This document shows, piece by piece, positions 1 to 64,000 of a stretch of 64,000 nt of DNA; position 1 is the first letter of the stretch, and the number at the start of each line of letters is the position of its first letter. The position numbers were made by a program, and so were the translations under genes. Where the stretch lies: the NCBI RefSeq assembly GCF_056746865.1, contig NZ_CM163382.1; one strand, written 5' to 3'. The notes beneath the pieces were generated by a model that had not been told where the DNA came from, searched no databases, and saw only the letters and a program-made list of their open reading frames with translations.

Positions 1-511
1 TGCTGATGATTGCCGTGCCGTGCTGATCGTCGTGGAATACCGGAATATTCATCCGCTCGCGCAGTTTCTGTTCAATATAGAAACATTCTGGCGCTTTAAT
101 GTCTTCGAGGTTGATGCCGCCGAAGGTCGGTTCAAGCGCGGCGACGACTTCAATAAATTTGTCCGGGTCGAGTTCATCAACTTCAATGTCAAATACATCA
201 ATTCCGGCGAATTTCTTAAACAGAACGCCCTTGCCTTCCATCACCGGTTTGCCCGCCAGCGCGCCAATGTTGCCTAACCCCAGCACCGCCGTACCGTTAG
301 AGATCACCGCCACCAGGTTACCGCGCGCGGTATATTTGTAGGCTTTTAACGGGTCTTTTTCGATTTCAAGACAAGGTGCGGCAACGCCTGGTGAGTAGGC
401 CAGCGCCAGATCGCGCTGCGTTGCCAGAGGCTTGGTTGGAGAAACCTGGATTTTCCCTGGAACTGGAAATTCATGGAAATCAAGTGCACTTTGTTTTAAC
501 TGGTCATCCAT
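1..511 (-). CDS. maeB: NADP-dependent malic enzyme MaeB, N-terminal portion (gene continues beyond window start)
   Basis: Minus-strand ATG at 511-509 followed by [15 protein letters not shown]...; reverse translation of 1-60 reads ...[18 protein letters not shown]; frame open to position 1. Not in ORF track because it has no stop inside the window. Confidence 0.9.
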
Positions 512-799
512 TTGGTTGTTCCTTTCACGTAACGTTCACAAATAAAGTGTGTGGGCAACAGCCCCTGCCCACAACGTGGCGCACATTATTACCCTGCCGG
601 AGTCTACAGACTTTGAGCAAGTCCAAACTCTCACCATTAATATAATGTTTTGGTAATAATCCTATAACACTGATGTTACCTGCTTAATCCAGCAATACCA
701 TGCCTGTCTGCTATGCTTTTTTGATGCGTTTAGCGAAATTTCTCAGAAGTGTGAATTAACGCACTCATCTAACACTTTACTTTTCAAGGAGTATTTCCT

Positions 800-1750
800 A
801 TGAACGAGTTAGACGGCATCAAACAGTTCACCACTGTCGTGGCAGACAGCGGCGATATTGAGTCCATTCGCCATTATCATCCCCAGGATGCCACCACCAA
901 TCCTTCGCTGTTACTCAAGGCTGCCGGATTATCACAATATGAGCATTTAATAGACGATGCTATCGCCTGGGGTAAAAAAAATGGCAAGACCCAGGAACAA
1001 CAGGTGGTCGCAGCGTGTGACAAACTGGCGGTCAATTTCGGTGCTGAAATTCTCAAAATCGTACCCGGTCGCGTGTCAACAGAAGTTGATGCACGCCTCT
1101 CTTTTGATAAAGAAAAGAGTATTGAGAAGGCGCGCCATCTGGTGGACTTGTATCAGCAACAAGGCGTTGAGAAATCACGCATTCTGATCAAGCTGGCTTC
1201 GACCTGGGAAGGAATTCGCGCGGCAGAAGAGCTGGAAAAAGAAGGTATTAACTGCAACCTGACGCTGCTGTTTTCTTTTGCCCAGGCGCGGGCCTGTGCA
1301 GAAGCAGGCGTTTTTCTGATTTCGCCGTTTGTCGGGCGTATTTATGACTGGTATCAGGCACGCAAGCCGATGGACCCGTATGTGGTGGAAGAAGATCCGG
1401 GCGTTAAATCGGTGCGCAATATCTACGACTACTATAAGCAACACCACTATGAAACCATTGTGATGGGCGCGAGCTTCCGTCGCACCGAACAAATCCTCGC
1501 CTTAACCGGCTGCGATCGACTGACTATCGCACCGAATTTGCTGAAGGAGCTGCAGGAAAAAGTTTCGCCAGTGGTACGTAAATTAATCCCACCTTCTCAG
1601 ACTTTCCCACGCCCAGCTCCCATGAGCGAAGCGGAGTTCCGTTGGGAGCACAATCAGGATGCGATGGCGGTAGAAAAACTGTCTGAAGGCATTCGTCTGT
1701 TCGCCGTTGATCAACGCAAACTGGAAGATCTTCTTGCCGCCAAACTATAA
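800..1750 (+). CDS. talA: transaldolase A
   Basis: 316-aa ORF starting at ATG 800; sequence recognisable as transaldolase; length matches E. coli TalA. Confidence 0.95.
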
Positions 1751-1769
1751 ACCAGCCACGGAGTGTTAT

Positions 1770-3773
1770 ATGTCCCGAAAAGACCTTGCCAATGCGATTC
1801 GCGCACTCAGTATGGATGCGGTACAAAAAGCCAATTCTGGTCATCCCGGCGCGCCGATGGGCATGGCTGATATTGCCGAAGTGCTGTGGAACGATTTTCT
1901 TAAACATAACCCCACCGACCCAACCTGGTATGATCGCGACCGCTTTATTCTTTCCAACGGCCACGCGTCGATGCTGCTCTACAGTTTGCTACATCTGACC
2001 GGTTACGACCTGCCGCTGGAAGAACTGAAGAACTTCCGTCAGTTGCATTCAAAAACCCCAGGTCACCCGGAGATTGGCTATACGCCAGGTGTTGAAACCA
2101 CCACCGGTCCACTTGGACAAGGTTTGGCGAACGCCGTCGGACTGGCGATAGCAGAGCGTACACTGGCGGCGCAGTTTAACCAGCCGGATCATGAAATTGT
2201 CGATCACTTCACCTATGTGTTTATGGGCGACGGTTGCCTGATGGAAGGTATTTCCCACGAAGTCTGTTCGCTGGCGGGCACGCTGGGACTGGGCAAGCTG
2301 ATTGGTTTTTACGATCACAACGGTATTTCCATCGACGGTGAAACCGAAGGCTGGTTTACCGACGATACAGCAAAACGTTTTGAAGCCTATCACTGGCATG
2401 TGATCCATGAAATCGACGGTCACGATCCGCAGGCGGTGAAGAAAGCGATCCTTGAAGCGCAAAGCGTGAAAGATAAGCCGTCGCTGATTATCTGCCGCAC
2501 AGTAATTGGCTTTGGTTCGCCGAATAAAGCAGGTAAGGAAGAGGCGCACGGCGCACCGCTGGGGGAAGAAGAAGTGGCGCTGGCACGGCAAAAACTGGGC
2601 TGGCACCATCCGCCATTTGAGATCCCTAAAGAGATTTATCACGCCTGGGATGCCCGCGAAAAAGGCGAAAAAGCGCAGCAGAGCTGGAATGAGAAGTTTG
2701 CCGCCTATAAAAAGGCCCATCCGCAACTGGCAGAAGAGTTTACCCGTCGGATGAGCGGTGGTTTACCGAAGGACTGGGAGAAAACGACTCAGAAATATAT
2801 CAATGAATTACAGGCGAATCCGGCGAAAATCGCCACCCGTAAGGCTTCGCAAAATACGCTTAACGCTTATGGCCCCTTGCTACCGGAGCTGCTCGGCGGT
2901 TCGGCGGATCTGGCTCCCAGCAACCTGACCATCTGGAAAGGTTCTGTGTCGCTGAAGGAAGATCCGGCGGGCAACTACATTCACTACGGGGTGCGTGAAT
3001 TTGGCATGACCGCTATCGCCAACGGCATTGCGCACCACGGCGGCTTTGTGCCGTATACCGCGACGTTCCTGATGTTTGTTGAATACGCCCGTAACGCCGC
3101 GCGGATGGCGGCACTAATGAAAGCGCGGCAGATTATGGTTTATACCCACGACTCAATTGGTCTGGGCGAAGATGGTCCTACGCACCAGGCTGTTGAGCAA
3201 CTGGCCAGTCTGCGCTTAACGCCAAATTTCAGCACCTGGCGACCGTGCGATCAGGTGGAAGCAGCGGTGGGCTGGAAGCTGGCCGTTGAGCGCCACAACG
3301 GACCGACGGCACTGATCCTCTCCAGGCAGAATCTGGCCCAGGTGGAACGTACGCCGGATCAGGTTAAAGAGATTGCTCGTGGCGGTTATGTACTGAAAGA
3401 CAGCGGCGGTAAGCCAGATATTATTTTGATTGCCACCGGTTCAGAGATGGAAATCACCCTGCAAGCGGCAGAGAAATTAGCGGGAGAAGGTCGCAATGTA
3501 CGCGTAGTTTCCCTGCCCTCGACCGATATTTTCGACGCCCAGGATGAGGAATATCGGGAGTCGGTGTTGCCTTCTAACGTTGCGGCTCGCGTGGCGGTGG
3601 AAGCAGGCATCGCCGATTACTGGTACAAATATGTTGGTCTGAAAGGGGCAATTGTCGGGATGACCGGCTATGGGGAATCTGCTCCGGCAGATAAGCTGTT
3701 CCCGTTCTTTGGCTTTACCGCCGAGAATATTGTGGCAAAAGCGCATAAGGTGCTGGGAGTGAAAGGTGCCTGA
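1770..3773 (+). CDS. tktB: transketolase 2
   Basis: ORF 1707-3773; true start taken as ATG 1770 ([21 protein letters not shown]...), giving 667 aa; thiamine-diphosphate transketolase motifs. Confidence 0.95.
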
Positions 3774-3796
3774 TGGTGATCGCCGGATGCTGTATG

Positions 3797-3866
3797 TTCC
3801 CCTCACCCTAACCCTCTCCCCAGAGGGGCGAGGGGACGGTCCGTGCGCTTTTTAGGGGCGCATCTG
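3797..3866. repeat. GC-rich imperfect palindromic intergenic repeat (BoxC/REP-like) between convergent tktB and ypfG
   Basis: ttcccctcaccctaaccctctccccagaggggcgaggggacggtccgtgcgcttttt: CCCTCTCCCC/GGGGCGAGGGG inverted arms; family assignment from memory only. Confidence 0.35.
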
Positions 3867-3875
3867 GGATTTTGT

Positions 3876-4919
3876 TTAACGGGTGATCCACAACGTGGGC
3901 CAGGCGTCTGGCCCATGCCAGTTATCACAGGTGGGTTCTGCGGCGTAACGCACCAGGCGAAAACGCTGACCGTCAAAGCGCCAGCGCGCCTGAATGCCAC
4001 AATCGCTTAATCCGCGCCCTTTTGCTAAGGTCACCAGTTCACGCGATTTTTCATCGAATGTTGCGTTCATCAGTTCCAGTTCATTCGTCTCCTGACCGCT
4101 GTTGAACGGCAAACGTAACCGAACCGGGCGCGAGGCCAGTGGCTTTTTACGCGACACAATCCAGGCCAAATCAATGGTGTTATAGGCCCCTGCCTCACAG
4201 CTAATCATCATCAGCGCTTTATCATCGGTCAGCGCAGTGACATTTACCTCTCGACGCAATGGATCAAGCGAGCAGCGCAGACCATTCATCCGCCAGTTTC
4301 CATAATCCAGCAAATCGTTGCGTTCTTCGAGTGAGAGTGGCGTCGGCGTTGGGTTAACCACCGCGACCTCTTTCAGCGCAGGCGCGGGCGGTACGCTGAG
4401 CGGCGGTTCATCCCCTTTCTTTATCCACGCGGTTTCACTGCCAACGCGCTTTTGCTGAGCATCTATAAACAACAACGCCGCTTTTAAGCCACTCAGAGAA
4501 ATGGTCTGATTGCCATCGCGTAAGGTGATTGCCTTCCCTTCCTGAATCATCTGCAAAAACGCGGTGAGGGTTGCCGTATCATCGGTTACTAATAACCATG
4601 GTGAAATCCGCCACTTGTCACCACTTAATGCCAACGGCTCACCATCTAACAGCAGCCGTGGCGCTATCTCCCCTTCCGACGCATCCGGCGACTTCAACCC
4701 GCCGCGCTCAATACGTAAAACGGCATCGGTATGCGCCCCAGCGCTGCGGCTCAGGGTCATCACCAGTCCATTATGATCGCCCGTATTGCGCGCCACACAA
4801 AAATTTTGATTATTACAGGTGACCTGCCAGTCGGAAAACGCCCGTTGCGCTGGTGCCGCCCACACCAAAGACGTCGGCAACAAAGCGAAAAAAAAGAGAA
4901 GGAAAATGCGATAGCGCAT
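3876..4919 (-). CDS. ypfG: DUF1176 family periplasmic protein YpfG
   Basis: 347-aa ORF with N-terminal signal peptide (MRYRIFLLFFFALLPTSLVWA); length matches K-12 YpfG. Confidence 0.9.
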   Translation of the reverse strand: MRYRIFLLFFFALLPTSLVWAAPAQRAFSDWQVTCNNQNFCVARNTGDHNGLVMTLSRSAGAHTDAVLRIERGGLKSPDASEGEIAPRLLLDGEPLALSGDKWRISPWLLVTDDTATLTAFLQMIQEGKAITLRDGNQTISLSGLKAALLFIDAQQKRVGSETAWIKKGDEPPLSVPPAPALKEVAVVNPTPTPLSLEERNDLLDYGNWRMNGLRCSLDPLRREVNVTALTDDKALMMISCEAGAYNTIDLAWIVSRKKPLASRPVRLRLPFNSGQETNELELMNATFDEKSRELVTLAKGRGLSDCGIQARWRFDGQRFRLVRYAAEPTCDNWHGPDAWPTLWITR

Positions 4920-5044
4920 GGACGGTACGACCCCAGAAGTTCAAACAAACAGCACAAGTCGTATCTTCGTTGCGCAGGTAGCGCGGCTCAATCGGATTTG
5001 TCGGATTGAGCCAATAATAAACAACGAAATATTATTGTTATTTT

Positions 5045-5620
5045 TCAGTCCATTAAATGTGACGTTTGCAAATAGTTAAGCAATAACACCGTCTTACCGT
5101 CACGTATCTCGCCGGTTTTGATCATCTCCAGCGCCTGGCTGAACGGCAGCTCGAGCACTTCAATATCTTCATCTTCGACACCGCCACCGGCGTTAGCGCG
5201 CTGATTGTCACTGTATTCGGCGATAAAAAAGTGGATTAGCTCAGTCACACCGCCTGGGGACATATACAGTTCAAATAATTTGCGCACTTCGCCCACTTCA
5301 TAGCCCGTCTCTTCAATCGCCTCTTTGCGAATGCACACTTCCGGTTCGTCGTTATCCAGCAGCCCGGCGCAGGTTTCAATCAGTTGCCCGCTTTCATTGC
5401 CATTAACCCAGGTAGCGACACGGAACTGACGAATCAGAACCACGGTCTTTTTCTTCGCGTTGTACAGGAGGATCGTCGCACCATTACCGCGATCGTAAAC
5501 TTCACGTTTATGACGGATAACTTCGCCATCTTTGCGCGTGAGATCGTAAGTAATGTTGTGCAGGGTGAAATAGTTATCGGAGAGAATTTTGTCTTTAATG
5601 AGGGTGATTTGTTGCGTCAT
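5045..5620 (-). CDS. nudK: GDP-mannose pyrophosphatase (Nudix hydrolase) NudK
   Basis: ORF 5045-5647; start placed at ATG 5620 ([18 protein letters not shown]...), 191 aa; Nudix box present. Confidence 0.9.
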
Positions 5621-5687
5621 ACCGACTCCACAGCGCGAAATGAACAATTATCTTACGCTGTGAAGCCGGGTTTGTCTGCGCAGGCTA

Positions 5688-7667
5688 TCAGTGAGATTTG
5701 ACTGATTTTACCCCCAGCCAGTCAATAATCCCCTGTGCCGCATGACGTCCTTCTGCCATTGCGGTAACCACCAGATCCGCACCACGCACGGCGTCACCAC
5801 CGGCGAAGATTTTCGGATTCGTGGTCTGATAACGGTACTGGCTTTCCACATCCGCGATGATGCGGCCCCATTTGTCTACCGTTACACCGTGCGACTCCAG
5901 CCACGGCATCCCGTGTGGATTGAAGCCAAACGCCATAATCACCGCGTCGGCTGGCATGACAAATTCACTGCCTTCCACCGGCACTGGACGCCGACGCCCC
6001 TGGGCATCCGGCTCGCCAAGACGCGTGCGCAGGAAACGAATTCCGCAAACGTGACCTTGCTCATTCAGCTCAAGCGCCACCGGCTGGACGTTAAATTCAA
6101 AGTTGGCCCCCTCTTCGCGGGCGTTCTTCACCTCTTTCTTCGAGCCTGGCATGTTAGCTTCATCACGACGATAAGCGCAGGTGACGTTACTCGCGCCGTG
6201 GCGCAGCGCGGTACGCACACAGTCCATCGCGGTGTCGCCGCCGCCCAGTACCACGACGTTGAGTCCGGCGGTATTGATAAACGGCTCTTCCGGTAGCTCT
6301 TCGAGTCCCATCACCTGTTTAGTGTTGGCGATGAGGAACGGCAGGGCGTCATAAACGCCCGGCGCATCTTCATTGGGTAAACCCGCTTTCATGGAACGGT
6401 AAGTGCCTACGCCAACGAAGACCGCGTCGTATTGTTCCAAAAGCGAATCCAAAGAGACATCTTTACCCACTTCACAATTGAGTTCGAAGTGAATCCCCAT
6501 CGCGCTGAAGATTTCCCGACGGCGTGCCAGCAGGGATTTATCCAGTTTGAAAGAAGGAATGCCGAAAGTGAGCAAGCCACCAATTTCTGGATGGCGATCG
6601 TACACCGTCACCGCCACGCCATTGCGGGTCAGAACATCCGCACAGGCCAGCCCTGCCGGACCTGCACCGATAATCGCCACCCGCTTGTCCACTTTGGTGA
6701 CATGGCTTAAGTCAGGACGCCAACCTTTCGCCAACGCCTGATCTGAAATGTAGCGTTCAATGTTGCCGATAGTTACCGCACCGTGCTCATCGCGAATAGT
6801 ACAGGCTCCTTCACACAAACGGTCTTGCGGACAAACGCGTCCGGTAATTTCCGGCAGGGTGTTGGTCTGGTGAGAAAGCTCGACGGCGGCGTCGATGTTT
6901 CCGGCTTTCACCAGTTCAATCCACTGCGGAATATGGTTATGCAGCGGGCAGGTCCATTCACAAACGCTGTGCTCGCCGCACTTAAGGCAGCGCGAGGCTT
7001 CCCGTTGTGCCTGATCGGCACGGAATGGCAGATAAATTTCATCAAAACCGGTTTTGCGCGCTTCAATCGCCAGTTTGTCCGGCTCGCCGCGCGCGGGCGT
7101 TGCCTGCATTTGCTCGACTTTACTCATTACCGGCATTTCTTGTGCCGCGGTACTGGCATGCCACGGTTGATGCTCCTGACGTGCGGTGCGCAAGCGGCGG
7201 GATTTCGCCATGCCGGAGAGTGCGGCGTCAGTGACCAGTTGCAGCGCGTCTGCCGGGCAATTCTCAACACAGGCAGGACCGTTTTCGCGCCCTGCACAAA
7301 GGTCGCATTTATGCGCCGTGGCTTTTACTTTGCCCGCCGCGACGGGTGTCAGGACGATTTGCATCGTACCAAACGGACAGGCCACCACGCAGGATTTACA
7401 GCCAATACACTTTTGCTGATTGACCTGAATGCTGTCATCAACGTGGCTGATTGCGCCATTAGGGCAGCTACGGGCGCAGGGCGCATCTTCACAATGGTGA
7501 CAGGTCACTGCACTACGTTGCTGCTGATGTTTGATAACCGTAATTCGGGGATGAAAATGGTGTTGGCTCAAGACATGTTGCTCATCATTGTGAGCCATGA
7601 CACAGGCGATTTCACAAGCATGACAACCCAGACATTGCTGACTGTTGGCCATAATAAAACGATTCAT
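5688..7667 (-). CDS. aegA: putative oxidoreductase AegA (Fe-S cluster and pyridine-nucleotide disulfide oxidoreductase domains)
   Basis: 659-aa ORF; N-terminal 4Fe-4S ferredoxin Cys clusters and C-terminal GltD-like FAD/NAD domain; length matches AegA. Confidence 0.9.
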   Translation of the reverse strand: MNRFIMANSQQCLGCHACEIACVMAHNDEQHVLSQHHFHPRITVIKHQQQRSAVTCHHCEDAPCARSCPNGAISHVDDSIQVNQQKCIGCKSCVVACPFGTMQIVLTPVAAGKVKATAHKCDLCAGRENGPACVENCPADALQLVTDAALSGMAKSRRLRTARQEHQPWHASTAAQEMPVMSKVEQMQATPARGEPDKLAIEARKTGFDEIYLPFRADQAQREASRCLKCGEHSVCEWTCPLHNHIPQWIELVKAGNIDAAVELSHQTNTLPEITGRVCPQDRLCEGACTIRDEHGAVTIGNIERYISDQALAKGWRPDLSHVTKVDKRVAIIGAGPAGLACADVLTRNGVAVTVYDRHPEIGGLLTFGIPSFKLDKSLLARRREIFSAMGIHFELNCEVGKDVSLDSLLEQYDAVFVGVGTYRSMKAGLPNEDAPGVYDALPFLIANTKQVMGLEELPEEPFINTAGLNVVVLGGGDTAMDCVRTALRHGASNVTCAYRRDEANMPGSKKEVKNAREEGANFEFNVQPVALELNEQGHVCGIRFLRTRLGEPDAQGRRRPVPVEGSEFVMPADAVIMAFGFNPHGMPWLESHGVTVDKWGRIIADVESQYRYQTTNPKIFAGGDAVRGADLVVTAMAEGRHAAQGIIDWLGVKSVKSH

Positions 7668-7869
7668 AACGACCTTCTTTTTTGGTTGTAAAAACCTTAT
7701 TCTTTATATGAGTGTTGTTATTACCCGACTTACAGGGGAATCGGCAATGTTCATGTGCCCAGAATAAGTAACTATTTCGCTATAAACTGTGGCAGATCAA
7801 ATAATCCCATCACTGACTAAATTGCGTTTCAGCGAACTGGAACATTAATGATTTTTTGTGGAGAAGACG

Positions 7870-9573
7870 CGTGTGATTGTTAAACGACCCGTCTCGGCCA
7901 GTCTGGCCCGGGCCTTTTTTTACATTGTGCTGCTGTCGATTCTTTCCACGGGTATCGCTCTGCTAACTCTGGCGAGCAGTTTGCGCGACGCTGAGGCTAT
8001 CAATATTGCCGGATCGCTGCGTATGCAGAGTTACCGCCTGGGCTACGACTTGCAAAGTGGCAGTCCACAACTCAATGCACATCGCCAGTTATTTCAGCAG
8101 GCACTGCATTCACCGGTATTAACCAATCTCAACGTCTGGTATGTGCCAGAAGCAGTAAAAACCCGCTATGCGCATCTGAATGCCAACTGGCTGGAGATGA
8201 ATAATCGGCTCAGCAAGGGCGATTTACCGTGGTATCAGGCCAATATTAATAATTATGTTAATCAGATAGACCTGTTCGTACTGGCTTTACAGCACTACGC
8301 TGAACGCAAAATGCTGCTGGTGGTGGCGATTTCCCTGGCTGGCGGCATCGGTATTTTCACGCTGGTCTTTTTTACTTTGCGCCGCATACGCCATCAGGTG
8401 GTTGCCCCGCTGAATCAGCTGGTTACCGCCAGTCAGCGTATTGAACACGGGCAGTTCGACTCGCCGCCGCTGGATACCAGCCTGCCGAATGAGCTTGGCC
8501 TGCTTGCCAAAACCTTTAACCAGATGTCGAGCGAGCTGCATAAATTGTACCGTTCGCTGGAGGCGTCAGTAGAAGAAAAGACCCGCGATCTCCACGAGGC
8601 CAAGCGTCGCCTGGAGGTGTTGTATCAGTGTTCGCAGGCGCTGAACACCAGCCAGATTGATGTGCATTGTTTCCGCCATATTTTGCAGATTGTGCGCGAC
8701 AACGAAGCGGCTGAATATCTGGAGTTAAATGTCGGTGAAAACTGGCGGATTAGCGAAGGGCAACCAAACCTGGAATTGCCGATGCAGATTTTACCGGTGA
8801 CAATGCAAGAGACGGTTTACGGCGAACTGCACTGGCAAAATAGTCACGTTTCATCATCAGAACCGCTGCTTAACAGTGTTTCGTCGATGCTGGGACGCGG
8901 TTTGTACTTTAATCAGGCGCAGAAGCATTTTCAGCAGTTATTGTTGATGGAAGAACGTGCGACCATCGCCCGCGAATTGCACGACTCGCTGGCTCAGGTA
9001 CTTTCTTACTTACGTATCCAGTTGACGTTACTGAAGCGTTCGATACCGGAAGATAACGCCACCGCACAAAGTATCATGGCCGATTTTTCCCAGGCGTTGA
9101 ATGATGCTTATCGGCAGTTACGCGAGCTGTTAACTACTTTCCGCCTGACGCTGCAGCAGGCAGATCTCCCCTCCGCGTTGAGGGAAATGCTGGATACGTT
9201 ACAAAATCAAACCAGCGCTAAACTGACCCTCGACTGCCGCCTGCCAACCCTGGCGCTGGATGCGCAAATGCAGGTGCATTTGTTGCAAATTATTCGCGAA
9301 GCGGTGCTGAATGCGATGAAGCACGCCAACGCCAGCGAAATCGCCGTTAGCTGCGTCACCGCGCCGGACGGCAATCACACAGTCTATATTCGCGACAACG
9401 GGATTGGCATCGGTGAACCGAAAGAACCCGAAGGCCATTATGGTCTGAATATCATGCGCGAACGCGCGGAAAGATTGGGTGGGACGCTGACTTTTTCACA
9501 ACCTTCCGGCGGCGGCACGTTAGTGAGTATTAGCTTTCGCTCCGCGGAGGGTGAGGAAAGTCAGCTGATGTAA
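7870..9573 (+). CDS. narQ: nitrate/nitrite sensor histidine kinase NarQ
   Basis: ORF 7858-9573; start placed at GTG 7870 (MIVKRPVSASLARAFFYIV...); HAMP domain and histidine-kinase H-box (ELHDSLAQ) present. Start codon choice +/- 4 codons uncertain. Confidence 0.9.
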   Translation, partial: RVIVKRPVSASLARAFFYIVLLSILSTGIALLTLASSLRDAEAINIAGSLRMQSYRLGYDLQSGSPQLNAHRQLFQQALHSPVLTNLNVWYVPEAVKTRYAHLNANWLEMNNRLSKGDLPWYQANINNYVNQIDLFVLALQHYAERKMLLVVAISLAGGIGIFTLVFFTLRRIRHQVVAPLNQLVTASQRIEHGQFDSPPLDTSLPNELGLLAKTFNQMSSELHKLYRSLEASVEEKTRDLHEAKRRLEVLYQCSQALNTSQIDVHCFRHILQIVRDNEAAEYLELNVGENWRISEGQPNLELPMQILPVTMQETVYGELHWQNSHVSSSEPLLNSVSSMLGRGLYFNQAQKHFQQLLLMEERATIARELHDSLAQVLSYLRIQLTLLKRSIPEDNATAQSIMADFSQALNDAYRQLRELLTTFRLTLQQADLPSALREMLDTLQNQTSAKLTLDCRLPTLALDAQMQVHLLQIIREAVLNAMKHANASEIAVSCVTAPDGNHTVYIRDNGIGIGEPKEPEGHYGLNIMRERAERLGGTLTFSQPSGGGTLVSISFRSAEGEESQLM

Positions 9574-9736
9574 TGCCTCCGACTGACCAAAGAATACTGG
9601 CCCTTAAAGTTCAGTATAAAAGGGCATGATAATTTACATTAACTCCTTTTTTTCTCCACGATTGGCTCGTACCTTGCCGCTACAGTGAAGCAAGTCAAGC
9701 CTACAACGATACGCAGAAACACGAGGTCCTCTTTTA

Positions 9737-12700
9737 ATGGCGAATTTCTTTATTGATCGCCCCATTTTTGCCTGGGTGCTGGCAATCCTGTTGTGTCTGA
9801 CAGGTACCCTGGCGATTTTTTCATTGCCCGTTGAACAATACCCCGATCTCGCGCCACCGAATGTGCGAGTGACCGCTAACTATCCCGGCGCATCGGCCCA
9901 GACGCTGGAAAACACCGTGACCCAGGTTATCGAGCAAAATATGACCGGCCTCGATAATCTGATGTATATGTCGTCTCAGAGCAGTGGCACCGGCCAGGCA
10001 TCTGTCACTTTAAGTTTTAAAGCAGGCACCGATCCGGACGAAGCCGTGCAGCAAGTACAAAACCAGCTGCAATCAGCCATGCGAAAGTTACCGCAGGCGG
10101 TGCAAAATCAGGGCGTGACGGTGCGTAAAACCGGCGATACCAACATTCTGACCATTGCCTTCGTCTCTACCGATGGTTCGATGGATAAACAGGATATTGC
10201 CGATTACGTTGCCAGTAATATTCAGGATCCGTTAAGCCGCGTGAATGGCGTCGGGGATATCGATGCCTATGGTTCGCAATATTCCATGCGTATCTGGCTG
10301 GACCCGGCGAAACTCAACAGTTTCCAGATGACGGCTAAAGATGTCACTGATGCCATTGAGTCACAGAACGCGCAGATTGCGGTTGGGCAACTTGGTGGTA
10401 CGCCTTCCGTCGATAAGCAGGCGCTCAACGCCACCATTAACGCCCAGTCACTGCTGCAAACACCAGAACAGTTCCGCGATATCACCTTGCGGGTGAATCA
10501 GGACGGCTCAGAGGTAAGGCTGGGCGATGTCGCCACCGTCGAAATGGGGGCGGAGAAATACGATTATCTTAGCCGCTTCAATGGTAAGCCAGCCTCCGGG
10601 TTGGGGGTAAAACTGGCCTCCGGCGCGAACGAAATGGCGACAGCGGAGCTGGTGCTCAATCGTCTTGACGAGCTGGCGCAGTATTTCCCGCACGGACTGG
10701 AATACAAGGTGGCGTATGAAACCACCTCGTTTGTTAAAGCCTCCATTGAAGACGTGGTGAAAACGCTGCTGGAAGCTATCGCTCTGGTTTTCCTCGTTAT
10801 GTATCTGTTCCTGCAAAACTTCCGCGCCACGCTGATACCCACTATCGCCGTGCCGGTGGTGTTGATGGGAACCTTCTCCGTACTTTATGCCTTCGGTTAC
10901 AGCGTCAACACCTTAACCATGTTCGCGATGGTGCTGGCGATCGGTCTGCTGGTGGATGACGCCATCGTGGTGGTGGAAAACGTCGAACGTATTATGAGTG
11001 AGGAAGGACTCACTCCTCGCGAAGCCACACGTAAATCGATGGGGCAGATCCAGGGGGCACTGGTCGGGATTGCGATGGTGCTTTCGGCGGTATTTGTACC
11101 AATGGCCTTCTTCGGCGGCACCACCGGTGCCATCTATCGCCAGTTCTCTATTACCATTGTTGCGGCGATGGTGCTGTCAGTATTGGTAGCGATGATCCTC
11201 ACTCCGGCTCTGTGTGCCACGCTACTTAAGCCACTGAAAAAGGGTGAGCATCACGGGCAAAAAGGCTTTTTTGCCTGGTTTAACCAGATGTTTAACCGCA
11301 ACGCCGAACGCTACGAAAAAGGGGTGGCGAAAATTCTCCACCGTAGCCTGCGCTGGATTGTGATTTATGTCCTGCTGCTTGGCGGCATGGTGTTCCTGTT
11401 CCTGCGTTTGCCGACGTCGTTCTTGCCACTGGAAGACCGGGGCATGTTTACTACCTCGGTACAGTTGCCCAGCGGTTCAACCCAACAACAGACCCTGAAA
11501 GTCGTTGAGCAAATCGAGAAATACTACTTCACCCATGAAAAAGACAACATCATGTCGGTGTTTGCCACTGTTGGTTCTGGCCCTGGGGGTAACGGGCAAA
11601 ACGTGGCGAGAATGTTTATCCGCCTGAAAGACTGGAGCGAACGCGACAGTAAGACCGGCACCTCGTTTGCCATTATCGAGCGTGCAACGAAGGCGTTTAA
11701 CAAGATTAAAGAAGCTCGCGTTATCGCCAGCAGCCCGCCAGCAATTAGCGGTCTTGGTAGTTCTGCAGGTTTTGATATGGAGTTGCAGGACCACGCTGGA
11801 GCGGGTCACGAGGCGCTGATGGCAGCACGTAACCAGTTGCTGGCGCTGGCAGCGGAAAACCCGGAGCTAACCCGTGTGCGCCATAACGGCCTCGACGACA
11901 GTCCGCAGTTGCAGATTGATATCGACCAGCGTAAAGCTCAGGCGCTGGGCGTTGCTATCGACGATATTAACGACACACTGCAAACCGCCTGGGGTTCGAG
12001 CTATGTGAATGACTTTATGGATCGCGGTCGCGTGAAGAAAGTCTATGTGCAGGCAGCTGCGCCGTATCGCATGCTGCCAGATGACATCAATCTCTGGTAT
12101 GTCCGAAATAAAGATGGCGGCATGGTGCCCTTCTCTGCTTTCGCGACCTCACGCTGGGAGACAGGCTCGCCGCGTCTGGAACGCTATAACGGTTATTCTG
12201 CAGTTGAGATTGTTGGGGAAGCCGCACCGGGGGTCAGTACCGGTACGGCGATGGATATTATGGAATCGTTAGTGAAGCAGCTGCCAAACGGCTTTGGTCT
12301 GGAGTGGACGGCGATGTCGTATCAGGAGCGGCTTTCCGGCGCGCAGGCTCCGGCGCTGTACGCCATTTCCTTGCTGGTGGTATTCCTGTGTCTGGCGGCG
12401 CTGTATGAAAGCTGGTCGGTGCCGTTCTCGGTAATGCTGGTCGTGCCGCTGGGGGTTATCGGCGCGCTGCTGGCAACCTGGATGCGCGGGCTGGAAAACG
12501 ACGTTTACTTCCAGGTGGGCCTGTTAACGGTCATTGGTTTATCGGCGAAAAACGCCATCCTGATCGTCGAGTTTGCTAACGAGATGAACCAAAAAGGCCA
12601 CGACCTGTTTGAAGCGACGCTCCACGCCTGCCGTCAGCGTTTACGCCCGATTCTGATGACCTCGCTGGCATTTATCTTCGGCGTATTGCCAATGGCAACC

Positions 12701-12850
12701 AGCACGGGTGCCGGTTCCGGTGGTCAGCATGCGGTGGGTACTGGCGTAATGGGCGGGATGATTTCGGCCACTATTCTGGCTATTTACTTCGTGCCGCTGT
12801 TCTTTGTGCTGGTGCGCCGCCGCTTCCCGCTGAAGCCGCGCCCGGAATAA
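9737..12850 (+). CDS. acrD: RND-family aminoglycoside/multidrug efflux pump AcrD
   Basis: 1037-aa ORF ([19 protein letters not shown]...); typical 12-TM RND transporter; length matches AcrD. Confidence 0.95.
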
Positions 12851-12861
12851 GCAATAAAAAA

Positions 12862-12889
12862 GGCGACATGCCAATGTGTCGCCCTTTTC
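12862..12889 (+). terminator. rho-independent terminator downstream of acrD
   Basis: GGCGACA-tgccaa-TGTCGCC hairpin followed by CTTTTC, 12 bp after the acrD stop. Confidence 0.6.
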
Positions 12890-12948
12890 AACTTTCCGAT
12901 TAAGAACCTGCTCAGCAGGTTCTTGCTGTTTGTACTTTGTCTCAGGAA

Positions 12949-13008
12949 TTACTTACGAAGCATAACTTCGATAAAGTCTTTCCAGTTCCCCAGTTCACGT
13001 TCAATCAT
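12949..13008 (-). CDS. ypfM: small protein YpfM (19 aa)
   Basis: Minus-strand ATG 13008 to TAA 12949 translates MIERELGNWKDFIEVMLRK; recognised from memory as K-12 ypfM; too short for the ORF track. Confidence 0.7.
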   Translation of the reverse strand: MIERELGNWKDFIEVMLRK

Positions 13009-13370
13009 AACAACCTCTCTTATAATTATGGGTATTCTACGGAAACAATATACCGTGGTGAAGCTAATTTACTCGATTGCTGCGATGACTACCTCCGGGG
13101 GACAAACCTTATGTAAATACTATGGTCCTGCGGTGATGATTTGTATGTGATACACAGCAACATTTCGAGATATTCATACGGCATCTAATACTGATTTAAT
13201 TCTGGTTAAAATACAGACAGATAACAAGATGAATATTCTTAATGTTTACGTTAAAAATGTTTAATATTATTTAATAGTTGTTAATTTGAATACTTCGATA
13301 ATGTTATATTTCCTGATAATCATTTGCAGGCAAAATGTTTTCACTCTTAAATGAGTATTTATTCTCATAA

Positions 13371-13745
<375 letters not shown>

Positions 13746-13748
13746 TCT

Positions 13749-14876
13749 ATGTCGTGCCCGGTTATTGAGCTGACACAACAGCTTATTCGCCGCCCTTCCC
13801 TGAGTCCTGATGACGCAGGATGTCAGGCTTTGTTGATTGAACGTTTGCAGGCGATCGGTTTTACCGTTGAACGCATGGATTTTGCCGATACGCAGAATTT
13901 TTGGGCATGGCGTGGGCAAGGTGAAACGTTGGCCTTTGCCGGGCATACCGACGTGGTGCCGCCTGGCGACGCCGATCGTTGGATCAATCCGCCGTTTGAA
14001 CCCACCATTCGTGATGGCATGTTATTCGGGCGCGGTGCGGCAGATATGAAAGGCTCGCTGGCAGCGATGGTGGTAGCGGCAGAACGCTTTGTCGCACAAC
14101 ATCCCAACCATGCAGGTCGACTGGCATTTCTGATCACTTCTGATGAGGAAGCCAGTGCCCATAACGGTACGGTAAAAGTCGTCGAAGCGTTGATGGCACG
14201 TAATGAGCGTCTCGATTACTGCCTGGTTGGCGAACCGTCGAGTATCGAAGTGGTAGGTGATGTGGTGAAAAATGGTCGTCGCGGATCGTTAACCTGCAAC
14301 CTCACCATTCATGGCGTGCAGGGGCATGTTGCCTACCCACATCTGGCTGACAATCCGGTACATCGCGCAGCACCTTTCCTTAATGAATTAGTGGCTATTG
14401 AGTGGGATCAGGGCAATGAATTCTTCCCGGCGACCAGTATGCAGATTGCCAATATTCAGGCGGGAACGGGCAGTAACAACGTTATTCCGGGTGAACTGTT
14501 TGTGCAGTTTAACTTCCGCTTCAGCACCGAACTGACTGATGAGATGATCAAAGCGCAGGTGCTTGCCCTGCTTGAAAAACATCAACTGCGTTATACGGTG
14601 GAATGGTGGCTTTCCGGGCAGCCATTTTTGACCGCGCGCGGTAAACTGGTGGATGCGGTCGTTAACGCGGTTGAGCACTATAATGAAATTAAACCGCAGC
14701 TACTGACCACAGGCGGAACGTCCGACGGGCGCTTTATTGCTCGCATGGGGGCGCAGGTGGTGGAACTCGGGCCGGTCAATGCAACTATTCATAAAATTAA
14801 TGAATGTGTGAACGCTGCCGACCTGCAGCTACTTGCCCGTATGTATCAACGTATCATGGAACAGCTCGTCGCCTGA
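13749..14876 (+). CDS. dapE: succinyl-diaminopimelate desuccinylase
   Basis: 375-aa ORF; M20 peptidase family metal-binding motifs (HTDVVP, GAADMKG); length matches DapE. Confidence 0.95.
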
Positions 14877-14903
14877 TGAGTGGTTCTGCAAGAGGAAATA
14901 AGC

Positions 14904-15104
14904 ATGGACTGGCTGGCTAAATATTGGTGGATTCTGGTGATTGTCTTTTTGGTAGGCGTCCTGCTGAACGTGATTAAAGATCTCAAGCGCGTCGACCATA
15001 AGAAATTTCTCGCCAACAAGCCGGAGCTTCCCCCGCATCGTGATTTCAACGATAAGTGGGACGATGACGACGACTGGCCGAAAAAGGATCAACCGAAGAA
15101 GTGA
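14904..15104 (+). CDS. ypfN: UPF0370 small membrane protein YpfN
   Basis: ORF 14880-15104; start placed at ATG 14904 ([21 protein letters not shown]...), 66 aa; single TM helix and acidic C-terminus. Confidence 0.8.
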
Positions 15105-15110
15105 GCTGAG

Positions 15111-15175
15111 TGGCCGGATAAGGCGTTCACGCCACATCCGGCCATGATGCCTGAAACAGTCTTATCAGGCCTACC
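15111..15175. repeat. REP/BIME element (two palindromic units) between ypfN and ypfH
   Basis: tggccggataaggcgttcacgccacatccggcca plus gatgcctgaaacagtcttatcaggcctac match the E. coli REP consensus pattern. Confidence 0.7.
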
Positions 15176-15184
15176 CGGCTATTA

Positions 15185-15883
15185 TTACATCATTTCAATC
15201 ACATCATCATCGCCAGGCTTACCGCCACTTAGCGCTTCGTCGAAATAATGTTTCGGAATGGTATAACGCAAGTGATCCAGGGCAAATTGCATACTGCGAT
15301 TGTCGATCGCATGGCCTAAATCCTCCACGATATCCAGCGTCACGTCACCACCGGCACTGATTAACGCTTCCTGCGCCGCAACCGCATGCGCCAGATCGAT
15401 AACCGGATCTTCACCACCATGAATCAAGTGAATTGTCGTGGCTGTAGACGCGGTTTCCGGCAGGCTGGCATAGCGTCCGTTAAAGGCAATGACGCGCGAA
15501 GCAAGGCCCGGTTCGACTTTAATGCTCTCCAGCGCCATAATCGCGCCTTGAGAGAAACCGATGAGTGCCGTGGCGTTAGCCCCTACTCCGCTCTGTTTCT
15601 GCCAGTAGCGCACCGTTTCAATAAACGTCGGCATGATGGCATCCACACGTGCCTGGCGATTATCTTCCGTAATACCCTGCACCGAAAACCACTGACGCCC
15701 CGCCGGATTACCGCTCGGCTCCGCGCCACCGACACTCACCACCAGCGCATCAGGAAACAGCGGCGCAAACCAGCTACCTATTTCCCCCATTGCCACCGGG
15801 TTATCCCCGACACCGTGGAAAAGCAGTAACAACTGTTGTGCAGGTTTATCCGGGCTTTGAACAACAAAATGGTCATGTTTCAT
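15185..15883 (-). CDS. ypfH: esterase/carboxylesterase YpfH (alpha/beta hydrolase)
   Basis: ORF 15185-15907; start placed at ATG 15883 (MKHDHFVVQSPDKPAQQ...), 232 aa; GFSQG nucleophile elbow. Confidence 0.9.
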   Translation of the reverse strand: MKHDHFVVQSPDKPAQQLLLLFHGVGDNPVAMGEIGSWFAPLFPDALVVSVGGAEPSGNPAGRQWFSVQGITEDNRQARVDAIMPTFIETVRYWQKQSGVGANATALIGFSQGAIMALESIKVEPGLASRVIAFNGRYASLPETASTATTIHLIHGGEDPVIDLAHAVAAQEALISAGGDVTLDIVEDLGHAIDNRSMQFALDHLRYTIPKHYFDEALSGGKPGDDDVIEMM

Positions 15884-15956
15884 GGCGAACTCCTTAACTG
15901 ATGTCATTAATTTTACGCCGCTGACTCACAATGACCATGGGAGAAAATTGAAGGAG

Positions 15957-17972
15957 TCAGTGAAAAAATTGCCATTGCGTTATGCGATCGCGCAGACGCT
16001 CAGTGCGAACATCATCAAGTGCGAATAGCGCCTGCGCGGCCTCTTCCCGCTGGCGAACCAGTAACAGCTTACGGCCTGAAAGTTTAAGTGTGGTACATAA
16101 CTGCGCGTCACTGGCGTTTTTCTGTAAACGCCCACGCAGCGCCGGTAATGCCAGTTCGCTGGTTTGTAGCAGACGCAATAAGCAACCTAACGACGTTAAT
16201 AGCGGACGATGAGTGAAAGCAAAACCGGCCAGTTCAAGCCAGTCGTCGTCAGAAAGGACGGCATCGTTTAGTGGATCAACAGGAAGCATTTCGCCATTCC
16301 ACTGCGCGAGAGCTTGCGCATCGCGACGTAAACGGTAATGCTCACGTTCAGCCAGCTGTTTACCCGCATCACTCATCGGTAACAGCGCCATCGCCGTATA
16401 GCAACCGCTGCTGGCTTCACGATGATTACCCATTCGCACCAGCACAAAACCGCAGCGTTGCCAGAAACGCCATAACTCCTCGGTGTAACCAAAACTCACC
16501 GAAAGATAGTCGAGGTCATGCGTATATTGCAAAGCACCAACAATAAGCTGTCGCCCTGTGCCTTCCCGCTGACGAGCAGGATGAACTGCTATCCGGCTAA
16601 CCCGCCGTCCGCGCAATGTCGCCGCCAGTGGATTGCTGCCGTGCGCCGCCAGCGACTGGGCCACCAGATTACCCCGCGGGCGACGAAAACCCGCCCATAC
16701 CGCCTGACTGAGTTCTTGAGATAATCCGCCCTCATCCACCAGCCACAGCGCTCCGGCAATCTCGTTTTCGCCAGCCGCCTGTAAAAAATGTTGACCTGGT
16801 GCATCCATCATGCGGCGTAAATCCAGCGGCGAAGTCCGGTAGTGCGCGCCAGACAATAGCTGATATACCTTTAACGGCGTTTCTGGTTCGCTTCGCCATA
16901 ACGTCTGTTCAAAAGCAGAAATGACGATGTCACCTTGTGGTTCGTGAGTGAAGTTTTCGTCGTCAAAAACCAGTGCCTCGCTGACCATTTTTTCCAGCGG
17001 GCATCCCTGCGCCCAGCGGATCGGTTGTTGCAGTTCAAAACGGTGTAAATGTGGAAAGCGAGCGCAAAATTTCAGCAAAAAACCACGTCCGGTACCTTCG
17101 TAGCCCTGCACCGTAGTGGTTAACAACGTTCGAGGAAAACGCGATACCAGTTGATGCAACAACGGCGCAGGTATGGCTGCGGCTTCATCGACCACCAGCC
17201 AGTCGGCTTGCTCATCGCTGGCTAACAAGGCATCCGGCGCAATAAAGCGAAACTTCTCGCCCGCAAATTGTGCCAGTACATCCGTTGCCGCTTTTGCGGG
17301 CGCGGTGACAATCGCACTGCCCGCAATACGAGAAATGAGTTGCCCTGCCAACGCCGATTTACCGCGCCCACGCGCAGCCGTTACCGCTGCCACGCCCGGC
17401 GGCATGGTCAGTAACTGCTGTAAGAGTTGCTGTTGTTCTGGTTGTGGTGTGCCGGTCGCGGGGTGCCAGTCAGTACGGGGAGCAAAATGCACCAACGTGA
17501 ACGGCTGGTTTTGCCGCCAGAGGATGGCGTCGTTATTCGCCGTAAGTACACGTTTGAGATGCTGGACAAAATGCGGCGTCGCAATAGGGTCAGGGCAATC
17601 ACTCCAGCGCAGCGAGTCGGCATCAGGTTGGTTTTCCCACTCTTCCCATACAGGGAGTAACAACACCAGCCAGCTTCCCGCTTTCAACGTTCCGCTAAGT
17701 GCTGCAAAGGCAGCGGCATCAAAGCCGTGGCGGGCGTCGAATACCGCATGCCGGAATTCGCGCCCAAGTAAAGTTTGTAGCGCCGAGGGAAAACAGTGGT
17801 TTTCAGCGACTGGCTGCGGCGAAATCCACAGCCAGTCGCCAGGTAAGGCATCACGCAACTTAAGCGCATGATCAAAACACCAACCCTCTTCCCCGCTCAA
17901 CACCAGCAAGCGGCGGATCCCTTCACGTTTCATTTGCGCTGTTAATGTGTGAAGCGCAGTCAGTTCAGCCAT
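15957..17972 (-). CDS. tmcA: tRNA(Met) cytidine acetyltransferase TmcA
   Basis: 671-aa ORF; Walker A (GRGKSALAG) helicase-like domain plus C-terminal GNAT acetyltransferase; length matches TmcA. Confidence 0.9.
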   Translation of the reverse strand: MAELTALHTLTAQMKREGIRRLLVLSGEEGWCFDHALKLRDALPGDWLWISPQPVAENHCFPSALQTLLGREFRHAVFDARHGFDAAAFAALSGTLKAGSWLVLLLPVWEEWENQPDADSLRWSDCPDPIATPHFVQHLKRVLTANNDAILWRQNQPFTLVHFAPRTDWHPATGTPQPEQQQLLQQLLTMPPGVAAVTAARGRGKSALAGQLISRIAGSAIVTAPAKAATDVLAQFAGEKFRFIAPDALLASDEQADWLVVDEAAAIPAPLLHQLVSRFPRTLLTTTVQGYEGTGRGFLLKFCARFPHLHRFELQQPIRWAQGCPLEKMVSEALVFDDENFTHEPQGDIVISAFEQTLWRSEPETPLKVYQLLSGAHYRTSPLDLRRMMDAPGQHFLQAAGENEIAGALWLVDEGGLSQELSQAVWAGFRRPRGNLVAQSLAAHGSNPLAATLRGRRVSRIAVHPARQREGTGRQLIVGALQYTHDLDYLSVSFGYTEELWRFWQRCGFVLVRMGNHREASSGCYTAMALLPMSDAGKQLAEREHYRLRRDAQALAQWNGEMLPVDPLNDAVLSDDDWLELAGFAFTHRPLLTSLGCLLRLLQTSELALPALRGRLQKNASDAQLCTTLKLSGRKLLLVRQREEAAQALFALDDVRTERLRDRITQWQFFH

Positions 17973-17986
17973 CCCTGCCCCGGAAG

Positions 17987-18850
17987 TTAAATGCTTTTAC
18001 CAAAAGTATTGCATTGTGCCGGATCACCGCTGTCGAAACCACGTTTAAACCAGCTGTAGCGTTGCTGAGAAGTGCCATGAGTGAAACTGTCTGGTACTAC
18101 TCGCCCCTGACTTTGCTGTTGTAAACGGTCATCGCCGATGGCCTGCGCCGCGTTCAGCGCCTCTTCCAGATCGCCGGTTTCCAGAACGCCTTGCTGCTGC
18201 ATACTATGCCCCCAGACACCAGCAAAACAGTCGGCCTGGAGTTCCATACGCACAGATAAGCGGTTCACTTCCGCCTGCGTCGCGTTTTGTTGCAGTTGAC
18301 GAACTTTCGGCTCGATGCCTAACAGTTTCTGCACATGATGACCGACTTCATGGGCGATAACGTACCCCTGGGCAAAATCGCCATCCGCGCCAAGTTTGTC
18401 TTTCATTTCATCATAGAAGGAGAGATCGATATAAACCGTGCCATCCGCCGGGCAATAGAACGGCCCCATAATGGACTGGCCCGCCCCGCAGCCGGTGCGC
18501 GTCATTCCACGGTACATGACCAGCTTCGGTTGCTGATAGGTTTTACCCATCTTCTCGAATTGCTGTCCCCAGGTGTCTTCCGTGGTTGCCAGAATCACCG
18601 AAGTGAATTTTGCGGCTTCGTCTTCATTAGGACTAATTGACCGTGTTGATTGCTGTTGGGAAACCGGCTGTCCGGTCATCAACCCGGTTAAATCAACGCC
18701 ATAGTAGCCTGCAACCAGCACGACTATCAGTAAAATCAGCCCGCCTTTACCGCTTGGCAGGCGAAAACCTGGACCGCCCATTGACGGACCACCAGAGCTG
18801 TTGCGCCTGTCTTCAACATTGTCACTTTCACGTCGCCCTTGCCAACGCAT
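17987..18850 (-). CDS. ypfJ: putative zinc metalloprotease YpfJ
   Basis: 287-aa ORF with HExxH motif ([11 protein letters not shown]); length matches YpfJ. Confidence 0.9.
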
Positions 18851-19017
18851 AGATACCTCAACAATATATTCATTATAGAAATGATCGTAGGTGGTTCAGA
18901 GGAAGATTACCACAGGAAAGCGGGATGAAATGGCGGAGGAATGAGCGTTCAATGCACATCTTCCGAGAGCGGTTGTCTTGCCGTGCCAGCTGCACGGCAA
19001 GATGATGAACAGAAAAA

Positions 19018-19731
19018 TCAGTCCAGCTGTACACCCAGGCGGCGGGCGACGGCTTCATAGGCTTCGATCAGGCCACCGAGGCTCTGGCGGAAACGGTCTT
19101 TGTCCATTTTCTCCAGCGTTTCTTTGTCCCACAGGCGGCTGCCGTCCGGGGAGAACTCATCGCCCAGTACAACTTCACCTTTGTACAGGCCAAACTCCAG
19201 TTTAAAGTCGACCAAAATCAGACCAGCATCATCGAACAGTTTTTTCAGCACGTCGTTCGCTTTGTAGGTCAGCTCTTTCATACGCGCCAGGTTCTCTTTA
19301 CTTACCCAGCCAAAGGTTTCGCAGTAAGATTCGTTGACCATCGGATCGTGCATGGCGTCGTTTTTCAGGAACAGATCGAACAGCGGCGGGTTCAGCTCAA
19401 TACCTTCTTCGATTCCAAGTCGTTTCACCAGAGAGCCAGCAGCACGGTTACGCACGACACACTCAACCGGCACCATATCCAGCTTTTTCACCAGACATTC
19501 GGTATCGGAGAGCAGACGCTCCATTTGAGTCGGGATACCCGCTTCAGCCAGTTTGCTCATAATGAAGTAGTTGAACTTGTTGTTCACCATACCTTTGCGA
19601 TCAAACTGCTCAATGCGCGCGCCATCCCCTGCTGACGTATCATTGCGGAATTCGAGCACCAACAGGTCCGGGTTTTCCGTGCTGTATACGGTTTTCGCTT
19701 TACCACGATACAACTCAGCTTGCTTTTGCAT
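19018..19731 (-). CDS. purC: phosphoribosylaminoimidazole-succinocarboxamide synthase
   Basis: ORF 19018-19740; start placed at ATG 19731 ([28 protein letters not shown]...), 237 aa. Confidence 0.95.
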
Positions 19732-19784
19732 CTTTATCACTCCTGGGTGTGAATTAACGTTTTAAAATCTTTTGCTGTCTGGTG

Positions 19785-19835
19785 TGCCGGATGTTTTGTC
19801 AGATGCGGCAAGAACGCCTTATCCGACCTACGTCC
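19785..19835. repeat. REP-like palindromic unit in bamC-purC intergenic region
   Basis: gtgccggatgttttgtcagatgcggcaagaacgccttatccgacctacg resembles the REP consensus (GCCGGATG...CTTATCCG). Confidence 0.5.
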
Positions 19836-19910
19836 GACAAACAAATTTAGTGCAAATTACCGCTAAAATCGCGTTTTCCTGCCGACGCACACGTTTGCGT
19901 ATCATATCAG

Positions 19911-19945
19911 AAAAAAGGGCCGGATGACTCCAGCCCTGTATTTTT
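19911..19945 (-). terminator. rho-independent (bidirectional-looking) terminator downstream of bamC
   Basis: A6-AGGGCCGG-atgact-CCAGCCCT-gtaTTTTT; on the minus strand the hairpin is followed by a T6 run. Confidence 0.55.
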
Positions 19946-20978
19946 ACTTGCTAAACGCAGCCTGGAAGACAGCTACCAGCGCGTCGTTCTGACTCTGAGT
20001 CAGAGTATGACCTTTCGGATCGATAAACTGTAGGCTGCTGCGGTTATCTAAATCGCCAACCTGCAGTTTATAGTCACCGGATGCCAGGCCTGGATCGCTC
20101 GCGCCCAGTTCCTGCCAGTCGCTGTCAGACAGCGGCTTGTAAGTTACGGCCATGTTGCCCTGCGAACGGGTGCTGTCGGTCACTTTCATGCCCACTTTTT
20201 CCAGCGCCGCTGGCAGACGTTGCCAAACCACATTGAACGGCCCGCGTACGACCAGCATTGGTAAACCGGTGTCATCAGCTGCACTTTGTACGTCCATAGT
20301 GGTGGAGGCACGATTTTGCGCAGCGTTCGCGGCGTCAGTGGCAGATTTATCCAGACCGGCGGAAATAACGTTCATCATCTCCGTGCTGTAACGCTGCATG
20401 GAAGCCGCGTCTGCAACCGGTTTGCCCGCCTGTTCCAGGTTCAGCAGTTTAACCGTAACCGCCTGCTGATAACCCTGCGGCTTAACAGAGATTTGATAAC
20501 GACCACGATACTGCTCGTCTTCGTCCAGACGGTTCCATTGTACCCAATCGGTGGTCAGTGTCTGACCAGCATCATCACGTTGGGTGATGGTGTAGTTTTT
20601 CGCCTGCAGCACGCTAACCACCTGCGGCCACAGAGTATTGCCACGACCATTTTCCACCAGCAATGAAGCGGTATCGCCCGTGAACTGGGTACGCGCGCCA
20701 GAAACCAGTGCCAGCGGCTGGGCTGGTGGACGAATGTCCAGCGCCTTACCGACAGCACCACTACCGTTGGTCACCGGGATTGCATAATCACCGGAGGTCA
20801 CCGGCAAAATCATTCCAGCCGGGGCATGAAGCTCCGCAAGCGGTGCCGCTTCCAGGTAGGCTTCATCACCACTGACCTGACGCTTATAGCGTGAGTCAGA
20901 ACTACAGGCAGCGAGTAATAAAACAAGCGAAACACCCGCAACCTTTGCCAGGCGCGACTTTTGAACAGAGTAAGCCAT
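19944..20978 (-). CDS. bamC: outer membrane protein assembly factor BamC (lipoprotein NlpB)
   Basis: ORF 19944-20981; start placed at ATG 20978 ([27 protein letters not shown]...) with lipobox LAAC; 344 aa. Confidence 0.95.
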
Positions 20979-20994
20979 CAAATCTCCCTAAACT

Positions 20995-21873
20995 TTACAG
21001 CAAACCGGCATGCTTAAGCGCCGCTCTGACCGTCTCACGACCACTGTCGGTGATTGGTGTCATTGGCAGGCGCAGCGTATCGGTCGCCACAAGACCCAGT
21101 TCCTTACATGCCCATTTCACCGGGATTGGATTGGGTTCGACAAATAGTTTGTTGTGTAATGGCATCAGACGCTGATTAATAACGCGTGCCTCGGCAAAAT
21201 GCCCTTCTGCTGCCAGTTTGCACATCTGGGCCATATCACGCGCTGCGACGTTAGCCGTAACGGAAATAACCCCATGACCGCCTAATTGCATGAAGTCCAG
21301 CGCGCTCGCATCATCGCCGCTCAGCAGAACAAAATCATCTGAAACCAGCTCTTTGATCTGGTTTACACGCGTTAAGTTCCCTGTTGCCTCTTTGATTCCG
21401 ATAATATTTTTTACTTTCGCCAGACGGCCCACCGTTTCCGGGAGCAGATCGCAGCCAGTACGGGACGGCACATTATACAGAATTTGCGGCAGGTCAGTAT
21501 GCTCAGCGATGGCTTTGAAATGCTGATACAAACCTTCTTGCGACGGACGATTGTAGTAAGGGGTTACCGTCAGGCAGCCGACGATACCACTGTCATTGAA
21601 GCGCTGCGTCAGGCTAATGGCTTCCGCAGTAGCGTTAGCGCCGGTCCCGGCAATCACCGGAATGCGCCCGTCAGCCAGCTCCAGCGTCATCATCACCACA
21701 TCAGCATGTTCGTCATGATTTAAGGTAGCGGACTCGCCAGTGGTGCCAACAGAAACGATCGCCGAAGTACCGCTGGCGACATGATAATCAATCAGTTTTT
21801 TCAAGCTAGCCCGACAGACATTACCTTTTTCATCCATCGGAGTAACAATCGCGACAATACTTCCCGTGAACAT
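20995..21873 (-). CDS. dapA: 4-hydroxy-tetrahydrodipicolinate synthase
   Basis: ORF 20995-21891; start placed at ATG 21873 ([19 protein letters not shown]...), 292 aa. Confidence 0.95.
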
Positions 21874-22018
21874 GGGCCATCCTCTGTGCAAACAAGTGTC
21901 TCAATGGTACGTTTGGTATGGCATTAAAAGCAAGCAGACAGAACCGTTCTGATTGTTGTATGCATGTTTTTTTTATGCTTTCCTTAAGAACAACTCACCC
22001 CTTAAAGGAATAACCAGT

Positions 22019-22591
22019 TTGACACTGTCATCGCAACATTATCTGGTGATCACTGCGTTGGGTGCCGATCGCCCTGGAATTGTGAACACCATCACCCGTC
22101 ATGTCAGTAGTTGCGGCTGTAATATTGAAGACAGTCGCCTGGCGATGCTGGGAGAAGAGTTCACGTTTATCATGCTGCTTTCCGGTTCATGGAATGCCAT
22201 TACTCTGATTGAATCAACGTTACCGTTGAAAGGTGCCGAGCTGGATCTTTTAATCGTGATGAAGCGCACGACGGCGCGTCCGCGTCCGCCAATGCCAGCA
22301 TCTGTCTGGGTTCAGGTCGATGTGGCAGACTCCCCGCATTTAATTGAACGCTTCACAGCACTTTTCGACGCGCATCATATGAACATTGCGGAGCTGGTGT
22401 CGCGCACGCAACCTGCTGAAAATGAACGGGCTGCGCAGTTGCATATTCAGATAACCGCCCACAGCCCCGCATCTGCGGACGCAGCAAATATTGAGCAAGC
22501 GTTCAAAGCCCTATGTACAGAACTCAATGCACAAGGCAGTATTAACGTCGTCAATTATTCCCAACATGATGAACAGGATGGAGTTAAGTAA
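22019..22591 (+). CDS. gcvR: glycine cleavage system transcriptional repressor GcvR
   Basis: ORF 21953-22591; start placed at TTG 22019 so the product begins (M)TLSSQHYLVITALGADRPGIV... (190 aa, ACT domains); the preceding in-frame ATG adds an implausible extension. Confidence 0.85.
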   Translation: MTLSSQHYLVITALGADRPGIVNTITRHVSSCGCNIEDSRLAMLGEEFTFIMLLSGSWNAITLIESTLPLKGAELDLLIVMKRTTARPRPPMPASVWVQVDVADSPHLIERFTALFDAHHMNIAELVSRTQPAENERAAQLHIQITAHSPASADAANIEQAFKALCTELNAQGSINVVNYSQHDEQDGVK

Positions 22592-23061
22592 TGAATCCAC
22601 TGAAAGCCGGTGATATCGCACCGAAATTTAGCTTGCCGGATCAAGACGGAGAACAAGTTAATTTGACCGACTTCCAGGGACAGCGTGTTCTGGTTTATTT
22701 CTACCCGAAAGCCATGACCCCCGGCTGTACCGTACAGGCCTGCGGCTTACGCGATAACATGGATGAGTTGAAAAAAGCGGGCGTTGATGTGCTGGGTATC
22801 AGCACCGATAAACCCGAAAAACTCTCCCGTTTTGCGGAAAAAGAGCTGCTTAACTTTACGCTCCTGTCTGATGAGGACCACCAGGTGTGCGAACAATTCG
22901 GCGTCTGGGGTGAAAAGTCCTTCATGGGCAAAACCTACGATGGTATTCATCGCATCAGCTTCCTGATTGACGCTGATGGCAAAATCGAACATGTCTTTGA
23001 CGATTTCAAAACCAGCAATCACCACGACGTTGTGCTGAACTGGCTGAAAGAACACGCCTGA
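22591..23061 (+). CDS. bcp: thiol peroxidase / bacterioferritin comigratory protein (peroxiredoxin Bcp)
   Basis: 156-aa ORF; peroxiredoxin motif PKAMTPGCT; start ATG overlaps the gcvR stop (ATGA). Confidence 0.95.
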   Translation: MNPLKAGDIAPKFSLPDQDGEQVNLTDFQGQRVLVYFYPKAMTPGCTVQACGLRDNMDELKKAGVDVLGISTDKPEKLSRFAEKELLNFTLLSDEDHQVCEQFGVWGEKSFMGKTYDGIHRISFLIDADGKIEHVFDDFKTSNHHDVVLNWLKEHA

Positions 23062-23115
23062 TTACTTTGCTCCATTCCGTGCTGGCTGCGCTTGCGGTCA
23101 GCACACCTCACTTCT

Positions 23116-23131
23116 CGTGATCAAGATCACA
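23116..23131. promoter_or_regulatory. CRP-like palindrome upstream of the hyf promoter
   Basis: cGTGA-tcaaga-TCACa matches the CRP consensus TGTGA-N6-TCACA at 9/10 core positions, about 140 bp upstream of the sigma-54 element. Confidence 0.4.
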
Positions 23132-23255
23132 TTCTCGCTTTCCCCTGCGACACGGGTGTCGAATTCATTTTTTGCTGAACGTTAATGACCATCATTTTTG
23201 TACCGTTCAGAATACAGTTAATTCATAACCTATTGAATATATTAAATTAATAAGA

Positions 23256-23273
23256 CTGGCATCCTTTATGCAA
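23256..23273 (+). promoter_or_regulatory. sigma-54 (-24/-12) promoter of the hyf operon
   Basis: cTGGCAtcctttaTGCAa fits the TGGCAC-N5-TTGCA spacing; about 40 bp upstream of hyfA, consistent with the sigma-54 activator HyfR encoded in the operon. Confidence 0.6.
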
Positions 23274-23313
23274 TATGAAATGCAATGTTTCATATCATTT
23301 TCAAGGAGCCGAC

Positions 23314-23931
23314 ATGAACCGCTTTGTGGTGGCCGAACCACTGTGGTGTACAGGATGTAATACCTGTCTCGCTGCCTGTTCGGACGTGCATAAAACGCAA
23401 GGTTTACAGCAACACCCGCGCCTGGCCCTGGCGAAGACGTCAACACTCACTGCCCCTGTCGTGTGTCATCACTGTGAGGAAGCCCCTTGCCTGCAGGTCT
23501 GCCCGGTCAATGCCATCTCCCAGAGGGATGATGCGATCCAACTCAACGAAAGCCTCTGTATTGGCTGCAAGCTTTGTGCCGTGGTCTGCCCATTTGGCGC
23601 AATCAGCGCTTCAGGAAGCCGTCCGGTGAATGCCCCTGCGCAATATGTTTTTCAGGCTGAGGGCTCACTCAAAGACGGCGAAGAAAACGCGCCGACCCAA
23701 CATGCTTTGCTGCGCTGGGAACCGGGTGTCCAGACCGTCGCGGTGAAATGCGACCTGTGTGATTTCTTGCCAGAAGGTCCGGCCTGCGTTCGCGCTTGCC
23801 CGAATCAGGCGTTACGGCTGATCACCGACGATAGCCTGCAACGTCAGATGAAAGAAAAACAGCGCATTGCCGCAAGCTGGTTTGCCAATGGCGGGGAGGA
23901 TCCCCTTTCCCTCACTCAGGAGCAACGCTAA
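23314..23931 (+). CDS. hyfA: hydrogenase-4 component A (4Fe-4S ferredoxin-type subunit)
   Basis: ORF 23275-23931; start placed at ATG 23314 preceded by AAGGAG (MNRFVVAEPLWCTGCNTCLAAC...), 205 aa; multiple CxxCxxCxxxCP motifs. Confidence 0.9.
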   Translation: MNRFVVAEPLWCTGCNTCLAACSDVHKTQGLQQHPRLALAKTSTLTAPVVCHHCEEAPCLQVCPVNAISQRDDAIQLNESLCIGCKLCAVVCPFGAISASGSRPVNAPAQYVFQAEGSLKDGEENAPTQHALLRWEPGVQTVAVKCDLCDFLPEGPACVRACPNQALRLITDDSLQRQMKEKQRIAASWFANGGEDPLSLTQEQR

Positions 23932-25949
23932 TGGATGCCCTGCAATTATTAACCTGGTCGCTGATCCTCTATCTGTTTGCCAGTCTGGCTTCGCTGTTTT
24001 TACTCGGTCTGGACAGACTGGCTATTAAGCTTTCCGGCATCACATCGCTGGTGGGTGGCGTGATTGGCATCATCAGCGGAATTACGCAATTACATGCAGG
24101 CGTAATTTTAGTCGCCCGTTTTGCCACGCCTTTTGACTTTGCCGATTTAACCCTGCGAATGGATAGCCTCTCGGCATTTATGGTGCTGGTTATCTCCTTG
24201 CTGGTGGTGGTTTGTTCGCTCTATTCATTGACTTATATGCGCGAATACGAGGGCAAAGGCGCGGCGGCGATGGGCTTCTTTATGAATCTTTTCATCGCAT
24301 CGATGGTTGCCCTGCTGGTGATGGACAACGCTTTTTGGTTCATCGTGCTGTTTGAAATGATGTCGCTGTCTTCCTGGTTTCTGGTCATTGCCAGGCAGGA
24401 TAAAACGTCAATCAACGCTGGCATGCTCTACTTTTTTATCGCCCACGCCGGATCGGTACTGATTATGATCGCCTTCTTGCTGATGGGGCGCGAAAGCGGC
24501 AGCCTCGATTTTGCCAGTTTCCGCACGCTTTCACTTTCTCCGGGGCTGGCGTCGGCGGTGTTCCTGCTGGCCTTCTTTGGTTTTGGCGCGAAAGCCGGGA
24601 TGATGCCGTTGCACAGCTGGTTGCCACGCGCTCACCCTGCCGCACCATCGCACGCTTCGGCGTTGATGTCTGGCGTAATGGTCAAAATCGGTATTTTCGG
24701 CATCCTGAAAGTAGCGATGGACCTGCTGGCGCAAACGGGTTTGCCGCTGTGGTGGGGCATTCTGGTGATGGCGATCGGCGCAATCTCCGCGCTCCTGGGC
24801 GTGCTGTATGCGCTGGCGGAACAGGATATCAAACGGCTGCTGGCCTGGAGTACCGTCGAAAACGTCGGCATTATTTTGCTGGCGGTCGGTGTGGCGATGG
24901 TCGGTCTGTCACTGCACGACCCGCTGCTCACCGTTGTTGGACTGCTCGGCGCGCTGTTTCATCTGCTCAACCATGCGCTGTTCAAAGGGCTGCTGTTTCT
25001 CGGCGCGGGTGCGATTATTTCGCGTTTGCATACCCACGACATGGAAAAAATGGGGGCACTGGCGAAACGTATGCCGTGGACAGCCGCAGCATGCCTGATT
25101 GGTTGCCTCGCGATATCTGCTATTCCTCCGCTGAATGGTTTTATCAGCGAATGGTACACCTGGCAGTCGCTGTTCTCACTAAGTCGTGTGGAAGCCGTAG
25201 CGCTACAACTTGCGGGTCCTATTGCTATGGTGATGCTGGCAGTCACTGGTGGGCTGGCAGTAATGTGCTTCGTCAAAATGTACGGTATTACTTTCTGTGG
25301 AGCGCCGCGCAGTACACACGCTGAAGAGGCACAGGAAGTGCCGAATACGATGATCGTCGCCATGCTACTGCTCGCGGCACTCTGCGTATTCATTGCGCTT
25401 AGTGCCAGTTGGCTGGCACCGAAGATAATGCACATTGCCCATGCGTTTACCAATACCCCTCCCGTCACTGTCGCCAGCGGAATAGCACTTGTACCAGGCA
25501 CGTTTCATACACGGGTCACTCCCTCATTACTGTTGCTGTTACTACTGGCGATGCCTTTGCTGCCTGGCCTTTACTGGCTGTGGTGTCGTTCGCGCCGCGC
25601 AGCGTTTCGTCGCACAGGAGATGCCTGGGCATGCGGCTACGGCTGGGAAAATGCGATGGCCCCGTCAGGCAATGGCGTGATGCAGCCGCTGCGTGTGGTC
25701 TTTTGTGCGCTATTTCGTCTACGACAACAGCTCGACCCTACGCTGAGGCTAAATAAAGGTCTTGCGCACGTCACCGCCAGGGCTCAGAGCACAGAACCCT
25801 TCTGGGATGAGCGGGTGATCCGCCCCATCGTGAGCGCCACCCAACGGCTGGCCAAAGAAGTACAGCATCTGCAAAGCGGCGACTTTCGTCTCTATTGCCT
25901 GTATGTGGTCGCCGCACTGGTTGTGCTGCTAATCGCTATTGCCGTCTAA
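23931..25949 (+). CDS. hyfB: hydrogenase-4 component B (NuoL/antiporter-like membrane subunit)
   Basis: 672-aa polytopic membrane ORF; start overlaps the hyfA stop. Confidence 0.9.
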   Translation: MDALQLLTWSLILYLFASLASLFLLGLDRLAIKLSGITSLVGGVIGIISGITQLHAGVILVARFATPFDFADLTLRMDSLSAFMVLVISLLVVVCSLYSLTYMREYEGKGAAAMGFFMNLFIASMVALLVMDNAFWFIVLFEMMSLSSWFLVIARQDKTSINAGMLYFFIAHAGSVLIMIAFLLMGRESGSLDFASFRTLSLSPGLASAVFLLAFFGFGAKAGMMPLHSWLPRAHPAAPSHASALMSGVMVKIGIFGILKVAMDLLAQTGLPLWWGILVMAIGAISALLGVLYALAEQDIKRLLAWSTVENVGIILLAVGVAMVGLSLHDPLLTVVGLLGALFHLLNHALFKGLLFLGAGAIISRLHTHDMEKMGALAKRMPWTAAACLIGCLAISAIPPLNGFISEWYTWQSLFSLSRVEAVALQLAGPIAMVMLAVTGGLAVMCFVKMYGITFCGAPRSTHAEEAQEVPNTMIVAMLLLAALCVFIALSASWLAPKIMHIAHAFTNTPPVTVASGIALVPGTFHTRVTPSLLLLLLLAMPLLPGLYWLWCRSRRAAFRRTGDAWACGYGWENAMAPSGNGVMQPLRVVFCALFRLRQQLDPTLRLNKGLAHVTARAQSTEPFWDERVIRPIVSATQRLAKEVQHLQSGDFRLYCLYVVAALVVLLIAIAV

Positions 25950-25959
25950 GGAAATCACC

Positions 25960-26907
25960 ATGAGACAAACTCTTTGCGACGGATATCTGGTCATTTTTGC
26001 GTTAGCACAGGCCGTGATTCTGCTGGTGCTAACCCCGCTTTTTACGGGGATTTCCCGGCAGATACGCGCGCGTATGCACTCCCGTCGCGGACCGGGGATC
26101 TGGCAGGATTATCGCGATATCCACAAACTGTTTAAACGCCAGGAAGTTGCGCCGACATCTTCAGGTCTGATGTTCCGCCTGATGCCGTGGGTATTAATCA
26201 GCAGCATGCTGGTGCTGGCGATGGCCCTACCACTATTTATTACTGTTTCCCCTTTTGCGGGCGGCGGCGATCTGATCACCCTTATCTATCTTCTTGCCCT
26301 GTTTCGTTTTTTCTTTGCTCTTTCCGGGCTGGATACCGGAAGCCCCTTTGCGGGAGTCGGTGCCAGTCGCGAGTTGACGCTCGGCATTCTGGTCGAACCC
26401 ATGCTCATTCTCTCACTGCTGGTATTGGCGCTGATAGCGGATTCCACGCATATCGAGATGATCAGCAATACGCTGGCGACGGGCTGGAACTCGCCGCTAA
26501 CCACCGTACTGGCGTTACTGGCCTGTGGTTTTGCCTGCTTCATTGAGATGGGAAAAATTCCCTTTGATGTTGCTGAAGCAGAACAGGAATTACAGGAAGG
26601 CCCGCTGACCGAATATTCCGGTGCCGGGCTGGCGCTGGCGAAATGGGGGCTGGGGCTGAAACAGGTCGTGATGGCATCACTGTTTGTGGCCCTGTTTCTG
26701 CCCTTTGGGCGCGCGCAAGAGCTTTCTCTCACCTGCCTGCTGACTTCACTTGTCGTTACGCTGCTCAAGGTTTTGCTGATTTTTGTACTGGCCTCAATCG
26801 CAGAAAACACGCTGGCACGCGGGCGTTTTTTACTCATTCACCATGTGACCTGGCTTGGCTTCAGCCTTGCTGCGCTTGCCTGGGTCTTCTGGTTAACCGG
26901 TCTGTAA
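25960..26907 (+). CDS. hyfC: hydrogenase-4 component C (NuoH-like membrane subunit)
   Basis: ORF 25939-26907; start placed at ATG 25960 (MRQTLCDGYLVIFALAQ...), 315 aa. Confidence 0.9.
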   Translation: MRQTLCDGYLVIFALAQAVILLVLTPLFTGISRQIRARMHSRRGPGIWQDYRDIHKLFKRQEVAPTSSGLMFRLMPWVLISSMLVLAMALPLFITVSPFAGGGDLITLIYLLALFRFFFALSGLDTGSPFAGVGASRELTLGILVEPMLILSLLVLALIADSTHIEMISNTLATGWNSPLTTVLALLACGFACFIEMGKIPFDVAEAEQELQEGPLTEYSGAGLALAKWGLGLKQVVMASLFVALFLPFGRAQELSLTCLLTSLVVTLLKVLLIFVLASIAENTLARGRFLLIHHVTWLGFSLAALAWVFWLTGL

Positions 26908-26923
26908 GGAGCACTGACGGAAT

Positions 26924-28363
26924 ATGGAAAATCTTGCTCTGACGACGTTATTGCTGCCTTTTATCGGCGCACTGGTCGTTTCGTTTTCGCCACAACGTCG
27001 GGCCGCCGAATGGGGAGTTTTGTTCGCCGCGCTGACCACGCTGTGCATGTTGTCACTGATCTCCGCGTTTTATCAGGCCGATAAAGTTGCCGTCACGTTG
27101 ACGTTGGTCAACGTGGGGGATGTGGCGTTGTTTGGCCTGGTCATTGATCGCGTGAGTACGCTGATTCTGTTTGTGGTGGTGTTTCTCGGTTTGCTGGTCA
27201 CGATCTACTCCACGGGTTATCTGACGGATAAAAATCGCGAACACCCGCATAACGGCACGAATCGTTATTACGCATTTTTGCTGGTGTTTATCGGCGCGAT
27301 GGCGGGACTGGTACTCTCCTCGACGCTGCTCGGTCAGTTGTTGTTTTTTGAAATTACGGGCGGCTGCTCCTGGGCGTTGATCAGTTATTACCAGAGCGAT
27401 AAAGCGCAGCGTTCAGCACTAAAAGCGTTGCTTATCACTCATATCGGTTCGCTGGGGTTGTATCTTGCCGCCGCCACGCTGTTTTTGCAGACCGGAACGT
27501 TTGCGCTCAGCGCGATGAGCGAGTTACACGGCGACGCACGCTATCTGGTTTATGGTGGCATCCTGTTTGCCGCGTGGGGGAAATCGGCCCAGCTACCGAT
27601 GCAAGCGTGGCTACCGGATGCAATGGAAGCGCCAACACCGATCAGCGCCTATCTCCACGCCGCATCGATGGTGAAAGTGGGCGTTTACATTTTTGCCCGT
27701 GCCATTATCGACGGCGGCAATATCCCGCATGTGATTGGCGGCGTTGGCATGGTTATGGCACTGGTCACCATTCTTTATGGCTTCCTGATGTATTTGCCAC
27801 AGCAGGATATGAAGCGGTTGCTGGCCTGGTCGACCATCACTCAACTTGGCTGGATGTTTTTCGGCTTGTCGCTCTCCATCTTCGGTTCGCGGCTGGCGCT
27901 GGAGGGCAGCATCGCCTACATCGTCAACCACGCGTTCGCTAAAAGCCTGTTTTTCCTTGTAGCAGGTGCGCTGAGTTACAGCTGCGGCACGCGCTTGTTG
28001 CCGCGTCTGCGTGGCGTATTGCACACCCTGCCGTTGCCTGGCGTGGGTTTCTGCGTGGCAGCGCTGGCAATTACCGGCGTGCCGCCGTTCAACGGCTTCT
28101 TCAGTAAATTCCCGCTGTTTGCCGCCGGTTTTGCGTTGTCAGTGGAGTACTGGATCCTGCTGCCCGCCATGATTCTGCTGATGATTGAATCGGTCGCCAG
28201 TTTCGCCTGGTTTATTCGCTGGTTTGGTCGCGTCGTGCCTGGCAAACCGAGCGAGGCCGTCGCCGATGCCGCACCGCTGCCAGGATCAATGCGCCTGGTG
28301 TTGATTGTACTGATTGTGATGTCGCTGATTTCCAGCGTAATCGCCGCGACCTGGTTGCAGTAA
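26924..28363 (+). CDS. hyfD: hydrogenase-4 component D (antiporter-like membrane subunit)
   Basis: 479-aa polytopic membrane ORF; length matches HyfD. Confidence 0.9.
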   Translation: MENLALTTLLLPFIGALVVSFSPQRRAAEWGVLFAALTTLCMLSLISAFYQADKVAVTLTLVNVGDVALFGLVIDRVSTLILFVVVFLGLLVTIYSTGYLTDKNREHPHNGTNRYYAFLLVFIGAMAGLVLSSTLLGQLLFFEITGGCSWALISYYQSDKAQRSALKALLITHIGSLGLYLAAATLFLQTGTFALSAMSELHGDARYLVYGGILFAAWGKSAQLPMQAWLPDAMEAPTPISAYLHAASMVKVGVYIFARAIIDGGNIPHVIGGVGMVMALVTILYGFLMYLPQQDMKRLLAWSTITQLGWMFFGLSLSIFGSRLALEGSIAYIVNHAFAKSLFFLVAGALSYSCGTRLLPRLRGVLHTLPLPGVGFCVAALAITGVPPFNGFFSKFPLFAAGFALSVEYWILLPAMILLMIESVASFAWFIRWFGRVVPGKPSEAVADAAPLPGSMRLVLIVLIVMSLISSVIAATWLQ

Positions 28364-28374
28364 GGAGATGATGA

Positions 28375-29025
28375 ATGACCGGTTCTATGATCGTAAATAA
28401 TCTGGCGGGACTGATGATGCTGACATCGCTGTTTGTGATTAGCGTCAAAAGCTATCGCCTGTCATGCGGATTTTACGCCTGCCAGTCGCTGGTGCTGGTG
28501 TCTATTTTCGCCACTCTCTCGTGCCTGTTCGCCGCAGAGCAACTGCTGATCTGGTCCGCCAGCGCCTTTATCACCAAAGTGCTGCTGGTACCGTTAATCA
28601 TGACTTACGCTGCACGAAATATTCCCCAGAACATCCCGGAAAAAGCGTTATTCGGTCCGGCAATGATGACACTGCTCGCGGCGTTAATTGTCCTGCTTTG
28701 CGCATTTGTCGTTCAGCCCGTGAAGCTACCGATGGCTACCGGGCTGAAACCGGCGCTGGCGGTGGCGTTAGGTCATTTTCTGCTTGGCCTGCTGTGCATT
28801 GTCAGCCAGCGCAATATCCTGCGGCAAATTTTTGGTTACTGCCTGATGGAAAACGGCTCCCATCTGGTACTGGCGCTTCTTGCCTGGCGTGCACCGGAAC
28901 TGGTGGAAATTGGTATCGCTACCGACGCCATCTTCGCCGTCATTGTGATGGTGTTACTGGCAAGAAAAATATGGCGTACCCACGGCACGCTGGACGTGAA
29001 CAACTTGACCGCGCTGAAGGGATAA
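28375..29025 (+). CDS. hyfE: hydrogenase-4 component E (membrane subunit)
   Basis: 216-aa hydrophobic ORF; length matches HyfE. Confidence 0.9.
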
Positions 29026-29029
29026 TGAG

Positions 29030-30610
29030 ATGAGTTATTCTGTGATGTTCGCTTTACTCCTGCTCACGCCGCTGCTTTTTTCGCTGCTCTGTTTTGCCTG
29101 CCGGAAACGGGGGCACTCTGCGACTCGCACGGTGACAGTACTACATGGCTTAGGGATCACACTGCTGCTGATTCTGGCACTGTGGGTGGTCCAAACTGCC
29201 GCTGATGCGGGAGAAATATTCGCTGCGGGACTGTGGCTTCACATTGATGGTCTGGGCGGTTTGTTCCTCGCCATTCTTGGTGTGATTGGCTTTCTCACCG
29301 GTGTTTACTCGATTGGCTACATGCGTCATGAAGTGGCACACGGCGAGCTTTCACCCGTTACGCTGTGCGATTACTACGGTTTCTTCCATCTGTTTTTGTT
29401 CACCATGCTGCTGGTTGTTACCAGCAATAACCTGATTGTGATGTGGGCGGCAATCGAAGCCACCACCTTAAGCTCGGCGTTTCTGGTAGGCATTTACGGT
29501 CAGCGTTCATCGCTGGAAGCTGCATGGAAGTACATCATTATTTGTACTGTTGGTGTCGCTTTTGGTCTGTTCGGTACCGTGCTGGTATACGCCAACGCCG
29601 CCAGCGTTATGCCGCAGGCAGAAATGGCGATATTCTGGAGCGAGGTTCTTAAGCAATCGTCCTTGCTTGACCCAACATTAATGCTGTTGGCCTTTGTGTT
29701 TGTGCTAATTGGCTTTGGCACCAAAACCGGGCTTTTTCCCATGCACGCCTGGCTGCCGGATGCTCACAGTGAAGCGCCGAGTCCGGTCAGCGCCCTGCTC
29801 TCCGCCGTATTGCTGAACTGCGCGCTGTTGGTGCTTATTCGCTATTACATCATTATTTGCCAGGCCATCGGCAGCGATTTCCCCAACCGGTTGTTGCTCA
29901 TCTTCGGCATGTTGTCGGTTGCCGTGGCGGCATTTTTCATTCTGGTACAGCGGGACATTAAGCGTCTGCTGGCGTACTCCAGCGTGGAGAACATGGGACT
30001 GGTCGCGGTGGCGTTAGGCATTGGCGGGCCGCTGGGAATTTTTGCCGCGCTGCTGCACACCTTAAACCACAGTCTGGCAAAAACGCTGTTGTTCTGCGGT
30101 TCCGGCAATGTACTGCTCAAGTACGGCACGCGCGATCTCAACGTCGTCTGTGGGATGCTCAAAATCATGCCATTTACCGCCGTGTTGTTTGGCGGCGGTG
30201 CGCTGGCGCTGGCCGGGATGCCGCCCTTCAACATTTTTCTTAGCGAATTTATGACCGTTACCGCCGGACTGGCACGTAATCACCTGCTGATTATCGTCCT
30301 GCTGTTATTGCTGTTAACGCTGGTGCTGGCGGGCCTGGTACGGATGGCTGCGCGGGTGTTAATGGCGAAACCGCCGCAGGCCGTTAACCGGGGTGAACTT
30401 GGCTGGTTGACCACCTCGCCAATGGTGATTCTGCTGGTCATGATGCTGGCGATGGGAACGCATATTCCACAACCTGTCATCAGGATCCTGGCAGGCGCTT
30501 CCACTATAGTCCTCTCAGGGACGCACGACCTGCCTGCACAACGTAGCACCTGGCATGATTTTTTGCCTTCAGGCACCGCATCTGTTTCGGAGAAACACAG
30601 TGAACGTTAA
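29030..30610 (+). CDS. hyfF: hydrogenase-4 component F (NuoN/antiporter-like membrane subunit)
   Basis: 526-aa polytopic membrane ORF; length matches HyfF. Confidence 0.9.
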
Positions 30611-32315
30611 TTCATCGTCAAATCGTGGCGAAGCGATTCTCGCCGCCCTGAAAACGCAGTTCCCCGGCGCGGTGCTGGATGAAGAGCGACAAACGCCTGA
30701 ACAGGTCACCATTACGGTGAAAATCAATCTGCTGCCTGACGTTGTGCATTATCTTTATTATCAACATGATGGCTGGCTTCCAGTCCTGTTTGGCAACGAC
30801 GAGCGGACACTTAACGGTCATTACGCGGTTTATTATGCCCTTTCTATGGAAGGGGCCGAAAAATGCTGGATCGTGGTGAAGGCACTGGTCGATGCCGACA
30901 GTCGGGAGTTTCCGTCAGTCACACCGCGCGTCCCTGCCGCGGTCTGGGGCGAGCGAGAAATTCGCGATATGTACGGGCTGATTCCGGTTGGCCTGCCGGA
31001 TCAGCGTCGGCTGGTGTTGCCCGATGACTGGCCGGAAGATATGCATCCGCTGCGCAAAGACGCGATGGATTATCGACTGCGCCCAGAACCGACGACTGAT
31101 ACCGAAACGTATCCGTTTATCAACGAGGGCAACAGCGATGCGCGGGTGATCCCTGTCGGCCCGCTGCATATCACCTCCGATGAACCAGGTCACTTCCGCT
31201 TGTTTGTGGATGGCGAGCAAATTGTCGATGCTGATTACCGCCTGTTTTATGTCCATCGCGGCATGGAGAAACTGGCAGAAACGCGGATGGGCTACAACGA
31301 AGTGACCTTCTTATCCGACCGCGTGTGTGGGATTTGCGGTTTTGCCCACAGTGTGGCCTATACCAACTCGGTTGAAAATGCACTTGGGATTGAGGTGCCG
31401 CAACGAGCGCATACTATTCGCTCGATTCTGCTGGAAGTCGAACGGCTACACAGTCATTTGCTCAACCTTGGTCTCTCCTGCCATTTTGTTGGTTTTGATA
31501 CCGGCTTTATGCAATTTTTCCGCGTGCGGGAAAAGTCGATGACAATGGCGGAATTGCTGACCGGGTCGCGTAAAACCTACGGTCTGAATCTGATTGGTGG
31601 TGTTCGCCGCGATATTCTCAAAGAGCAACGTCTGCAAACGCTGAAACTGGTGCGCGAGATGCGAGCCGACGTGTCGGAGCTGGTAGAGATGCTGCTTGCC
31701 ACGCCGAATATGGAACAACGCACTCAGGGCATTGGCATTCTCGACCGACAAATCGCCCGTGATTATAGCCCCGTAGGGCCGCTGATCCGCGGCAGTGGTT
31801 TTGCCCGTGATTTGCGCTTTGATCACCCCTACGCCGACTACGGCAATATTCCCAAAACGCTGTTTACCTTTACCGGCGGCGATGTCTTCTCCCGCGTGAT
31901 GGTCCGTGTAAAAGAGACGTTTGATTCGCTGGCAATGCTGGAATTTGCCCTCGACAACATGCCAGATACCCCACTGCTGACCGAAGGCTTTAGCTATAAA
32001 CCTCACGCATTCGCGCTGGGCTTTGTTGAAGCGCCACGTGGTGAAGACGTGCACTGGAGCATGCTCGGTGATAACCAAAAATTGTTCCGCTGGCGCTGTC
32101 GTGCCGCCACCTACGCCAACTGGCCAGTGCTACGTTACATGCTGCGCGGCAATACCGTTTCTGACGCACCGCTGATTATCGGTAGCCTTGATCCCTGCTA
32201 CTCCTGTACCGACCGTGTGACGCTGGTTGATGTGCGCAAGCGCCAGTCAAAAACCGTGCCGTATAAAGAGATCGAACGCTACGGCATTGATCGTAACCGT
32301 TCGCCGCTGAAGTAA
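30600..32315 (+). CDS. hyfG: hydrogenase-4 large ([NiFe] catalytic) subunit
   Basis: ORF 30555-32315; start placed at GTG 30600 ((M)[17 protein letters not shown]...), overlapping the hyfF 3' end by 11 nt; N-terminal [10 protein letters not shown] and C-terminal DPCYSC [NiFe] ligand motifs. Exact start uncertain. Confidence 0.85.
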
Positions 32316-32324
32316 GGACAGAAG

Positions 32325-32870
32325 ATGCTGAAGTTACTGAAAACTATTATGCGCGCCGGAACCGCGACGGTGAAATATCCCTTCGCGCCACTGGAGGTCA
32401 GCCCAGGCTTTCGCGGGAAACCGGACCTGATGCCCAGCCAATGTATTGCCTGCGGTGCCTGCGCCTGTGCTTGTCCGGCAAATGCGCTGACTATCCAGAC
32501 CGACGACCAGCAAAATACGCGCACCTGGCAGCTCTATCTGGGGCGTTGTATTTACTGCGGACGTTGTGAAGAAGTGTGCCCGACCAGAGCCATTCAGCTT
32601 ACCAATAACTTTGAACTGACCGTCACCAATAAAGCCGATCTCTATACCCGCGCGACGTTCCATCTACAACGTTGCAGCCGTTGCGAACGCCCGTTTGCCC
32701 CGCAAAAAACCGTCGCACTGGCTGCAGAACTGTTGGCACAGCAACAAAATGCACCACAAAACCGCGAAATGTTACGGGCGCAAGCGAGCGTCTGCCCGGA
32801 ATGCAAACAGCGCGCGACGCTGATCAACGACGACACAGATGAACCGCTGGTGGCTAAGGAGCAGCTATGA
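32325..32870 (+). CDS. hyfH: hydrogenase-4 component H (2x[4Fe-4S] ferredoxin-type subunit)
   Basis: 181-aa ORF with two CxxCxxCxxxCP clusters. Confidence 0.9.
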
Positions 32871-33625
32871 GTCCAGTGCTTACGCAACATGTCAGCCAGC
32901 CCATCACGCTGGACGAGCAAACGCAAAAGATGAAGCAGCATTTGCTACAGGATATCCGTCGCTCGGCTTACGTTTATCGCGTCGATTGCGGCGGCTGCAA
33001 CGCCTGTGAAATCGAAATTTTTGCTGCCATCACACCCGTATTCGACGCAGAACGTTTTGGCATTAAGGTTGTTTCATCACCGCGTCACGCCGATATTTTG
33101 TTATTTACTGGCGCAGTCACCCGGGCGATGCGTATGCCTGCACTTCGGGCGTATGAGTCTGCCCCCGATCATAAAATTTGTGTTTCCTACGGCGCGTGCG
33201 GTGTCGGCGGCGGTATTTTCCACGATCTTTACAGCGTCTGGGGCGGCAGCGACACCATTGTCCCCATTGATGTTTGGATCCCCGGCTGCCCGCCAACACC
33301 GGCCGCCACCATTCACGGTTTCGCCGTGGCGCTCGGTTTGCTGCAACAGAAGATTCACGCGGTGGATTATCGCGATCCCACCGGGGAGACCATGCAACCG
33401 CTGTGGCCGCAGATCCCGCCATCACAGCGTATCGCCATTGAGCGAGAAGCGAGGCGGCTGGCGGGCTATCGTCAGGGGCGAGAAATTTGCGATCGGCTCC
33501 TGCGCCATTTAAGCGACGATCCTACAGGAAATCGGGTTAACACCTGGTTGCGCGATGCCGACGATCCGCGTCTCAATAGTATCGTTCAGCAACTCTTTCG
33601 CGTACTCCGGGGGTTACATGACTGA
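32867..33625 (+). CDS. hyfI: hydrogenase-4 small subunit (NuoB-like)
   Basis: 252-aa ORF; NuoB-type Cys motifs (CGGCNAC, GACG, CPP); start overlaps the hyfH stop. Confidence 0.9.
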
Positions 33626-34031
33626 AGAGTGCAGGGAAATTGTTTTCTGGACGCTGCGAAAAAAGTTTGTCGCCAGTAGCGACGAGATGCCGGAACACAG
33701 CTCCCAGGTAATGTATTACTCGCTAGCTATCGGCCATCACGTTGGCGTGATTGATTGTCTGAATGTCGCCTTCCGCTGCCCACTGACGGAATACGAAGAT
33801 TGGCTTGCACTGGTCGAAGAGGAGCAAGCCCGACGTAAGATGCTGGGGGTGATGACCTTTGGTGAGATTGTTATTGACGCCAGCCACACCACCCTGTTGA
33901 CCCGGGCATTCGCGCCACTGGCAGATGACGCGACGTCTGTGTGGCAGGCGCGTAGCATTCAATTCATTCATCTGTTGGATGAAATTGTGCAGGAACCGGC
34001 CATCTATCTGATGGCCAGAAAAATTGCGTGA
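33618..34031 (+). CDS. hyfJ: hydrogenase-4 component J (HycH-like maturation/assembly protein)
   Basis: ORF 33555-34031; start placed at ATG 33618 ([17 protein letters not shown]...), 137 aa. Confidence 0.85.
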
Positions 34032-34060
34032 GAAGGATTTCTCATTAATAAGGACTGTTG

Positions 34061-36073
34061 ATGGCTATGTCAGACGAGGCGATGTTTGCCCCGCCGCAAG
34101 GAATAACAATTGAAGCGGTAAACGGAATGCTCGCGGAGCGGTTAGCGCAGAAACACGGCAAGGCGTCTTTATTACGCGCCTTCATCCCGCTGCCGCCGCC
34201 GTTCAGCCCGGTACAACTTATTGAACTGCACGTTCTCAAAAGCAACTTCTATTACCGCTACCATGATGATGGCAGCGATGTGACGGCAACAGCAGAGTAT
34301 CAGGGCGAGATGGTCGATTATTCGCGTCACGCCGTCCTTCTCGGCAGTAGTGGAATGGCGGAGCTACGCTTTATTCGCACCCACGGCAGTCGTTTTACTC
34401 CCCAGGATTGCACACTGTTTAACTGGCTGGCACACATAATCACTCCGGTTCTGCAATCATGGCTCAATGATGAAGAACAGCAGGTGGCGCTGCGTTTGCT
34501 GGAGAAAGATCGCGATCATCATCGGGTACTGGTGGATATCACTAATGCAGTGTTGTCACATCTTGATCTCGACGATCTGATCGCTGACGTCGCTCGTGAG
34601 ATCCATCATTTTTTCGGTCTGGCTTCAGTCAGTATGGTACTGGGCGATCATCGAAAGAACGAGAAGTTCAGCCTGTGGTGCAGCGATCTTTCTGCCTCAC
34701 ATTGTGCGTGTCTGCCACGCTGTATGCCTGGCGAAAGTGTATTGCTGACACAAACGCTACAAACCCGACAACCGACCTTGACGCACCGTGCAGACGATCT
34801 GTTTCTCTGGCAACGCGACCCGTTATTACACTTACTTGCATCTAACGGCTGCGAATCTGCGCTCCTTATACCGCTCACCTTTGGCAACCATACACCGGGC
34901 ACATTGTTGCTGGCGCATACCTCTTCCACTCTCTTTAGTGAGGAAAACTGCCAGCTACTACAACATATTGCCGATCGCATCGCTATTGCCGTTGGCAATG
35001 CCGATGCCTGGCGCAGCATGACCGATTTGCAGGAAAGCTTGCAGCAAGAAAACCACCAGCTTAGCGAGCAGCTCCTTTCGAATCTGGGCGTCGGTGACAT
35101 TATCTATCAAAGCCAGGCAATGGAAGATTTGCTCCAGCAGGTAGATATTGTGGCGAAGAGCGACAGTACGGTGTTGATTTGTGGTGAAACCGGAACCGGC
35201 AAAGAGGTGATCGCCAGAGCGATCCATCAACTTAGCCCACGACGCGACAAGCCACTGGTCAAAATCAACTGCGCTGCCATCCCCGCCAGTCTTCTGGAAA
35301 GTGAGTTATTCGGTCATGACAAAGGGGCATTTACTGGTGCGATTAATACCCATCGTGGTCGTTTTGAAATTGCCGATGGCGGCACGTTGTTTCTCGATGA
35401 AATTGGCGATCTGCCGTTAGAACTTCAGCCTAAACTGCTGCGCGTATTGCAGGAACGGGAGATTGAGCGTCTCGGCGGGAGTAGAACGATCCCGGTAAAT
35501 GTCAGAGTCATTGCCGCCACCAACCGTGATTTGTGGCAAATGGTTGAAGATCGCCAGTTTCGCAGCGATCTCTTTTATCGCCTGAATGTCTTCCCACTGG
35601 AATTGCCCCCGCTACGCGACCGTCCGGAAGATATCCCTCTTTTAGCAAAACATTTCACGCAAAAAATGGCGCGCCATATGAATCGCGCAATTGACGCCAT
35701 CCCGACCGAGGCGCTACGCCAGTTGATGTCGTGGGACTGGCCGGGCAACGTGCGCGAGCTGGAAAACGTGATTGAGCGGGCGGTACTACTGACTCGCGGT
35801 AACAGTCTGAATTTACATCTTAATGTCCGACAAAGCCGTTTACTGCCGACGCTAAATGAAGATTCAGCGCTTCGCAGTTCAATGGCACAGTTGCTGCACC
35901 CGACGACGCCAGAGAATGACGAAGAAGAACGTCAGCGCATTGTTCAGGTATTGCGAGAAACCAATGGCATTGTTGCCGGGCCCCGTGGCGCGGCGACACG
36001 ATTAGGGATGAAGCGCACCACGCTGCTGTCACGAATGCAGCGTCTGGGGATCTCGGTTCGCGAGGTGTTGTAA
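34061..36073 (+). CDS. hyfR: sigma-54-dependent transcriptional activator of the hyf operon (FhlA-like)
   Basis: ORF 34058-36073; start at ATG 34061 (MAMSDEAMF...), 670 aa; AAA+ sigma-54 activator motifs ([14 protein letters not shown]) and C-terminal HTH. Confidence 0.9.
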
Positions 36074-36094
36074 TCTGCTTTTGCAGGAGTATTC

Positions 36095-36943
36095 ATGAGA
36101 AACAAACTCTCTTTCGACTTGCAGTTGAGCGCCAGAAAAGCGGCAATCGCTGAACGGATTGCCGCCCATAAAATTGCCCGCAGCAAAGTGTCGGTCTTTT
36201 TAATGGCGATGTCCGCTGGCGTGTTTATGGCGATCGGATTTACTTTTTACCTTTCCGTTATCGCCGATGCCCCGTCTTCACAGGCATTAACCCATCTGGT
36301 GGGTGGCCTTTGCTTTACACTCGGCTTTATTTTGCTGGCGGTTTGCGGCACCAGCCTGTTCACCTCGTCGGTAATGACGGTGATGGCAAAAAGTCGGGGC
36401 GTTATTAGCTGGCGAACATGGCTGATTAATGCACTTCTGGTGGCCTGCGGTAATCTGGCAGGTATTGCCTGTTTCAGTTTGTTAATCTGGTTTTCCGGGC
36501 TGGTGATGAGTGAAAACGCGATGTGGGGAGTCGCGGTTTTACACTGCGCCGAGGGCAAAATGCATCATACATTTACTGAATCTGTCAGCCTCGGCATTAT
36601 GTGCAATCTGATGGTTTGCCTGGCGCTGTGGATGAGTTATTGCGGGCGTTCATTATGCGACAAAATCGTCGCCATGATTTTGCCCATCACCCTGTTTGTC
36701 GCCAGTGGCTTTGAGCACTGTATCGCCAATTTGTTTGTGATTCCGTTCGCCATTGCCATTCGCCATTTCGCCCCTCCCCCCTTCTGGCAACTGGCGCACA
36801 GTAGCGCAGACAATTTTCCGGCACTGACGGTCAGCCATTTTATTACCGCCAATCTGCTCCCGGTGATGCTGGGTAATATTATCGGCGGTGCAGTGCTGGT
36901 GAGTATTTGTTATCGGGCTATTTATTTACGTCAGGAACCCTAA
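36095..36943 (+). CDS. focB: formate channel FocB (FNT family)
   Basis: 282-aa polytopic ORF; formate/nitrite transporter family features; length matches FocB. Confidence 0.9.
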   Translation: MRNKLSFDLQLSARKAAIAERIAAHKIARSKVSVFLMAMSAGVFMAIGFTFYLSVIADAPSSQALTHLVGGLCFTLGFILLAVCGTSLFTSSVMTVMAKSRGVISWRTWLINALLVACGNLAGIACFSLLIWFSGLVMSENAMWGVAVLHCAEGKMHHTFTESVSLGIMCNLMVCLALWMSYCGRSLCDKIVAMILPITLFVASGFEHCIANLFVIPFAIAIRHFAPPPFWQLAHSSADNFPALTVSHFITANLLPVMLGNIIGGAVLVSICYRAIYLRQEP

Positions 36944-36948
36944 AAATC

Positions 36949-36974
36949 AGCCCGGCGAAACAGTTCGTCGGGCT
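36949..36974. terminator. hairpin terminator between convergent focB and perM
   Basis: AGCCCGGCG-aaacagtt-CGTCGGGCT imperfect hairpin in the 36-bp gap between the two stop codons. Confidence 0.5.
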
Positions 36975-36979
36975 GAAGA

Positions 36980-38041
36980 TTATTCTTGCGCGATTTGCCC
37001 ATCGGGCCAGGCGTGAATCACGGCTTTGATCAGCGTCGCCAATGGAATGGCGAAGAATACGCCCCAGAATCCCCACAAACCACCGAAGATCACTACTGAT
37101 AAAATAATGACCAGCGGATGCAGGTTAACCGCTTCGGAGAACAACACAGGTACTAACAGGTTGCCGTCCAGCGCCTGAATAATCAGATACACCGCGAAGC
37201 AGCTCCAGAATTCCGTGCCAGCACCAAACTGGAATAGCGCCACGCCAACCACCGGAATGGTCACCACAAATGCACCAATGTACGGAATAAGTACCGAGAA
37301 GCCGACCAGCACCGCCAGCAGCAGCGAATAGTTCAGCCCGAAGAGTAAGAATCCCAGCCAGGTGGCAATCCCCACCACGATCATCTCCAGCACTTTGCCG
37401 CGGATATAGTTGGTGATTTGTTGATTCATCTCCTTCCACACCTGTCCTGCCAGTCCACGGTTACGTGGCAGCACCCGGCGAACGGCGTTCAGCATCTGCT
37501 CTTTGTCTTTCAGCAGGAAGAAGACCATCAATGGTACCAGCACCAGATAGACGGCAATGGTCAGCAAACCGACCAGCGAGGCGAGGGAAATTTTCACCAC
37601 CGAATCGCCCATGGTCAGCATCCGACTGCGCATATTTTCGGCCATTGCATCAATAATGCCCGCGTCCATTAACGCCGGATAGCGGCGCGGCAACGTGGCG
37701 GCAAAGTCAGAAAGCTTATTGAGCATCCCCGGCATATCGCGGATTAAGTAGATGCCCTGTTGCCAGGCGATAGGCAGTACCACGAACGCCATCAGTAGCA
37801 ATATACCGACGAAAACCACCAATACAATCGACGTCGCCCAGCGGCGGGAGCAGCCAATAGATTGCAGGCGCACGGTTGGCCATTCCAGCAAATAGGCCAG
37901 CACAATAGCCACCAGCAACGGAGCAAGCAGGCCACTAAAGAAAAAGATAATGCCAAATCCGGCAACTAAAATAACCAGCAAGGCAATCGCTTCCGGGTCG
38001 CTAAAACGGCGGCGATACCATTGCATCAACATTTCGAGCAT
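36980..38041 (-). CDS. perM: AI-2E family permease PerM (YfgO)
   Basis: 353-aa polytopic membrane ORF; length matches PerM/YfgO. Confidence 0.9.
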   Translation of the reverse strand: MLEMLMQWYRRRFSDPEAIALLVILVAGFGIIFFFSGLLAPLLVAIVLAYLLEWPTVRLQSIGCSRRWATSIVLVVFVGILLLMAFVVLPIAWQQGIYLIRDMPGMLNKLSDFAATLPRRYPALMDAGIIDAMAENMRSRMLTMGDSVVKISLASLVGLLTIAVYLVLVPLMVFFLLKDKEQMLNAVRRVLPRNRGLAGQVWKEMNQQITNYIRGKVLEMIVVGIATWLGFLLFGLNYSLLLAVLVGFSVLIPYIGAFVVTIPVVGVALFQFGAGTEFWSCFAVYLIIQALDGNLLVPVLFSEAVNLHPLVIILSVVIFGGLWGFWGVFFAIPLATLIKAVIHAWPDGQIAQE

Positions 38042-38253
38042 AAAGACCTTCCCTGAACCTCAAGAGCGGGATTGCGATCCGCAATTGTATCGAAATGTCA
38101 CAAAAAAGACTTCGCTTTTTATGACGGATTCAGGAAACTGAAAAGTCATTTGAGTGGGCTAATCTTCGCCGTTACACTCAAAGGCGGCGCGGTGGGAACG
38201 ATATTTCACAGTATCGGTCAAATGACTATCTCCAGAAATACAGGATAGAGGTT

Positions 38254-39717
38254 ATGTTCAGGCAGTTGAAAAAAAACCTGGTTGCAACCCTCATTGCTGC
38301 CATGACCATTGGTCAGGTAGCCCCGGCGTTTGCCGACAGCGCAGACACCTTGCCGGATATGGGAACCTCCGCAGGAAGCACGCTTTCCATTGGTCAGGAA
38401 ATGCAGATGGGCGACTATTATGTCCGCCAGCTACGCGGCAGCGCGCCGTTAATTAATGACCCGCTGTTAACGCAATATATTAATTCGCTGGGGATGCGTC
38501 TGGTTTCGCATGCCAATTCGGTTAAGACACCGTTTCATTTTTTTCTGATCAACAACGACGAAATTAACGCCTTTGCTTTCTTTGGCGGCAACGTGGTGCT
38601 GCACTCTGCCCTGTTCCGTTATTCCGATAACGAAAGTCAACTGGCTTCAGTTATGGCGCACGAAATCTCCCACGTCACCCAACGTCACCTGGCGCGAGCG
38701 ATGGAAGATCAACAACGCAGCGCGCCGCTGACCTGGGTCGGCGCGTTAGGTTCTATTTTACTGGCGATGGCCAGTCCGCAGGCGGGGATGGCGGCGCTGA
38801 CCGGTACACTGGCGGGAACGCGCCAGGGGATGATCAGTTTCACCCAGCAAAATGAACAGGAAGCGGACCGCATTGGTATTCAGGTGCTGCAACGCTCGGG
38901 ATTCGATCCGCAGGCGATGCCGACCTTCCTCGAAAAATTGCTCGATCAGGCGCGTTACTCCTCGCGTCCGCCGGAAATTTTATTGACTCACCCGTTGCCG
39001 GAAAGTCGTCTGGCAGATGCCCGCAACCGTGCTAATCAGATGCGTCCGATGGTGGTGCAGTCGTCGGAGGATTTCTATCTGGCGAAAGCGCGCACACTGG
39101 GGATGTATAATTCCGGACGTAATCAGCTCACCAGTGATTTGCTGGATGAATGGGCGAAAGGAAACGTTCGTCAGCAACGAGCAGCACAATATGGTCGTGC
39201 TTTACAGGCGATGGAAGCCAATAAATACGACGAGGCGCGTAAAACGCTGCAACCGTTACTGGCGGCAGAACCTGGCAACGCATGGTATCTCGATCTGGCT
39301 ACCGATATCGATCTTGGGCAAAACAAAGCCAATGAGGCAATCAATCGCCTGAAAAATGCCCGTGATTTGCGCACCAATCCGGTGTTGCAGCTCAACCTGG
39401 CGAACGCTTATCTGCAAGGCGGTCAACCACAAGAAGCGGCCAATATTCTGAATCGCTACACTTTTAACAATAAAGATGACAGCAATGGCTGGGATTTACT
39501 GGCACAGGCGGAGGCGGCGCTAAATAACCGCGATCAGGAACTGGCTGCGCGAGCAGAAGGTTATGCGCTCGCCGGGCGACTCGATCAGGCCATTTCCTTG
39601 TTGAGTAGCGCCAGTTCGCAGGTGAAATTAGGCAGCCTGCAACAAGCGCGTTACGATGCGCGCATCGACCAATTGCGCCAGCTGCAGGAACGCTTTAAGC
39701 CTTATACCAAGATGTAA
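38254..39717 (+). CDS. bepA: periplasmic beta-barrel assembly-enhancing protease BepA (YfgC; M48 peptidase with TPR domain)
   Basis: 487-aa ORF with signal peptide, HEISH zinc motif and C-terminal TPR-like repeats. Confidence 0.9.
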
Positions 39718-39737
39718 TTCGCATTAAAGGAAGAACA

Positions 39738-40097
39738 ATGACCAAACAGGTAAAAATCTACCATAACCCACGCTGTTCAAAGAGCCGGGAAACGCTGAAC
39801 CTGCTGAAAGAAAACGGCGTGGAGCCAGAAGTGGTGCTCTACCTTGAGACACCCGCCGATGCGGCAACGCTGCGCGATTTGCTGAAAATGCTGGGGATGA
39901 ATAGCGCCCGTGAATTGATGCGCCAGAAAGAGGATCTTTATAAAGAACTGAACCTGGCTGACAGTTCACTTAGCGAAGAGGCGCTGATTCAGGCAATGGT
40001 GGATAATCCGAAGCTAATGGAGCGCCCGATTGTGGTCGCGAATGGCAAAGCGCGAATTGGTCGTCCACCGGAGCAGGTGCTGGAAATCGTGGGTTAA
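39738..40097 (+). CDS. yfgD: ArsC-family arsenate reductase-like protein YfgD
   Basis: 119-aa ORF (MTKQVKIYHNPRCSKSRETLNLLKENG...) with ArsC-type CxxS/R motif. Confidence 0.9.
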   Translation: MTKQVKIYHNPRCSKSRETLNLLKENGVEPEVVLYLETPADAATLRDLLKMLGMNSARELMRQKEDLYKELNLADSSLSEEALIQAMVDNPKLMERPIVVANGKARIGRPPEQVLEIVG

Positions 40098-40127
40098 GAA
40101 GTGCTCCATCGCTAGTTGAAGCACATT

Positions 40128-40164
40128 GCCGGATGCGACGCTTGCCGCGTCTTATCCGGCCGAC
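40128..40164. repeat. REP palindromic unit between yfgD and hda
   Basis: tgccggatgcgacgcttgccgcgtcttatccggccgac matches the REP consensus. Confidence 0.7.
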
Positions 40165-40202
40165 GAATACTATGGGTGCATTTCCGACAATAAACGTCTT
40201 GT

Positions 40203-40904
40203 CTACAGTTTCAGAATTTCTTTCACAAACGGAATGGTCAGCTTACGTTGCGCGGTAATCGACGCACGATCCAACTGATCCAACGTCATAAATAACGTGC
40301 GCATTTCTCTGTCGAGCCGCTTCAGCAAGAAACGCCCCACATCTTCCGGCAGTTCAAAACCACGCAAACGCGCGCGTAACTGTAGCGCCTGCAACTTATC
40401 TTCATCAGAAAGTGGCTGCAATTTGTAGATCTGCCCCCAGTCGAGACGCGACGCGAGATCCGGTAATCCAAGATTCAACTGCCGCGGTGGACGATCGCCG
40501 GTGATTAACAACCGTGTTTTGCCCGATTCCAGAATTCGATTGTAGAGATCGAAAATCGCCATCTCCCACAACTCATCGCCTGCAATACACTCAATGTTGT
40601 CGATACAGACCAGCGACAAATGCTCCATACCGTCGAGCACTTCCGGAACAAACCAGGTGCGTTTATCCAGCGGGACATAGCCCACCGCATCGCCACGCTG
40701 CGACAATTCCGCGCAAGCCGCGTGCAGCAGATGGCTGCGCCCCGCGCCTTCGCGTGCCCAGAGATAGATGTAACCGCTATGTTCCTGACGCAGCACGTTT
40801 TGCAGCGCGGCCAGTAAAGAGGAGTTATCCCCCGGCCAGAAACTTGCAAAGGTTTCGTCGTCAGGAAGATAAAGTGGCAAAGAGAGCTGTGCCGGTGTGT
40901 TCAG
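40203..40904 (-). CDS. hda: DnaA regulatory inactivator Hda (DnaA-related AAA+ protein)
   Basis: ORF 40203-40949; start placed at CTG 40904 so the product begins (M)[18 protein letters not shown]... (233 aa), following the documented non-AUG (CUG) start of E. coli hda. Confidence 0.85.
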
Positions 40905-40998
40905 AGATACCTCAACCAGGATTTCACAAAATCGCGAGAAGTTTACCACAGAATCCCATGATGTTTGAACCGGGCAGCAACACTGCCCGGTCGGTACA

Positions 40999-42288
40999 TT
41001 ATTTGTCTGTTATATCCGCGTCTTCTGCGTCCAGCACCACTTCTTCAGGGCGCAGCACACTAATCATTTTGAAGATCAAACTTAAGCCGATACCGACGAT
41101 GGTCGCCAGCGCCATACCTTTCAGCTCCGCCGCGCCGATGTTTACCTTCGCGCCACTGACACCGATGATCAAAATCACGGAAGTCAGGATCAGGTTCTGT
41201 GCTTTGTTGTAATCCACTTTCGATTCGATCAAAACACGAATACCGGAAGCACCGATGACACCATAAAGCAGCAGCGAAACGCCGCCCATCACCGGCAATG
41301 GGATCATCTGGATAGCAGCAGCCAGTTTACCGACGCAGGAAAGCAGGATAGCGAAAATCGTCGCCCCGCCGATAACCCAGGTACTGTAAACACGGGTGAT
41401 CGCCATCACGCCAATGTTTTCCCCGTAGGTGGTGTTTGGCGTGGAGCCAAAGAAGCCGGAGATCACGGTCGACAAGCCGTTAGCAAACATCGAACGGTGC
41501 AGACCTGGATCGCGCAGCAGATCTTTTTTGACGATATTAGCCGTTACCACCAGGTGCCCTACGTGTTCGGCAATAACCACTAACGCCGCTGGCAGAATAG
41601 TCAGAATGGCAAACCACTCGAAGCGCGGCGTATAGAGGGTTGGCAGCGCAAACCAGTGAGCATTAATAATCGGCGTGGTATCGACAATTCCCATTGCGAA
41701 AGAGAGCGCGTAACCCACCAGCACGCCAATTAAAATCGGGATAATTGCCAGGAAACCACGAAACAGCACGGAACCTAAAACCGTGACTGCCAGGGTGGTA
41801 ATGGAGATGATGATGGTTTTGGAGTCTGGCGTTTGCCCTTCAGCCGGGAGTAAACCTGCCATACCGGCAGCTACGCCCGCCAGCTCCAGACCGATGACGG
41901 CAACGATTGCGCCCATTGCCGCAGGTGGAAACAGCACGTCCAGCCAGCCGGTCCCCGCTTTCTTCACGATAAAAGAAACCAGGCAGAACAGCACGCCGCA
42001 CATAATAAAGCCGCCCAGCGCGACTTCATACCCTAACGGCAACAGTAACAATACCGGTGAAATAAAGGCAAAGCTGGAACCAAGATAAGCCGGGATTTTC
42101 CCTTTACAGATGAAGAGATACAGCAGCGTTCCTATACCGTTAAATAACAGTACAGTCGCCGGGTTAATATGAAATAAGACGGGCACCAGGACGGTTGCAC
42201 CAAACATGGCGAACAAATGTTGCAAACTAAGCGGGATTGTCTGTAAAAGTGGCGGTCTTTCACTCACCCCGATAGCACGGCGCGTCAT
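40999..42288 (-). CDS. uraA: uracil:proton symporter UraA
   Basis: ORF 40999-42330; start placed at ATG 42288 ([24 protein letters not shown]...), 429 aa; NCS2 family. Confidence 0.95.
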
Positions 42289-42373
42289 AGTATTATCCTC
42301 TGTATTATGTGTTATAGGCGCTTTACTCAAAAAAAAGCCGACTCTTAAAGTCGGCTTTAATTATTTTTATTCT

Positions 42374-43000
42374 TTATTTCGTACCAAAGATTTTGTCACC
42401 GGCATCGCCGAGGCCCGGAATAATGTATCCGTGCTCGTTCAGTCCCTGGTCAATTGATGCAGTATACAGTTCGACGTCCGGGTGCGCTTTTTCCAGCGCT
42501 GCGATACCTTCTGGTGCAGCTACCAGCACCAGAACTTTGATGCTGCTGCAGCCCGCTTTTTTCAGCAGGTCGATGGTCGCGATAACGGAACCACCGGTTG
42601 CCAGCATTGGGTCAACGATCAGCGCCATACGCTCATCGATGTTAGAAACCAGTTTCTGGAAGTACGGTACCGGCTCCAGCGTTTCTTCATTACGGTACAT
42701 ACCGACGACGCTGATGCGCGCGCTCGGAACGTTTTCCAGCACACCGTCCATCATCCCCAGACCCGCACGCAGAATTGGCACAACGGTAATTTTCTTACCT
42801 TTGATCTGGTCGATTTCTACCGGGCCGTTCCAGCCTTCGATAGTTACTTTTTCCGTTTCGAGGTCGGCGGTCGCTTCGTAAGTCAGCAGGCTACCCACTT
42901 CGGAAGCGAGTTCGCGAAAGCGCTTGGTGCTGATATCTTGCTCACGCATCAGTCCCAGCTTGTGTTTGACGAGTGGGTGTTTGACTTCCACGATCTTCAT
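42374..43000 (-). CDS. upp: uracil phosphoribosyltransferase
   Basis: ORF 42374-43027; start placed at ATG 43000 ([20 protein letters not shown]...), 208 aa. Confidence 0.95.
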
Positions 43001-43306
43001 ACTCTTTCTCCTTTGAGGGGCAGCCACAAAAAAAATCGACGGATTATACCTCCTTTCTTCAAGCCGGCAATATTATTTTCGTTGACTTTAGTCAAAATGA
43101 TAACGGTTTGAGATAAAGTTATTTTGTATTCAAATGGTTATGGAAGAAGATTATTCCATCCGAAAACGATCCTTTGCCCTGGTACAAGTATTCTTTCGCC
43201 GCGCGCCTGGGGAAAAGACGTGCAAAAAGGTTGTGTAAAGCAGTCTCGCAAACGTTTGCTTTCCCTGTTAGAATTGCGCCGAATTTTATTTTTCTACCGC
43301 AAGTAA

Positions 43307-44361
<1,055 letters not shown>

Positions 44362-44362
<1 letters not shown>

Positions 44363-45000
44363 TGAATATTGTGGTGCTTATTTCCGGCAACGGAAGTAAT
44401 TTGCAGGCAATTATTGACGCCTGCAAAACCAATAAAATTAAAGGCACCGTACGGGCAGTTTTCAGCAATAAGGCCGACGCGTTCGGCCTTGAACGCGCCC
44501 GCCAGGCGGGTATTGCAACGCATACGCTCATCGCCAGCGCGTTTGACAGTCGTGAAGCCTATGACCGGGAGTTGATTCATGAAATCGACATGTACGCACC
44601 CGATGTGGTCGTGCTGGCTGGTTTTATGCGCATTCTCAGCCCGGCGTTTGTCTCCCACTATGCCGGGCGTTTGCTGAACATTCACCCTTCTCTGCTGCCG
44701 AAATATCCCGGATTACACACCCATCGTCAGGCGCTGGAAAATGGCGATGAAGAGCACGGTACATCGGTGCATTTCGTCACCGATGAACTGGACGGTGGCC
44801 CGGTTATTTTACAGGCGAAAGTCCCGGTATTTGCTGGTGATACGGAAGATGATATCACCGCCCGCGTGCAAACCCAGGAACACGCTATTTATCCACTGGT
44901 GATTAGCTGGTTTGCCGATGGTCGTCTGAAAATGCACGAAAACGCCGCGTGGCTGGATGGTCAACGTCTGCCGCCGCAGGGCTACGCTGCCGACGAGTAA
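44362..45000 (+). CDS. purN: phosphoribosylglycinamide formyltransferase 1
   Basis: 212-aa ORF (MNIVVLISGNGSNLQAIIDA...); start overlaps the purM stop. Confidence 0.95.
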
Positions 45001-45171
45001 TGCCCCCGTAGTTAAAGCGCCAGCTCTGCCGCTGGCGTTTTTCAATTCACCTGTAAATCGCAAGCTCCAGCAGTTTTTTTCCCCCTTTTCTGGCATAGTT
45101 GGACATCTGCCAATATTGCTCGCCATAATATCCAGGCAGTGTCCCGTGAATAAAACGGAGTAAAAGTGGTA

Positions 45172-48784
<3,613 letters not shown>

Positions 48785-48790
48785 TGCTTT

Positions 48791-48817
48791 GCAGGCCGAC
48801 AAGAAATGTCGGCCTGC
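48791..48817. terminator. bidirectional hairpin terminator between convergent ppx and pdeF
   Basis: GCAGGCCGACA-agaaa-TGTCGGCCTGC perfect 11-bp stem in the 38-bp gap between the stop codons. Confidence 0.6.
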
Positions 48818-48822
48818 ATTAT

Positions 48823-51066
48823 TCAGGCACTTTCGCGAATGGGTTCGATTTCATTCAGCGTATCAATTAACGGTTGCGGCTTACCAATAAGATAACCCTG
48901 CATATAATCGATCCCCAAAGAGAGCACCGCCTCGCGGATCTCTTCGTTTTCAACGTACTCTGCCACTACCCGCATTTTCTTCATTCGCGCCAGGTGGCAA
49001 ATCGACGCCACTATCTGATAATCCAGACTATTTGACACAATATTGCGGATAAAACTGCCGTCAATTTTAAGCAAATCGGCATTCACATTTTTAAGCCGCG
49101 CATAGCTGGCGTAGCCGGTGCCGAAATCATCAATCGCAATCTGGCAGCCTAATTCCTGAAGATGCTGCAAGGTGATTTGCGCCTGCTTAACATTGGTCAG
49201 AGCATTACTTTCGGTGACTTCAAAAATAAGTTGCCACGCTTCAATTTGATATTTAGCCAGCAGCTGACTGACTTCAACGGGAAAACGAGCCTGACATACC
49301 GAGGTTGGCGACAGATTAATCGCAAAACGGTGAGCGGGCATCTTCGCTCTGTTTTCAGCCATAAATTGCAGCGTATGCTCAATGACCCACATGTCGATAC
49401 TCGACGATAAACCAAATTCGTGCGCGACCGGCAAGAAGCTGTCGGGGCTGATCAGTTCATCATTCTCACCTTTCATGCGCAGAAGAATTTCATGGTAGAC
49501 ATCGCCACGCATACCGGTAATCAGCTGGGCCATCAGGAAAAAATGGTTGTGTTCCAGCGCCTGCTGTAGCCGATTCATCATCGCGACTTTATCTTTCAAT
49601 TCGCGTTGCAAATACATTGCCCCGCGACGCTGCATATTTTCCGGGGCGTTGGTCACGATGGAAAGCTCGGCGACCGTATTTAGCTCTCCCAGCAGCAGGT
49701 AGATATGATTCACTGGCGAGCGCACATAGCAGTAACTGACGCCAATCTGCGGTTGCATCGGCATTCCATCCCAAAAGAAACGAAATTGCTTGAGATGGCT
49801 ATCCAGTTCGGTAATGCGCTCCTGGTGCGATTCTGTATTCAGTCGCAGCGCGAGATCGTTACCCGAAAGCTGATAAACATCCTCACCCGGTTCCAGCAAG
49901 GGTGACAGCCAGTGAGAAAGTTTTTGCTTGTATTGAATCCGCAGCATGATGCCATAGTTCTTAACCAGCATTTCCATGCCAGGGATGCGTAAATAACAAA
50001 GCGCAGACCAGGGGGCATCACGCAACGCGCGATTCAGGGCGCGAACATTTGGCAGATGAACCACCGGGTCCACATACGCAAGCCGCTGAATGCGTCTGAC
50101 TACCGCTCTCTGACGGGTTGCCAGTACAGCCATATAATTGACAATAAAAGAGAATACCAGATAACTGGAGGAGGTTATGGTCAGCTGCGTGGTATAGCCA
50201 GGATAAATGGGAATGTAATTTTGATAGCTGTGGATGCTGATCATCAACACGACCGCCCAGAGCAGCGAAATCAGCTTATAACCATAGCGCATCGCTCCCC
50301 ACATCATCAGGGGCAGCAATAATGACAAGGTATAGTTGGTGCTAAAAATTGTGCTTTTTTCATTTAACGGCATGCATAACAGCAGCAGTAAAGCACCTAA
50401 TGCCAGTAGCCAGAGTGCGAACTCTTTTTTGGTGACTTTGACATCAACCTGCTGTTTTAATTGCGAATAATAACTACGTAAATAAAACGGATTTCGCACT
50501 ACACGAATGATGAAGTAGCACAGCGGGACACCAATCAGATTGCCCACCAGTAAGGCCTGATAATTGATTAAGGTCCCGAGGTTAAAAGGCATGACGCCGA
50601 CCAGATTTTCTCTGCTCGCCAGTAATCCTACAAACGCAGCAAACTGGAAAAGTATCAGAAACAGCGTTGCAGGAAACACAATCTGCCAGAATATACGCTG
50701 GGAAATTAAACGTGTATCACCATGTGAAACGTTGTTACGCCGGGGAGTAAAGACCCTGTAACCGCCCCAACAGAGAATGATAATGATAATAAAATTAGCC
50801 GTTAATGAGAGCGTTTCGTAAAAACCCAGCTCTGCATATTTGCGGACAAAAATCCCTAAGGCGATCCCTGGCAATGCCGCCCAGCTGAAAAACATCATCA
50901 TGCTGATCATCAGAGCCAGAGGCAGATAAAAGAGAAAAACCTCACCGGAAGAAATATGCGCGAAAGTATTAATGTGGGCGAAAATGGGCAAGATTAAAGA
51001 AGGCAGGAACAGCGGAAGCCCCCACCATTTATCACGTATTTTTATATAAGTTGCATTCAGTTTCAT
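48823..51066 (-). CDS. pdeF: cyclic-di-GMP phosphodiesterase PdeF (YfgF; membrane-anchored degenerate GGDEF plus EAL)
   Basis: 747-aa ORF; N-terminal multi-TM region, C-terminal EAL domain (EVTESNAL, DDFGTGYA motifs). Confidence 0.9.
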   Translation of the reverse strand: MKLNATYIKIRDKWWGLPLFLPSLILPIFAHINTFAHISSGEVFLFYLPLALMISMMMFFSWAALPGIALGIFVRKYAELGFYETLSLTANFIIIIILCWGGYRVFTPRRNNVSHGDTRLISQRIFWQIVFPATLFLILFQFAAFVGLLASRENLVGVMPFNLGTLINYQALLVGNLIGVPLCYFIIRVVRNPFYLRSYYSQLKQQVDVKVTKKEFALWLLALGALLLLLCMPLNEKSTIFSTNYTLSLLLPLMMWGAMRYGYKLISLLWAVVLMISIHSYQNYIPIYPGYTTQLTITSSSYLVFSFIVNYMAVLATRQRAVVRRIQRLAYVDPVVHLPNVRALNRALRDAPWSALCYLRIPGMEMLVKNYGIMLRIQYKQKLSHWLSPLLEPGEDVYQLSGNDLALRLNTESHQERITELDSHLKQFRFFWDGMPMQPQIGVSYCYVRSPVNHIYLLLGELNTVAELSIVTNAPENMQRRGAMYLQRELKDKVAMMNRLQQALEHNHFFLMAQLITGMRGDVYHEILLRMKGENDELISPDSFLPVAHEFGLSSSIDMWVIEHTLQFMAENRAKMPAHRFAINLSPTSVCQARFPVEVSQLLAKYQIEAWQLIFEVTESNALTNVKQAQITLQHLQELGCQIAIDDFGTGYASYARLKNVNADLLKIDGSFIRNIVSNSLDYQIVASICHLARMKKMRVVAEYVENEEIREAVLSLGIDYMQGYLIGKPQPLIDTLNEIEPIRESA

Positions 51067-51417
51067 AGATGCTCAGCAGAATCCCCCACATCCTGAAGGA
51101 GGTGTATTCAGACAGGCATCCCACCTGACTTCGAATGATGATTATTCATCACTATAGAGAGCATTGATTCTAAGTGTCATATGAAAGTTCCAATTGATAT
51201 ATATCAAACAAAATAACCCTGATTAATGAATTATTACGTTTATCATGTTAATTCATCATTATTACATCATCATTGTAAATAATTAAATTAACTTCCATAA
51301 CATTAAAATATGTATCCACTGACGCTTTTTTACATAACGAAGAATTGACCATTTTGTCCTGTTGTGCCTTAATGTAAGTACCGTCCACAGCGTGGGACAT
51401 ACTTCAAGGAACCTTTT

Positions 51418-51609
51418 GTGAGTCAGGCAACCAGTATGCGAAAACGACACCGATTTAACAGTCGCATGACCCGTATCGTACTGCTCATCAGCTTTATCTT
51501 CTTCTTTGGCCGTTTTATCTACTCGTCCGTCGGTGCATGGCAGCACCATCAGAGCAAAAAAGAAGCTCAGCAATCCACACTCTCCGTCGAATCACCGGTA
51601 CAACGTTAG
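51418..51609 (+). CDS. yfgG: small membrane protein YfgG
   Basis: 63-aa ORF with basic N-terminus and one TM helix (IVLLISFIFFFGRFIYSSV); in K-12 position after pdeF. Confidence 0.8.
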   Translation: MSQATSMRKRHRFNSRMTRIVLLISFIFFFGRFIYSSVGAWQHHQSKKEAQQSTLSVESPVQR

Positions 51610-51919
51610 CGGTTACCTTCTCCACTTTCACAGAACATAACGGCACCTCGCTGTCGGATGCTTTTGCTCTTTGGGATTATCAAAGCGGCAGATATTCTTT
51701 CATCTTAAATTTTACGTCTTTGTCCTGACTGATGTTTTTCCTGTTTGGCTGCGAAATAAATATAAAATTAATACATATATTTTAATGATGTATTTTTATA
51801 AATTATTTCCCACATGAATTTTAATAAATTTAATCTATTCCTTTATACGCAATACATTTACTTTCCTCTTTTGATGATCTTAAATGTCTTATTTTTCGTA
51901 ATGTGTATAACAAGGAATA

Positions 51920-52438
51920 GTGATGAAATTTAAAAAATGTCTTCTGCCTGTGGCAACGTTAGCGTCATTCACTCTGGCAGGATGCCAGTCAAATGCTGAT
52001 GATCATGCCGCCGATGTTTATCAAACCGATCAACTGAATACCAAACAAGAAACTAAAACCGTTAATATTATTTCCATTCTTCCCGCAAAAGTTGCCGTAG
52101 ACAACTCCCAAAATAAACGAAACGCACAAGCCTTCGGCGCGCTTATTGGTGCAGTCGCTGGCGGTGTTATTGGCCACAACGTCGGGTCTGGCAGCAATTC
52201 CGGAACGACGGCAGGTGCAGTTGGCGGCGGAGCTGTTGGCGCGGCAGCGGGTTCTATGGTGAATGATAAAACCTTAGTGGAAGGTGTTTCTTTAACGTAT
52301 AAGGAAGGCACCAAAGTGTATACCTCCACCCAGGTGGGTAAAGAGTGCCAGTTTACGACAGGTTTAGCCGTTGTTATTACCACGACGTATAACGAAACGC
52401 GTATTCAGCCAAATACGAAATGTCCTGAAAAGAGCTAA
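51920..52438 (+). CDS. yfgH: outer-membrane lipoprotein YfgH (glycine-zipper family)
   Basis: 172-aa ORF; lipobox LAGC; glycine-zipper segment (GALIGAVAGGVIGHNVGSG...). Confidence 0.9.
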   Translation: MMKFKKCLLPVATLASFTLAGCQSNADDHAADVYQTDQLNTKQETKTVNIISILPAKVAVDNSQNKRNAQAFGALIGAVAGGVIGHNVGSGSNSGTTAGAVGGGAVGAAAGSMVNDKTLVEGVSLTYKEGTKVYTSTQVGKECQFTTGLAVVITTTYNETRIQPNTKCPEKS

Positions 52439-52453
52439 TGATCAGGAGGAGTC

Positions 52454-52993
52454 ATGAAGAAAGTTTTTCTTTGCGCCATCTTAGCCTCCTTAAGCTATCC
52501 GGCTATCGCCTCATCATTGCAGGATCAACTCTCTGCTGTCGCAGAAGCGGAACAGCAAGGTAAAAATGAAGAGCAAAGGCAGCATGACGAATGGATCGCG
52601 GAGCGCAACAGGGAAATCCAGCAAGAGAAGCAACGTCGCGCAAACGCCCAGGCCGCCGCTAACAAAAGAGCGGCAACGGCAGCGGCAAATAAGAAAGCTC
52701 GTCAGGATAAACTGGATGCCGAAGCCACTGCGGACAAAAAACGCGATCAAAGTTATGAAGATGAGCTACGCAGCTTAGAGATTCAGAAACAAAAACTGGC
52801 GCTGGCGAAAGAAGAAGCCCGCGTTAAGCGCGAAAACGAATTTATCGATCAGGAACTGAAGCACAAAGCTGCGCAAACCGATGTGGTGCAATCTGAAGCT
52901 GACGCAAACAGGAATATGACTGAGGGCGGTCGCGATCTGATGAAAAGCGTGGGCAAAGCAGAAGAGAACAAATCGGACAGCTGGTTTAACTAA
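52454..52993 (+). CDS. yfgI: periplasmic coiled-coil protein YfgI
   Basis: 179-aa ORF with signal peptide and highly charged coiled-coil body; length matches YfgI. Confidence 0.9.
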   Translation: MKKVFLCAILASLSYPAIASSLQDQLSAVAEAEQQGKNEEQRQHDEWIAERNREIQQEKQRRANAQAAANKRAATAAANKKARQDKLDAEATADKKRDQSYEDELRSLEIQKQKLALAKEEARVKRENEFIDQELKHKAAQTDVVQSEADANRNMTEGGRDLMKSVGKAEENKSDSWFN

Positions 52994-53040
52994 GCGATGT
53001 CAGTAACTTCAAGCCTATGATTCGTGAGTATAATAAATAT

Positions 53041-53065
53041 CCTCCGGCATAGCCGGAGGTTTTTC
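53041..53065 (+). terminator. hairpin plus T-run downstream of yfgI (either the yfgI terminator or the detached right-end hairpin of IS200)
   Basis: CCTCCGG-catag-CCGGAGG followed by TTTTTC, 47 bp after the yfgI stop and 9 bp before IS2. Ambiguity explained in findings. Confidence 0.5.
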
Positions 53066-53068
53066 AAA

Positions 53069-53073
53069 TGCGC
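53069..53073. repeat. IS2 target-site duplication, left copy (TGCGC)
   Basis: 5-bp TGCGC immediately left of the IS2 left inverted repeat; identical pentamer immediately right of IS2. Confidence 0.8.
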
Positions 53074-53164
53074 TAGACTGGCCCCCTGAATCTCCAGACA
53101 ACCAATATCACTTAAATAAGTGATAGTCTTAATACTAGTTTTTAGACTAGTCATTGGAGAGCAG

Positions 53165-53530
53165 ATGATTGATGTCTTAGGACCGGAGAAACGCAGACGG
53201 CGTACTACACAGGAAAAGATCGCTATTGTTCAGCAGAGTTTTGAACCGGGAATGACGGTCTCCCTTGTTGCCCGGCAACACGGTGTGGCAGCCAGCCAGT
53301 TATTTCTCTGGCGCAAGCAATACCAGGAGGGAAGTCTTACTGCTGTGGCCGCAGGAGAGCAGGTCGTTCCTGCCTCTGAACTTGCTGCTGCCATGAAGCA
53401 GATTAAAGAACTCCAGCGCCTGCTCGGCAAAAAAACGATGGAAAATGAACTCCTTAAAGAAGCCGTTGAATACGGGCGTGCAAAAAAGTGGATAGCGCAC
53501 GCGCCCTTATTGCCCGGGGATGGGGAGTAA
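53165..53530 (+). CDS. insC: IS2 transposase OrfA (InsC; HTH DNA-binding component)
   Basis: ORF 53120-53530; start placed at ATG 53165 ([24 protein letters not shown]...), 121 aa. Confidence 0.9.
53482..53488 (+). other. IS2 programmed -1 ribosomal frameshift slippery site (A6G) in the insC/insD overlap
   Basis: AAAAAAG heptamer inside the 43-nt overlap of insC and insD; IS3-family OrfAB fusions are made by -1 frameshifting at such sites. Confidence 0.6.
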
Positions 53531-54393
53531 GCTTAGTCAGCCGTTGTCTCCGGGTGTCGCGTGCGCAGTTGCACGTCATTCTCAGACGAACCGATGACTG
53601 GAAAGATGGTCGCCGCAGCCGTCACTCAGATGATACGGATGTGCTTCTCCGTATACACCATGTTATCGGAGAGCTGCCCACGTATGGTTATCGTCGGGTA
53701 TGGGCGCTGCTTCGCAGACAGGCCGAACTTGATGGTATGCCTGCGATCAATGCCAAACGTGTTTACCGGATCATGCGCCAGAATGCGCTGTTGCTTGAGC
53801 GAAAAACCGCTGTACCGCCATCGAAACGGGCACATACTGGCAAAGTGGCCGTGAAAGAAAGCAATCAACGATGGTGCTCTGACGGGTTCGAGTTCCGCTG
53901 TGATAACGGAGAAAAACTGCGAGTCACGTTCGCGCTGGACTGCTGTGACCGTGAGGCACTGCACTGGGCAGTCACTACGGGCGGCTTCGACAGTGAAACA
54001 GTACAGGACGTAATGCTGGGAGCGGTGGAACGCCGCTTCGGCAACGAGCTTCCGGCGTCTCCAGTAGAGTGGCTGACGGATAATGGTTCATGCTACCGGG
54101 CTAATGAAACACGGCAGTTTGCCCGGATGTTGGGGCTTGAACCGAAGAACACGGCGGTGCGGAGTCCGGAGAGTAACGGCATAGCAGAGAGCTTCGTGAA
54201 AACGATAAAGCGTGACTACATCAGTATCATGCCTAAACCAGACGGGTTAACGGCAGCAAAGAACCTTGCAGAGGCGTTCGAGCATTATAACGAATGGCAT
54301 CCGCATAGTGCACTGGGTTATCGCTCGCCACGGGAATATCTACGGCAGCGGGCCAGTAATGGGTTAAGTGATAACAGGTGTCTGGAAATATAG
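53488..54393 (+). CDS. insD: IS2 transposase OrfB (InsD; DDE integrase-like catalytic component)
   Basis: 301-aa ORF ([23 protein letters not shown]...); rve-type integrase core. Confidence 0.9.
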
Positions 54394-54404
54394 GGGCAAA
54401 TCCA

Positions 54405-54409
54405 TGCGC
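54405..54409. repeat. IS2 target-site duplication, right copy (TGCGC)
   Basis: TGCGC immediately right of the IS2 right end. Confidence 0.8.
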
Positions 54410-54476
54410 CTATAAGGCTCTCTTACCAGCCGCGCCCTAACAGGCGCACACGATCTGACATTTGCATCCAACTTCG

Positions 54477-54935
54477 TTACTTACGGCCCGTAAACGGGCT
54501 GCCCGGATAGGGAATCGATAACTGCTCTCCCATTTTATCCTCTTCAAGCTGGTGCTTTATGTAATCCTGTATCTTCGCCGTGTTCTTACCCACTGTATCG
54601 ACGTAGTACCCTCTGCACCAGAACTCCCTGTTCCTGTATTTGAATTTCAAATCACCAAACTGCTCGTAAAGCATCAGACTGCTTTTCCCTTTCAGATATC
54701 CCATAAACCCGGATACGCTCATTTTAGGCGGGATCTCCACAAGCATATGGATATGATCTGCACAGCATTCAGCTTCCAGAATCCGTACGCTTTTCCACTC
54801 ACACAGCTTTCTCAAAATACTGCCTATTGCTCTACGCTTCTCTCTGTAGAACACCTGTCTTCGGTATTTTGGCGCAAAAACTATGTGATATTTACAGTTC
54901 CATCGGGTGTGCGCTAAGCTCTTTTCGTTCCCCAT
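54477..54935 (-). CDS. tnpA: IS200 transposase TnpA (Y1/HuH single-strand transposase)
   Basis: ORF 54477-54986; start placed at ATG 54935 preceded by GGGGG (MGNEKSLAHTRWNCKYHIVFAPKYRRQVFY...), 152 aa; HuH motif (HIHMLV) and catalytic Tyr region. Confidence 0.9.
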   Translation of the reverse strand: MGNEKSLAHTRWNCKYHIVFAPKYRRQVFYREKRRAIGSILRKLCEWKSVRILEAECCADHIHMLVEIPPKMSVSGFMGYLKGKSSLMLYEQFGDLKFKYRNREFWCRGYYVDTVGKNTAKIQDYIKHQLEEDKMGEQLSIPYPGSPFTGRK

Positions 54936-54940
54936 TGGGA

Positions 54941-55010
54941 CCCCCTTTTGATTTCTTGTTTGACACTTGCAGTTGCCAGACCGCAAGGTGTTTTAACAAA
55001 TCAAAAGGGG
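54941..55010 (-). promoter_or_regulatory. IS200 5'-UTR stem-loop that sequesters the tnpA ribosome-binding site
   Basis: CCCCTTTTGATTT (54941-54953) and AAATCAAAAGGGG (54998-55010) are exact reverse complements; the arm next to the ATG contains the Shine-Dalgarno sequence. Confidence 0.6.
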
Positions 55011-55045
55011 TTTTAATAACTGGCTCAAAGCTGAAAGCTTTCCGG

Positions 55046-55068
55046 AACCCCCAGCCTAGCTGGGGGTT
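55046..55068. other. IS200 left-end hairpin (palindrome near the element end)
   Basis: aaCCCCCAGC-cta-GCTGGGGGtt, 23 nt, about 10 bp inside the inferred IS200 left boundary. Confidence 0.5.
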
Positions 55069-55074
55069 TTCTGT

Positions 55075-55108
55075 GCACAAAAAACCCTCTGTAGTAACAG
55101 AGGGTTTT
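55075..55108 (-). terminator. rho-independent terminator of the prophage lysis cassette (minus strand)
   Basis: Minus strand reads AAAACCCTCTG-ttacta-CAGAGGGTTTTTTGTG: 11-bp stem plus T6, 127 bp downstream of the Rz stop and abutting the IS200 end. Confidence 0.6.
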
Positions 55109-55234
55109 GTTCATTCATAGTGCAGGGTCAAATCATTCCCACTCAATTGTTTACGACAATCATAACCAATTGAGTGATAACATTTTTCCAAAACTTAATT
55201 TTTCTAGTACCGTTTTATATACCGTCACCGGAAA

Positions 55235-55732
55235 TCAGTGCCACGATTTTTGCTTCTTCAGTGAATCGTATTGCTGTTCGCAGGATTCTCCTGCAATCCG
55301 ATACTTTTCAGCCTCAGCTGCTGTTGCGTTGTAAACTCGATTGCTTTCTTCAAGCATGTCGGCGAGCACACCGATGACCTTGCTGGCTGGCGTGCCAGTG
55401 GGGAAAGATCCGGTATAGTGTTCGGCGAGTCGCTTGGTTTTGTCAAGCTCGGCGCGCAGGCTGTCAGCAGCGGCATTAGCATGCTCAGCATCAACACGCG
55501 CCACATCGATACGGGATTGTGCTTCACGTTCAATTTGTGTTTTCTCCTGATCACGTTGTGACCTGGCCTTATCATCAGCCTGTTTCTGATCTTCCTGTGC
55601 CTGCGCATACCCGGCATCGTACTGGCGACTGCCGTGTATATTCCAGGCAACCACTCCGACGGTAAACAGAGCAGCAAGAATCACCACGATAAGCAGTTGT
55701 TTCCAATATGCTTTTACGAATGCCCAGATCAT
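55235..55732 (-). CDS. prophage i-spanin (Rz-like inner-membrane spanin)
   Basis: 165-aa ORF with one N-terminal TM helix then a charged coiled-coil body; start overlaps the endolysin stop (ATGA); last gene of the lysis cassette. Confidence 0.7.
55258..55506 (-). CDS. prophage o-spanin (Rz1-like outer-membrane lipoprotein) embedded in the +1 frame of the Rz-like gene
   Basis: ORF 55258-55677 in an alternate frame inside Rz; from ATG 55506 it encodes [17 protein letters not shown]... with lipobox LTA-C followed by a proline-rich short mature region; start codon choice tentative. Confidence 0.6.
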   Translation of the reverse strand: MWRVLMLSMLMPLLTACAPSLTKPSDSPNTIPDLSPLARQPARSSVCSPTCLKKAIEFTTQQQLRLKSIGLQENPANSNTIH

Positions 55733-56358
55733 ATAGCCAGCACCTTACTGGCAGTGACGTACCGCGCGCGCCGGTCGTCGATGCCGTTCCGGCCACCATT
55801 GATAATCAGAGTTACACGTGCAATATCACCGGTATACTTCATGCATCCTTTGCTGGCAAAGAACCACGCCGCGCTACGAGCCGCGTATTCGTCCTGCGCC
55901 AGCAGTTCAGGATTCTCCAGCAAGTCCACTTTCAAGCCGTTTCCGCAGTCACGATAGTTATTCAAACCGGTAATCTGGATAAGTCCGCGACCTCGGTAAT
56001 TCCAGCCATCGCCGGGGGCATTGTTCCCCATGCGTTTGCTGTACACCAGATTGGCAATCGCTCTCTGGCGCTCAGGTGGCAATGGTGGTTCACCAGCACG
56101 GCGCCCCAATGCGTTGGCCTGTCCCTGAGTGAGACGCCCAGCCCGAACGAAGTTAGCCAGTCCGCTGACGCTGTAGTTGAAATTTTCCTGCAACCGGGTG
56201 AAACCTCCAGACTCATGCCCGACCTGAGCAATAAACATTGCCTGATCTTCTGGTTTGCTGATACCAAACTCTTTCATCGCAGAAGTTATATGCGAGAACC
56301 AGCGTGCGGCAAGCGCCTCGCTAATACCAGCAGCTCGCTGGAATTGTTTAATCTCCAT
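55729..56358 (-). CDS. prophage endolysin, glycoside hydrolase family 19 (chitinase-like lysozyme)
   Basis: ORF 55729-56523; start placed at ATG 56358 preceded by GAGGT ([21 protein letters not shown]...), 209 aa; GH19/COG3179-like motifs ([21 protein letters not shown]). Confidence 0.8.
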
Positions 56359-56656
56359 GTTTAGACCTCGATACTTTGAAAATTTGAACGACGTTACCGC
56401 GCGTTTTAATAACCGCAGCGAGCATGACAGCGTTGATAATGACCTCAGATAAATCCACAGCCATTGGCGTGCGGAACCAGATTGCATAGGCAACACGAAC
56501 CGGAATACTGGCCGCAGCAACAATCAGGAAATAAGCAAGCCACCCCCCCCATCTTCGATGTTGAGATCCGTTACGCCGGAATGTGACAACACGAATTGCT
56601 ATGCCAGTACAAATAACTGCATTGGTGATAAGTAAAAACAGGTCATGCGTTACCAT
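56348..56656 (-). CDS. small membrane protein in lysis cassette (putative holin or antiholin, 2-3 TM)
   Basis: 102-aa hydrophobic ORF directly upstream of the endolysin gene and overlapping it by 11 nt; function assigned by position only. Confidence 0.5.
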
Positions 56657-57059
56657 CGTCTTTTCTCCCCGGAATTAACTCGCGTGGATTATCGGAACGG
56701 TGATAGAGCCAGATACCAATTCGCACTGCGACAATTGCTGATACGAATGCGCCAGCAGAGAAAACAATCCCTTTCTCGAACGAGTCCTGCGTGATGGTAG
56801 GGATCAGGCTGGCTATGCCGATAAGAATTGATGCTGCTGGTTTGTAAAAAAGAAGGCCGCAGAGAAAGCTAAGCATCGACAAAAGCACACGACGACGAAT
56901 GGGATACTCTACCGCAGAGGTAACAAAAATTACCGCTCCAGCCAAAGACCCCAAAGCAACCTCGGGAGGAACTCCTGCTATCACCGCCGCCAGAGAAGTC
57001 ATGCTAAGCCACTGATTCAAAGAATCACTGGTTGTCTGAATTGACATGATAAACACCAT
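56643..57059 (-). CDS. putative holin (multi-TM small membrane protein), first gene of lysis cassette
   Basis: 138-aa ORF with 3-4 predicted TM segments and a basic C-terminal tail; two Met codons within the first five (M1, M5); overlaps the next gene by 14 nt. Confidence 0.55.
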   Translation of the reverse strand: MVFIMSIQTTSDSLNQWLSMTSLAAVIAGVPPEVALGSLAGAVIFVTSAVEYPIRRRVLLSMLSFLCGLLFYKPAASILIGIASLIPTITQDSFEKGIVFSAGAFVSAIVAVRIGIWLYHRSDNPRELIPGRKDDGNA

Positions 57060-57187
57060 TTATTTCACATAAACAACTCCATTAAATAAATGTTTATCAT
57101 ACACAATAAACCATTTATGGATAATTATTACTCGTGATTTTTATGATTATTCGCGCATTTTTCTATCATTTTTATCCAGTGTGCCGT

Positions 57188-57211
57188 AAAACCACGTCCT
57201 TAAGGGCGTGG
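57188..57211 (-). terminator. hairpin terminator downstream of the tail fiber gene
   Basis: Minus strand: CCACGCCC-ttaa-GGACGTGG followed by TTTTAC; about 160 bp after the tail fiber stop. Confidence 0.5.
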
Positions 57212-57236
57212 ATGATGTCAACTGATGATGTCAACT
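57211..57236. repeat. perfect tandem direct repeat 2 x 13 bp (GATGATGTCAACT) in the tail fiber - holin intergenic region
   Basis: gatgatgtcaact gatgatgtcaact read directly from the sequence at 57211-57223 and 57224-57236. Confidence 0.7.
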
Positions 57237-57372
57237 ATTGGCTGGCTTTGACTGATATTGCAGGAGTTGTTGGATAAGATTTAAGTGACCGTCAAAGCGG
57301 TCACTTATGAGAAAAGGAAGTTAGACAAAGTGGCAAACAGGCTCATTGATGGCTACGTCAATGACCAAGGTT

Positions 57373-59775
57373 TCATTCAGACTCCAGCAACTCTATCCTG
57401 GCGAGAAGCGCTTCATATTTATCAAGTAATCGAGAGTAGTTCCTTCGTTGCATTGCAGCTTCCATTACCAACATTTCTTCATAACGAATGCCGTAACGGG
57501 AACCAGCTTCTATAGCAGGAGTGATTACCTCACCGGTTTCATCATCTATGACGGCAGGAGTGTCACCCCATTCATCATAACAGATGAAACCAAAGCGATG
57601 AGCATCAAGACCATGCCTTTCGAATGCCTCCACGTACCGTTGAGCAATGGCGCCGAAGTGCCAGCGGGCGCCATCAGCGCCTTTTTCTTTAATCCTATCC
57701 AGATACTTATACTGGACTAGCTGAACCTCTTCTGCGGCATCGAGAATGGCATCAGTCATTAGTAATGGGTCTGATTTGCAAATGGCATCTGACGTGATAG
57801 TGAACGCCGTTTGAGTGAATCCACCAGACCACGGAAACGAACTTGCCCCGCAAGGATAGGTATTTGCCGTGGCAGGACGTATTTGCTTCACAGCAAATAC
57901 GTGCGACGTCATTTCTGCTGTACCAGAACCCGTAACGCCGGGATCTCCACCAGAGACACGTAAAATCCCTGTAGGGACAGATGAGTCCGTCGATGAATAA
58001 AAGCGAATCTGCTGTGCTTCTGCAACACCAGGGTTACATAGCTTAATAGCTTTAGTTGTGAACGCATTAGTATCCGTATCAAATATCCAGTATCTGTTGT
58101 TTGAACCACCATCTATAATAACGTTCGCAAGAGATACACCAACTCGCTGTATATTAGAAATATTGTTAGCATTAGTACCAGCAGTTAACTGAATACCCCT
58201 TGTGCAATTATTTACACGCGAGTTACTAATAGTATTATTAGCAGCAAATCTAGTGCCAGCGGTATTTCCTGTCAGGAGAGTATGCGTAGTGTCCTTACTG
58301 AAGCCTGTCAATAACACCTCATTATTAGTGAACGTACCGTACTGAGCACATGATTTAAAACCGATATAAGGTGTGGTTAAATCCTCAGGAATACCATTCC
58401 ATACCATACAAAAGTTATCTGTAATTACACTATGGTTTCCTCCATTGTTAGACAAATCACCCAACTCTACAGCACTTATGGAAGTATTGAAGTGGTTATT
58501 TGTAACCTGGAACAGGTTACCAACATTGTTTTCAGAAACAACTCCGCGGCGACCAGCAATGATATGGTTACCGAAAACCACAACACCTTCGGTATCGTCA
58601 TGCGCGTACATGAAGGTGTCGAAGTTCTGATAAGAACCATTGACAATATTGATATTCTTTGTTGAGTACAGGTCGAATATTTTACCCATTCGATATGCTG
58701 GTACAGATGTTCCTCCACCAGTTACGTTAACGCCGTCAAATACACACTGACCAGCTCTGCTTAGCTTAAAGACAGTATCAAAAGAGGATTGAGTACCAGC
58801 ATCATTTGACACATCCAGGTCACGAACGATAAGTTGTCGGGCGTATTCGATTCCCCCTGTCCCTAAAAACGTAAGCGCAGTACCCTGAAGTTGCCCGGTA
58901 GCTTTTATCGTGAAATTACGTAAACCAACAGGTTTTCTTACTACAGTCGTACCCGAGTTATCAATGATAAGACCATATCCAGCAGCAAATTTTATTCCGC
59001 ATGTAGCCATGCTTACGCCAAAAACATCACTATAAAAATTAGTTACTGAGATGTCGCTTGAGCAGTTGTATATACGACGAAGCTTAATATCTAGACCAGT
59101 TTCCTTTGCTGCAGTAAAGGCATTGATCAGTGCCAAGGTATCATCAGCATCACCTCCAACAGCGCCAAAATCCTCAGGAGTGAGTGATTCCCTCATTTTA
59201 TCCTGGAACGTTCGGTATACTGCCCCATAACCATACTGAATAAACCAACCAAAACCACCAACAACCCCGGCGATTGCAGCATCGACATAATTACGCATTG
59301 AGCGATTATTTACAGCGTCCTGCTCAAGTGATGGATCTGCAAGGTTAGAAATTCTGTTTTGCTTTGCATCGTAATATTTTGCAAGCAAAGATGGTTTCAT
59401 CAATGCACGTCTGAACCACCCAAAACATTGCTGGATCAGCATCGTCAGGTAGTCAAAGGCATCTTCATGCACTTCGGGAAAAAACTTTCCCTGATTGCGA
59501 AGGTCTGTCTCCTGTACTACATCAAGCACACGATCTATCGTAATTCGCCATCCAGTAGCAAGCGGAGACGGAAGAACCACAGAACCGCCACTATAAGTGC
59601 CCGCCCCAGTTACCGTATAACCGGTATCCAGAACCAATTCTGTTACGTTCCCGTTCAGGTCAGACACCTGAACAACCAGGTCTGATTTTCTGAAAATTCG
59701 AAAAGTATACGGAAACGATGTCGTAACGCCGTTACCTGTGTATTCGTTGTGGTCAACTTCGGTTGAGACCGTCAT
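57373..59775 (-). CDS. prophage tail fiber/tailspike (N-terminal virion-attachment domain, central beta-helix-like domain, C-terminal intramolecular chaperone domain)
   Basis: 800-aa ORF preceded by GGAG; N-terminus has the tail-fiber motif ...NRISNLADPSLEQDAVN... (compare T7 gp17 RIVNLANAVDDRDAV); middle is Gly/Asn/Thr-rich repeat typical of beta-helix tailspikes; C-terminal ~130 aa resemble S74-type chaperone domains. Confidence 0.8.
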   Translation of the reverse strand: MTVSTEVDHNEYTGNGVTTSFPYTFRIFRKSDLVVQVSDLNGNVTELVLDTGYTVTGAGTYSGGSVVLPSPLATGWRITIDRVLDVVQETDLRNQGKFFPEVHEDAFDYLTMLIQQCFGWFRRALMKPSLLAKYYDAKQNRISNLADPSLEQDAVNNRSMRNYVDAAIAGVVGGFGWFIQYGYGAVYRTFQDKMRESLTPEDFGAVGGDADDTLALINAFTAAKETGLDIKLRRIYNCSSDISVTNFYSDVFGVSMATCGIKFAAGYGLIIDNSGTTVVRKPVGLRNFTIKATGQLQGTALTFLGTGGIEYARQLIVRDLDVSNDAGTQSSFDTVFKLSRAGQCVFDGVNVTGGGTSVPAYRMGKIFDLYSTKNINIVNGSYQNFDTFMYAHDDTEGVVVFGNHIIAGRRGVVSENNVGNLFQVTNNHFNTSISAVELGDLSNNGGNHSVITDNFCMVWNGIPEDLTTPYIGFKSCAQYGTFTNNEVLLTGFSKDTTHTLLTGNTAGTRFAANNTISNSRVNNCTRGIQLTAGTNANNISNIQRVGVSLANVIIDGGSNNRYWIFDTDTNAFTTKAIKLCNPGVAEAQQIRFYSSTDSSVPTGILRVSGGDPGVTGSGTAEMTSHVFAVKQIRPATANTYPCGASSFPWSGGFTQTAFTITSDAICKSDPLLMTDAILDAAEEVQLVQYKYLDRIKEKGADGARWHFGAIAQRYVEAFERHGLDAHRFGFICYDEWGDTPAVIDDETGEVITPAIEAGSRYGIRYEEMLVMEAAMQRRNYSRLLDKYEALLARIELLESE

Positions 59776-59860
59776 GTTAAATCTCCAGATAGTCGCAGCA
59801 CCCGTTGCGCCGCATATCTGGTTATTCTATTACCTGAAAAACCACATATGGATAGAAAGG

Positions 59861-59876
59861 CTGTAAATACGAATAG
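59861..59876. promoter_or_regulatory. weaker second LexA-like box (CTGT-N8-ATAG)
   Basis: CTGTaaatacgaATAG, one mismatch in the distal ACAG half-site, about 70 bp upstream of the strong box. Confidence 0.3.
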
Positions 59877-59931
59877 ATATTACCTTTCAGGTAATTTGCA
59901 AAACGTGCTGGATAGCAAACAAATTATTTGC

Positions 59932-59951
59932 TACTGTATAAATATACAGTT
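59932..59951 (+). promoter_or_regulatory. LexA (SOS) box immediately upstream of the small plus-strand ORF
   Basis: tACTGTATAAATATACAGtt matches the LexA consensus TACTGTATATATATACAGTA at 18/20 with CTGT-N8-ACAG intact; ends 6 bp before ATG 59957. Confidence 0.7.
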
Positions 59952-59956
59952 ATTGC

Positions 59957-60229
59957 ATGGAGAAGATTAAGATGCAGCAGTATCACTATCCACTGGAAGA
60001 CGGATTTACCGAAAGGATTCACACGCCGGGAGGCGTCAGGTCACTGGTGGAGGGATCGCACTTGATGAAATTACTCCGGGATCTCGATAAGGATGGATTT
60101 AATGTCGATGGCCCACTTGCCGAACTGACTGCACTGATTAACTACGTCACCAGCTCACAGATGTCTATGCGGGATCTGCAAACACATCTCGACTATTGTG
60201 CCGAACAATTACGAAAACAAACCCGGTAA
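59957..60229 (+). CDS. small SOS-box-associated prophage protein of unknown function (90 aa, or 85 aa from ATG 59972 which has the better GGAGA Shine-Dalgarno)
   Basis: ORF in track; soluble, charged, no TM segment; LexA box overlaps its promoter region; convergent with the 98-aa membrane protein gene. Confidence 0.55.
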   Translation: MEKIKMQQYHYPLEDGFTERIHTPGGVRSLVEGSHLMKLLRDLDKDGFNVDGPLAELTALINYVTSSQMSMRDLQTHLDYCAEQLRKQTR

Positions 60230-60235
60230 ATTTAA

Positions 60236-60273
60236 AGGCCGCAAGAGCGGCCTGTGACATGTCACGCTCTTTT
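60236..60273. terminator. bidirectional terminator between the convergent small genes
   Basis: GGCCGC-aaga-GCGGCC hairpin then GTGACATGTCAC palindrome and CTCTTTTTC; T-rich on both strands (tttaaattt on the minus side). Confidence 0.55.
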
Positions 60274-60558
60274 TCTGAATGATAGCCATTCGAAAAATGA
60301 TGACATTCCACCGCAGACAATAGCAAAGATGATCCCACCAAAGAAGAGAAGGCCAGCCTGCCACCACTCCCACCGCCATACATCCACAGCGCCAACCATA
60401 CCAACAATCGCTCCAACAAATGGAATATAGCTCACGATGAAAGCAATGGGGGCTGCAATTATCCAGTGCAATCCCCACCATGATTCAAGCCCAGCCATAA
60501 TTGCTGCCAACTGAAAAAGACCAACGACGATATAAACAATGAATCCTATAGCTTGCAT
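60262..60558 (-). CDS. small 3-TM inner-membrane protein of unknown function (moron; candidate superinfection-exclusion or conversion protein)
   Basis: 98-aa ORF with AGGTGA Shine-Dalgarno; three hydrophobic helices, Trp-rich loop (VDVWRWEWWQAG), basic C-terminus FRKRA. Confidence 0.6.
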   Translation of the reverse strand: MQAIGFIVYIVVGLFQLAAIMAGLESWWGLHWIIAAPIAFIVSYIPFVGAIVGMVGAVDVWRWEWWQAGLLFFGGIIFAIVCGGMSSFFEWLSFRKRA

Positions 60559-60570
60559 GTAGTCACCTAT

Positions 60571-60744
60571 TTACCCAGTAAAAATCAGAGGCCTCCCCTC
60601 AATAAGGCTTGCAACAAGAACTATTCCCTGCACAACAAAGATGAACCAGCAAATAGCTTGAGTCTGAGGGTTAAGAAAATATTTGTAGCGGTCAATAAAT
60701 AACAACCCACCAGAAATTATCACACTCAAAATAATTAAAAACAC
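60571..60744 (-). CDS. possible 57-aa two-TM membrane peptide (GTG start), translationally coupled to the upstream virion protein gene
   Basis: Not in ORF track (under 60 aa). GTG 60744 is preceded by AAGGAAG overlapping the 824-aa gene stop; product (M)FLIILSVIISGGLLFIDRYKYFLNPQTQAICWFIFVVQGIVLVASLIEGRPLIFTG; same frame as the upstream gene. Confidence 0.35.
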   Translation of the reverse strand: MFLIILSVIISGGLLFIDRYKYFLNPQTQAICWFIFVVQGIVLVASLIEGRPLIFTG

Positions 60745-60753
60745 AACACTTCC

Positions 60754-63228
60754 TTATTGCGGAGTGACATCCTGAGGTCGCCACCAGTATGTCTGGTTAA
60801 ACTCTTTCTTCGAACGTTGCTCCATTTTACGCAAATAGCCTGGTGAAAAATACTCCTGCATCTGGTTAAAGATCATATGATCGAGAGCCGCCTTTAAGTA
60901 CCAGAGATTCGCACCTGGCATCAAACCTTTCCCCAGCTTCACCAGATCACCACCAGTCTGCTCACTCTTCCCTTCCACAGCATTTAACGGTATGCCCTGA
61001 GCAATCTTCACTACGTCATCAACCAGACCAGCTACCGGGCCAAGCATCGACGCCAGCGCGCCGCTTCCGTACCTAGTGTGATCTGACAATAAAAAGTCAC
61101 CGTAAAGGCCAAGACCACCACCTTTCAGTAGAGCACCAAGCCAAAATTTAGCAGCATCTTCTCCTGTCATCTCGCGAGGATTACGACCAGACGCAAGGTC
61201 GTTAAGTTGCTGCGACAAAGCGCCAAGAATGGTCGTACTGGCAATAAACGTCGCAATATATGCCGCACGCCCACCAGCAGACGGCATACCCATAGCGCGT
61301 GACCAGTGACGCATAACCACCGAGATAGGGAACGATTTAAACAGGAAAACACTTCTCGTTAATTCACCTTTCCATGTTCCACGCTGAATACCAGAACCGG
61401 TTATCAGTTGCTCACGTGCTCCCGGTGTAATAACAGCCATATCAACTTCTTCAGTTACGGCACCGAGCAGTTTACGCATTGCCTCAAATTTCACGCGTTC
61501 AGGCTCACCAAGATGTTTAACTGCTGAATCAGGGATACGCATAATGCTTTCCGGTGTCAGCATCGTATTATTGCCGTTCCCCCAGTCCTCCTGTTGCGCC
61601 AGCTTCCATACGCTCCAGTCTGTGTCAGTAATCCCTTTGCTTTTCAGGATACGAAAATCAGAATCATCGAGGCTACGAAGGTCTGGTGTCCGTGACACTA
61701 CTTCTCCCAGGCTTCCCATCATGGTTACGCCATAGGCGCGCTTGTGCGCATCTGACCATGCTGTAAGCCCACTGGCACGCATTACCGCCGTTGCAGCCCA
61801 ACGAGACACAGACGGCCCCATATTATCCATCGCCCAGCGGTTAACGCTGCCAAGTAGAGATTCCATCGCCAGACCAGCGCGGCGCGCCCGCGCAAGTTCT
61901 GTACGGTTCGTTGGGTCCATAGCTTCAAGCTGGTTGCGGAATAACTGGTTCATTGGAAGGTTGGTAACCTTCGCAGACAGATACATGGTTCCAAGATCAG
62001 AGAACGATGACAGCAACGCGGATCCGAGTCTGCTGGCAACCAGCCAGTTGCGGATATTGTCAGACCATCGCGCGATGTGCGGATTCGCTACAGGCTGTGT
62101 CTTTCCGGAAATAAAATTGTACAGATTCTCTGTGTTGTTCGCCAGCCGCTCGACTTTACCGGTTTTACTCGGGTTAGCTGTTGCCGTTTCTGCCTTCACC
62201 TGATCAAGAAGAGAGCGGAAAACATGATCGGGGTTTGGGCCATATGTTTCCACCAGTGCAATATCTTTACTGATACCTTCAAGGTGACCGACCATGATTT
62301 CCCATAGAGAGCGATCGCCATAAAGTTGCTGATATTGCAGATAGGAATCTGCATCTTTGAAATGTATCTGTCGTGATGCATTACCACGGTTAGCACGTGC
62401 GCCGGAAATTCGCATTCCGGTATCAGTAAGCTTATTCAGCCCACCAGTAGCGATCGTGTTATAAGCCTCTCCAAGAAATGCAGACAACTCGGCATCGTTC
62501 ATCAGTTGTCCATCGGCTCGGGTATAATATTTGCGATCCAGCTTACCTATAACATCGCTAACCCATTTATCTTTTGATACCGCCCCAACCTTTTCCATAG
62601 AATGATGTTGAGGGATCCCCCAGTTTTCGAGATAGCCAATGTCCCCACCAGCATCATTAAACCGGCGGCGCAGCAGCTCTGTAACTTCTCTCCACGCCTT
62701 AGCACCTTTTCTTGCTTTAGCATTGCCAGTATTTTGCCCCCGCATTTCATATACCAGGTCACGTACGCCCGCTTCATCTTCAAACAGACCAAAAAAGCGA
62801 GGATCAACTGCTTCGAATGCCTCCTGCAATTGACTCAATGCATAATCACGGGTGGCTTTTGTTCTGGATTCAACAGAGAGGAAATTCGATTTACCGTCTG
62901 CATTAAAAGCAATAGTACGGTTAAGAGCGCCAAGTTTCCCATCAGCCCCTTGATAGCTATTGATAAATTTATCCAATCTCTGACGTGCGGCTATAGTGAG
63001 GGCCACACGACGTTTCTTTAATGCCGCTTCTCGCTGTAATTCTTCAGATGCCAATTGTGCTGCACGATACAACCGTTCTGATTCGGAAAGTTGTCGCCAC
63101 GACATCGGGTCATCACGAGCAATGGAGCGCATATTTCGATAAATGCGGTCTTCAATGTTCTGTATTTCTCGCGCCGTTAACGTGCGCTGCGCCGCCTGCT
63201 GGACCGCTTGTATACATTCCTGTCTCAT
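60754..63228 (-). CDS. large prophage virion protein, function unknown (putative internal virion / DNA-ejection protein by position)
   Basis: 824-aa ORF; N-terminal coiled-coil, Gly-rich C-terminal region; directly upstream of the tail fiber module; no catalytic motif recognised. Confidence 0.6.
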   Translation of the reverse strand: MRQECIQAVQQAAQRTLTAREIQNIEDRIYRNMRSIARDDPMSWRQLSESERLYRAAQLASEELQREAALKKRRVALTIAARQRLDKFINSYQGADGKLGALNRTIAFNADGKSNFLSVESRTKATRDYALSQLQEAFEAVDPRFFGLFEDEAGVRDLVYEMRGQNTGNAKARKGAKAWREVTELLRRRFNDAGGDIGYLENWGIPQHHSMEKVGAVSKDKWVSDVIGKLDRKYYTRADGQLMNDAELSAFLGEAYNTIATGGLNKLTDTGMRISGARANRGNASRQIHFKDADSYLQYQQLYGDRSLWEIMVGHLEGISKDIALVETYGPNPDHVFRSLLDQVKAETATANPSKTGKVERLANNTENLYNFISGKTQPVANPHIARWSDNIRNWLVASRLGSALLSSFSDLGTMYLSAKVTNLPMNQLFRNQLEAMDPTNRTELARARRAGLAMESLLGSVNRWAMDNMGPSVSRWAATAVMRASGLTAWSDAHKRAYGVTMMGSLGEVVSRTPDLRSLDDSDFRILKSKGITDTDWSVWKLAQQEDWGNGNNTMLTPESIMRIPDSAVKHLGEPERVKFEAMRKLLGAVTEEVDMAVITPGAREQLITGSGIQRGTWKGELTRSVFLFKSFPISVVMRHWSRAMGMPSAGGRAAYIATFIASTTILGALSQQLNDLASGRNPREMTGEDAAKFWLGALLKGGGLGLYGDFLLSDHTRYGSGALASMLGPVAGLVDDVVKIAQGIPLNAVEGKSEQTGGDLVKLGKGLMPGANLWYLKAALDHMIFNQMQEYFSPGYLRKMEQRSKKEFNQTYWWRPQDVTPQ

Positions 63229-63233
63229 TTAAT

Positions 63234-64000
63234 TTAACCTCTCAAGAAACACGCCACAGCAACATCAAACAGGCTGGAATCCTGTATTGCCTGCTCACTT
63301 TCCCTGTTCGCTTCATCCAGTACTTCACGCGCACTGCGCGATTGTGGATTACCATCATCATCCAGCACGGTGATTATCATGTCAGGTGATTCAAGCAGCG
63401 AGTCTTCAGCTATGCGCAGATCAATATCTCCTGCCTGATCTGACATCATTTTTTGTTCTGCCTGTTGCAATATTTTATCAGGCTCAAAAGGAGCTACTTC
63501 GTCTGGCGTCCTGACCTCTGCTGTTTTATAGAATGAAACAGCCTGAGCATTAAGTTCACTTTCTGCCTGCTGTCTCCGAGCCAGTTCTGCTCGAGCTTCA
63601 AAAAACTGACCGCCAGGCTCGTGCGGTGCCAACGCGTTACGGGAAAATTCCAGGCGTTCTTGTGCCTGCCGGATTCGTTGATCAATATCGCGAAGTCTGG
63701 CCTGTTTATCTGATCGAGCACGAGACAAAGCTTTACCGCTACCGGTTGGCTCTTCTGCAAGAATTTGTGCACGCTGTTCAGTGAGATTTTCAATAATTCG
63801 TTGGCTATTAGCGATTTCAGACTGGTAAACCTGTCTATCTCCACGCGGCAAAAGCTGCGCGGCCTGTTCTTCAAGCAACCGATTTTCTATAGCGCGCGCC
63901 GTTACTCCATCATCTACAGATGACAGAGCCTCATTAACTGCCTGAGACAGCAGACTCTTGCGCCCAGGAATTTCACTGAAAGATGCAGACTCAACAATGC
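63234..64000 (-). CDS. prophage coiled-coil virion/ejection-associated protein, C-terminal part (5' end beyond window)
   Basis: ORF track gives 63234-63878, but the same frame stays open to the window end (...SEIPGRKSLLSQAVNEALSSVDDGVTARAIENRLLEEQAAQ...); Gln/Glu/Arg-rich coiled-coil. Confidence 0.55.
   Translation of the reverse strand, partial: IVESASFSEIPGRKSLLSQAVNEALSSVDDGVTARAIENRLLEEQAAQLLPRGDRQVYQSEIANSQRIIENLTEQRAQILAEEPTGSGKALSRARSDKQARLRDIDQRIRQAQERLEFSRNALAPHEPGGQFFEARAELARRQQAESELNAQAVSFYKTAEVRTPDEVAPFEPDKILQQAEQKMMSDQAGDIDLRIAEDSLLESPDMIITVLDDDGNPQSRSAREVLDEANRESEQAIQDSSLFDVAVACFLRG

Follow-up and report, generated by a model that had tools for sequence, protein, structure and literature searches.

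An epsilon15/phiV10-like prophage of Escherichia coli carries a probable tailspike that joins a rare beta-helix receptor-binding domain to a predicted self-cleaving S74 chaperone

What does the long open reading frame at this locus encode, and which structure on the host surface might its product recognize? Our reading is that the protein is very probably the single tailspike/RBP of an epsilon15/phiV10-like prophage, carrying an S74 chaperone that would remove itself from the folded spike and a beta-helix that would bind, and probably cleave, a host surface polysaccharide. The window referred to throughout is the whole stretch of DNA analyzed, 64,000 nucleotides long. An earlier note, made from the sequence alone, had placed an 800-aa protein at 57373-59775, and the list of open reading frames bears this out; the note gave no strand, and we add that the gene lies on the minus strand. 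Read on the plus strand, these positions are riddled with stops.

57373..59775, minus strand: complete tailspike gene, 800 codons plus stop, with an ATG start (list of open reading frames)
59783..59786, minus strand: Shine-Dalgarno sequence GGAG, 7 nt 5' of the spike ATG (read directly from the sequence)

The start codon is fixed by the first five residues of the spike, MTVST, since an alignment shows them to be unchanged in 14 homologous anchors. The precursor has a computed mass of 87.3 kDa. NCBI lists an identical protein under the name 'tail fiber domain-containing protein [Escherichia coli]'; at 90% identity it falls into a cluster with 74 members. The gene is 99.7% and 99.0% identical at the nucleotide level to genes annotated 'tail fiber domain-containing protein' in E. 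coli PF9285 and A_5, respectively.

The E. coli prophage that houses the spike gene is podoviral and epsilon15/phiV10-like (Uetakevirus-type), and the gene has the following surroundings.

60754-63228, same strand as the spike, upstream: 824-aa virion structural (internal) protein (phrog_684)
56643-57059 and 56348-56656, same strand as the spike, downstream: two holins
55729-56358, same strand as the spike, downstream: GH19 endolysin
55235-55732, same strand as the spike, downstream: Rz-like spanin
53045-55078: IS2-like plus IS200-like insertion, extra relative to PF9285, at the prophage-chromosome junction next to yfgI

Flanked by the virion internal-protein gene on one side and the lysis cassette (55235-57059) on the other, the gene is placed as expected for a Uetakevirus RBP. 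Gene order around it matches that of phage vB_EcoP_ZX5 and of the PF9285 and A_5 prophages, and the PF9285 prophage end is collinear with window positions 55079-60223. Uetakevirus tailspikes (epsilon15 gp20, the phiV10 RBP, vB_EcoP_ZX5) share with this spike a homologous anchor, an equal gene position just upstream of holin-endolysin-Rz, and the same prophage backbone, but their receptor-binding domains (RBDs) are unrelated to the one described here: in ZX5-type and K1-prophage spikes the domain is an endosialidase or GH28-like, and epsilon15 has a beta-helix of its own.

The 800-aa product divides into these parts.

59185..59775, minus strand: virion anchor, aa 1-197, of Uetakevirus/epsilon15 type (nucleotide, profile and PDB matches)
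59308..59355, minus strand: motif RISNLADPSLEQDAVN, aa 141-156, the counterpart of T7 gp17 RRIVNLANAVDDRDAV
57895..59184, minus strand: receptor-binding domain, aa 198-627, predicted right-handed parallel beta-helix with the cap motif LTPEDFGAVGGDADDT at its start
57793..57894, minus strand: pre-cleavage stalk, aa 628-661 (homology to 9vvr, 3gw6, 6eu4 and 2x3h segments)
57376..57792, minus strand: Peptidase_S74 intramolecular chaperone/auto-processing domain, aa 662-800 (PF13884 and PDB matches)
57775..57792, minus strand: predicted catalytic dyad and cleavage site S662-D-A-I-C-K667 (alignment to endoNF and 3gud)

An N-terminal attachment domain had been proposed in the earlier note, and it can now be named specifically as the epsilon15/phiV10 (Uetakevirus) anchor. 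Across nucleotides 1-582, the spike gene shares 94-98.6% identity with several Uetakevirus phages (98% with ZX5 and phiv142-3), the encoded anchor shares 66% amino acid identity with epsilon15-type spikes, and PHROG tail families match spike aa 1-227 with E values down to 1e-167. The spike thus begins with a genus-homologous anchor of about 200 aa; that of the phiV10 RBP has been delineated as its first 205 aa (Pas et al. 2023, PMC10408124). The same 582 nucleotides are matched in about 490 of 5,426 complete E. coli genomes, joined there to other receptor-binding domains, and the bodies fused to this anchor elsewhere in E. coli include K1 endosialidase and GH28-like domains. Among structures, D1-D2 of Dpo31 (PDB 28lx/8ck1), from the marine Cobetia podovirus Carin-1, match spike aa 1-182 (E = 1e-31). 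Dpo31 has the same four-part D1-D4 layout as the spike, consisting of a D1 beta-sandwich, a D2 trimeric coiled coil, a beta-helix body and a chaperone D4 (PMC13317679), but its body has no detectable sequence similarity to the spike RBD. The AF2 monomer model places helices at aa 104-194, at low pLDDT, consistent with the Dpo31 coiled coil, and the predicted layout of the anchor is a beta-sandwich at about aa 1-90 followed by coiled-coil helices at about aa 104-194.

The central region had been described as Gly/Asn/Thr-rich and as typical of a right-handed beta-helix, and both descriptions hold. Residues 191-640 contain 10.9% Gly, 9.1% Asn and 10.9% Thr, with Asn at 5.3% in the N-terminal part of the protein and 0.6% in the C-terminal part. 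The query itself gave no beta-helix Pfam or NCBIfam match (PF12708, PF13229 or NosD) at E <= 1. A domain-alignment profile run against 1.84 billion representative proteins matched 62 clusters, and the remote profile matches carry PF12708 (30 of 59), NosD (16) and Beta_helix (10), the link to the fold thus being transitive. In the full-length AF2 monomer, pLDDT was <50 for the anchor and the stalk/chaperone, and a domain model was used instead; the monomer models are of low confidence at aa 1-195 and 628-670. Foldseek with the full-length model agrees with a beta-helix, and this agreement with the remote profile matches confirms a right-handed parallel beta-helix as the modeled fold of the central domain.

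The top structural neighbors of this fold are a mix of epimerase, lyases, hydrolases and a non-enzymatic adhesin. The AlgE4 mannuronan C5-epimerase A-module, the coliphage K5A lyase and the Dettilon tailspike are pectate-lyase-like right-handed beta-helices with 13-16% identity to the RBD, but their catalytic motifs are not recognizable in the spike, and the likeness is one of common fold, not of common chemistry. Three residues, E396, H428 and H448, are the only polar ones still conserved in the remotest homologs; they matched no known catalytic motif, and on the strength of this conservation we regard them as candidate catalytic residues.

At the C-terminus, about 130 aa had been likened to the S74-type domain of K1F endosialidase and T5 pb1, and here the agreement is close. 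At 38 bits (E = 2e-9), the PF13884 match on aa 662-723 clears the cut-off of 22, placing the domain in the family; the predicted fragment is 139 aa long with its dyad in register, and both named proteins are recovered by PDB search, as endoNF (3gw6, E 5e-15 to 1e-15) and T5 pb1 (4uw8, E 6e-10 to 6e-11). The closest solved chaperone homolog is 9vvr (E 1e-53 to 5e-55), for which our literature search found no describing publication, and further chaperone matches are phi29 gp12 (3gud, E 2e-21 to 2e-22), AS12 gp42 (6eu4, E = 1e-19) and the Kp7 fiber (7y5s, E = 2e-18). The domain closes the protein and follows a stalk that has homologs in other S74 passengers: aa 628-661 align with the stretches just ahead of the cleavage site in 9vvr, endoNF (3gw6) and AS12 gp42 (6eu4), and also with the C-terminal end of the mature K5 lyase (2x3h residues 510-542). 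This stalk, with pLDDT <50 in both monomer models, is probably an intertwined trimeric segment.

A Ser-Lys dyad of the form S-x4-K stands at the first residue of the S74 domain. In the alignment to endoNF 3gw6, position 911, which is Ala in the crystallized S911A form, falls opposite S662, and K916 falls opposite K667. The phi29 gp12 counterpart of S662 is the first residue of the cleaved fragment 3gud, and the mature K5 lyase chain stops at the position aligned with the cleavage site. The TSDxxxK pattern is unchanged in every S74-bearing homolog. From this register, cleavage is predicted between T661 and S662, and a cut before S662 would give products of 71.4 and 15.9 kDa. By analogy with endoNF, gp12, pb1 and Dpo31, the spike would process itself; for Dpo31, an 18-kDa band on SDS-PAGE and density missing from the crystal led the authors to infer that D4 is released (PMC13317679). 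In endoNF, phi29 gp12 and T5 pb1 the C-terminal domain is homologous to that of the spike, a conserved stalk precedes the cleavage site, and endoNF S911/K916 are in register with S662/K667, whereas the passenger here is a single-chain right-handed beta-helix and not a beta-propeller sialidase or fiber shaft as in that group.

The distal part of the spike also occurs apart from this anchor. Beta-helix, stalk and S74 domain (aa 198-800) recur together at 87-93% amino acid identity on P22 Head_binding (PF09008) or Tail_spike_N (PF18668) anchors. One such protein, P0001, with a PF09008 anchor, is encoded in true P22-like prophages, with gp7/gp20/gp16 ejection proteins, an Arc/Mnt/Ant region and an integrase, and its gene is 94.9% identical to the spike gene across gene nucleotides 699-2348. 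Since similarity of the spike gene to ZX5 stops at nucleotide 620 and identity to P0001 runs from nucleotide 699, the junctions flank the cap motif (…GAVYRTFQDKMRES-LTPEDFGA…). P22-like tailspikes with PF09008 and S74 (P0001 and WP_137444271-type) therefore have the beta-helix, stalk and S74 domain in common with our spike but differ in their P22 head-binding anchor and in their P22-type virion and immI context. These alignments indicate that RBD and chaperone are swapped as a module between Uetakevirus-type and P22-like (Lederbergvirus) prophages, and anchor/RBD exchange between Uetakevirus and Lederbergvirus has already been described (Pas et al. 2023, PMC10408124). Five further homologs keep the beta-helix but have about 55 unrelated residues (…GSPEG…YVKESGTGNTGWVAK) in place of S74, and for this tail we found no PDB or Pfam match. 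Because these five have another tail, the S74 chaperone is not strictly required by the beta-helix fold, and such natural variants with and without S74 offer a usable test of how far beta-helix spikes depend on the chaperone.

Taken as a sequence of events, the 87-kDa precursor would trimerize, and the S74 domain (aa 662-800), acting as an intramolecular chaperone, would nucleate the folding of stalk and beta-helix. The S74 domain would then cut itself off between T661 and S662 by means of the Ser662/Lys667 dyad, leaving a 71-kDa mature spike whose anchor (aa 1-197) would plug into the tail and whose beta-helix (aa 198-627) would bind, and probably cleave, the host surface polysaccharide, bringing the virion to the outer membrane.

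Two other accounts of the gene would change what it is taken to be. The earlier note had compared the anchor to the N-domain of T7 gp17, and a part of that analogy stands: the motif RISNLADPSLEQDAVN is present, and gp17 carries RRIVNLANAVDDRDA at the aligned position. The relationship is only a distant one, though: positions 123-149 of the Pfam PF03906 profile match spike aa 135-161, and the scores of 13 bits for the whole protein and 18.5 bits for the isolated domain fall short of the gathering cut-off of 25.2. All 14 anchor homologs match PF03906 at E <= 1 (best E = 2.2e-6), and hhalign pairs the spike anchor with gp17 residues 1-200 in a collinear alignment of 130 columns and 27% identity, with E = 0.017 and a probability of 2.6%. 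Remote sequence similarity of this kind points to a probable distant shared ancestry of the two anchors, not to membership in the PF03906 family. That the spike is itself a T7-type tail fiber and not an epsilon15-type tailspike would draw on this sub-threshold match over the motif and on the collinear alignment, but the PF03906 score and the hhalign probability are both low, the genome context is epsilon15-like and not T7-like, and the body is a beta-helix in place of the coiled-coil shaft and tip domain of gp17; genome context and fold effectively refute this identity, and we consider it extremely improbable. It is also very unlikely that the gene is the relic of a defective prophage from which no functional spike is made. 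The IS2-like and IS200-like elements do sit at the prophage-chromosome junction, and the prophage in the window is missing the BRO/YafO moron block of PF9285. Both IS elements lie outside phage genes, however, the neighboring lysis and virion genes are intact, and the spike has a full-length reading frame in which the start, the Shine-Dalgarno sequence, the dyad and every family-invariant residue are preserved.

If the gene does encode an epsilon15-type tailspike, the beta-helix might still be a binding-only adhesin that tethers the phage to a glycan or protein on the cell surface without cleaving glycan, with S74 serving as chaperone all the same. We think this unlikely, as nearly all of the characterized podoviral beta-helix tailspikes (P22, HK620, Sf6, epsilon15, phiV10, Dpo31) are depolymerases or deacetylases, most of the close structural neighbors of the RBD are enzymes, and a conserved Glu with two His on consecutive rungs would fit an active site. 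Which glycan would be bound is a separate matter. Among 5,426 complete genomes of E. coli, 2 (PF9285 and A_5) contain the spike gene, tblastn with the RBD as query hit none of 50,697 phage genomes, and we found no characterized relative of this beta-helix subtype. Over aa 198-644, the A_5 RBD is 100% identical to that in the window and the PF9285 RBD differs by only 4 residues, yet PF9285 has an O-antigen cluster with O107/O117-type wzx/wzy, and that of A_5 is of the O17/O44/O73/O77/O106 type, A_5 not being among the 20 genomes with O107/O117 wzy. The genome paper of PF9285 does not state its serotype. With O-antigen clusters that disagree between the two lysogens, we rejected deducing the receptor from lysogen serotype; the earlier note, which assigned no receptor specificity, stands on this point, with no characterized phage bearing this RBD. 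The two discordant lysogens do not fit a simple model in which the spike targets the O-antigen of its host, and they neither name the receptor nor disprove an O-antigen. A receptor of another kind, such as a capsule/K antigen, group 4 capsule, colanic acid or ECA common to several O groups and not the serotype-defining O-antigen, is conceivable though rather unlikely. Near-identical RBDs in O17/O77-group-type A_5 and O107/O117-type PF9285 argue for it, as does the presence of the same anchor on K1-capsule endosialidases in many E. coli prophages. Against this, only two lysogens are typed, O-antigen loci and prophages both recombine, so that the mismatch may postdate lysogenization, and Uetakevirus and Lederbergvirus RBP subtypes usually follow O serogroup in surveys (PMC10408124). 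The more specific proposal that the beta-helix is an uncharacterized depolymerase subtype aimed not at the serotype-defining O-antigen but at a glycan common to unrelated O groups seems doubtful to us; if true, it would explain the occurrence of an identical RBD in O17/O77-group and O107/O117 lysogens.

In conclusion, an anchor, a beta-helix and a self-cleaving S74 domain form an ordinary, documented architecture, and RBD swapping is likewise documented (PMC10408124); what is new here is a rare RBD subtype inside a well-described class. Compared with the earlier note, our analysis refines the strand, the exact anchor family, the predicted cleavage site and the sharing of modules with P22-like prophages. 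The discordant O-antigen clusters of the two lysogens are a warning against assigning specificity from one prophage host. The practical value is modest, and the tailspike described here adds a rare RBD subtype to the catalog that serves host-range prediction and phage and tailocin engineering.

Upstream of the tailspike, the prophage parts company with that of E. coli PF9285, as window positions 60223-64000 gave no blastn match at E <= 1e-20 to positions 1-19553 of the PF9285 prophage locus (L001). The PF9285 prophage also carries a moron block (an antirepressor fragment, two BRO-N genes and a YafO toxin) that is missing from the window's prophage, where a pair of small ORFs for membrane proteins, at 60262-60558 and 60571-60744, is all that follows the 824-aa virion protein. 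The spike and lysis end has thus been swapped among different epsilon15-like backbones.

The prophage adjoins yfgI in both the window and PF9285, unlike in E. coli A_5, where the same prophage type occupies another site, adjoining a truncated autotransporter gene near pdxI/ydbD (L005 16642-18351). Relative to PF9285, the window has an extra ~2 kb (53045-55078) at the prophage/chromosome junction adjoining yfgI, and this insertion contains two transposition genes:

53488-54393, + strand, IS2-like orfB
54477-54986, - strand, IS200-type TnpA

The 313 nt between the spike stop and the first holin (57060-57372) are non-coding. Whereas some Uetakevirus and Lederbergvirus genomes have a seroconversion gene behind the spike, no such O-antigen-modification gene lies behind this one, and the minus strand of the gap showed no terminator-like site.

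The homologues P0032 and P0034-P0037 share the spike's beta-helix receptor-binding domain at 55-68% identity and lack the S74 chaperone domain; where S74 would stand, they have a C-terminal ~55 aa ending '…GSPEG…(F/L)YVKESG.TGNTGWVAK', for which no match was found in PDB or Pfam. One beta-helix is thus naturally paired with two alternative C-terminal caps, S74 or the ~55-aa tail.

The 181-nt region from the spike start to a divergent small gene includes a LexA/SOS-type palindrome; the site and the gene are:

59934-59949, palindrome, near-consensus LexA/SOS box CTGTATAAATATACAG
59957/59972-60229, + strand, small gene of 85-90 aa, divergent from the spike

The small gene product matches phrog_450 (unknown function), its C-terminal part weakly matches anti-repressor phrog_1760 (E = 5.5e-7), and the gene is kept beside the spike in PF9285, A_5, ZX5 and TL-2011b. 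Possibly the gene encodes a small antirepressor under LexA control, through which SOS induction is set off in this prophage type.

Follow-up and report, generated by a model that had tools for sequence, protein, structure and literature searches.

The closest described counterparts of the locus analyzed here are the gp19-gp20 region of phage epsilon15 and the ant-tsp region of phage SPC32H. For SPC32H, Kim & Ryu reportedly described in 2013 that Ant is an antirepressor under LexA repression and that it inactivates Rep, a repressor that is not cleavable. The DNA-binding form of Rep is a tetramer, which tetrameric Ant breaks into dimers (PMC9638917; PMC9986798). A non-cleavable repressor that is inactivated by an antirepressor with a LexA-boxed promoter is also found in coliphage 186, with Tum, and in Gifsy, with GfoA/GfhA (PMC3121763), although these proteins are unrelated to the Ant discussed below. 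The epsilon15 record (AY150271.2) holds eight repressor protein_bind features, and annotates no promoters and no half-site. Here, we describe a 181-bp interval in a stretch of 64,000 nucleotides of DNA (contig NZ_CM163382.1 of assembly GCF_056746865.1; the whole stretch is called the window), located between a tailspike gene and a small gene on the opposite strand. A sequence-only reading had proposed that the interval is a divergent control region, in which a palindrome, a direct repeat and three GATAG motifs serve as operators that could couple the tailspike promoter to an SOS-regulated promoter. Comparison with related phages turns this motif cluster into a readable map of prophage induction, with a LexA box on the predicted antirepressor promoter, a putative Rep operator and a predicted tailspike promoter.

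Results

Sequence comparison shows that an epsilon15-like (Uetakevirus) prophage makes up the window from 55131 onward. Among the temperate podoviruses of Uetakevirus, identity to the region is 99% for ZX5 and 91% for phiV10, followed by ~75% for epsilon15, SPC32H, SPN1S and Tyrion and ~67-70% for Klebsiella phages. We located the attachment core ATTGAGTGGGAATGATT, as published (PMC9782041), at 55131-55147; hence, the prophage runs from this core to beyond the window's end. Its orientation is reversed, with the lysis genes first, then the tailspike gene, ant and the internal virion proteins, and its rep gene and immunity region lie beyond the window. A 4-kb stretch is matched in 542 of 5426 complete E. 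coli genomes (~10%), and the best match in this collection is 98.8% identical, with an insertion. Judged by these relatives, the interval represents the control region of tailspike and ant, and is the E. coli counterpart of gp19-gp20 in epsilon15 and of ant-tsp in SPC32H (Table 1). The comparison covered ~75 related sequences; the sets referred to below are 12 aligned phages (alignment A1), 6 divergent relatives and 65 distinct variants.

Table 1 Genes and predicted control elements of the tailspike-ant region, with positions in the window
Feature	Position	Strand	Remarks
Tailspike/tail fiber gene, 800 aa	57373-59775	-	C-terminal endosialidase-chaperone (Peptidase_S74), Pfam PF13884, E=2e-9
Tailspike Shine-Dalgarno GGAG	59783-59786	-	CTCC columns nearly invariant in A1
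Predicted tailspike 5'UTR stem-loop	59785-59821	-	dG -20.9 kcal/mol, z = -4.9, 0/200 shuffles as stable
Predicted P_tsp -10, TAGAAT	59824-59829	-	Predicted start near 59817
Putative lone Rep half-site GGTAAT, the upstream TATTACCT copy	59829-59834	-	Directly upstream of P_tsp -10, one base in common
Predicted P_tsp -35, TCCATA (59852->59847)	59840-59852 (with conserved element)	-	Promoter scan
AT-rich linker between P_tsp and operator	59853-59878		26 bp; fixed length, variable sequence
Putative Rep operator ATTACC-N5-GGTAAT	59879-59895		Centre ~-70 from predicted P_tsp start, ~-57 from predicted P_ant start
Predicted P_ant -35, TGGATA	59909-59914	+	Holds third GATAG; conserved in 12/12 phages; CTGG..A invariant
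Predicted P_ant extended -10, TGcTACTGT	59929-59937	+	Predicted start near 59944
LexA (SOS) box TACTGTATAAATATACAGTT	59932-59951		18/20 to consensus; spans P_ant -10 to ~+8
ant, putative small antirepressor, 85 aa	59972-60229	+	Shine-Dalgarno GGAG 59959-59962
GC-rich terminator-like hairpin after ant	60236-60253		Terminator scan

All motifs of the sequence-only reading are present. The palindrome ATTACCT-ttc-AGGTAAT (ATTACCtttcaGGTAAT) occupies the site listed in Table 1 as the putative operator, the direct repeat TATTACCT is found at 59828-59835 and 59878-59885 with a spacing of 50 bp, and GATAG occurs at 59788-59792, 59851-59855 and 59911-59915; the site GAATAGATA at 59872 is a fourth site and is not GATAG. 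There is in addition a perfect 11-nt inverted repeat, formed by ATTACCTGAAA (59829-59839) and TTTCAGGTAAT (59885-59895), and the upstream copy is thus longer than had been stated. The expectation by chance was estimated from shuffles of the 181-bp region (36% GC), in which a perfect 7+7 palindrome occurred in 11%, a repeated 8-mer in 27% and any 5-mer at least three times in 75%. Three copies of GATAG specifically were seen in 0.04% of the shuffles, for a word that was picked after the sequence had been seen. Most of the motif set, taken alone, could therefore have arisen by chance, and for this reason the matter was settled by comparison with relatives. Conservation across these relatives, the check that had been suggested, is strong rather than absent. 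Together with recurrence across the genome, it marks the palindrome and the upstream half-copy as real, and the same test removes the GATAG family.

A simple consensus scan for promoters and terminators called no promoter in the interval, and was replaced by a PWM scan combined with positional conservation across the 12 aligned phages. Only two promoter-like sites, P_tsp and P_ant, are conserved in position in 12/12 phages, and the invariant columns are the diagnostic bases of sigma-70 promoters, namely T1, A2 and T6 of each -10 and the TG of an extended -10. We predict P_tsp and P_ant to be sigma-70 promoters arranged back to back, ~127 bp apart, and the idea of a divergent control region is supported.

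P_tsp has the layout TCCATA-17-TAGAAT in the window and TTCATA-17-TAGAAT in most relatives. T1, A2, A4 and T6 of its -10 hexamer are invariant in alignments A1 and A4, and ATTCTA is present in 60 of the 65 variants. The -35 lies inside a conserved element, CCATATGTGGTT (59851->59840), in which ATATG.A and AAACC are invariant in A1 and the divergent relatives; a CATAT(G/A)TGGTT element of this kind is also found upstream of the gp3 and holin operons in related genomes. The linker that separates P_tsp from the operator has 37 sequence types among the 65 variants without a single change in length, and shows no IHF consensus. An inverted repeat, CATATGTGGTT / AACCAGATATG, flanks the -10 in the E. 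coli lineage; since it is not kept in epsilon15 or at gp3, it was not treated as a general feature.

Downstream of P_tsp, the tailspike gene starts with an ATG at 59775-59773 on the minus strand, and the N-terminus of its product is homologous to the tailspikes of epsilon15, SPC32H and phiV10. The predicted stem-loop in the 5'UTR pairs with the first two G of the Shine-Dalgarno sequence. GC-rich hairpins of -13 to -22 kcal/mol are predicted at the same place in 6 relatives when each sequence is folded separately, and RNAalifold gave no covariation support for the tailspike 5'UTR, for which the alignment was poor.

On the other side of the interval, the gene previously noted for its SOS box is a putative LexA-controlled antirepressor, Ant. 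Its product is 86.7% identical to Ant of SPC32H and matches chain E of PDB 5D50, 'Anti-repressor protein', at E=1.4e-46; no Pfam family covers Ant. The GGAG and the ATG at 59972 are invariant in relatives. An in-frame ATG at 59957 was considered as the start and rejected, as ZX5 and phiV10 have it in another frame and the Klebsiella phages lack it. P_ant has the layout TGGATA-17-TGnTACTGT, overlapped by the LexA box, with an invariant TG at -15/-14 (59929-59930) and with T, A and T of the hexamer TACTGT (59932-59937) invariant as well. A recA-like promoter, TTGCTA-16-TTATTG, was also considered for ant; its -10 is without the conserved A2 and T6 and its start would fall in the Shine-Dalgarno sequence, and it was rejected because the conserved TG is better explained as the extended -10 of TACTGT.

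The core of the LexA box, CTGTATAAATATACAG (59934-59949), is a perfect CTGT-N8-ACAG, and its arms are invariant in relatives. SPC32H and SPC32N differ in this region by only two nucleotides, both in the interval, and one of them, ACAG versus AAAG at the position of 59947 in the window, falls in the right arm of the LexA box. With the LexA box placed over P_ant, Ant would, by homology, be made only during the SOS response. Where the terminator-like hairpin follows ant in the window, epsilon15 has an annotated stem-loop terminator at the matching place.

The palindrome can be assigned securely, on comparative grounds, as the putative operator of the phage repressor Rep and not of LexA, in agreement with the earlier proposal that it is an operator. 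It is the single perfect match to ATTACC-N5-GGTAAT in the 64-kb window, and it aligns column for column with the homologous site of epsilon15 (19895-19911), which is annotated as protein_bind 'repressor, lysogeny'. The half-sites do not vary among 18 divergent phages and prophages, in contrast to the freely variable central N5; among the 65 variants the left half is intact in 64, and the right half is GGTAAT in 43 and GGTGAT in 19. The N-terminal helix-turn-helix (HTH) domain of Rep is conserved across these phages though overall identity is 43-64%, which fits a shared operator. The Ant homologues retrieved are all at least ~60% identical and come from Enterobacteriaceae prophages of the same phage group, with the same Rep DNA-binding domain and operator.

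Copies of the putative Rep operator sit at most promoters of epsilon15-like prophages. In ZX5, 15 matches to ATTACC-N5-GGTAAT are found at up to 2 mismatches, compared with 1.2 expected, and some of them flank rep. Six complete Uetakevirus genomes carry 8-12 sites per genome at up to 1 mismatch, in syntenic promoter regions. Downstream of rep there are three sites in epsilon15 and SPC32H and two in ZX5 and Tyrion, and one to three per genome lie between rep and cro. There are one or two sites at terS, a single site precedes gp3, another lies between ant and tsp, and the post-replication gene has two upstream. One further site lies upstream of the holin cluster (absent in ZX5), and the site upstream of int is weaker, with 2 mismatches. 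In the window the operator overlaps neither core promoter, and with its centre upstream of both predicted starts simple occlusion is not evident. An IHF site is annotated beside the epsilon15 operator; the consensus WATCAANNNNTTR, allowing up to 1 mismatch, is not found in the window, and the 12 phages show no match to it that is conserved in position.

The upstream copy of the direct repeat, which the sequence-only reading had listed as a candidate site, holds up as a conserved and related Rep half-site. On the tailspike strand it is fused to the -10 as GGTAATAGAAT, and TATTACC is invariant in the 12 phages and the 6 divergent relatives, including positions -13 to -18. Positions -13 to -18 are not constrained by sigma-70. 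The distance from the half-site to the matching half of the operator is exactly 50 bp in 73 of 75 distinct sequences. The gp3 promoter has a comparable layout in 6/6 genomes, with a full operator, then CATATGTGGTT, then a GGTAAT fused to the -10, at a spacing of 62 bp. Full operators are likewise paired at 62 bp upstream of the post-replication gene, in 6/6 genomes, and near rep in the O_L region, where the pair consists of exact operators in 4/6. In the O_L region of ZX5, the proximal operator spans -10 to +1 of a TTGACA promoter and the distal operator is at ~-62.

Discussion

We consider it probable that the interval is a Uetakevirus control region in which a LexA-boxed P_ant and P_tsp are combined with a Rep operator and half-site, and we propose that Rep bridges the latter two. 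The parts of this explanation differ in what they rest on. The identities of the putative operator, of Ant and of the LexA box, as well as the conserved positions of both predicted promoters and of the half-site, are shown by sequence comparison. Repression of ant by LexA, inactivation of Rep by Ant and the tetrameric state of Rep come from the literature on SPC32H, and we infer that Rep bound at -70 would repress P_tsp and would do so through the half-site. In a lysogen, a Rep tetramer, with two DNA-binding units, would occupy the strong distal operator and contact the weak half-site next to the promoter, and by bridging the two it would keep P_tsp shut. Upon DNA damage LexA would be cleaved and Ant made; Ant would then remove Rep from the DNA, and P_tsp would fire, together with the other promoters under Rep control. 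Bridging is proposed because gp3 has the same layout, because full operator pairs are spaced by 62 bp and because the Rep tetramer has two DNA-binding units. Three observations argue against it. The half-site amounts to just half an operator, and its would-be partner, GTGGTT, is unlike ATTACC; the 12 bp by which the two spacings (50 and 62 bp) differ do not make an exact helical repeat; and in epsilon15 the operator upstream of the holin promoter is accompanied by a poor half-site, GTGTAT.

The operator could alternatively serve mainly to control P_ant. Rep at -49 to -65 would then block the contact between an UP element and the alpha-CTD, so that Rep would damp its own antirepressor and LexA would be a second lock. 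The edge of the operator is 13 bp from the -35 of P_ant and 26 bp from P_tsp, an A/T-rich GGTAATTTGCAAAA lies where an UP element would sit, and the E. coli, Salmonella and Tyrion lineages all keep the flank TTGCA. However, the gp3 and holin operons have an upstream Rep operator and CATAT(G/A)TGGTT without any ant, with a half-site as well at gp3, and hence P_tsp alone accounts for the operator. The distance that is fixed, without indels, is also the one to P_tsp, whereas the stretch from the operator to P_ant contains indels in Klebsiella phages. Published work on the control of ant is said to name LexA alone, which we also count against a main role at P_ant, and on balance we regard such a role as unlikely. 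Control of P_ant by Rep would be compatible with an effect on P_tsp too.

Another reading is that P_tsp is silent in the lysogen for want of a phage activator that recognizes CATAT(G/A)TGGTT, with the operator as an accessory, be it a Rep reservoir, a looping anchor or a roadblock. In its favour, an 11-bp, partly palindromic element recurs at the promoters of tsp, gp3 and holin as well as in the vicinity of other operators, in a position that fits no single -35/-10 register at all sites. The -35 of the window, TCCATA, is weak (3/6 match), and PerC-like and AlpA-like regulators are encoded in the early-left operon of these phages. Even so, P_tsp of most relatives is a good sigma-70 promoter by itself (TTCATA-17-TAGAAT, 9.4 bits), and the element is in places found inside promoter spacers, on the non-transcribed strand. 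We know of no activator of P_tsp, which also counts against this reading, and we think it improbable that an activator accounts for the silence of P_tsp.

The sequence-only reading had instead taken the palindrome, the direct repeat and GATAG as cis operators of one regulator that physically couples the tailspike and SOS promoters. The motifs exist, and three copies of GATAG are rare in shuffles, but some 5-mer occurs three times in most shuffles and two of the three GATAG copies are not conserved. The copy at 59911, inside the P_ant -35 hexamer, is the sole conserved one. At 59851, GATAG overlaps with the P_tsp -35, on the other strand, and is replaced by AATCG or AATAA in relatives; at 59788 it belongs to the 3' arm of the 5'UTR hairpin, with GATTG in its place in epsilon15. 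GATAG as a repeated operator or iteron family was thus rejected, given that the copies lie on different strands in three functional contexts that are not comparable. The palindrome, furthermore, is part of a genome-wide putative Rep regulon that is unrelated to LexA, and coupling by one regulator in cis appears very improbable. The expected outcome nevertheless stands: because the operator is that of Rep and not of LexA, and lies off both core promoters, the link between tailspike and SOS response is most likely a trans cascade from LexA through Ant to Rep, which has no need of shared cis sites.

Readings of the palindrome as an RNA hairpin or terminator, or as a chance palindrome in AT-rich DNA, are in our view already excluded and have next to no probability left: although 7+7 palindromes are not rare in shuffles, the half-sites are invariant around a variable centre without compensatory changes and recur in each genome at roughly a dozen syntenic sites, the AT-rich stem has a loop of 3 nt and lacks a T-run, the palindrome is upstream of both predicted starts, the terminator scan made no call there and an Rfam search of the palindrome as a structured RNA gave no match at E<=1.

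Returning to silencing of P_tsp by bridging Rep, a more general form can be put forward tentatively, as a possibility that we ourselves hold to be doubtful. The lysogeny repressor might act directly on the late promoters of Uetakevirus and silence them by way of a split operator, made up of a palindrome 50 bp (tsp) or 62 bp (gp3) upstream and a half-site fused to the -10, with one Rep tetramer bridging the two and with CATAT(G/A)TGGTT marking the late regulon. Overexpression of ZX5 Rep lowers the endolysin and holin transcripts by more than 99.9% (PMC9782041), which is consistent with direct control of late functions by Rep. If the generalization is true, late genes would be controlled independently of any Q- or Ogr-like late activator, and the unusual 'trans' tetramer architecture in the crystal structure of Rep would have a role. 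The possible addition to knowledge is thus the strict geometry of operator and half-site at the -10 of late promoters, which suggests a remote shut-off of late genes by a tetrameric repressor. A practical consequence is the correction of annotations, given that the small Ant is usually labelled 'hypothetical' and that the longer open reading frame from 59957 has the wrong start.

The locus is most readily understood next to the systems to which it is related. The intergenic regions of vB_EcoP_ZX5 (99%) and phiV10 (91%) contain every element found here, while the body of the tail fiber differs. In studies of these two phages the small Ant is annotated as 'hypothetical protein', and a Bro-N protein that is absent from the window is taken as the anti-repressor. 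The epsilon15 gp19-gp20 region likewise has a tailspike gene divergent from the small gp19, a homologue of Ant, together with a 17-bp palindrome at the matching position, a matching LexA-type box and a terminator after gp19. It differs in that its DNA is ~75% identical, in that N5 is TTACA compared with TTTCA in the window, and in that the IHF site annotated by its operator is without a counterpart in the window. The SPC32H switch (PDB 5D4Z, 5D50) has a LexA box over the ant promoter, ant beside tsp and an identical Rep operator sequence, but its host is Salmonella, whereas the host here is E. coli. Rep of SPC32H and Rep of the E. coli lineage (ZX5 type) are 43% identical overall, with the N-terminal DNA-binding domain conserved.

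At a greater distance, the immI region of P22 and lambda-type control also have a repressor that acts on separated palindromic operators at helical-phase spacing, and ant of P22 is beside tailspike gene 9. Unlike in P22 and lambda, the putative Rep operators are spread beyond the immunity region over late, lysis, packaging and int promoter regions. The antirepressor here is also small, LexA-controlled and unrelated to Ant of P22, and there is no Mnt or Arc. To our knowledge, the two promoter positions, the half-site with its fixed 50/62-bp geometry and the shared late-promoter element are not described in the literature surveyed. These newly noted details are modest refinements and do not make a new kind of system. 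The arrangement is essentially already known, as the epsilon15 record marks the operator at the matching position and the Ant/LexA switch has been published.

Results and discussion

In each of the six genomes compared, namely ZX5 (L004), epsilon15 (L005) and their relatives L086-L089, full operators of the phage repressor Rep (the 17-bp palindrome ATTACC-N5-GGTAAT) occur as pairs whose start positions are exactly 62 bp from each other. At the gp3 promoter a lone half-site is also found 62 bp away, whereas at the tailspike promoter the distance is 50 bp. The tailspike, gp3 and holin operons are each preceded by CATAT(G/A)TGGTT, an element of 11 bp that is palindromic in part, in every Uetakevirus genome examined, and in these genomes it is also found next to other Rep operators, lying 28-40 bp downstream of the full operator. 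No single sigma-70 register fitted the element across all its sites, and it could represent either a late-promoter element or a regulator's site.

Positions of the elements discussed, in the window and in related phages
Feature	Genome	Position	Strand
CATAT(G/A)TGGTT	Window	59840-59851	-
CATAT(G/A)TGGTT	ZX5 (L004)	2467, 5897, 16155, 22812	
CATAT(G/A)TGGTT	epsilon15 (L005)	2988, 24751, 35953	
Rep operator pairs	ZX5 (L004)	13047/13109 and 16108/16170	
Rep operator pairs	epsilon15 (L005)	32554/32616 and 35906/35968	
Rep operator pairs (equivalents)	L086-L089		
Tailspike leader hairpin	Window	59785-59821	-
Tailspike gene body	Window	57373-59500	-
Upstream ATG extension of ant	Window	59957-59971	
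Two small ORFs beside ant	Window	60262-60744	-
Attachment-site core	Window	55131-55147	

A stable hairpin is predicted for the tailspike leader, at -20.9 kcal/mol (z -4.9), and its pairing takes in the two leading G residues of the Shine-Dalgarno sequence. All relatives have a GC-rich hairpin here despite differing sequences, and the structure could serve to stabilise the mRNA or to damp translation. Within the tailspike gene only the first ~90 codons are common to most relatives, and a full-length match to the body, including the Peptidase_S74 chaperone at its end, turned up in just 2 of 5426 complete E. coli genomes. Such restricted sharing and the rarity of the full-length body are consistent with swapping of receptor-binding modules at a point immediately after the conserved head-binding domain.

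On the other side of the control region, the longest ORF of the SOS-box gene ant, a LexA-controlled antirepressor gene, opens with an ATG that precedes the true start codon by 15 nt. In ZX5 and phiV10 this ATG is not in frame, and Klebsiella phages lack it; most records label the Ant homologue merely 'hypothetical protein'. Phages SPC32N and SPC32H, which reportedly differ by only two nucleotides genome-wide, show two differing positions in the 261 bp compared, one in the LexA box, on its right arm, and one in a codon close to the tailspike gene start. By alignment, one of 80 related viral contigs (L081, IMGVR_UViG_2563366870_000004) has no operator, half-site or LexA box upstream of its ant-like match; this locus may be rearranged, or the start-codon search may have landed at the wrong place.

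Two small hydrophobic ORFs of 98 and 57 aa, neither with a Pfam match, occupy the slot that separates ant from the gp17-like virion gene. Relatives carry other cargo in this slot, for example Bro-N antirepressors, YafO toxin and DUF2335 proteins, and from these differences the position appears to be a variable accessory-gene hot spot.

The prophage ends at the attachment-site core ATTGAGTGGGAATGATT, and all sequence to the left of about 55.1 kb in the window is host chromosome. The same core is reported for phiV10, epsilon15 and ZX5, which integrate at the guaA 3' end (PMC9782041).

Follow-up and report, generated by a model that had tools for sequence, protein, structure and literature searches.

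The locus at 59861-60273 raises the question of what is encoded by a small gene that lies inside a prophage late region and has a near-consensus LexA operator directly in front of it. The whole stretch of DNA analyzed, referred to below as the window, comprises 64,000 nt of the contig NZ_CM163382.1. The first-pass annotation of this DNA could not assign the gene to any family and considered it to be a LexA-controlled accessory gene of a degraded prophage, namely a trans-acting antirepressor, a DinI-like modulator or an SOS-induced toxin. The locus is best explained as an SOS-input module belonging to a prophage of the epsilon15/phiV10 type (Uetakevirus) with its integration point at 55131-55147; the small gene is called ant below.

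Prophage organization around ant

Similarity to phages of the phiV10 type starts exactly at the att core, whose sequence ATTGAGTGGGAATGATT is the attachment core of the phages phiV10, epsilon15 and vB_EcoP_ZX5 (PMC9782041). To the right of the core, the genes follow in the order Rz, family-19 endolysin, two holin-like genes, tailspike, ant, two small membrane-protein genes and an 824-aa gene. The following features were located:

53120-54393: IS2 (TnpA/TnpB), just outside the att junction
54477-54986: IS200 transposase gene, just outside the att junction
55131-55147: att core, prophage end
57373-59775, minus strand: tailspike gene
60262-60558, minus strand: hydrophobic ORF of 98 aa, PHROG 3075 (unknown function), at the late-operon end and convergent with ant
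60571-60744, minus strand: hydrophobic ORF of 57 aa, at the late-operon end and convergent with ant
past ant and the two small membrane-protein genes, minus strand: gene of the 824-aa virion protein

The ant gene is the sole plus-strand gene in the prophage block and all its neighbors are on the minus strand, so that its position between the virion-protein and tailspike genes and its opposite orientation agree with the initial description. The same synteny (824-aa gene, ant, tailspike, with ant reversed) is found in SPC32H, epsilon15 and phiV10, and in every relative examined. The 98-aa and 57-aa hydrophobic ORFs may encode membrane or exclusion proteins.

The description of the prophage as degraded was not borne out. 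The att core, the lysis genes, the tailspike gene and the 824-aa gene are intact, all prophage genes visible in the window are full length, the IS copies lie outside att, and the prophage runs off the window end, extending past 64000. The oac gene (O-antigen acetyltransferase), which is present in phiV10, SPC32H and the prophage of the E. coli strain FT130, is absent between the tailspike and holin genes (57060-57372), and the C-terminal part of the tailspike also differs from those of phiV10, SPC32H and FT130; this part is therefore regarded as a variable host-range/serotype-conversion module. None of the complete E. coli genomes in the collection matched the 10-kb end of the window over its whole length.

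LexA operator

59932-59951, no strand assigned: LexA operator (SOS box) TACTGTATAAATATACAGTT, unique in the window, conserved

The box matches the E. coli LexA consensus TACTGTATATATATACAGTA at 18/20 positions and is the sole site within three mismatches of the consensus in the 64-kb window, and no site at this threshold appeared in 100 dinucleotide-preserving shuffles of the window. Its strength was then expressed as a heterology index, for which 28 E. coli SOS boxes after the compilations of Lewis 1994 and Fernandez de Henestrosa 2000 served as the reference set. By this measure, whose absolute values are approximate, the box has an index of 0.85-1.04 and ranks ahead of the entire reference set, headed by the box of umuDC (1.31), and the next-best site in the window has an index of 8.96. 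Thus, both the mismatch scan and the matrix-type scoring confirm a near-consensus LexA box directly upstream of the small gene: the palindrome CTGT-N8-ACAG is complete, its spacer is AT-rich, and it scores as proven sites do. LexA presumably binds this box, and the gene is presumably SOS-induced in this strain.

A weaker CTGT-N8-ATAG box had also been suggested at 59861-59876. This candidate was rejected as a LexA site: its index of 16-18 lies beyond the values of the reference set, and it is not conserved in phiV10, SPC32H, epsilon15 or other relatives. The second-best LexA-like site of the window, AACTGTATATGTCCCCAGGC (5252-5271, minus strand, index about 9), is located within the ORF 5045-5647 (minus strand), approximately 330 bp upstream of a gene ending at 4919, and is probably not functional.

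The ant gene and its product

59972-60229, plus strand: ant, encoding an 85-aa antirepressor (assigned by orthology to SPC32H Ant, PDB 5D50 chain E, PHROG 450 and synteny)
59959-59962, plus strand: Shine-Dalgarno sequence GGAG, read from the sequence, 9 nt before ATG 59972 and kept in all aligned relatives

The ORF 59957-60229 (plus strand) is present as originally listed and encodes 90 aa from its first ATG. In phiV10, SPC32H and epsilon15 the corresponding ATG is not in frame with the gene; the start codon that is conserved is ATG 59972, and PGAP called the same 85-aa CDS in the near-identical strain FT130. The true start of ant is most likely ATG 59972, giving 85 aa, and the in-frame upstream ATG 59957 is probably unused.

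The Ant protein, which is hydrophilic, is 99% identical to gp24 of phiV10 and to the corresponding protein of vB_EcoP_ZX5, 85-87% identical over the full length to Ant of SPC32H and 81-83% identical to gp19 of epsilon15. In the GenBank record of SPC32H, the ortholog (gene SPC32H_020) is labelled 'ant, anti-repressor protein'. A phmmer search of PDB sequences returned a single match, 5D50 chain E 'Anti-repressor protein' (E=1.6e-46, residues 7-89), and a match to PHROG 450 was also obtained (E=2.4e-48). Pfam and NCBIfam scans of Ant revealed no family and gave noise matches only (DUF724 and UpsF), and this lack of a model fits the RefSeq label 'hypothetical protein', which the gene carries throughout the RefSeq and E. 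coli phage records examined, those of phiV10 and ZX5 among them, and also in the epsilon15 record.

Judging by these similarities, the window gene is the E. coli counterpart of SPC32H-type Ant, a DNA-damage-inducible antirepressor, and the system is already known by orthology. The gene can therefore no longer be called unassignable, since its ortholog in SPC32H is structurally characterized. Of the three kinds of product first proposed, the homology and profile searches support the trans-acting antirepressor under LexA control, and they returned no DinI. The SPC32H Ant system and the Rep-Ant complex in PDB 5D50 are reportedly the work of Kim & Ryu (2013, J Virol 87:11775) and Kim et al. (2016), and the former study is said to have shown both the LexA control of ant and the interaction of Ant with Rep.

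Conservation of the locus and its operator

In order to evaluate the conservation of the operator, 96 ant loci were collected from GenBank phages, IMG/VR contigs and genomes of Citrobacter, Pluralibacter, Scandinavium, Superficieibacter and Enterobacter, and 230 nt upstream of each were searched. An initial scan of IMG/VR gave only ant loci that were 98-100% identical; the diversity of the set was obtained from the GenBank phages and from a search of genome contigs encoding ant. The loci span eight genera (Escherichia, Salmonella, Citrobacter, Enterobacter, Klebsiella, Pluralibacter, Scandinavium and Superficieibacter). In 95 of the 96 loci, a LexA box whose index does not exceed 8.6 ends 19-22 nt before the ATG, and the lone exception (L081) has a rearrangement breakpoint within the box. 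The sequence of the box occurs in 16 variants among the 96 loci; most of them keep CTGT and ACAG and differ in the central spacer, and the Klebsiella-type variants have ATGT as the left half and an index of 5.8-8.6.

An alignment of the tailspike-ant spacer of nine phages from Escherichia, Salmonella, Enterobacter and Klebsiella revealed diverging flanks, among which three elements are kept: the LexA box, GGAG and, 17 bp upstream of the box, a CTGGA.A block. Such conservation is what selection for LexA binding would be expected to leave. The phages SPC32H and SPC32N differ at only two positions in 38,689 nt; one difference is in codon 5 of the tailspike gene, and the other changes the ACAG half-site of the ant LexA box to AAAG. 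According to what is reported of Kim & Ryu (2013), the operator difference underlies the differing lysogeny behavior of SPC32H and SPC32N.

Among 5426 complete E. coli genomes, the ant locus, represented by a 511-nt query containing the promoter and the gene, was found in 532, or about 10%.

Putative promoter and terminator

59909-59937, plus strand: putative ant promoter, -35 TGGATA at 59909-59914, 17-bp spacer, -10 TACTGT at 59932-59937 (proposed from conservation and by analogy with p95 of phage 186)
60236-60274, no strand assigned: hairpin AGGCCGC-AAGA-GCGGCCT at 60236-60253, small hairpin GTGACATGTCAC and T-run at 60270-74 (from a scan and folds)

A generic sigma-70 scan found no plus-strand promoter with a score of at least 9/12 upstream of ant, the proposed hexamers being weak, and the promoter was therefore proposed from conservation and from the analogy with phage 186. 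In the record of phage 186, the SOS box TACTGTATGTTTATACAGTA at the LexA-controlled p95 promoter of tum begins with the -10 hexamer TACTGT, and the LexA box of the window likewise begins with TACTGT (59932-59937). The blocks CTGGA.A and TA.TGT are invariant across the nine phages of four genera, and both hexamers fall on invariant columns. These data suggest TGGATA-N17-TACTGT as a putative ant promoter. The -10 element may alternatively be TATAAA (59937-42) or AATTAT (59922-27), the second and sixth bases of which (A and T) are invariant across the aligned phages. With every one of these candidates, LexA would sit on the -10 element or just downstream of it.

The gene had also been described as closed by its own terminator, and this holds in part. 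A GC-rich hairpin (60236-60253) does start 6 nt past the ant stop codon, with a fold of -17 kcal/mol and a z of about -2, but in the scan it was terminator-like only for the convergent minus-strand operon, and, read along the ant strand, the T-run is preceded by the second small hairpin, GTGACATGTCAC. A rho-independent terminator is annotated at the equivalent place in the epsilon15 record. The hairpin between ant and the convergent late operon may terminate transcription in both directions.

Presumed repressor partner and proposed mechanism

No Rep homologue was found in the window, as the prophage extends beyond its end at 64000. In the E. coli strain FT130 (L004), in which the 511-nt ant query region is 99.8% identical to the window, the neighbor of a cro-like gene encodes a 194-aa HTH protein, an arrangement shared with SPC32H. 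This protein has 42% identity to Rep of SPC32H, matches PDB 5D50 chain A (E=4e-42) and contains HTH domains only, without an S24 peptidase domain; self-cleavage is therefore not expected, and an antirepressor would be needed. The rep gene was found in 536 of the 5426 complete E. coli genomes vs. 532 for the ant locus.

In SPC32H, DNA is bound by a Rep tetramer, which an Ant tetramer takes apart by binding two Rep dimers (PMC9638917); the dimers so formed are inactive. Ant-Rep binding and SOS-dependent induction are known from the literature for SPC32H alone, and no experiments on the E. coli version of ant were found in the literature, in which the primary work on SPC32H was covered through reviews. 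Since the E. coli and SPC32H Rep proteins are only 42% identical, Ant-Rep binding is extrapolated to the E. coli pair.

The following mechanism can be proposed. In the undamaged cell, host LexA would occupy the near-perfect SOS box and ant would be silent, since LexA would then cover the -10 element and start region of the putative promoter, with which the box overlaps. DNA damage would activate RecA and lead to self-cleavage of LexA, after which the 85-aa Ant would be made. Ant would bind the prophage Rep, a two-HTH protein without a self-cleavage domain of the LexA/S24 type, and inactivate it; the lytic promoters would then be derepressed and the prophage induced. We consider it very probable that the locus works as such an SOS-input module, leading from LexA through Ant and Rep inactivation to prophage induction. 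The presence of the box and its strength, its conservation, the orthology to SPC32H Ant, the synteny and the Rep homologue of related E. coli prophages all argue for it.

Rep-type palindrome and putative tailspike promoter

59880-59894, no strand assigned: palindrome TTACCTTTCAGGTAA, predicted Rep operator motif, the sole exact TTACC-N5-GGTAA in the window
59824-59852, minus strand: putative tailspike promoter, -35 TCCATA at 59852-59847, 17-bp spacer, -10 TAGAAT at 59829-59824 (hexamers read from the sequence)

The palindrome is located 38 bp upstream of the LexA box. The GenBank record of epsilon15 annotates TTACC-N5-GGTAA as a predicted 'repressor' binding site. The SPC32H genome (L005) contains 10 exact copies, with a chance expectation of 0.74 even if one mismatch is allowed. 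They cluster around rep and precede most transcription units (34390-34451, 33528-33680 and others): the rep-cro spacer contains three sites (two exact and one with one mismatch), three exact copies are located downstream of rep, and single palindromes are found 21-107 bp upstream of late-gene start codons. The motif also recurs around rep in E. coli FT130 (L004, 37248-38084). In 95 of the 96 ant loci, the palindrome is present 91-94 nt before the ant ATG, with conserved arms and a variable spacer.

Most likely, the palindrome at 59880-59894 serves the divergent tailspike promoter, for which TCCATA-N17-TAGAAT on the minus strand is the probable sequence; the blocks ATTCTATTACC and ATATG.AT of this promoter are invariant in the nine phages. 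Judging by its position, the palindrome may also influence ant. In that case, a two-input promoter could be imagined, in which Rep would also dampen ant and Ant would relieve its own repression, resulting in a positive-feedback latch and irreversible induction. Separately, Ant proteins that are at least 85% identical, vs. Rep proteins that are 42% identical, could allow cross-induction between heteroimmune Uetakevirus prophages. These two proposals are speculative and we regard them as unlikely. Neither the Rep feedback on ant nor cross-induction within Uetakevirus was found described in the literature, with the SPC32H primary work again covered through reviews.

Comparison with known systems

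The window locus resembles SPC32H in the identity of Ant, the position and orientation of the gene, a LexA box ending some 20 nt upstream of the start codon, the Rep-type palindrome upstream and the assignment to Uetakevirus. It differs in the host, which is E. coli here and Salmonella for SPC32H, in the central spacer of the box (ATAAATAT here and ATGTTTAT in SPC32H), in the low identity of the presumed Rep partner of E. coli relatives, and in the 98-aa membrane-protein gene downstream of ant. The gp24 of phiV10, gp19 of epsilon15 and the vB_EcoP_ZX5 protein represent the same gene at the same locus with the same box. In the study of ZX5, a Bro-N protein, ORF4, was treated as the antirepressor, and neither the window-type gene nor SPC32H was mentioned (PMC9782041).

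Similarity in control was found with the p95 operon of phage 186, where host LexA also represses a small phage gene, tum, whose product inactivates a non-cleavable immunity repressor, and where the SOS box contains the -10 hexamer TACTGT, as proposed for ant. However, the phages belong to different families, Ant has no DinI-like domain, and no sequence relationship was detected. A single BLASTP comparison of Ant with Tum was not significant (E=0.056), and homology to Tum was rejected. The antirepressors of Gifsy and Fels-2 are LexA-controlled and follow the same logic according to a review. Ant is a functional analogue of Tum and of the Gifsy antirepressors, with the sequence comparison covering Tum.

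The position between ejection-protein genes and the tailspike gene is shared with the immI region (mnt-arc-ant) of the podovirus P22. However, the control by Mnt and Arc in P22 corresponds to LexA here, the window has no second antirepressor gene, and Ant contained neither a Bro-N nor a P22_AR_N domain in the Pfam scan. Proteins of the Bro-N (PF02498) and P22_AR_N (PF10547) types are encoded just downstream of ant in relatives, and their C-terminal parts of about 80 residues are 35-49% identical to full-length Ant.

Alternative explanations

The locus could also be a relic that has outlived its function, if Rep or other essential genes of the prophage had been lost; the Ant made during the SOS response would then be idle, or its only targets would be incoming phages and other Uetakevirus prophages, reached in trans. 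The window stops short of the far end of the prophage and shows no rep. In FT130, the portal gene is directly followed by the cro-like gene and rep (L004, 35053-37950), and the terminase and replication genes of SPC32H are not annotated, which suggests a defective prophage that keeps ant, the LexA box and rep. Yet rep is retained even there, the counts of rep and ant loci in E. coli genomes are near-equal, the close relatives vB_EcoP_ZX5 and phiV10 are viable phages, and the prophage genes seen in the window are all of full length. We therefore consider loss of function improbable and prefer the complete SOS-input module.

The two other products initially proposed for the gene were rejected, and we assign both of them only a minimal probability. 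A modulator of RecA or of the SOS response, similar to DinI or Tum and not binding a repressor, would be in line with the LexA-box-in-promoter layout shared with tum of phage 186 and with the DinI-like C-terminal part of Tum. Nevertheless, the similarity to Tum does not exceed the insignificant level given above, neither DinI nor any other family was matched in Pfam or NCBIfam, and the protein is 85% identical to one that was crystallized bound to Rep. Just as implausible is an SOS-induced toxin or a small membrane peptide of the TisB, DinQ or HokE type: the only feature that speaks for it is the strong LexA box before a small ORF, and Ant is a hydrophilic protein with full-length homology to a soluble tetrameric antirepressor. 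Moreover, an Rfam scan of 59600-60800 detected no antisense RNA or Rfam family at the locus, and the small hydrophobic ORFs nearby belong to the late operon, which runs on the opposite strand. An antirepressor directed at Rep remains the preferred function of Ant.

Annotation of ant and the adjacent variable region

The practical value of these results lies in annotation: a LexA-controlled antirepressor present in about a tenth of complete E. coli genomes is labelled 'hypothetical protein', and ant was missed in at least one experimental study that looked for the antirepressor of a near-identical E. coli phage. Recognition of ant explains how DNA damage is sensed by phiV10-type prophages, including those of O157 and other pathogenic E. 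coli, whose repressor lacks a self-cleavage domain. No new biological question is opened by the locus, which leaves a gap in annotation to be closed.

In relatives, the interval separating ant from the 824-aa gene was found to be a hot spot of cargo genes (L003, 3762-4441; L089, L090, L094, L098, L099 and L100, about 3070-4850). Among the cargo are antirepressors of the Bro-N or P22_AR_N type, in some cases accompanied by Arc/Mnt-like genes, as well as HicAB and YafO. In phiV10, the C-terminal (Ant-like) part of the downstream antirepressor is split by a frameshift.

Follow-up and report, generated by a model that had tools for sequence, protein, structure and literature searches.

A constant small membrane protein gene and its exchangeable neighbour behind the ejection-protein genes in an epsilon15-like Escherichia coli prophage: a candidate superinfection-exclusion locus

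Two small membrane protein genes, coding for 57 and 98 aa, follow the last large gene of the ejection-protein operon in an epsilon15/phiV10-like (Uetakevirus) prophage of E. coli, located within the 64,000-nucleotide stretch of DNA analysed here (the window, to which all positions refer). They form an accessory cargo at the far end of this operon, a constant gene together with a swappable one. In our analysis, the best reading of this cargo is superinfection exclusion acting at the inner membrane; we give it a probability of roughly 0.4 and infer it from position and context. The arguments are the P22-like layout, the kept position of the 98-aa gene, its independent movement, its dispensability and the temperate nature of its carriers; to these are added the lysogeny-module context of a family member in Pyramidobacter, the hot-spot character of the neighbouring slot and the precedent of HK97 gp15. 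In this case both products would sit in the inner membrane and would hinder the ejection proteins of an incoming podovirus in assembling their trans-envelope DNA conduit or inserting it into the membrane, in a mode resembling that of P22 SieA, HK97 gp15 and T4 Imm. The 98-aa protein would be the general element, while the variable upstream gene (here that of the 57-aa peptide) would add a second function, in exclusion or in the envelope, that is independent and can be exchanged.

The coordinates, layout and late-operon orientation of the small genes given in the preliminary description proved to be right: the gp17-like gene, both small genes and the tailspike gene lie on the minus strand, and the convergent 90-aa gene on the plus strand (Table 1). 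The large genes of the ejection-protein operon end with that of the 824-aa gp17-like protein, whose homologues are phiV10 p20 and epsilon15 gp17; in relatives, genes upstream of gp17 encode SLT and T7_gp14-like domains. The 57-aa gene begins 9 nt after gp17, and the 98-aa gene 12 nt past the stop codon of the 57-aa gene. The SOS box suspected upstream of the convergent gene is an exact LexA box, and the C-terminus of the 90-aa product resembles an anti-repressor (phrog_1760, E 5.5e-7); we regard this gene as a candidate SOS-controlled antirepressor.

Table 1. Features of the locus, with positions in the window
Feature	Position	Strand	Basis and remarks
gp17-like virion/ejection protein gene, 824 aa	60754-63228	-	phrog_684 'virion structural protein', E=0
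Shine-Dalgarno AAGGAAG of the 57-aa ORF	60749-60755	-	read from sequence; overlaps the gp17 stop codon
57-aa two-TM peptide gene, GTG start at 60744-60742	60571-60744	-	ORF; occupant of the hypervariable slot
Shine-Dalgarno AGGTGA of the 98-aa gene	60563-60568	-	read from sequence
98-aa three-helix inner-membrane protein gene (predicted), ATG start	60262-60558	-	phrog_3075, E 2e-54, residues 1-97
GC-rich hairpin AGGCCGC-TCTT-GCGGCCT, 7 bp	60236-60253		terminator-like match and RNA fold; between convergent units
Convergent epsilon15 gp19 homologue, 90 aa	59957-60229	+	phrog_450, E 2e-48
LexA box TACTGTATAAATATACAGT	59932-59950	+	exact palindromic match; 0.02 chance matches expected; upstream of convergent gene
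Tailspike gene, 800 aa, epsilon15-type N-terminal head-binding domain	57373-59775	-	phrog_1171 tail spike, E 1e-167
Tailspike-holin interval	57060-57372		O-antigen conversion slot of relatives; empty here
Complete lysis cassette (two holin-like genes, endolysin, spanin)	55235-57059		3 kb from the small genes

Comparison of related loci confirmed that both ORFs are real genes under purifying selection, including the 57-aa one, which had been listed as possible. The pN/pS ratio is 0.09 in the 98-aa frame versus 1.8 and 4.8 in the shifted frames, and 0.32 in the 57-aa frame versus 0.86 and 1.41; the 171-nt length of the 57-aa frame is kept in 26 of 27 unique copies. These values in frame and out of frame, together with the kept length, make both ORFs more than chance. 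The spacer that carries the Shine-Dalgarno sequence of the 98-aa gene is nearly invariant (diversity 0.000-0.007 among 38 unique related sequences), and the sole indel between the two genes, that of phiv142-3, falls in it; synonymous-site diversity is also low across the first third of the 57-aa ORF. Klebsiella-type copies of the 57-aa gene use the same frame with the Shine-Dalgarno sequence GGAGG and a TTG start. The peptide is represented by 13 protein clusters across five enterobacterial genera and has no match in PHROGs, Pfam, NCBIfam or PADLOC.

The predicted topologies of three and two helices held up: hydropathy analysis gives three TM segments for the 98-aa protein and two for the 57-aa one, and the computed topology would place both products in the inner membrane. 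The AlphaFold2 model of the 98-aa protein (pLDDT 93.7) consists of helices 2-28, 32-60 (with a kink at P46) and 65-97. Conserved columns in alignments A1 and A3 are G13-Q16-A19, P46-G49-G53-A57 and W61-W63-(W65)-Q67-A68; alignment A3, composed of diverse members, is too divergent for pattern scanning. The glycine-zipper motifs of helices 1 and 2 suggest self-association. As the tail SFRKRA is basic, the C-terminus is probably cytoplasmic, and the invariant Trp-rich loop WxWEWWQAG would then lie at the periplasmic face.

Neither protein had been recognised from the sequence, and the remote-homology searches likewise led to no annotated family. The 98-aa protein is a full-length profile match to phrog_3075, to which PHROGs assigns no function; it has no match in NCBIfam or PADLOC and nothing significant in Pfam-A. 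A search of PDB sequences with the family profile gave 0 matches, Foldseek, run with the model against PDB and BFVD, had no match below E=2, and against AFDB50 it retrieved uncharacterised proteins of the same family only. A profile search collected 720 clusters at 50% identity from many phyla. Some members are fused to DUF805, RDD, MORN or other membrane domains, and tandem-repeat forms occur too; a Pfam scan of 41 members matched the fusion partners only (DUF805, RDD, MORN) and left the shared domain uncovered. Some members are found on plasmid-like elements or contigs without ejection genes. About 4% of complete E. coli genomes carry the family, as do prophages of Klebsiella, Salmonella, Cronobacter, Yersinia and Acinetobacter. 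In the literature searched, there is no mention of, or function for, phrog_3075, phiV10 p21 or epsilon15 gp18.

By sequence comparison, many temperate podoviruses have the 98-aa gene as the constant last member of this operon, which speaks against the initial view of an idiosyncratic insertion. Family members occur directly 3' of the last ejection or internal-virion-protein gene beside at least six unrelated types of such proteins: the 824-aa type, the 849-aa Cronobacter type (after a 1-nt gap), the 921-aa epsilon15 type, the 1129/1130-aa type, the 833-aa protein of a T7-like Salmonella prophage and the 1055-aa protein of Acinetobacter phage TPWB-05. One more member adjoins the 937-aa last protein of locus L108, which was left out of the comparison with the other types. 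Elsewhere, the ejection gene and the small gene downstream of it are separated by 1 nt or overlap. The 98-aa protein is still 93-100% identical where the C-terminus of the adjoining gp17 falls to about 29% identity; the gene thus moves independently of gp17, as fits an exchangeable accessory gene rather than a co-evolving structural partner. When three family members were compared by tblastn with 50,697 phage records, only Uetakevirus phages or prophage records and TPWB-05 were retrieved; the latter has a CI repressor and an excisionase, and all phage carriers found in these records are temperate. A scan of genome contigs yielded 2 loci only, the Microvirga neighbourhood being uninformative, and several metagenome contigs were too short to be of use. 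In a phage-like element of Pyramidobacter, a bona fide family member (hhalign 99.6%), for which an IMG/VR search found zero relatives, lies 8 nt downstream of a CI/LexA-family repressor gene and upstream of an integrase gene. The position downstream of the repressor is the classical place for prophage-expressed exclusion genes.

The interval between gp17 and the 98-aa gene is hypervariable, being occupied by the 57-aa peptide gene, by genes of at least seven unrelated small proteins, or by nothing. Its occupants comprise two-TM proteins of 57, 54 and 103 aa, a multi-TM protein of 112 aa, a 204-aa protein and, with signal peptides, proteins of 102/123 aa and 175 aa; most of them are envelope-targeted, and to none does PHROGs assign a function. 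The 57-aa peptide weakly resembles the 54-aa one of locus L087 (29% over 48 aa), and the secreted 123-aa and 102-aa proteins are mutually related; the remaining occupants are unrelated. Both small genes are missing from phiV10 and epsilon15, where the slot holds only an unrelated two-TM gene, of 46 aa in the former and 64 aa in the latter. Among complete E. coli genomes the cassette is present in 215 versus 319 with this gp17 3' end, so that the preliminary expectation of a variable locus between conserved flanks was borne out. Since phiV10 and epsilon15 do without the 98-aa gene and the cassette is missing from about one-third of the E. coli genomes that have this gp17, the gene is dispensable. 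The ORFs did not turn out to be conserved structural components of the virion in related phages; judging from their patchy presence, neither protein is a core virion component. An obligate two-component system was considered as well and rejected: the 98-aa gene accompanies the 57-aa gene in 71 of the 73 loci bearing the latter, but elsewhere it stands alone or with any of many different partners; in one locus, moreover, the gene of an unrelated 92-aa two-TM protein takes its place behind the 57-aa gene.

As for the designation of the locus as a moron, it stood in part. Presence among close relatives is patchy, as expected of a moron, and the GC content of the 57-aa ORF (37.4%) deviates from that of gp17 (49.4%), while that of the 98-aa ORF (46.1%) does not clearly do so. 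The hairpin comes immediately after the stop codon of the 98-aa gene and may be a terminator of its own, or equally that of the operon; the hairpin as such is real, but its T-tract is mediocre on both strands, so that the bidirectional terminator proposed earlier is only plausible. A consensus scan of the minus strand revealed no sigma-70-like promoter upstream of either gene at its threshold, which a weak or non-sigma-70 promoter could escape; within the 57-aa ORF there is a weak TGtGATAAT motif, but the Klebsiella-type copies retain just part of it, and we did not count it as evidence. Since the genes are tightly packed behind gp17 (9 and 12 nt) and no such promoter was found, their expression in the lysogen stays putative, and the strict moron status of both is weakened.

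These transcriptional features are also the first of several points that speak against the exclusion reading, as the tight coupling to gp17 and the lack of a promoter match look like late-operon co-expression rather than prophage expression. By the sequence and profile searches, there is moreover no homology to the characterised exclusion proteins SieA, Imm, YebO and SieB, nor any PADLOC match. The family is not phage-specific, and its presence in many phyla and its fusions to DUF805, RDD and MORN mean that it may have a general membrane role. Finally, a pN/pS of 0.09 points to a conserved partner, unlike a target in an arms race. Besides exclusion, we weighed two other explanations, each of them unlikely in our view. 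According to one, the small proteins are late-expressed lytic helpers, transcribed only with the ejection operon and conditioning the inner membrane late in infection; they might shield the producer from premature insertion of its own ejection proteins, in the manner of immunity, or tune membrane integrity or lysis timing. Besides the co-orientation and coupling with gp17, this would agree with the terminal place in the ejection operon, which many temperate podoviruses share, with the moderately hydrophobic C-terminal segments of gp17, and with a weak, sub-threshold Pfam similarity to Phage_holin_5_2 (i-E 0.027), which was the only match to a holin family. However, no holin-fold match was found in BFVD or PDB, and a complete lysis cassette is located elsewhere in the prophage (Table 1); the pairing of nearly the same 98-aa protein with gp17 types less than 30% identical argues against specific self-protection, phiV10 and epsilon15 are viable without the gene, and family members occur beside a CI repressor gene or where ejection genes are missing. 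According to the other explanation, the 98-aa protein is host-fitness cargo, a general membrane protein involved in stress tolerance, homeostasis or transport, for which the end of the operon is simply a permissive site. The wide distribution over phyla, the fusions and tandem-repeat forms, the plasmid-like contigs and the strong purifying selection would all suit such a role; however, a permissive site leaves unexplained why unrelated podoviruses, from those of Escherichia to those of Acinetobacter, carry the family at precisely this place, and why the adjacent slot gathers small envelope-targeted proteins.

Surface conversion, suggested in the preliminary description, seems to us very improbable. 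It would imply that one or both small proteins inhibit or modify an O-antigen polymerase or ligase and so change the receptor of the tailspike, as epsilon15 gp22, the inhibitor of the O-antigen alpha-polymerase, does; gp22 belongs to the same phage genus and is similar to the 57-aa peptide in size and topology (66 aa, two TM), and the tailspike gene is less than 1 kb away from the small genes. However, comparison of the small proteins with gp22 gave no BLASTP alignment and an hhalign probability of 0.4%, the gp22 gene lies downstream of the tailspike gene beside the O-antigen polymerase gene, and the phage group has a dedicated slot for conversion genes there, between tailspike and holin (epsilon15 gp21/22, phiV10 oac, the FT130 acyltransferase, gtr-type genes in Cronobacter), which is empty in this prophage; the 98-aa family, furthermore, accompanies many different tailspikes and hosts, non-enterics included. 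Hardly any credence can be given to an accessory role in the virion or in ejection, in which the small hydrophobic proteins would travel in the particle or be required for the ejection proteins to be assembled or delivered. The two genes are indeed the last of the ejection operon and translationally coupled to gp17; however, phiV10 and epsilon15 lack them, they are exchanged freely among unrelated types of ejection proteins, the slot contents are replaceable, and polytopic membrane proteins would be unlikely capsid cargo.

Returning to superinfection exclusion, a broader version of it seems to us possible, although on balance doubtful. In this version, the family founded by the 98-aa protein would consist of so far overlooked blockers of genome entry at the inner membrane, widespread across phyla on temperate podoviruses, other prophages and plasmids; in prophages of the epsilon15 type, the 98-aa protein would hold the constant one of two positions that together make up an 'exclusion hot spot', with unrelated small envelope proteins of different specificities replacing one another in the second. 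If exclusion is true, a new sequence family of injection blockers would be at hand, with a far wider distribution than SieA, HK97 gp15 or Imm, and the site after the last ejection gene would be a predictable hot spot that can be mined for small envelope-acting anti-phage proteins; this would bear on the host range of therapeutic phages versus lysogens and on the passage of ejection proteins through the inner membrane. If it is wrong, there still is a large, highly conserved small-membrane-protein domain outside Pfam with a confident structural model, whose strikingly conserved genomic position needs explaining.

Among the known systems, the nearest in place are epsilon15 gp18 (64 aa) and phiV10 p21 (46 aa), two-TM proteins like the 57-aa one and without assigned function, whose genes occupy the same slot, first after gp17, and are followed by a terminator and a convergent gp19-like gene. 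However, they show no significant similarity to the 57-aa or 98-aa protein, belong to PHROGs 29212 and 7892, and are not followed by the 98-aa gene. T4 Imm, likewise a small membrane protein, probably prevents DNA from passing through the inner membrane; it differs in that T4 is a lytic phage, Imm is expressed early and its sequence is unrelated. Pfam-A scans of both proteins detected no Imm, YebO or SieB even at E <= 10.

P22 SieA is a three-TM inner-membrane protein, and the mutations that allow escape from it map to the ejection proteins gp16 and gp20 (PMC10883804). Like SieA, the 98-aa protein is a small polytopic inner-membrane protein by prediction, with three helices, and both are dispensable and patchy in relatives, with several unrelated sequence types sharing the position; the SieA family comprises types A-C and has 3-4 TM segments. 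The resemblance to the sieA/immI region noticed at the outset agrees with the P22 annotation, in which genes 7-20-16 are followed by sieA, mnt/arc/ant and gene 9: here too, in a temperate podovirus, the ejection genes are followed by the small membrane genes, a terminator, a convergent antirepressor-type region and the tailspike gene. However, SieA is longer (162-164 aa), P22 sieA is transcribed from the other strand by a promoter of its own, whereas the genes here are co-oriented with gp17 and without a promoter match, hhalign of the profile of 114 family sequences against P22 SieA gave a probability of 0.4%, and by inspection the cytoplasmic SieA motif FxRYPxEAxxFNK is absent from the 57-aa and 98-aa proteins.

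HK97 gp15 differs in that HK97 is a siphovirus and the target of gp15 is tied to the tail instead of to ejection proteins; its sequence is unrelated, a YebO match being absent here, and the HK97 moron is reported to have its own promoter and terminator and proven prophage expression, whereas only a downstream hairpin is present in our case. Nevertheless, gp15 acts in exclusion as a small protein of the inner membrane; its gene lies within a late operon, and the protein derives from the widespread bacterial YebO family (PMC3594210). Like the genes described here, it sits in a late structural operon, in the orientation of that operon and in only some of the related phages, and its parent bacterial family of small membrane proteins is likewise mostly not phage-borne (PMC3594210).

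Between 55.1 and 64 kb the window contains one end of a prophage of the epsilon15/phiV10 type (Uetakevirus); the remainder is E. coli chromosome. The coordinates, orientation and neighbours that the preliminary description had given for the two small ORFs all proved to be correct.

Features of the prophage end, from high to low coordinates
Feature	Position	Strand	Remark
gp16-like gene	 	-	3' end only
824-aa gp17-like virion (ejection) protein gene	60754-63228	-	phrog_684
57-aa ORF	60571-60744	-	
98-aa ORF	60262-60558	-	
GC hairpin	60236-60253	 	7 bp
90-aa gene	59957-60229	+	convergent; epsilon15 gp19 homologue
LexA box TACTGTATAAATATACAGT	59932-59950	+	exact; directly upstream of the 90-aa gene
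Tailspike gene	57373-59775	-	
Two holin-family genes, endolysin gene, spanin gene	 	-	

The C-terminus of the 90-aa protein matches the anti-repressor family phrog_1760 (E 5.5e-7), and with its LexA box the gene looks like a candidate small antirepressor under SOS control, similar to that of coliphage 186 (Tum) and of the Gifsy phages. In the Cronobacter and Klebsiella relatives the convergent, immI-like region contains a pair of HicA toxin and DUF1902 (HicB-like) genes, adjoining Bro-N antirepressor genes (L004/L015, about 6360-6820; L119, 11191-11697).

Both small ORFs are real genes. They have good ribosome-binding sites: AAGGAAG, overlapping the gp17 stop codon, lies 4 nt ahead of the GTG start of the 57-aa ORF, and AGGTGA 4 nt ahead of the ATG of the 98-aa one. 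Among unique related sequences, pN/pS was 0.09 in the 98-aa frame (n=46) versus 1.8 and 4.8 in the two alternative frames, and 0.32 in the 57-aa frame (n=26) versus 0.86 and 1.41, the constraint being weaker on the 57-aa gene. The latter keeps its length of 171 nt in 26 of 27 unique copies, its Klebsiella-type copies start with TTG after a different Shine-Dalgarno sequence (GGAGG) in an unchanged frame, and its product forms 13 clusters from E. coli, Citrobacter, Klebsiella, Salmonella and Enterobacter; the sole indel seen between the two genes is in the spacer. It is these features taken together that identify both ORFs as genes. Their GC content is 37.4% (57-aa) and 46.1% (98-aa), that of gp17 being 49.4%. 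As to existing annotations, Orf12 of phiv142-3 (L001, 4028-4384) has been assigned 118 aa, a start further upstream having been opened by a 1-nt insertion in the spacer, and has 98 aa when read from the conserved ATG; the 57-aa ORF is left unannotated in RefSeq E. coli FT130 (L135) and in several phage records.

Hydropathy analysis bore out the predicted two transmembrane segments in the 57-aa protein and three in the 98-aa protein. The AlphaFold2 model of the latter (114-sequence alignment, pLDDT 93.7) consists of helices 2-28, 32-60 and 65-97, the second kinked at the invariant P46. The basic C-terminal SFRKRA tail suggests an N-out/C-in topology, in which case the invariant W61-x-W63-x-W65-W-Q67-A68 loop would face the periplasm. 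A metagenomic protein of 427 aa (P0070) repeats the domain three to four times in tandem within one polypeptide, consistent with its acting as an oligomer.

The 98-aa protein, which the preliminary description did not recognise, indeed matches no characterised family: it belongs to phrog_3075 (E 2e-54), annotated without function, and has no match in NCBIfam, PADLOC, Pfam or PDB sequences, nor among PDB or viral folds, while AFDB50 gives only uncharacterised relatives from many phyla. A word-indexed search retrieved 52 relatives (Klebsiella, Cronobacter, Dickeya, Yersinia, Kosakonia, Salmonella), and 1.84 billion representatives searched by profile yielded 720 family clusters at E<=1e-3, 281 of them at E<=1e-10. 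In most cases the protein stands alone, with a length of 90-120 aa; fusions to DUF805, RDD, MORN and other membrane domains also occur. The family is a large small-membrane-protein domain outside Pfam-A coverage.

The main pattern in the family's contexts is positional: its members directly follow the last ejection or internal-virion-protein gene of temperate podoviruses whose proteins of this kind differ greatly. The gene may be of the 824-aa type (E. coli, Klebsiella), the 849-aa type (Cronobacter, 1-nt gap), the 921-aa epsilon15-like type (L104), or the 1129/1130-aa and 937-aa types; in a T7-like Salmonella prophage it encodes an 833-aa protein, Bro-N and terminase genes following the family member, and in Acinetobacter phage TPWB-05, which has a CI-like repressor and excisionase, a 1055-aa protein with overlapping stop and start (hhalign 99.1%). 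When three divergent members were compared by tblastn with 50,697 phage records, only Uetakevirus phage or prophage records and TPWB-05 were found. The 98-aa protein remains 93-100% identical even where identity in the adjoining gp17 C-terminus is down to about 29%, so the gene is exchanged independently of gp17. It is also dispensable, as phiV10 and epsilon15 lack it and, among 5,426 complete E. coli genomes, the cassette occurs in 215 versus 319 with this gp17 3' end.

Variation of the locus across related prophages, named in the preliminary description as a check, was found in the interval between the gp17-like and 98-aa genes. Besides the 57-aa peptide of most E. coli and Klebsiella loci, it may contain a 54-aa or 103-aa protein with two transmembrane segments, signal-peptide proteins of 123 or 102 aa, a further one of 175 aa, a 112-aa multi-transmembrane protein, a 204-aa protein, an antisense secreted protein, or nothing. 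These occupants are mutually unrelated except for two weak or moderate pairs, and none has a functional assignment in PHROGs; phiV10 p21 (46 aa) and epsilon15 gp18 (64 aa) are further unrelated two-segment occupants of the same junction. Of 73 viral contigs carrying the 57-aa gene, 71 have the 98-aa gene after it; in one, an unrelated 92-aa protein with two transmembrane segments takes this place. The junction is a predictable hot spot, which, together with the size, high conservation and absence from Pfam-A of the 98-aa family, adds to the interest of the locus. In Yersinia (L011, 5539-5982, minus strand) and in a viral contig (L108, 7536-8048, minus strand), the antisense gene (phrog_8772, 147-170 aa) separates the 98-aa gene from the last internal-virion-protein gene, with only about 18 bp between the divergent starts.

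Family members also occur in a phage early region and on contigs that resemble plasmids or mobile elements, where Replicase/PriCT, RepL, RecT or resolvase genes are present. One member (hhalign 99.6%) belongs to a phage-like element of Pyramidobacter; a CI/LexA-family repressor gene precedes it by 8 nt, and an integrase gene lies downstream. This element, the 18-kb linear "plasmid" NZ_CP133039 of Pyramidobacter sp. YE332 (L016; region 3044-3328), resembles a temperate phage genome, with CI and Cro-like genes, integrase, Rha, holin and DUF2800/DUF2815; it also encodes a Crn3/Csx3 ring nuclease of possible anti-type-III-CRISPR function. On a plasmid-like metagenome contig (L014, 2403-2708) the family member is followed after 3 nt by another small multi-transmembrane protein (101 aa), which recalls the paired arrangement of the prophages.

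The restriction of the phage carriers found to temperate phages, the dispensability of the gene, its exchange independently of gp17, the instance next to a repressor and the hot spot for envelope proteins lead us to regard superinfection exclusion at the inner membrane as the preferred, though tentative, function of the pair, with a probability of about 0.4. The preliminary interpretation is supported in part, the comparative context adding weight to its exclusion component. What counts against it is the tight coupling of the small genes to gp17; a consensus scan upstream of both genes found no sigma-70-like promoter either, and the moron status proposed earlier is therefore not demonstrated in the strict sense. 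Neither hhalign against SieA nor the Pfam and PADLOC searches revealed homology to a characterised exclusion protein. A helper function late in the cycle, or self-immunity, seems rather unlikely. The occurrence of the family beyond phages is a further weakness of the exclusion reading; a membrane protein of general benefit to host fitness is, in our opinion, an equally doubtful explanation.

O-antigen conversion, the other function suggested earlier, is improbable, since the relatives keep their conversion module in a slot of its own downstream of the tailspike gene and the small proteins have no similarity to epsilon15 gp22. The corresponding gap before the first holin-like gene (57060-57372) is empty here and is occupied in relatives by phiV10 oac, epsilon15 gp21/gp22, an acyltransferase gene (E. 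coli FT130) or gtr-type genes (Cronobacter). The present prophage seems to have no serotype-conversion module in the customary position. The idea that the pair encodes an accessory virion component is the least probable of all.

As for known systems, the layout of the locus parallels that of P22, whose ejection genes 7-20-16 are separated from tailspike gene 9 by sieA and the immI region; P22 sieA, however, is on the opposite strand and has its own promoter. HK97 gp15, a small inner-membrane protein encoded inside a late operon and derived from a widespread bacterial family, is a precedent for exclusion by such a protein (PMC3594210). The 57-aa and 98-aa genes are probably a new, sequence-unrelated member of this known class of prophage genes for small membrane proteins serving as exclusion factors or cargo.

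Follow-up and report, generated by a model that had tools for sequence, protein, structure and literature searches.

When the stop codon of a phage virion gene is followed by dozens of sense codons in the same frame, does this stretch extend the virion protein, does it encode a protein of its own, or is it simply open by chance? The question is raised by a prophage locus in a 64,000-nucleotide stretch of the RefSeq contig NZ_CM163382.1 (hereafter the window), where 60 open codons lie directly behind the TAA of an 824-aa virion protein gene. Our analysis indicates that these codons very probably represent a small gene in its own right, located where the late (virion) operon of an epsilon15/phiV10-like prophage has its 3′ end. 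An open reading frame (ORF) that continues in frame past a stop codon is not in itself evidence of read-through.

Results

The junction downstream of the 824-aa gene

All features of the junction are located on the minus strand, and the 824-aa ORF reads from 63228 to 60754. Its product matches phrog_684 ('virion structural protein') over its full length with 1286 bits in a PHROGs scan and can be aligned with epsilon15 gp17 from end to end at 28% identity (E=3e-109). Judged by these similarities, the 824-aa protein is a homologue of phiV10 p20 and epsilon15 gp17 and a member of the internal virion protein D (T7 gp16) class; epsilon15 gp17 itself has been placed in the IVP-D family (PMC4819975). 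The element hosting the gene is an epsilon15/phiV10-like (Uetakevirus) prophage.

The TAA stop codon of this gene (60756-60754), which is followed by G, is succeeded in the same frame by GGA AGT GTT and then by a GTG at 60744-60742. From this GTG, 56 further sense codons lead to a TAA at 60573-60571, such that the 60 open codons consist of three spacer codons and a 57-codon ORF (60571-60744, minus strand). The initial annotation had described the stretch as strongly hydrophobic, and the translated 57-aa peptide, MFLIILSVIISGGLLFIDRYKYFLNPQTQAICWFIFVVQGIVLVASLIEGRPLIFTG, bears this out with a GRAVY of 1.31. It had also correctly noted a Shine-Dalgarno sequence AAGGAAG (60749-60755, minus strand) overlapping the stop, but its spacing of 6 nt to the GTG has to be corrected: the GTG lies 9 nt past the stop and 4 nt past AAGGAAG. 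By rough arithmetic from the base composition, 60 stop-free codons arise by chance with a probability of approximately 0.03-0.06, and of any two adjoining genes, the second will share the frame of the first by chance in one of three cases. The junction sequence alone is therefore only mildly unusual; the evidence for a real gene comes from the comparison with other genomes.

A predicted helical hairpin

The two-helix architecture that had been claimed for the peptide is recovered in an AlphaFold2 model as a helical hairpin with helices at residues 2-20 and 26-49 and a short loop (mean pLDDT 77.6). The first helix (60685-60741, minus strand) is a predicted transmembrane segment with a hydropathy of 2.1-3.0 over residues 6-13. 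It is followed by a basic and aromatic turn, D18-R-Y-K-Y-F-L24 plus residue 25 (60670-60693, minus strand), of which residues 21-25 are non-helical. The family alignment shows D18, Y20, K21, Y22, F23 and L24 to be invariant and R19 to be nearly so. The second helix (60598-60669, minus strand), again a predicted transmembrane segment, carries the motif C-W-F-x-F-x-V-Q-G with C32, W33, F34, F36, V38, Q39 and G40 invariant in the family. The peptide would be expected in the inner membrane, where the positive-inside rule predicts a cytoplasmic location for the basic turn DRYKYFL. It belongs to no Pfam, PHROGs, NCBIfam or PADLOC family; a single match, to phrog_17645 (E=0.064), fell short of significance. 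A sequence search of the PDB and a Foldseek search against viral models returned nothing significant either, as is to be expected for a bare helical hairpin.

Distribution and selection

Members of the 57-aa family occur in E. coli, Salmonella, Citrobacter, Enterobacter and Klebsiella as well as in metagenomes, with approximately 50-98% identity, and about 204 of 5426 complete E. coli genomes (~4%) carry the family. An exhaustive profile search yielded only three clusters at 50% identity; two extra matches were repetitive proteins and were treated as artefacts. Each family member for which the genomic context was looked up lies directly 3′ of an 824-aa homologue. Across 13 protein clusters from five enterobacterial genera, which share 74-98% identity, 29 alignment columns are invariant.

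The pattern of variation is that of a protein-coding gene read in one particular frame. Between genera, the dN/dS ratio of the 57-aa gene is 0.10-0.28, and pN/pS amounts to 0.26 in the 57-aa frame, compared to values of 1.1 and 2.3 when the remaining sense frames are read. The variable columns are distributed over the three codon positions as 19/15/37, and only the 57-aa frame is without stop codons in all lineages, the other frames being interrupted. As judged from these alignments, the 57-aa gene is shown to be real, conserved and selected as a protein, independent of the upstream frame. An antisense ORF (60553-60702, plus strand) was also considered and was rejected because all antisense frames are interrupted by stop codons in homologues. 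One antisense frame displays a pN/pS of 0.35, the usual artefact of shared wobble positions, which does not point to a second gene.

Initiation signals

The start codon of the 57-aa gene varies between GTG, TTG and ATG, including a GTG-to-TTG change within E. coli, at one fixed position. A purine-rich ribosome-binding site is present at or adjoining the upstream stop codon in all nine lineages of the family: TAAGGAG(G) is kept in six of them, TAAGGAAG is found in E. coli, and the metagenomic locus L094 (TAATGGAGG) and loci L095/L096 (TAGGAGAG) show purine-rich motifs that are weaker or displaced. In the window, TAAGGAAGT agrees with the consensus TAAGGAGGT at eight of nine positions, and the duplex with the 3′ end of 16S rRNA has a predicted energy of -9.4 kcal/mol, compared to -12.2 and -12.7 kcal/mol for the Salmonella and Klebsiella homologues, respectively. 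Ribosomes may reach the GTG at 60744 by direct binding to the strong Shine-Dalgarno sequence overlapping the 824-aa TAA, or they may restart at the GTG after having terminated 9 nt upstream, in which case translation of the two genes would be coupled.

A scan for consensus promoters covered the minus strand from 60750 to 61300, within the 824-aa gene, and revealed no sigma-70-like site, although a weak or non-consensus promoter may be present there. A -10-like TAAAAT noticed by eye about 75 nt upstream of the 57-aa gene lacks an acceptable -35 element and was not counted.

A slot with interchangeable cassettes

The 57-aa gene occupies a recombination slot that holds interchangeable cassettes. 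One boundary of this slot is the conserved end of the ejection gene, and the other is formed by a conserved palindrome and terminator. In the window, the cassette contains a second gene only 12 nt downstream of the first (60262-60558, minus strand; ribosome-binding site AGGTGA at 60568-60563), which encodes a 98-aa multi-pass hydrophobic protein assigned to phrog_3075. Homologues of this protein are all annotated as 'hypothetical'. Three main cassette types were found in E. coli in a survey of the slot in 86 loci. The unit composed of the 57-aa gene and a second gene, 490-491 nt in length, makes up the interval from stop codon to palindrome in 34 of these loci, the second ORF comprising 98 aa in 29, 96 aa in one and 118-149 aa in four of them. 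In other genera, different genes come after the 57-aa gene. Some Uetakevirus slots hold extra membrane proteins or lipoproteins.

The distal boundary of the variable cassette is a perfect 12-bp palindrome, GTGACATGTCAC (60254-60265), whose TGA serves as the stop codon of the 98-aa gene. The chance expectation for this sequence in the window is zero matches. Of 98 fetched loci, 84 contain a single copy of it, including those of epsilon15, phiV10, Klebsiella, Salmonella and Enterobacter, and wherever its position was checked, the palindrome closes the cassette distally. It is directly followed by a Rho-independent terminator hairpin, AGGCCGC-TCTT-GCGGCCT with a T-rich tail (60236-60253, minus strand), which ends the late-operon segment carrying the cassette; the corresponding element is annotated as a terminator in both phiV10 and epsilon15.

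Discussion

Separate gene, read-through or chance

The reading that the initial annotation had preferred, a separately initiated membrane peptide, is corroborated by the start codon at a fixed position, the conserved ribosome-binding site, the frame-specific selection, the hairpin model and the presence of small two-TM genes at the same site in phiV10 and epsilon15. The alternative it had raised as less likely was programmed or leaky read-through, by which a 60-residue hydrophobic tail would be added to the ejection protein to anchor a fraction of it in the membrane. Such a mechanism would fit the in-frame position of the peptide in the window and in six of nine lineages, where the gap between stop and start measures 9 nt, as well as the lack of a stop among the three spacer codons. 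Similarly, in known read-through extensions of virion proteins such as A1 of phage Qbeta, the ORF lies in frame past the stop codon of a virion gene. Conservation of the in-frame relation was the check that had been proposed, and the frame is not kept: in three of nine lineages the gap measures 10-11 nt, with 10 nt in Klebsiella (L006/L007) as well as the metagenomic locus L094, and 11 nt in L095/L096. In these loci the in-frame continuation of the upstream gene stops after 9-27 codons, yet the sequence of the peptide persists. Other cassettes in the slot also speak against read-through: in phiV10 a further in-frame stop follows (TAA GGA TGA), 65FD and L005 are not in frame with the upstream gene, and the epsilon15 start overlaps the upstream stop (ATGA). 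The stop codon of the 824-aa homologues is TAA in every surveyed locus except L095/L096, which have TAG. In the window it is UAA followed by G, not the leaky UGA, and UAA followed by G is among the most efficient termination signals of E. coli. In addition, the ribosome-binding site accounts for whatever conservation the three spacer codons display, and neither an Rfam scan nor RNA folding of the junction (z = -1.19, not significant) disclosed a recoding or regulatory RNA that could act as a stimulatory element. Given also that the ORF has its own initiation signals, which such extensions do not, we regard read-through as very improbable, with a small residual probability of rare events in the six lineages that keep the 9-nt spacing. 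The in-frame relation would instead be a by-product of a shared junction design, TAAGGA followed by 6 nt and a start codon, and not a recoding device; that the 9-nt spacing belongs to this design is shown by an unrelated lipoprotein gene at the slot in locus L093, which has the same in-frame spacing. The finding of an in-frame stretch is thus largely ordinary and its match with the frame of the upstream gene incidental.

Still less credible is the view that the 57-aa ORF goes untranslated, being either open by chance or what is left of a decaying gene. The chance probability given above leaves some room for it, the ORF belongs to no Pfam or PHROG family, and PGAP leaves it uncalled in FT130, the closest RefSeq genome, and in the other RefSeq prophage copies inspected. 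Against this stand purifying selection specific to one frame across genera, the conservation of both length and start position, and the ribosome-binding site found at the junction in each lineage. Moreover, all cassette-A loci that are not cut by a contig end have an intact ORF.

Relation to known systems

The closest counterparts of the separate small gene are phiV10 p21 (YP_512275) and epsilon15 gp18 (NP_848226). They share the slot between the gp17-type gene and GTGACATGTCAC with its terminator, and they resemble the 57-aa gene in orientation, size class (46-64 aa), two-helix hydrophobic architecture and the placement of the ribosome-binding site and start codon, which are located at the upstream stop or overlap it. 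The former is annotated as 'putative integral membrane protein, two predicted transmembrane helices'; the latter, a two-TM peptide of 64 aa, starts at an ATG that overlaps the stop codon of gp17. The junctions differ, however, in that the start overlaps the stop in epsilon15, a second in-frame stop is present in phiV10 and a gap of 9 nt separates the genes here. The occupants of the slot (gp18, p21 and the 57-aa family) are small two-helix peptides without detectable mutual sequence similarity: hhalign gave a probability of 0.3% for the 57-aa family against either of the two phage proteins, and p21 belongs to phrog_7892, whereas the 57-aa protein has no PHROG. The peptide is a member of the gp18/p21 slot group by position and architecture only. 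A comparison by hhalign with epsilon15 gp22, a two-TM inhibitor of the alpha polymerase, revealed no similarity, and a literature search retrieved no functional study of gp18 or p21.

HK97 gp15-type morons, reportedly small inner-membrane exclusion proteins encoded inside the late operon, resemble the 57-aa gene in being co-oriented within the virion operon, variable and outside the virion module. In contrast, morons carry their own promoter and terminator, whereas no promoter was found for the 57-aa gene and its ribosome-binding site overlaps the upstream stop. SieA of phage P22 is an inner-membrane superinfection-exclusion protein that blocks the ejection-protein conduit of related phages (PMC10883804). 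It is encoded beside gene 16, which specifies a membrane-associated ejection protein, a position that can be likened to that of the 57-aa gene. The sieA region is variable, lies between the ejection and tailspike genes and includes antirepressor genes. Uetakeviruses are laid out in a similar way, with gp17 followed by the small TM gene, gp19/Bro-N antirepressor-like genes and the tailspike gene. Unlike the 57-aa peptide, SieA comprises 162-164 aa with three predicted TM segments, and its gene, located on the strand opposite to that of gene 16, is served by a promoter of its own. Comparison of the 57-aa family with SieA by hhalign gave a probability of 0.1%, and no Pfam, PADLOC or NCBIfam exclusion or defence family was matched.

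Possible functions

We tentatively suggest that the 57-aa peptide may have a dispensable accessory role in the envelope, most plausibly to block DNA delivery by superinfecting relatives in the way of P22 SieA and HK97 gp15. A classical exclusion protein needs to be expressed in the lysogen, which is unsupported here because no sigma-70-like promoter was found. We consider it unlikely that the peptide is instead a cofactor of the 824-aa protein in virion assembly or ejection, either as a chaperone of its hydrophobic C-terminal region or by being packaged and ejected with it. Its gene is tightly linked to that of the ejection protein, and with probably coupled translation it would be made together with the late proteins; furthermore, a small two-TM gene of one kind or another is present here in each Uetakevirus examined. 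Near-identical 824-aa C-terminal regions (96-100% over 299 aa), however, coexist with mutually dissimilar cassettes, which disfavours a specific partnership. BcepC6B, a more distant relative, has no small two-TM gene after its gp17, placing the peptide outside the core virion module, and one cassette type seems to be frameshifted in nine loci and one p21 copy is truncated, which suggests that the small gene is dispensable. A role in lysis, as class II holin, pinholin or antiholin, appears more doubtful again. Small size, two hydrophobic helices and probably late expression would suit a holin, and the adjoining 98-aa protein has a match to Phage_holin_5_2 that is below threshold (E=0.027; 15.2 bits versus a cut-off of 29.2 bits). 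Yet a complete lysis cassette with two Pfam holins (PF16931, PF05449), a GH19 endolysin and a DUF2514 protein is present 3.5 kb away at 55235-57059, past the tailspike gene, and the 57-aa protein matches no holin family in Pfam or PHROGs and is devoid of the charged C-terminal tail typical of holins.

In summary, the 57 codons form a real and conserved gene for a small protein, which PGAP has left unannotated in the inspected RefSeq prophages. To our knowledge, O-antigen modification is the sole exclusion system known for epsilon15-like phages, and our literature search found no further one. A slot with conserved boundaries that holds swappable membrane peptides, some with lipoproteins, beside a membrane-inserting ejection protein is a candidate hot-spot of envelope-level conflict between phages in this group. 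More speculatively than in the case of the single peptide, enterobacterial Uetakeviruses may reserve the last position of the ejection operon for fast-swapping, coupled two-helix micro-proteins from at least three families, which would form a new class of membrane effectors directed at the ejection apparatus. If true, such effectors, e.g., when expressed late or in the lysogen, would block the gp15-gp17 conduit of superinfecting relatives, and the replacement of cassettes would reflect an arms race between exclusion and escape.

Prophage Context and Anatomy of the Junction

The region is part of an epsilon15/phiV10-like prophage (genus Uetakevirus) that is matched by megablast in phiV10, in O157 typing phages as well as in E. 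coli chromosomes by the hundreds. The 824-aa protein belongs to phrog_684 ('virion structural protein') and aligns end to end with epsilon15 gp17 (28% identity, E=3e-109), which has been assigned to the internal-virion-protein-D (T7 gp16) family of ejection proteins (Hardies et al., PMC4819975). Past the 57-aa gene lies an ORF for a hydrophobic multi-pass protein of 98 aa (60262-60558, minus strand; phrog_3075), then the 12-bp palindrome GTGACATGTCAC at 60265-60254 and, at 60253-60236 (minus strand), a rho-independent terminator. Convergent with this cassette is a 90-aa gp19-like gene (59957-60229, plus strand; phrog_450), a homologue of epsilon15 gp19. Its C-terminus matches the anti-repressor PHROG phrog_1760 (E=5.5e-07), and phiV10 has a Bro-N antirepressor gene inserted next to the gp19 homologue; the layout therefore resembles the immI/sieA region of P22. 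Further on lies the tailspike gene (57373-59775, minus strand), whose product carries a C-terminal Peptidase_S74 chaperone domain. The lysis cassette (55235-57059, minus strand) comes directly after it; the interval 57060-57372 lacks the O-antigen acyltransferase gene that phiV10 and E. coli FT130, the closest RefSeq genome, have there. Two Uetakevirus-sized records deposited as 'plasmids', NZ_CP079768.1 (41,027 bp; E. coli SF10) and NZ_CP076267.1 (38,709 bp; NADC1036, which additionally has a chromosomal copy, NZ_CP076264.1), probably represent phage genomes, either excised or replicating, that were assembled as circles.

The 824-aa ORF (63228 to 60754, minus strand) ends in GTC ACT CCG CAA TAA, with the stop codon at 60756-60754, and the same frame continues as GGA AGT GTT GTG(60744) TTT TTA up to a TAA at 60573-60571. 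The sixty open codons described in the initial annotation are thus present in the sequence, the final 57 forming the GTG-initiated ORF 60571..60744. So are the Shine-Dalgarno motif AAGGAAG overlapping the stop (60755-60749, minus strand) and the strongly hydrophobic character of the peptide (GRAVY 1.31), for which AlphaFold2 on the family alignment predicts two helices (residues 2-20 and 26-49; mean pLDDT 77.6). The spacing needs a slight correction: the GTG lies 9 nt past the stop and 4 nt past AAGGAAG, instead of 6 nt. The element TAAGGAAGT agrees with the Shine-Dalgarno consensus TAAGGAGGT at 8/9 positions, and its duplex with the 16S 3' end has a computed energy of -9.4 kcal/mol. By our own arithmetic, a run of sixty stop-free codons has a chance probability of about 0.03-0.06; the decisive evidence must therefore be comparative.

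A Conserved Small Gene, Probably Separately Initiated

A search of 5.8 billion proteins yielded 13 clusters of 56-58 aa from E. coli, Citrobacter, Klebsiella, Salmonella and Enterobacter, which are 74-98% identical and share 29 invariant columns, including the turn D-R-Y-K-Y-F-L and the helix-2 motif C-W-F-x-F-x-V-Q-G. When 1.8 billion representatives were searched exhaustively with a profile, only two further divergent clusters were gained. In every fetched context the family member lies directly 3' of an 824-aa homologue. Among 5426 complete E. coli genomes, about 204 have the ORF, and it is intact in all surveyed loci with the 57-aa/98-aa cassette, except those cut by a contig end. A non-coding chance ORF is hence the least credible explanation: dN/dS between genera is 0.10-0.28 (Nei-Gojobori), pN/pS is 0.26 in the ORF frame vs 1.1 and 2.3 in the other two sense frames, the ORF frame is the only one free of stops across all six lineages compared, and variable columns fall on codon positions 1/2/3 as 19/15/37. 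As judged from these sequence comparisons, we have shown the 57-aa ORF to be an independent, conserved and selected small protein gene situated at the end of the late operon segment.

The junction was compared across nine lineages of the family. The start lies in frame with the 824-aa gene, 9 nt past a TAA stop, in E. coli (GTG; TTG in the loci L063/L065), in three Salmonella/Citrobacter lineages (TTG) and in Enterobacter (GTG). It lies out of frame in Klebsiella oxytoca (L006/L007; TAA, 10 nt, ATG) and in the metagenome loci L094 (TAA, 10 nt, TTG) and L095/L096 (TAG, 11 nt, TTG), where the 824-aa frame stops after 27, 20 and 9 codons, respectively, and the peptide is conserved. The initial annotation had ranked stop-codon read-through below a separately initiated, coupled peptide and had itself named lack of frame conservation as refuting read-through; the frame indeed differs among homologues, and read-through is therefore highly improbable. 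The stop is moreover UAA-G, an efficient terminator, and neither an Rfam match nor, in a fold of the junction, significant RNA structure was found. Separate initiation is further supported by the interchange of three bacterial start codons at one position and by the retained purine-rich ribosome-binding site (TAAGGAG(G) in most lineages, weaker in L094 and L095/L096). Otherwise the three spacer codons vary freely.

The in-frame relation is incidental, because it follows from a junction design, TAAGGA plus 6 nt plus a start codon, that is common to unrelated cassettes. With this same design, the frame meets a TGA at the second codon past the stop in the phiV10 p21 cassette, and the lipoprotein gene of locus L093 is by coincidence in frame over 129 codons.

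A Cassette Slot between Conserved Flanks

Across the 86 surveyed loci sharing the conserved end of the 824-aa gene (the C-terminal 299 aa, with which 80 IMG/VR loci were fetched, are 96-100% identical), several alternative cassettes occupy the slot between this end and the palindrome and terminator. The 57-aa gene comes first after the stop in 46 loci. In the 34 loci with an interval of 490-491 nt from stop to palindrome it is followed by a second ORF (98 aa in 29, 96 aa in one and 118-149 aa in four). About 26 loci carry phiV10 p21 (46 aa, two TM segments; ~159 nt to the palindrome), and L093 carries a lipoprotein gene alone. Nine loci (L005, L021, L042, L048, L050, L052, L054, L072 and L074; 598 nt) hold a 41/43-aa pair followed by a lipoprotein gene (138 aa; range 126-138 aa). 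In this pair (L005:1545-1725), the 41-aa ORF has an ATG adjoining the ribosome-binding site and encodes a hydrophobic helix in one frame, and the 43-aa ORF in another frame matches the 57-aa family profile (turn and helix 2, 21 bits); the pair looks like a diverged relative of the 57-aa gene that has undergone a frameshift. In epsilon15 the slot holds gp18, a two-TM peptide of 64 aa; its ATG start overlaps the stop codon of gp17 (ATGA). No similarity was detectable between the slot peptide families.

The palindrome GTGACATGTCAC, perfect over its 12 bp and directly 5' of the terminator hairpin, is present as a single copy in 84 of the 98 fetched loci (e.g., L013:7518-7529, L001:3705-3716, L006:3550-3561), with no chance occurrence expected in the window. 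It stands at the distal cassette end in every locus whose sequence was read and is kept in epsilon15, phiV10 and Klebsiella, Salmonella and Enterobacter prophages irrespective of the preceding cassette. In the window, epsilon15 and L005, the last cassette gene terminates at the TGA within the palindrome. It marks the distal recombination boundary, and might serve as a protein-binding site or belong to a bidirectional terminator.

In other genera different genes follow the 57-aa gene, which is therefore a module by itself. Its dS (60571-60744) is 0.46-0.98 vs 1.3-2.4 in the neighbouring 900 nt at the 3' end of the 824-aa gene (60757-61656) for the same genome pairs (the window against L006, L008, L010, L011 and L012), about half in a small sample of ~37 synonymous sites, which suggests either more recent horizontal exchange or extra constraint on these sites. 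On the metagenomic contig SRR23994559 (L094:3020-5209), a divergent 58-aa homologue accompanies the 824-aa gene, and a same-strand 113-aa ORF and a terminase-like gene (weak match to PF22530) come next in place of the tailspike region; the contig may represent a relative with a different or permuted gene order.

Both phiV10 and epsilon15 already have an annotated small two-TM gene in the slot. The 57-aa protein is in NCBI as a 'hypothetical protein', phage YDC107_2 has a 'putative membrane protein' annotation within the matched region, and PGAP leaves the ORF uncalled in two RefSeq copies inspected. At the level of primary structure, the protein is a distinct family among the known small two-TM slot genes.

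Putative Function of the Slot

Initiation at the GTG would occur either through de novo binding of ribosomes to the strong ribosome-binding site or through termination-reinitiation, with presumably modest output since GTG and TTG starts are weak. The hairpin would insert in the inner membrane and, following the positive-inside rule, R19 and K21 of the turn would be cytoplasmic and both short termini periplasmic. A role as assembly or ejection cofactor seems unlikely; the more distant relative BcepC6B, with the same virion module, passes from gp17 straight to the tail-fibre gene, so the small gene is not a core virion component. A lysis-related protein we consider more doubtful still.

We tentatively favor an accessory role in the cell envelope, the most plausible being to hinder superinfecting relatives from delivering their DNA, because the slot is hypervariable between conserved flanks, also houses lipoproteins and other membrane proteins, is dispensable in relatives, and adjoins a membrane-inserting ejection protein amid antirepressor-like genes. 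The order of ejection gene, slot and antirepressor-like genes mirrors the gene 16-sieA-immI-gene 9 layout of P22, where SieA blocks the gp16/gp20 conduit (PMC10883804). Against such a role, a consensus scan of the minus strand between 60750 and 61300 found no sigma-70-like promoter, and the 57-aa protein has no homology to any exclusion or defence family; whereas P22 sieA lies on the opposite strand with its own promoter, the 57-aa gene is co-oriented and probably coupled with the late genes. It is the cassette slot that alone deserves follow-up.
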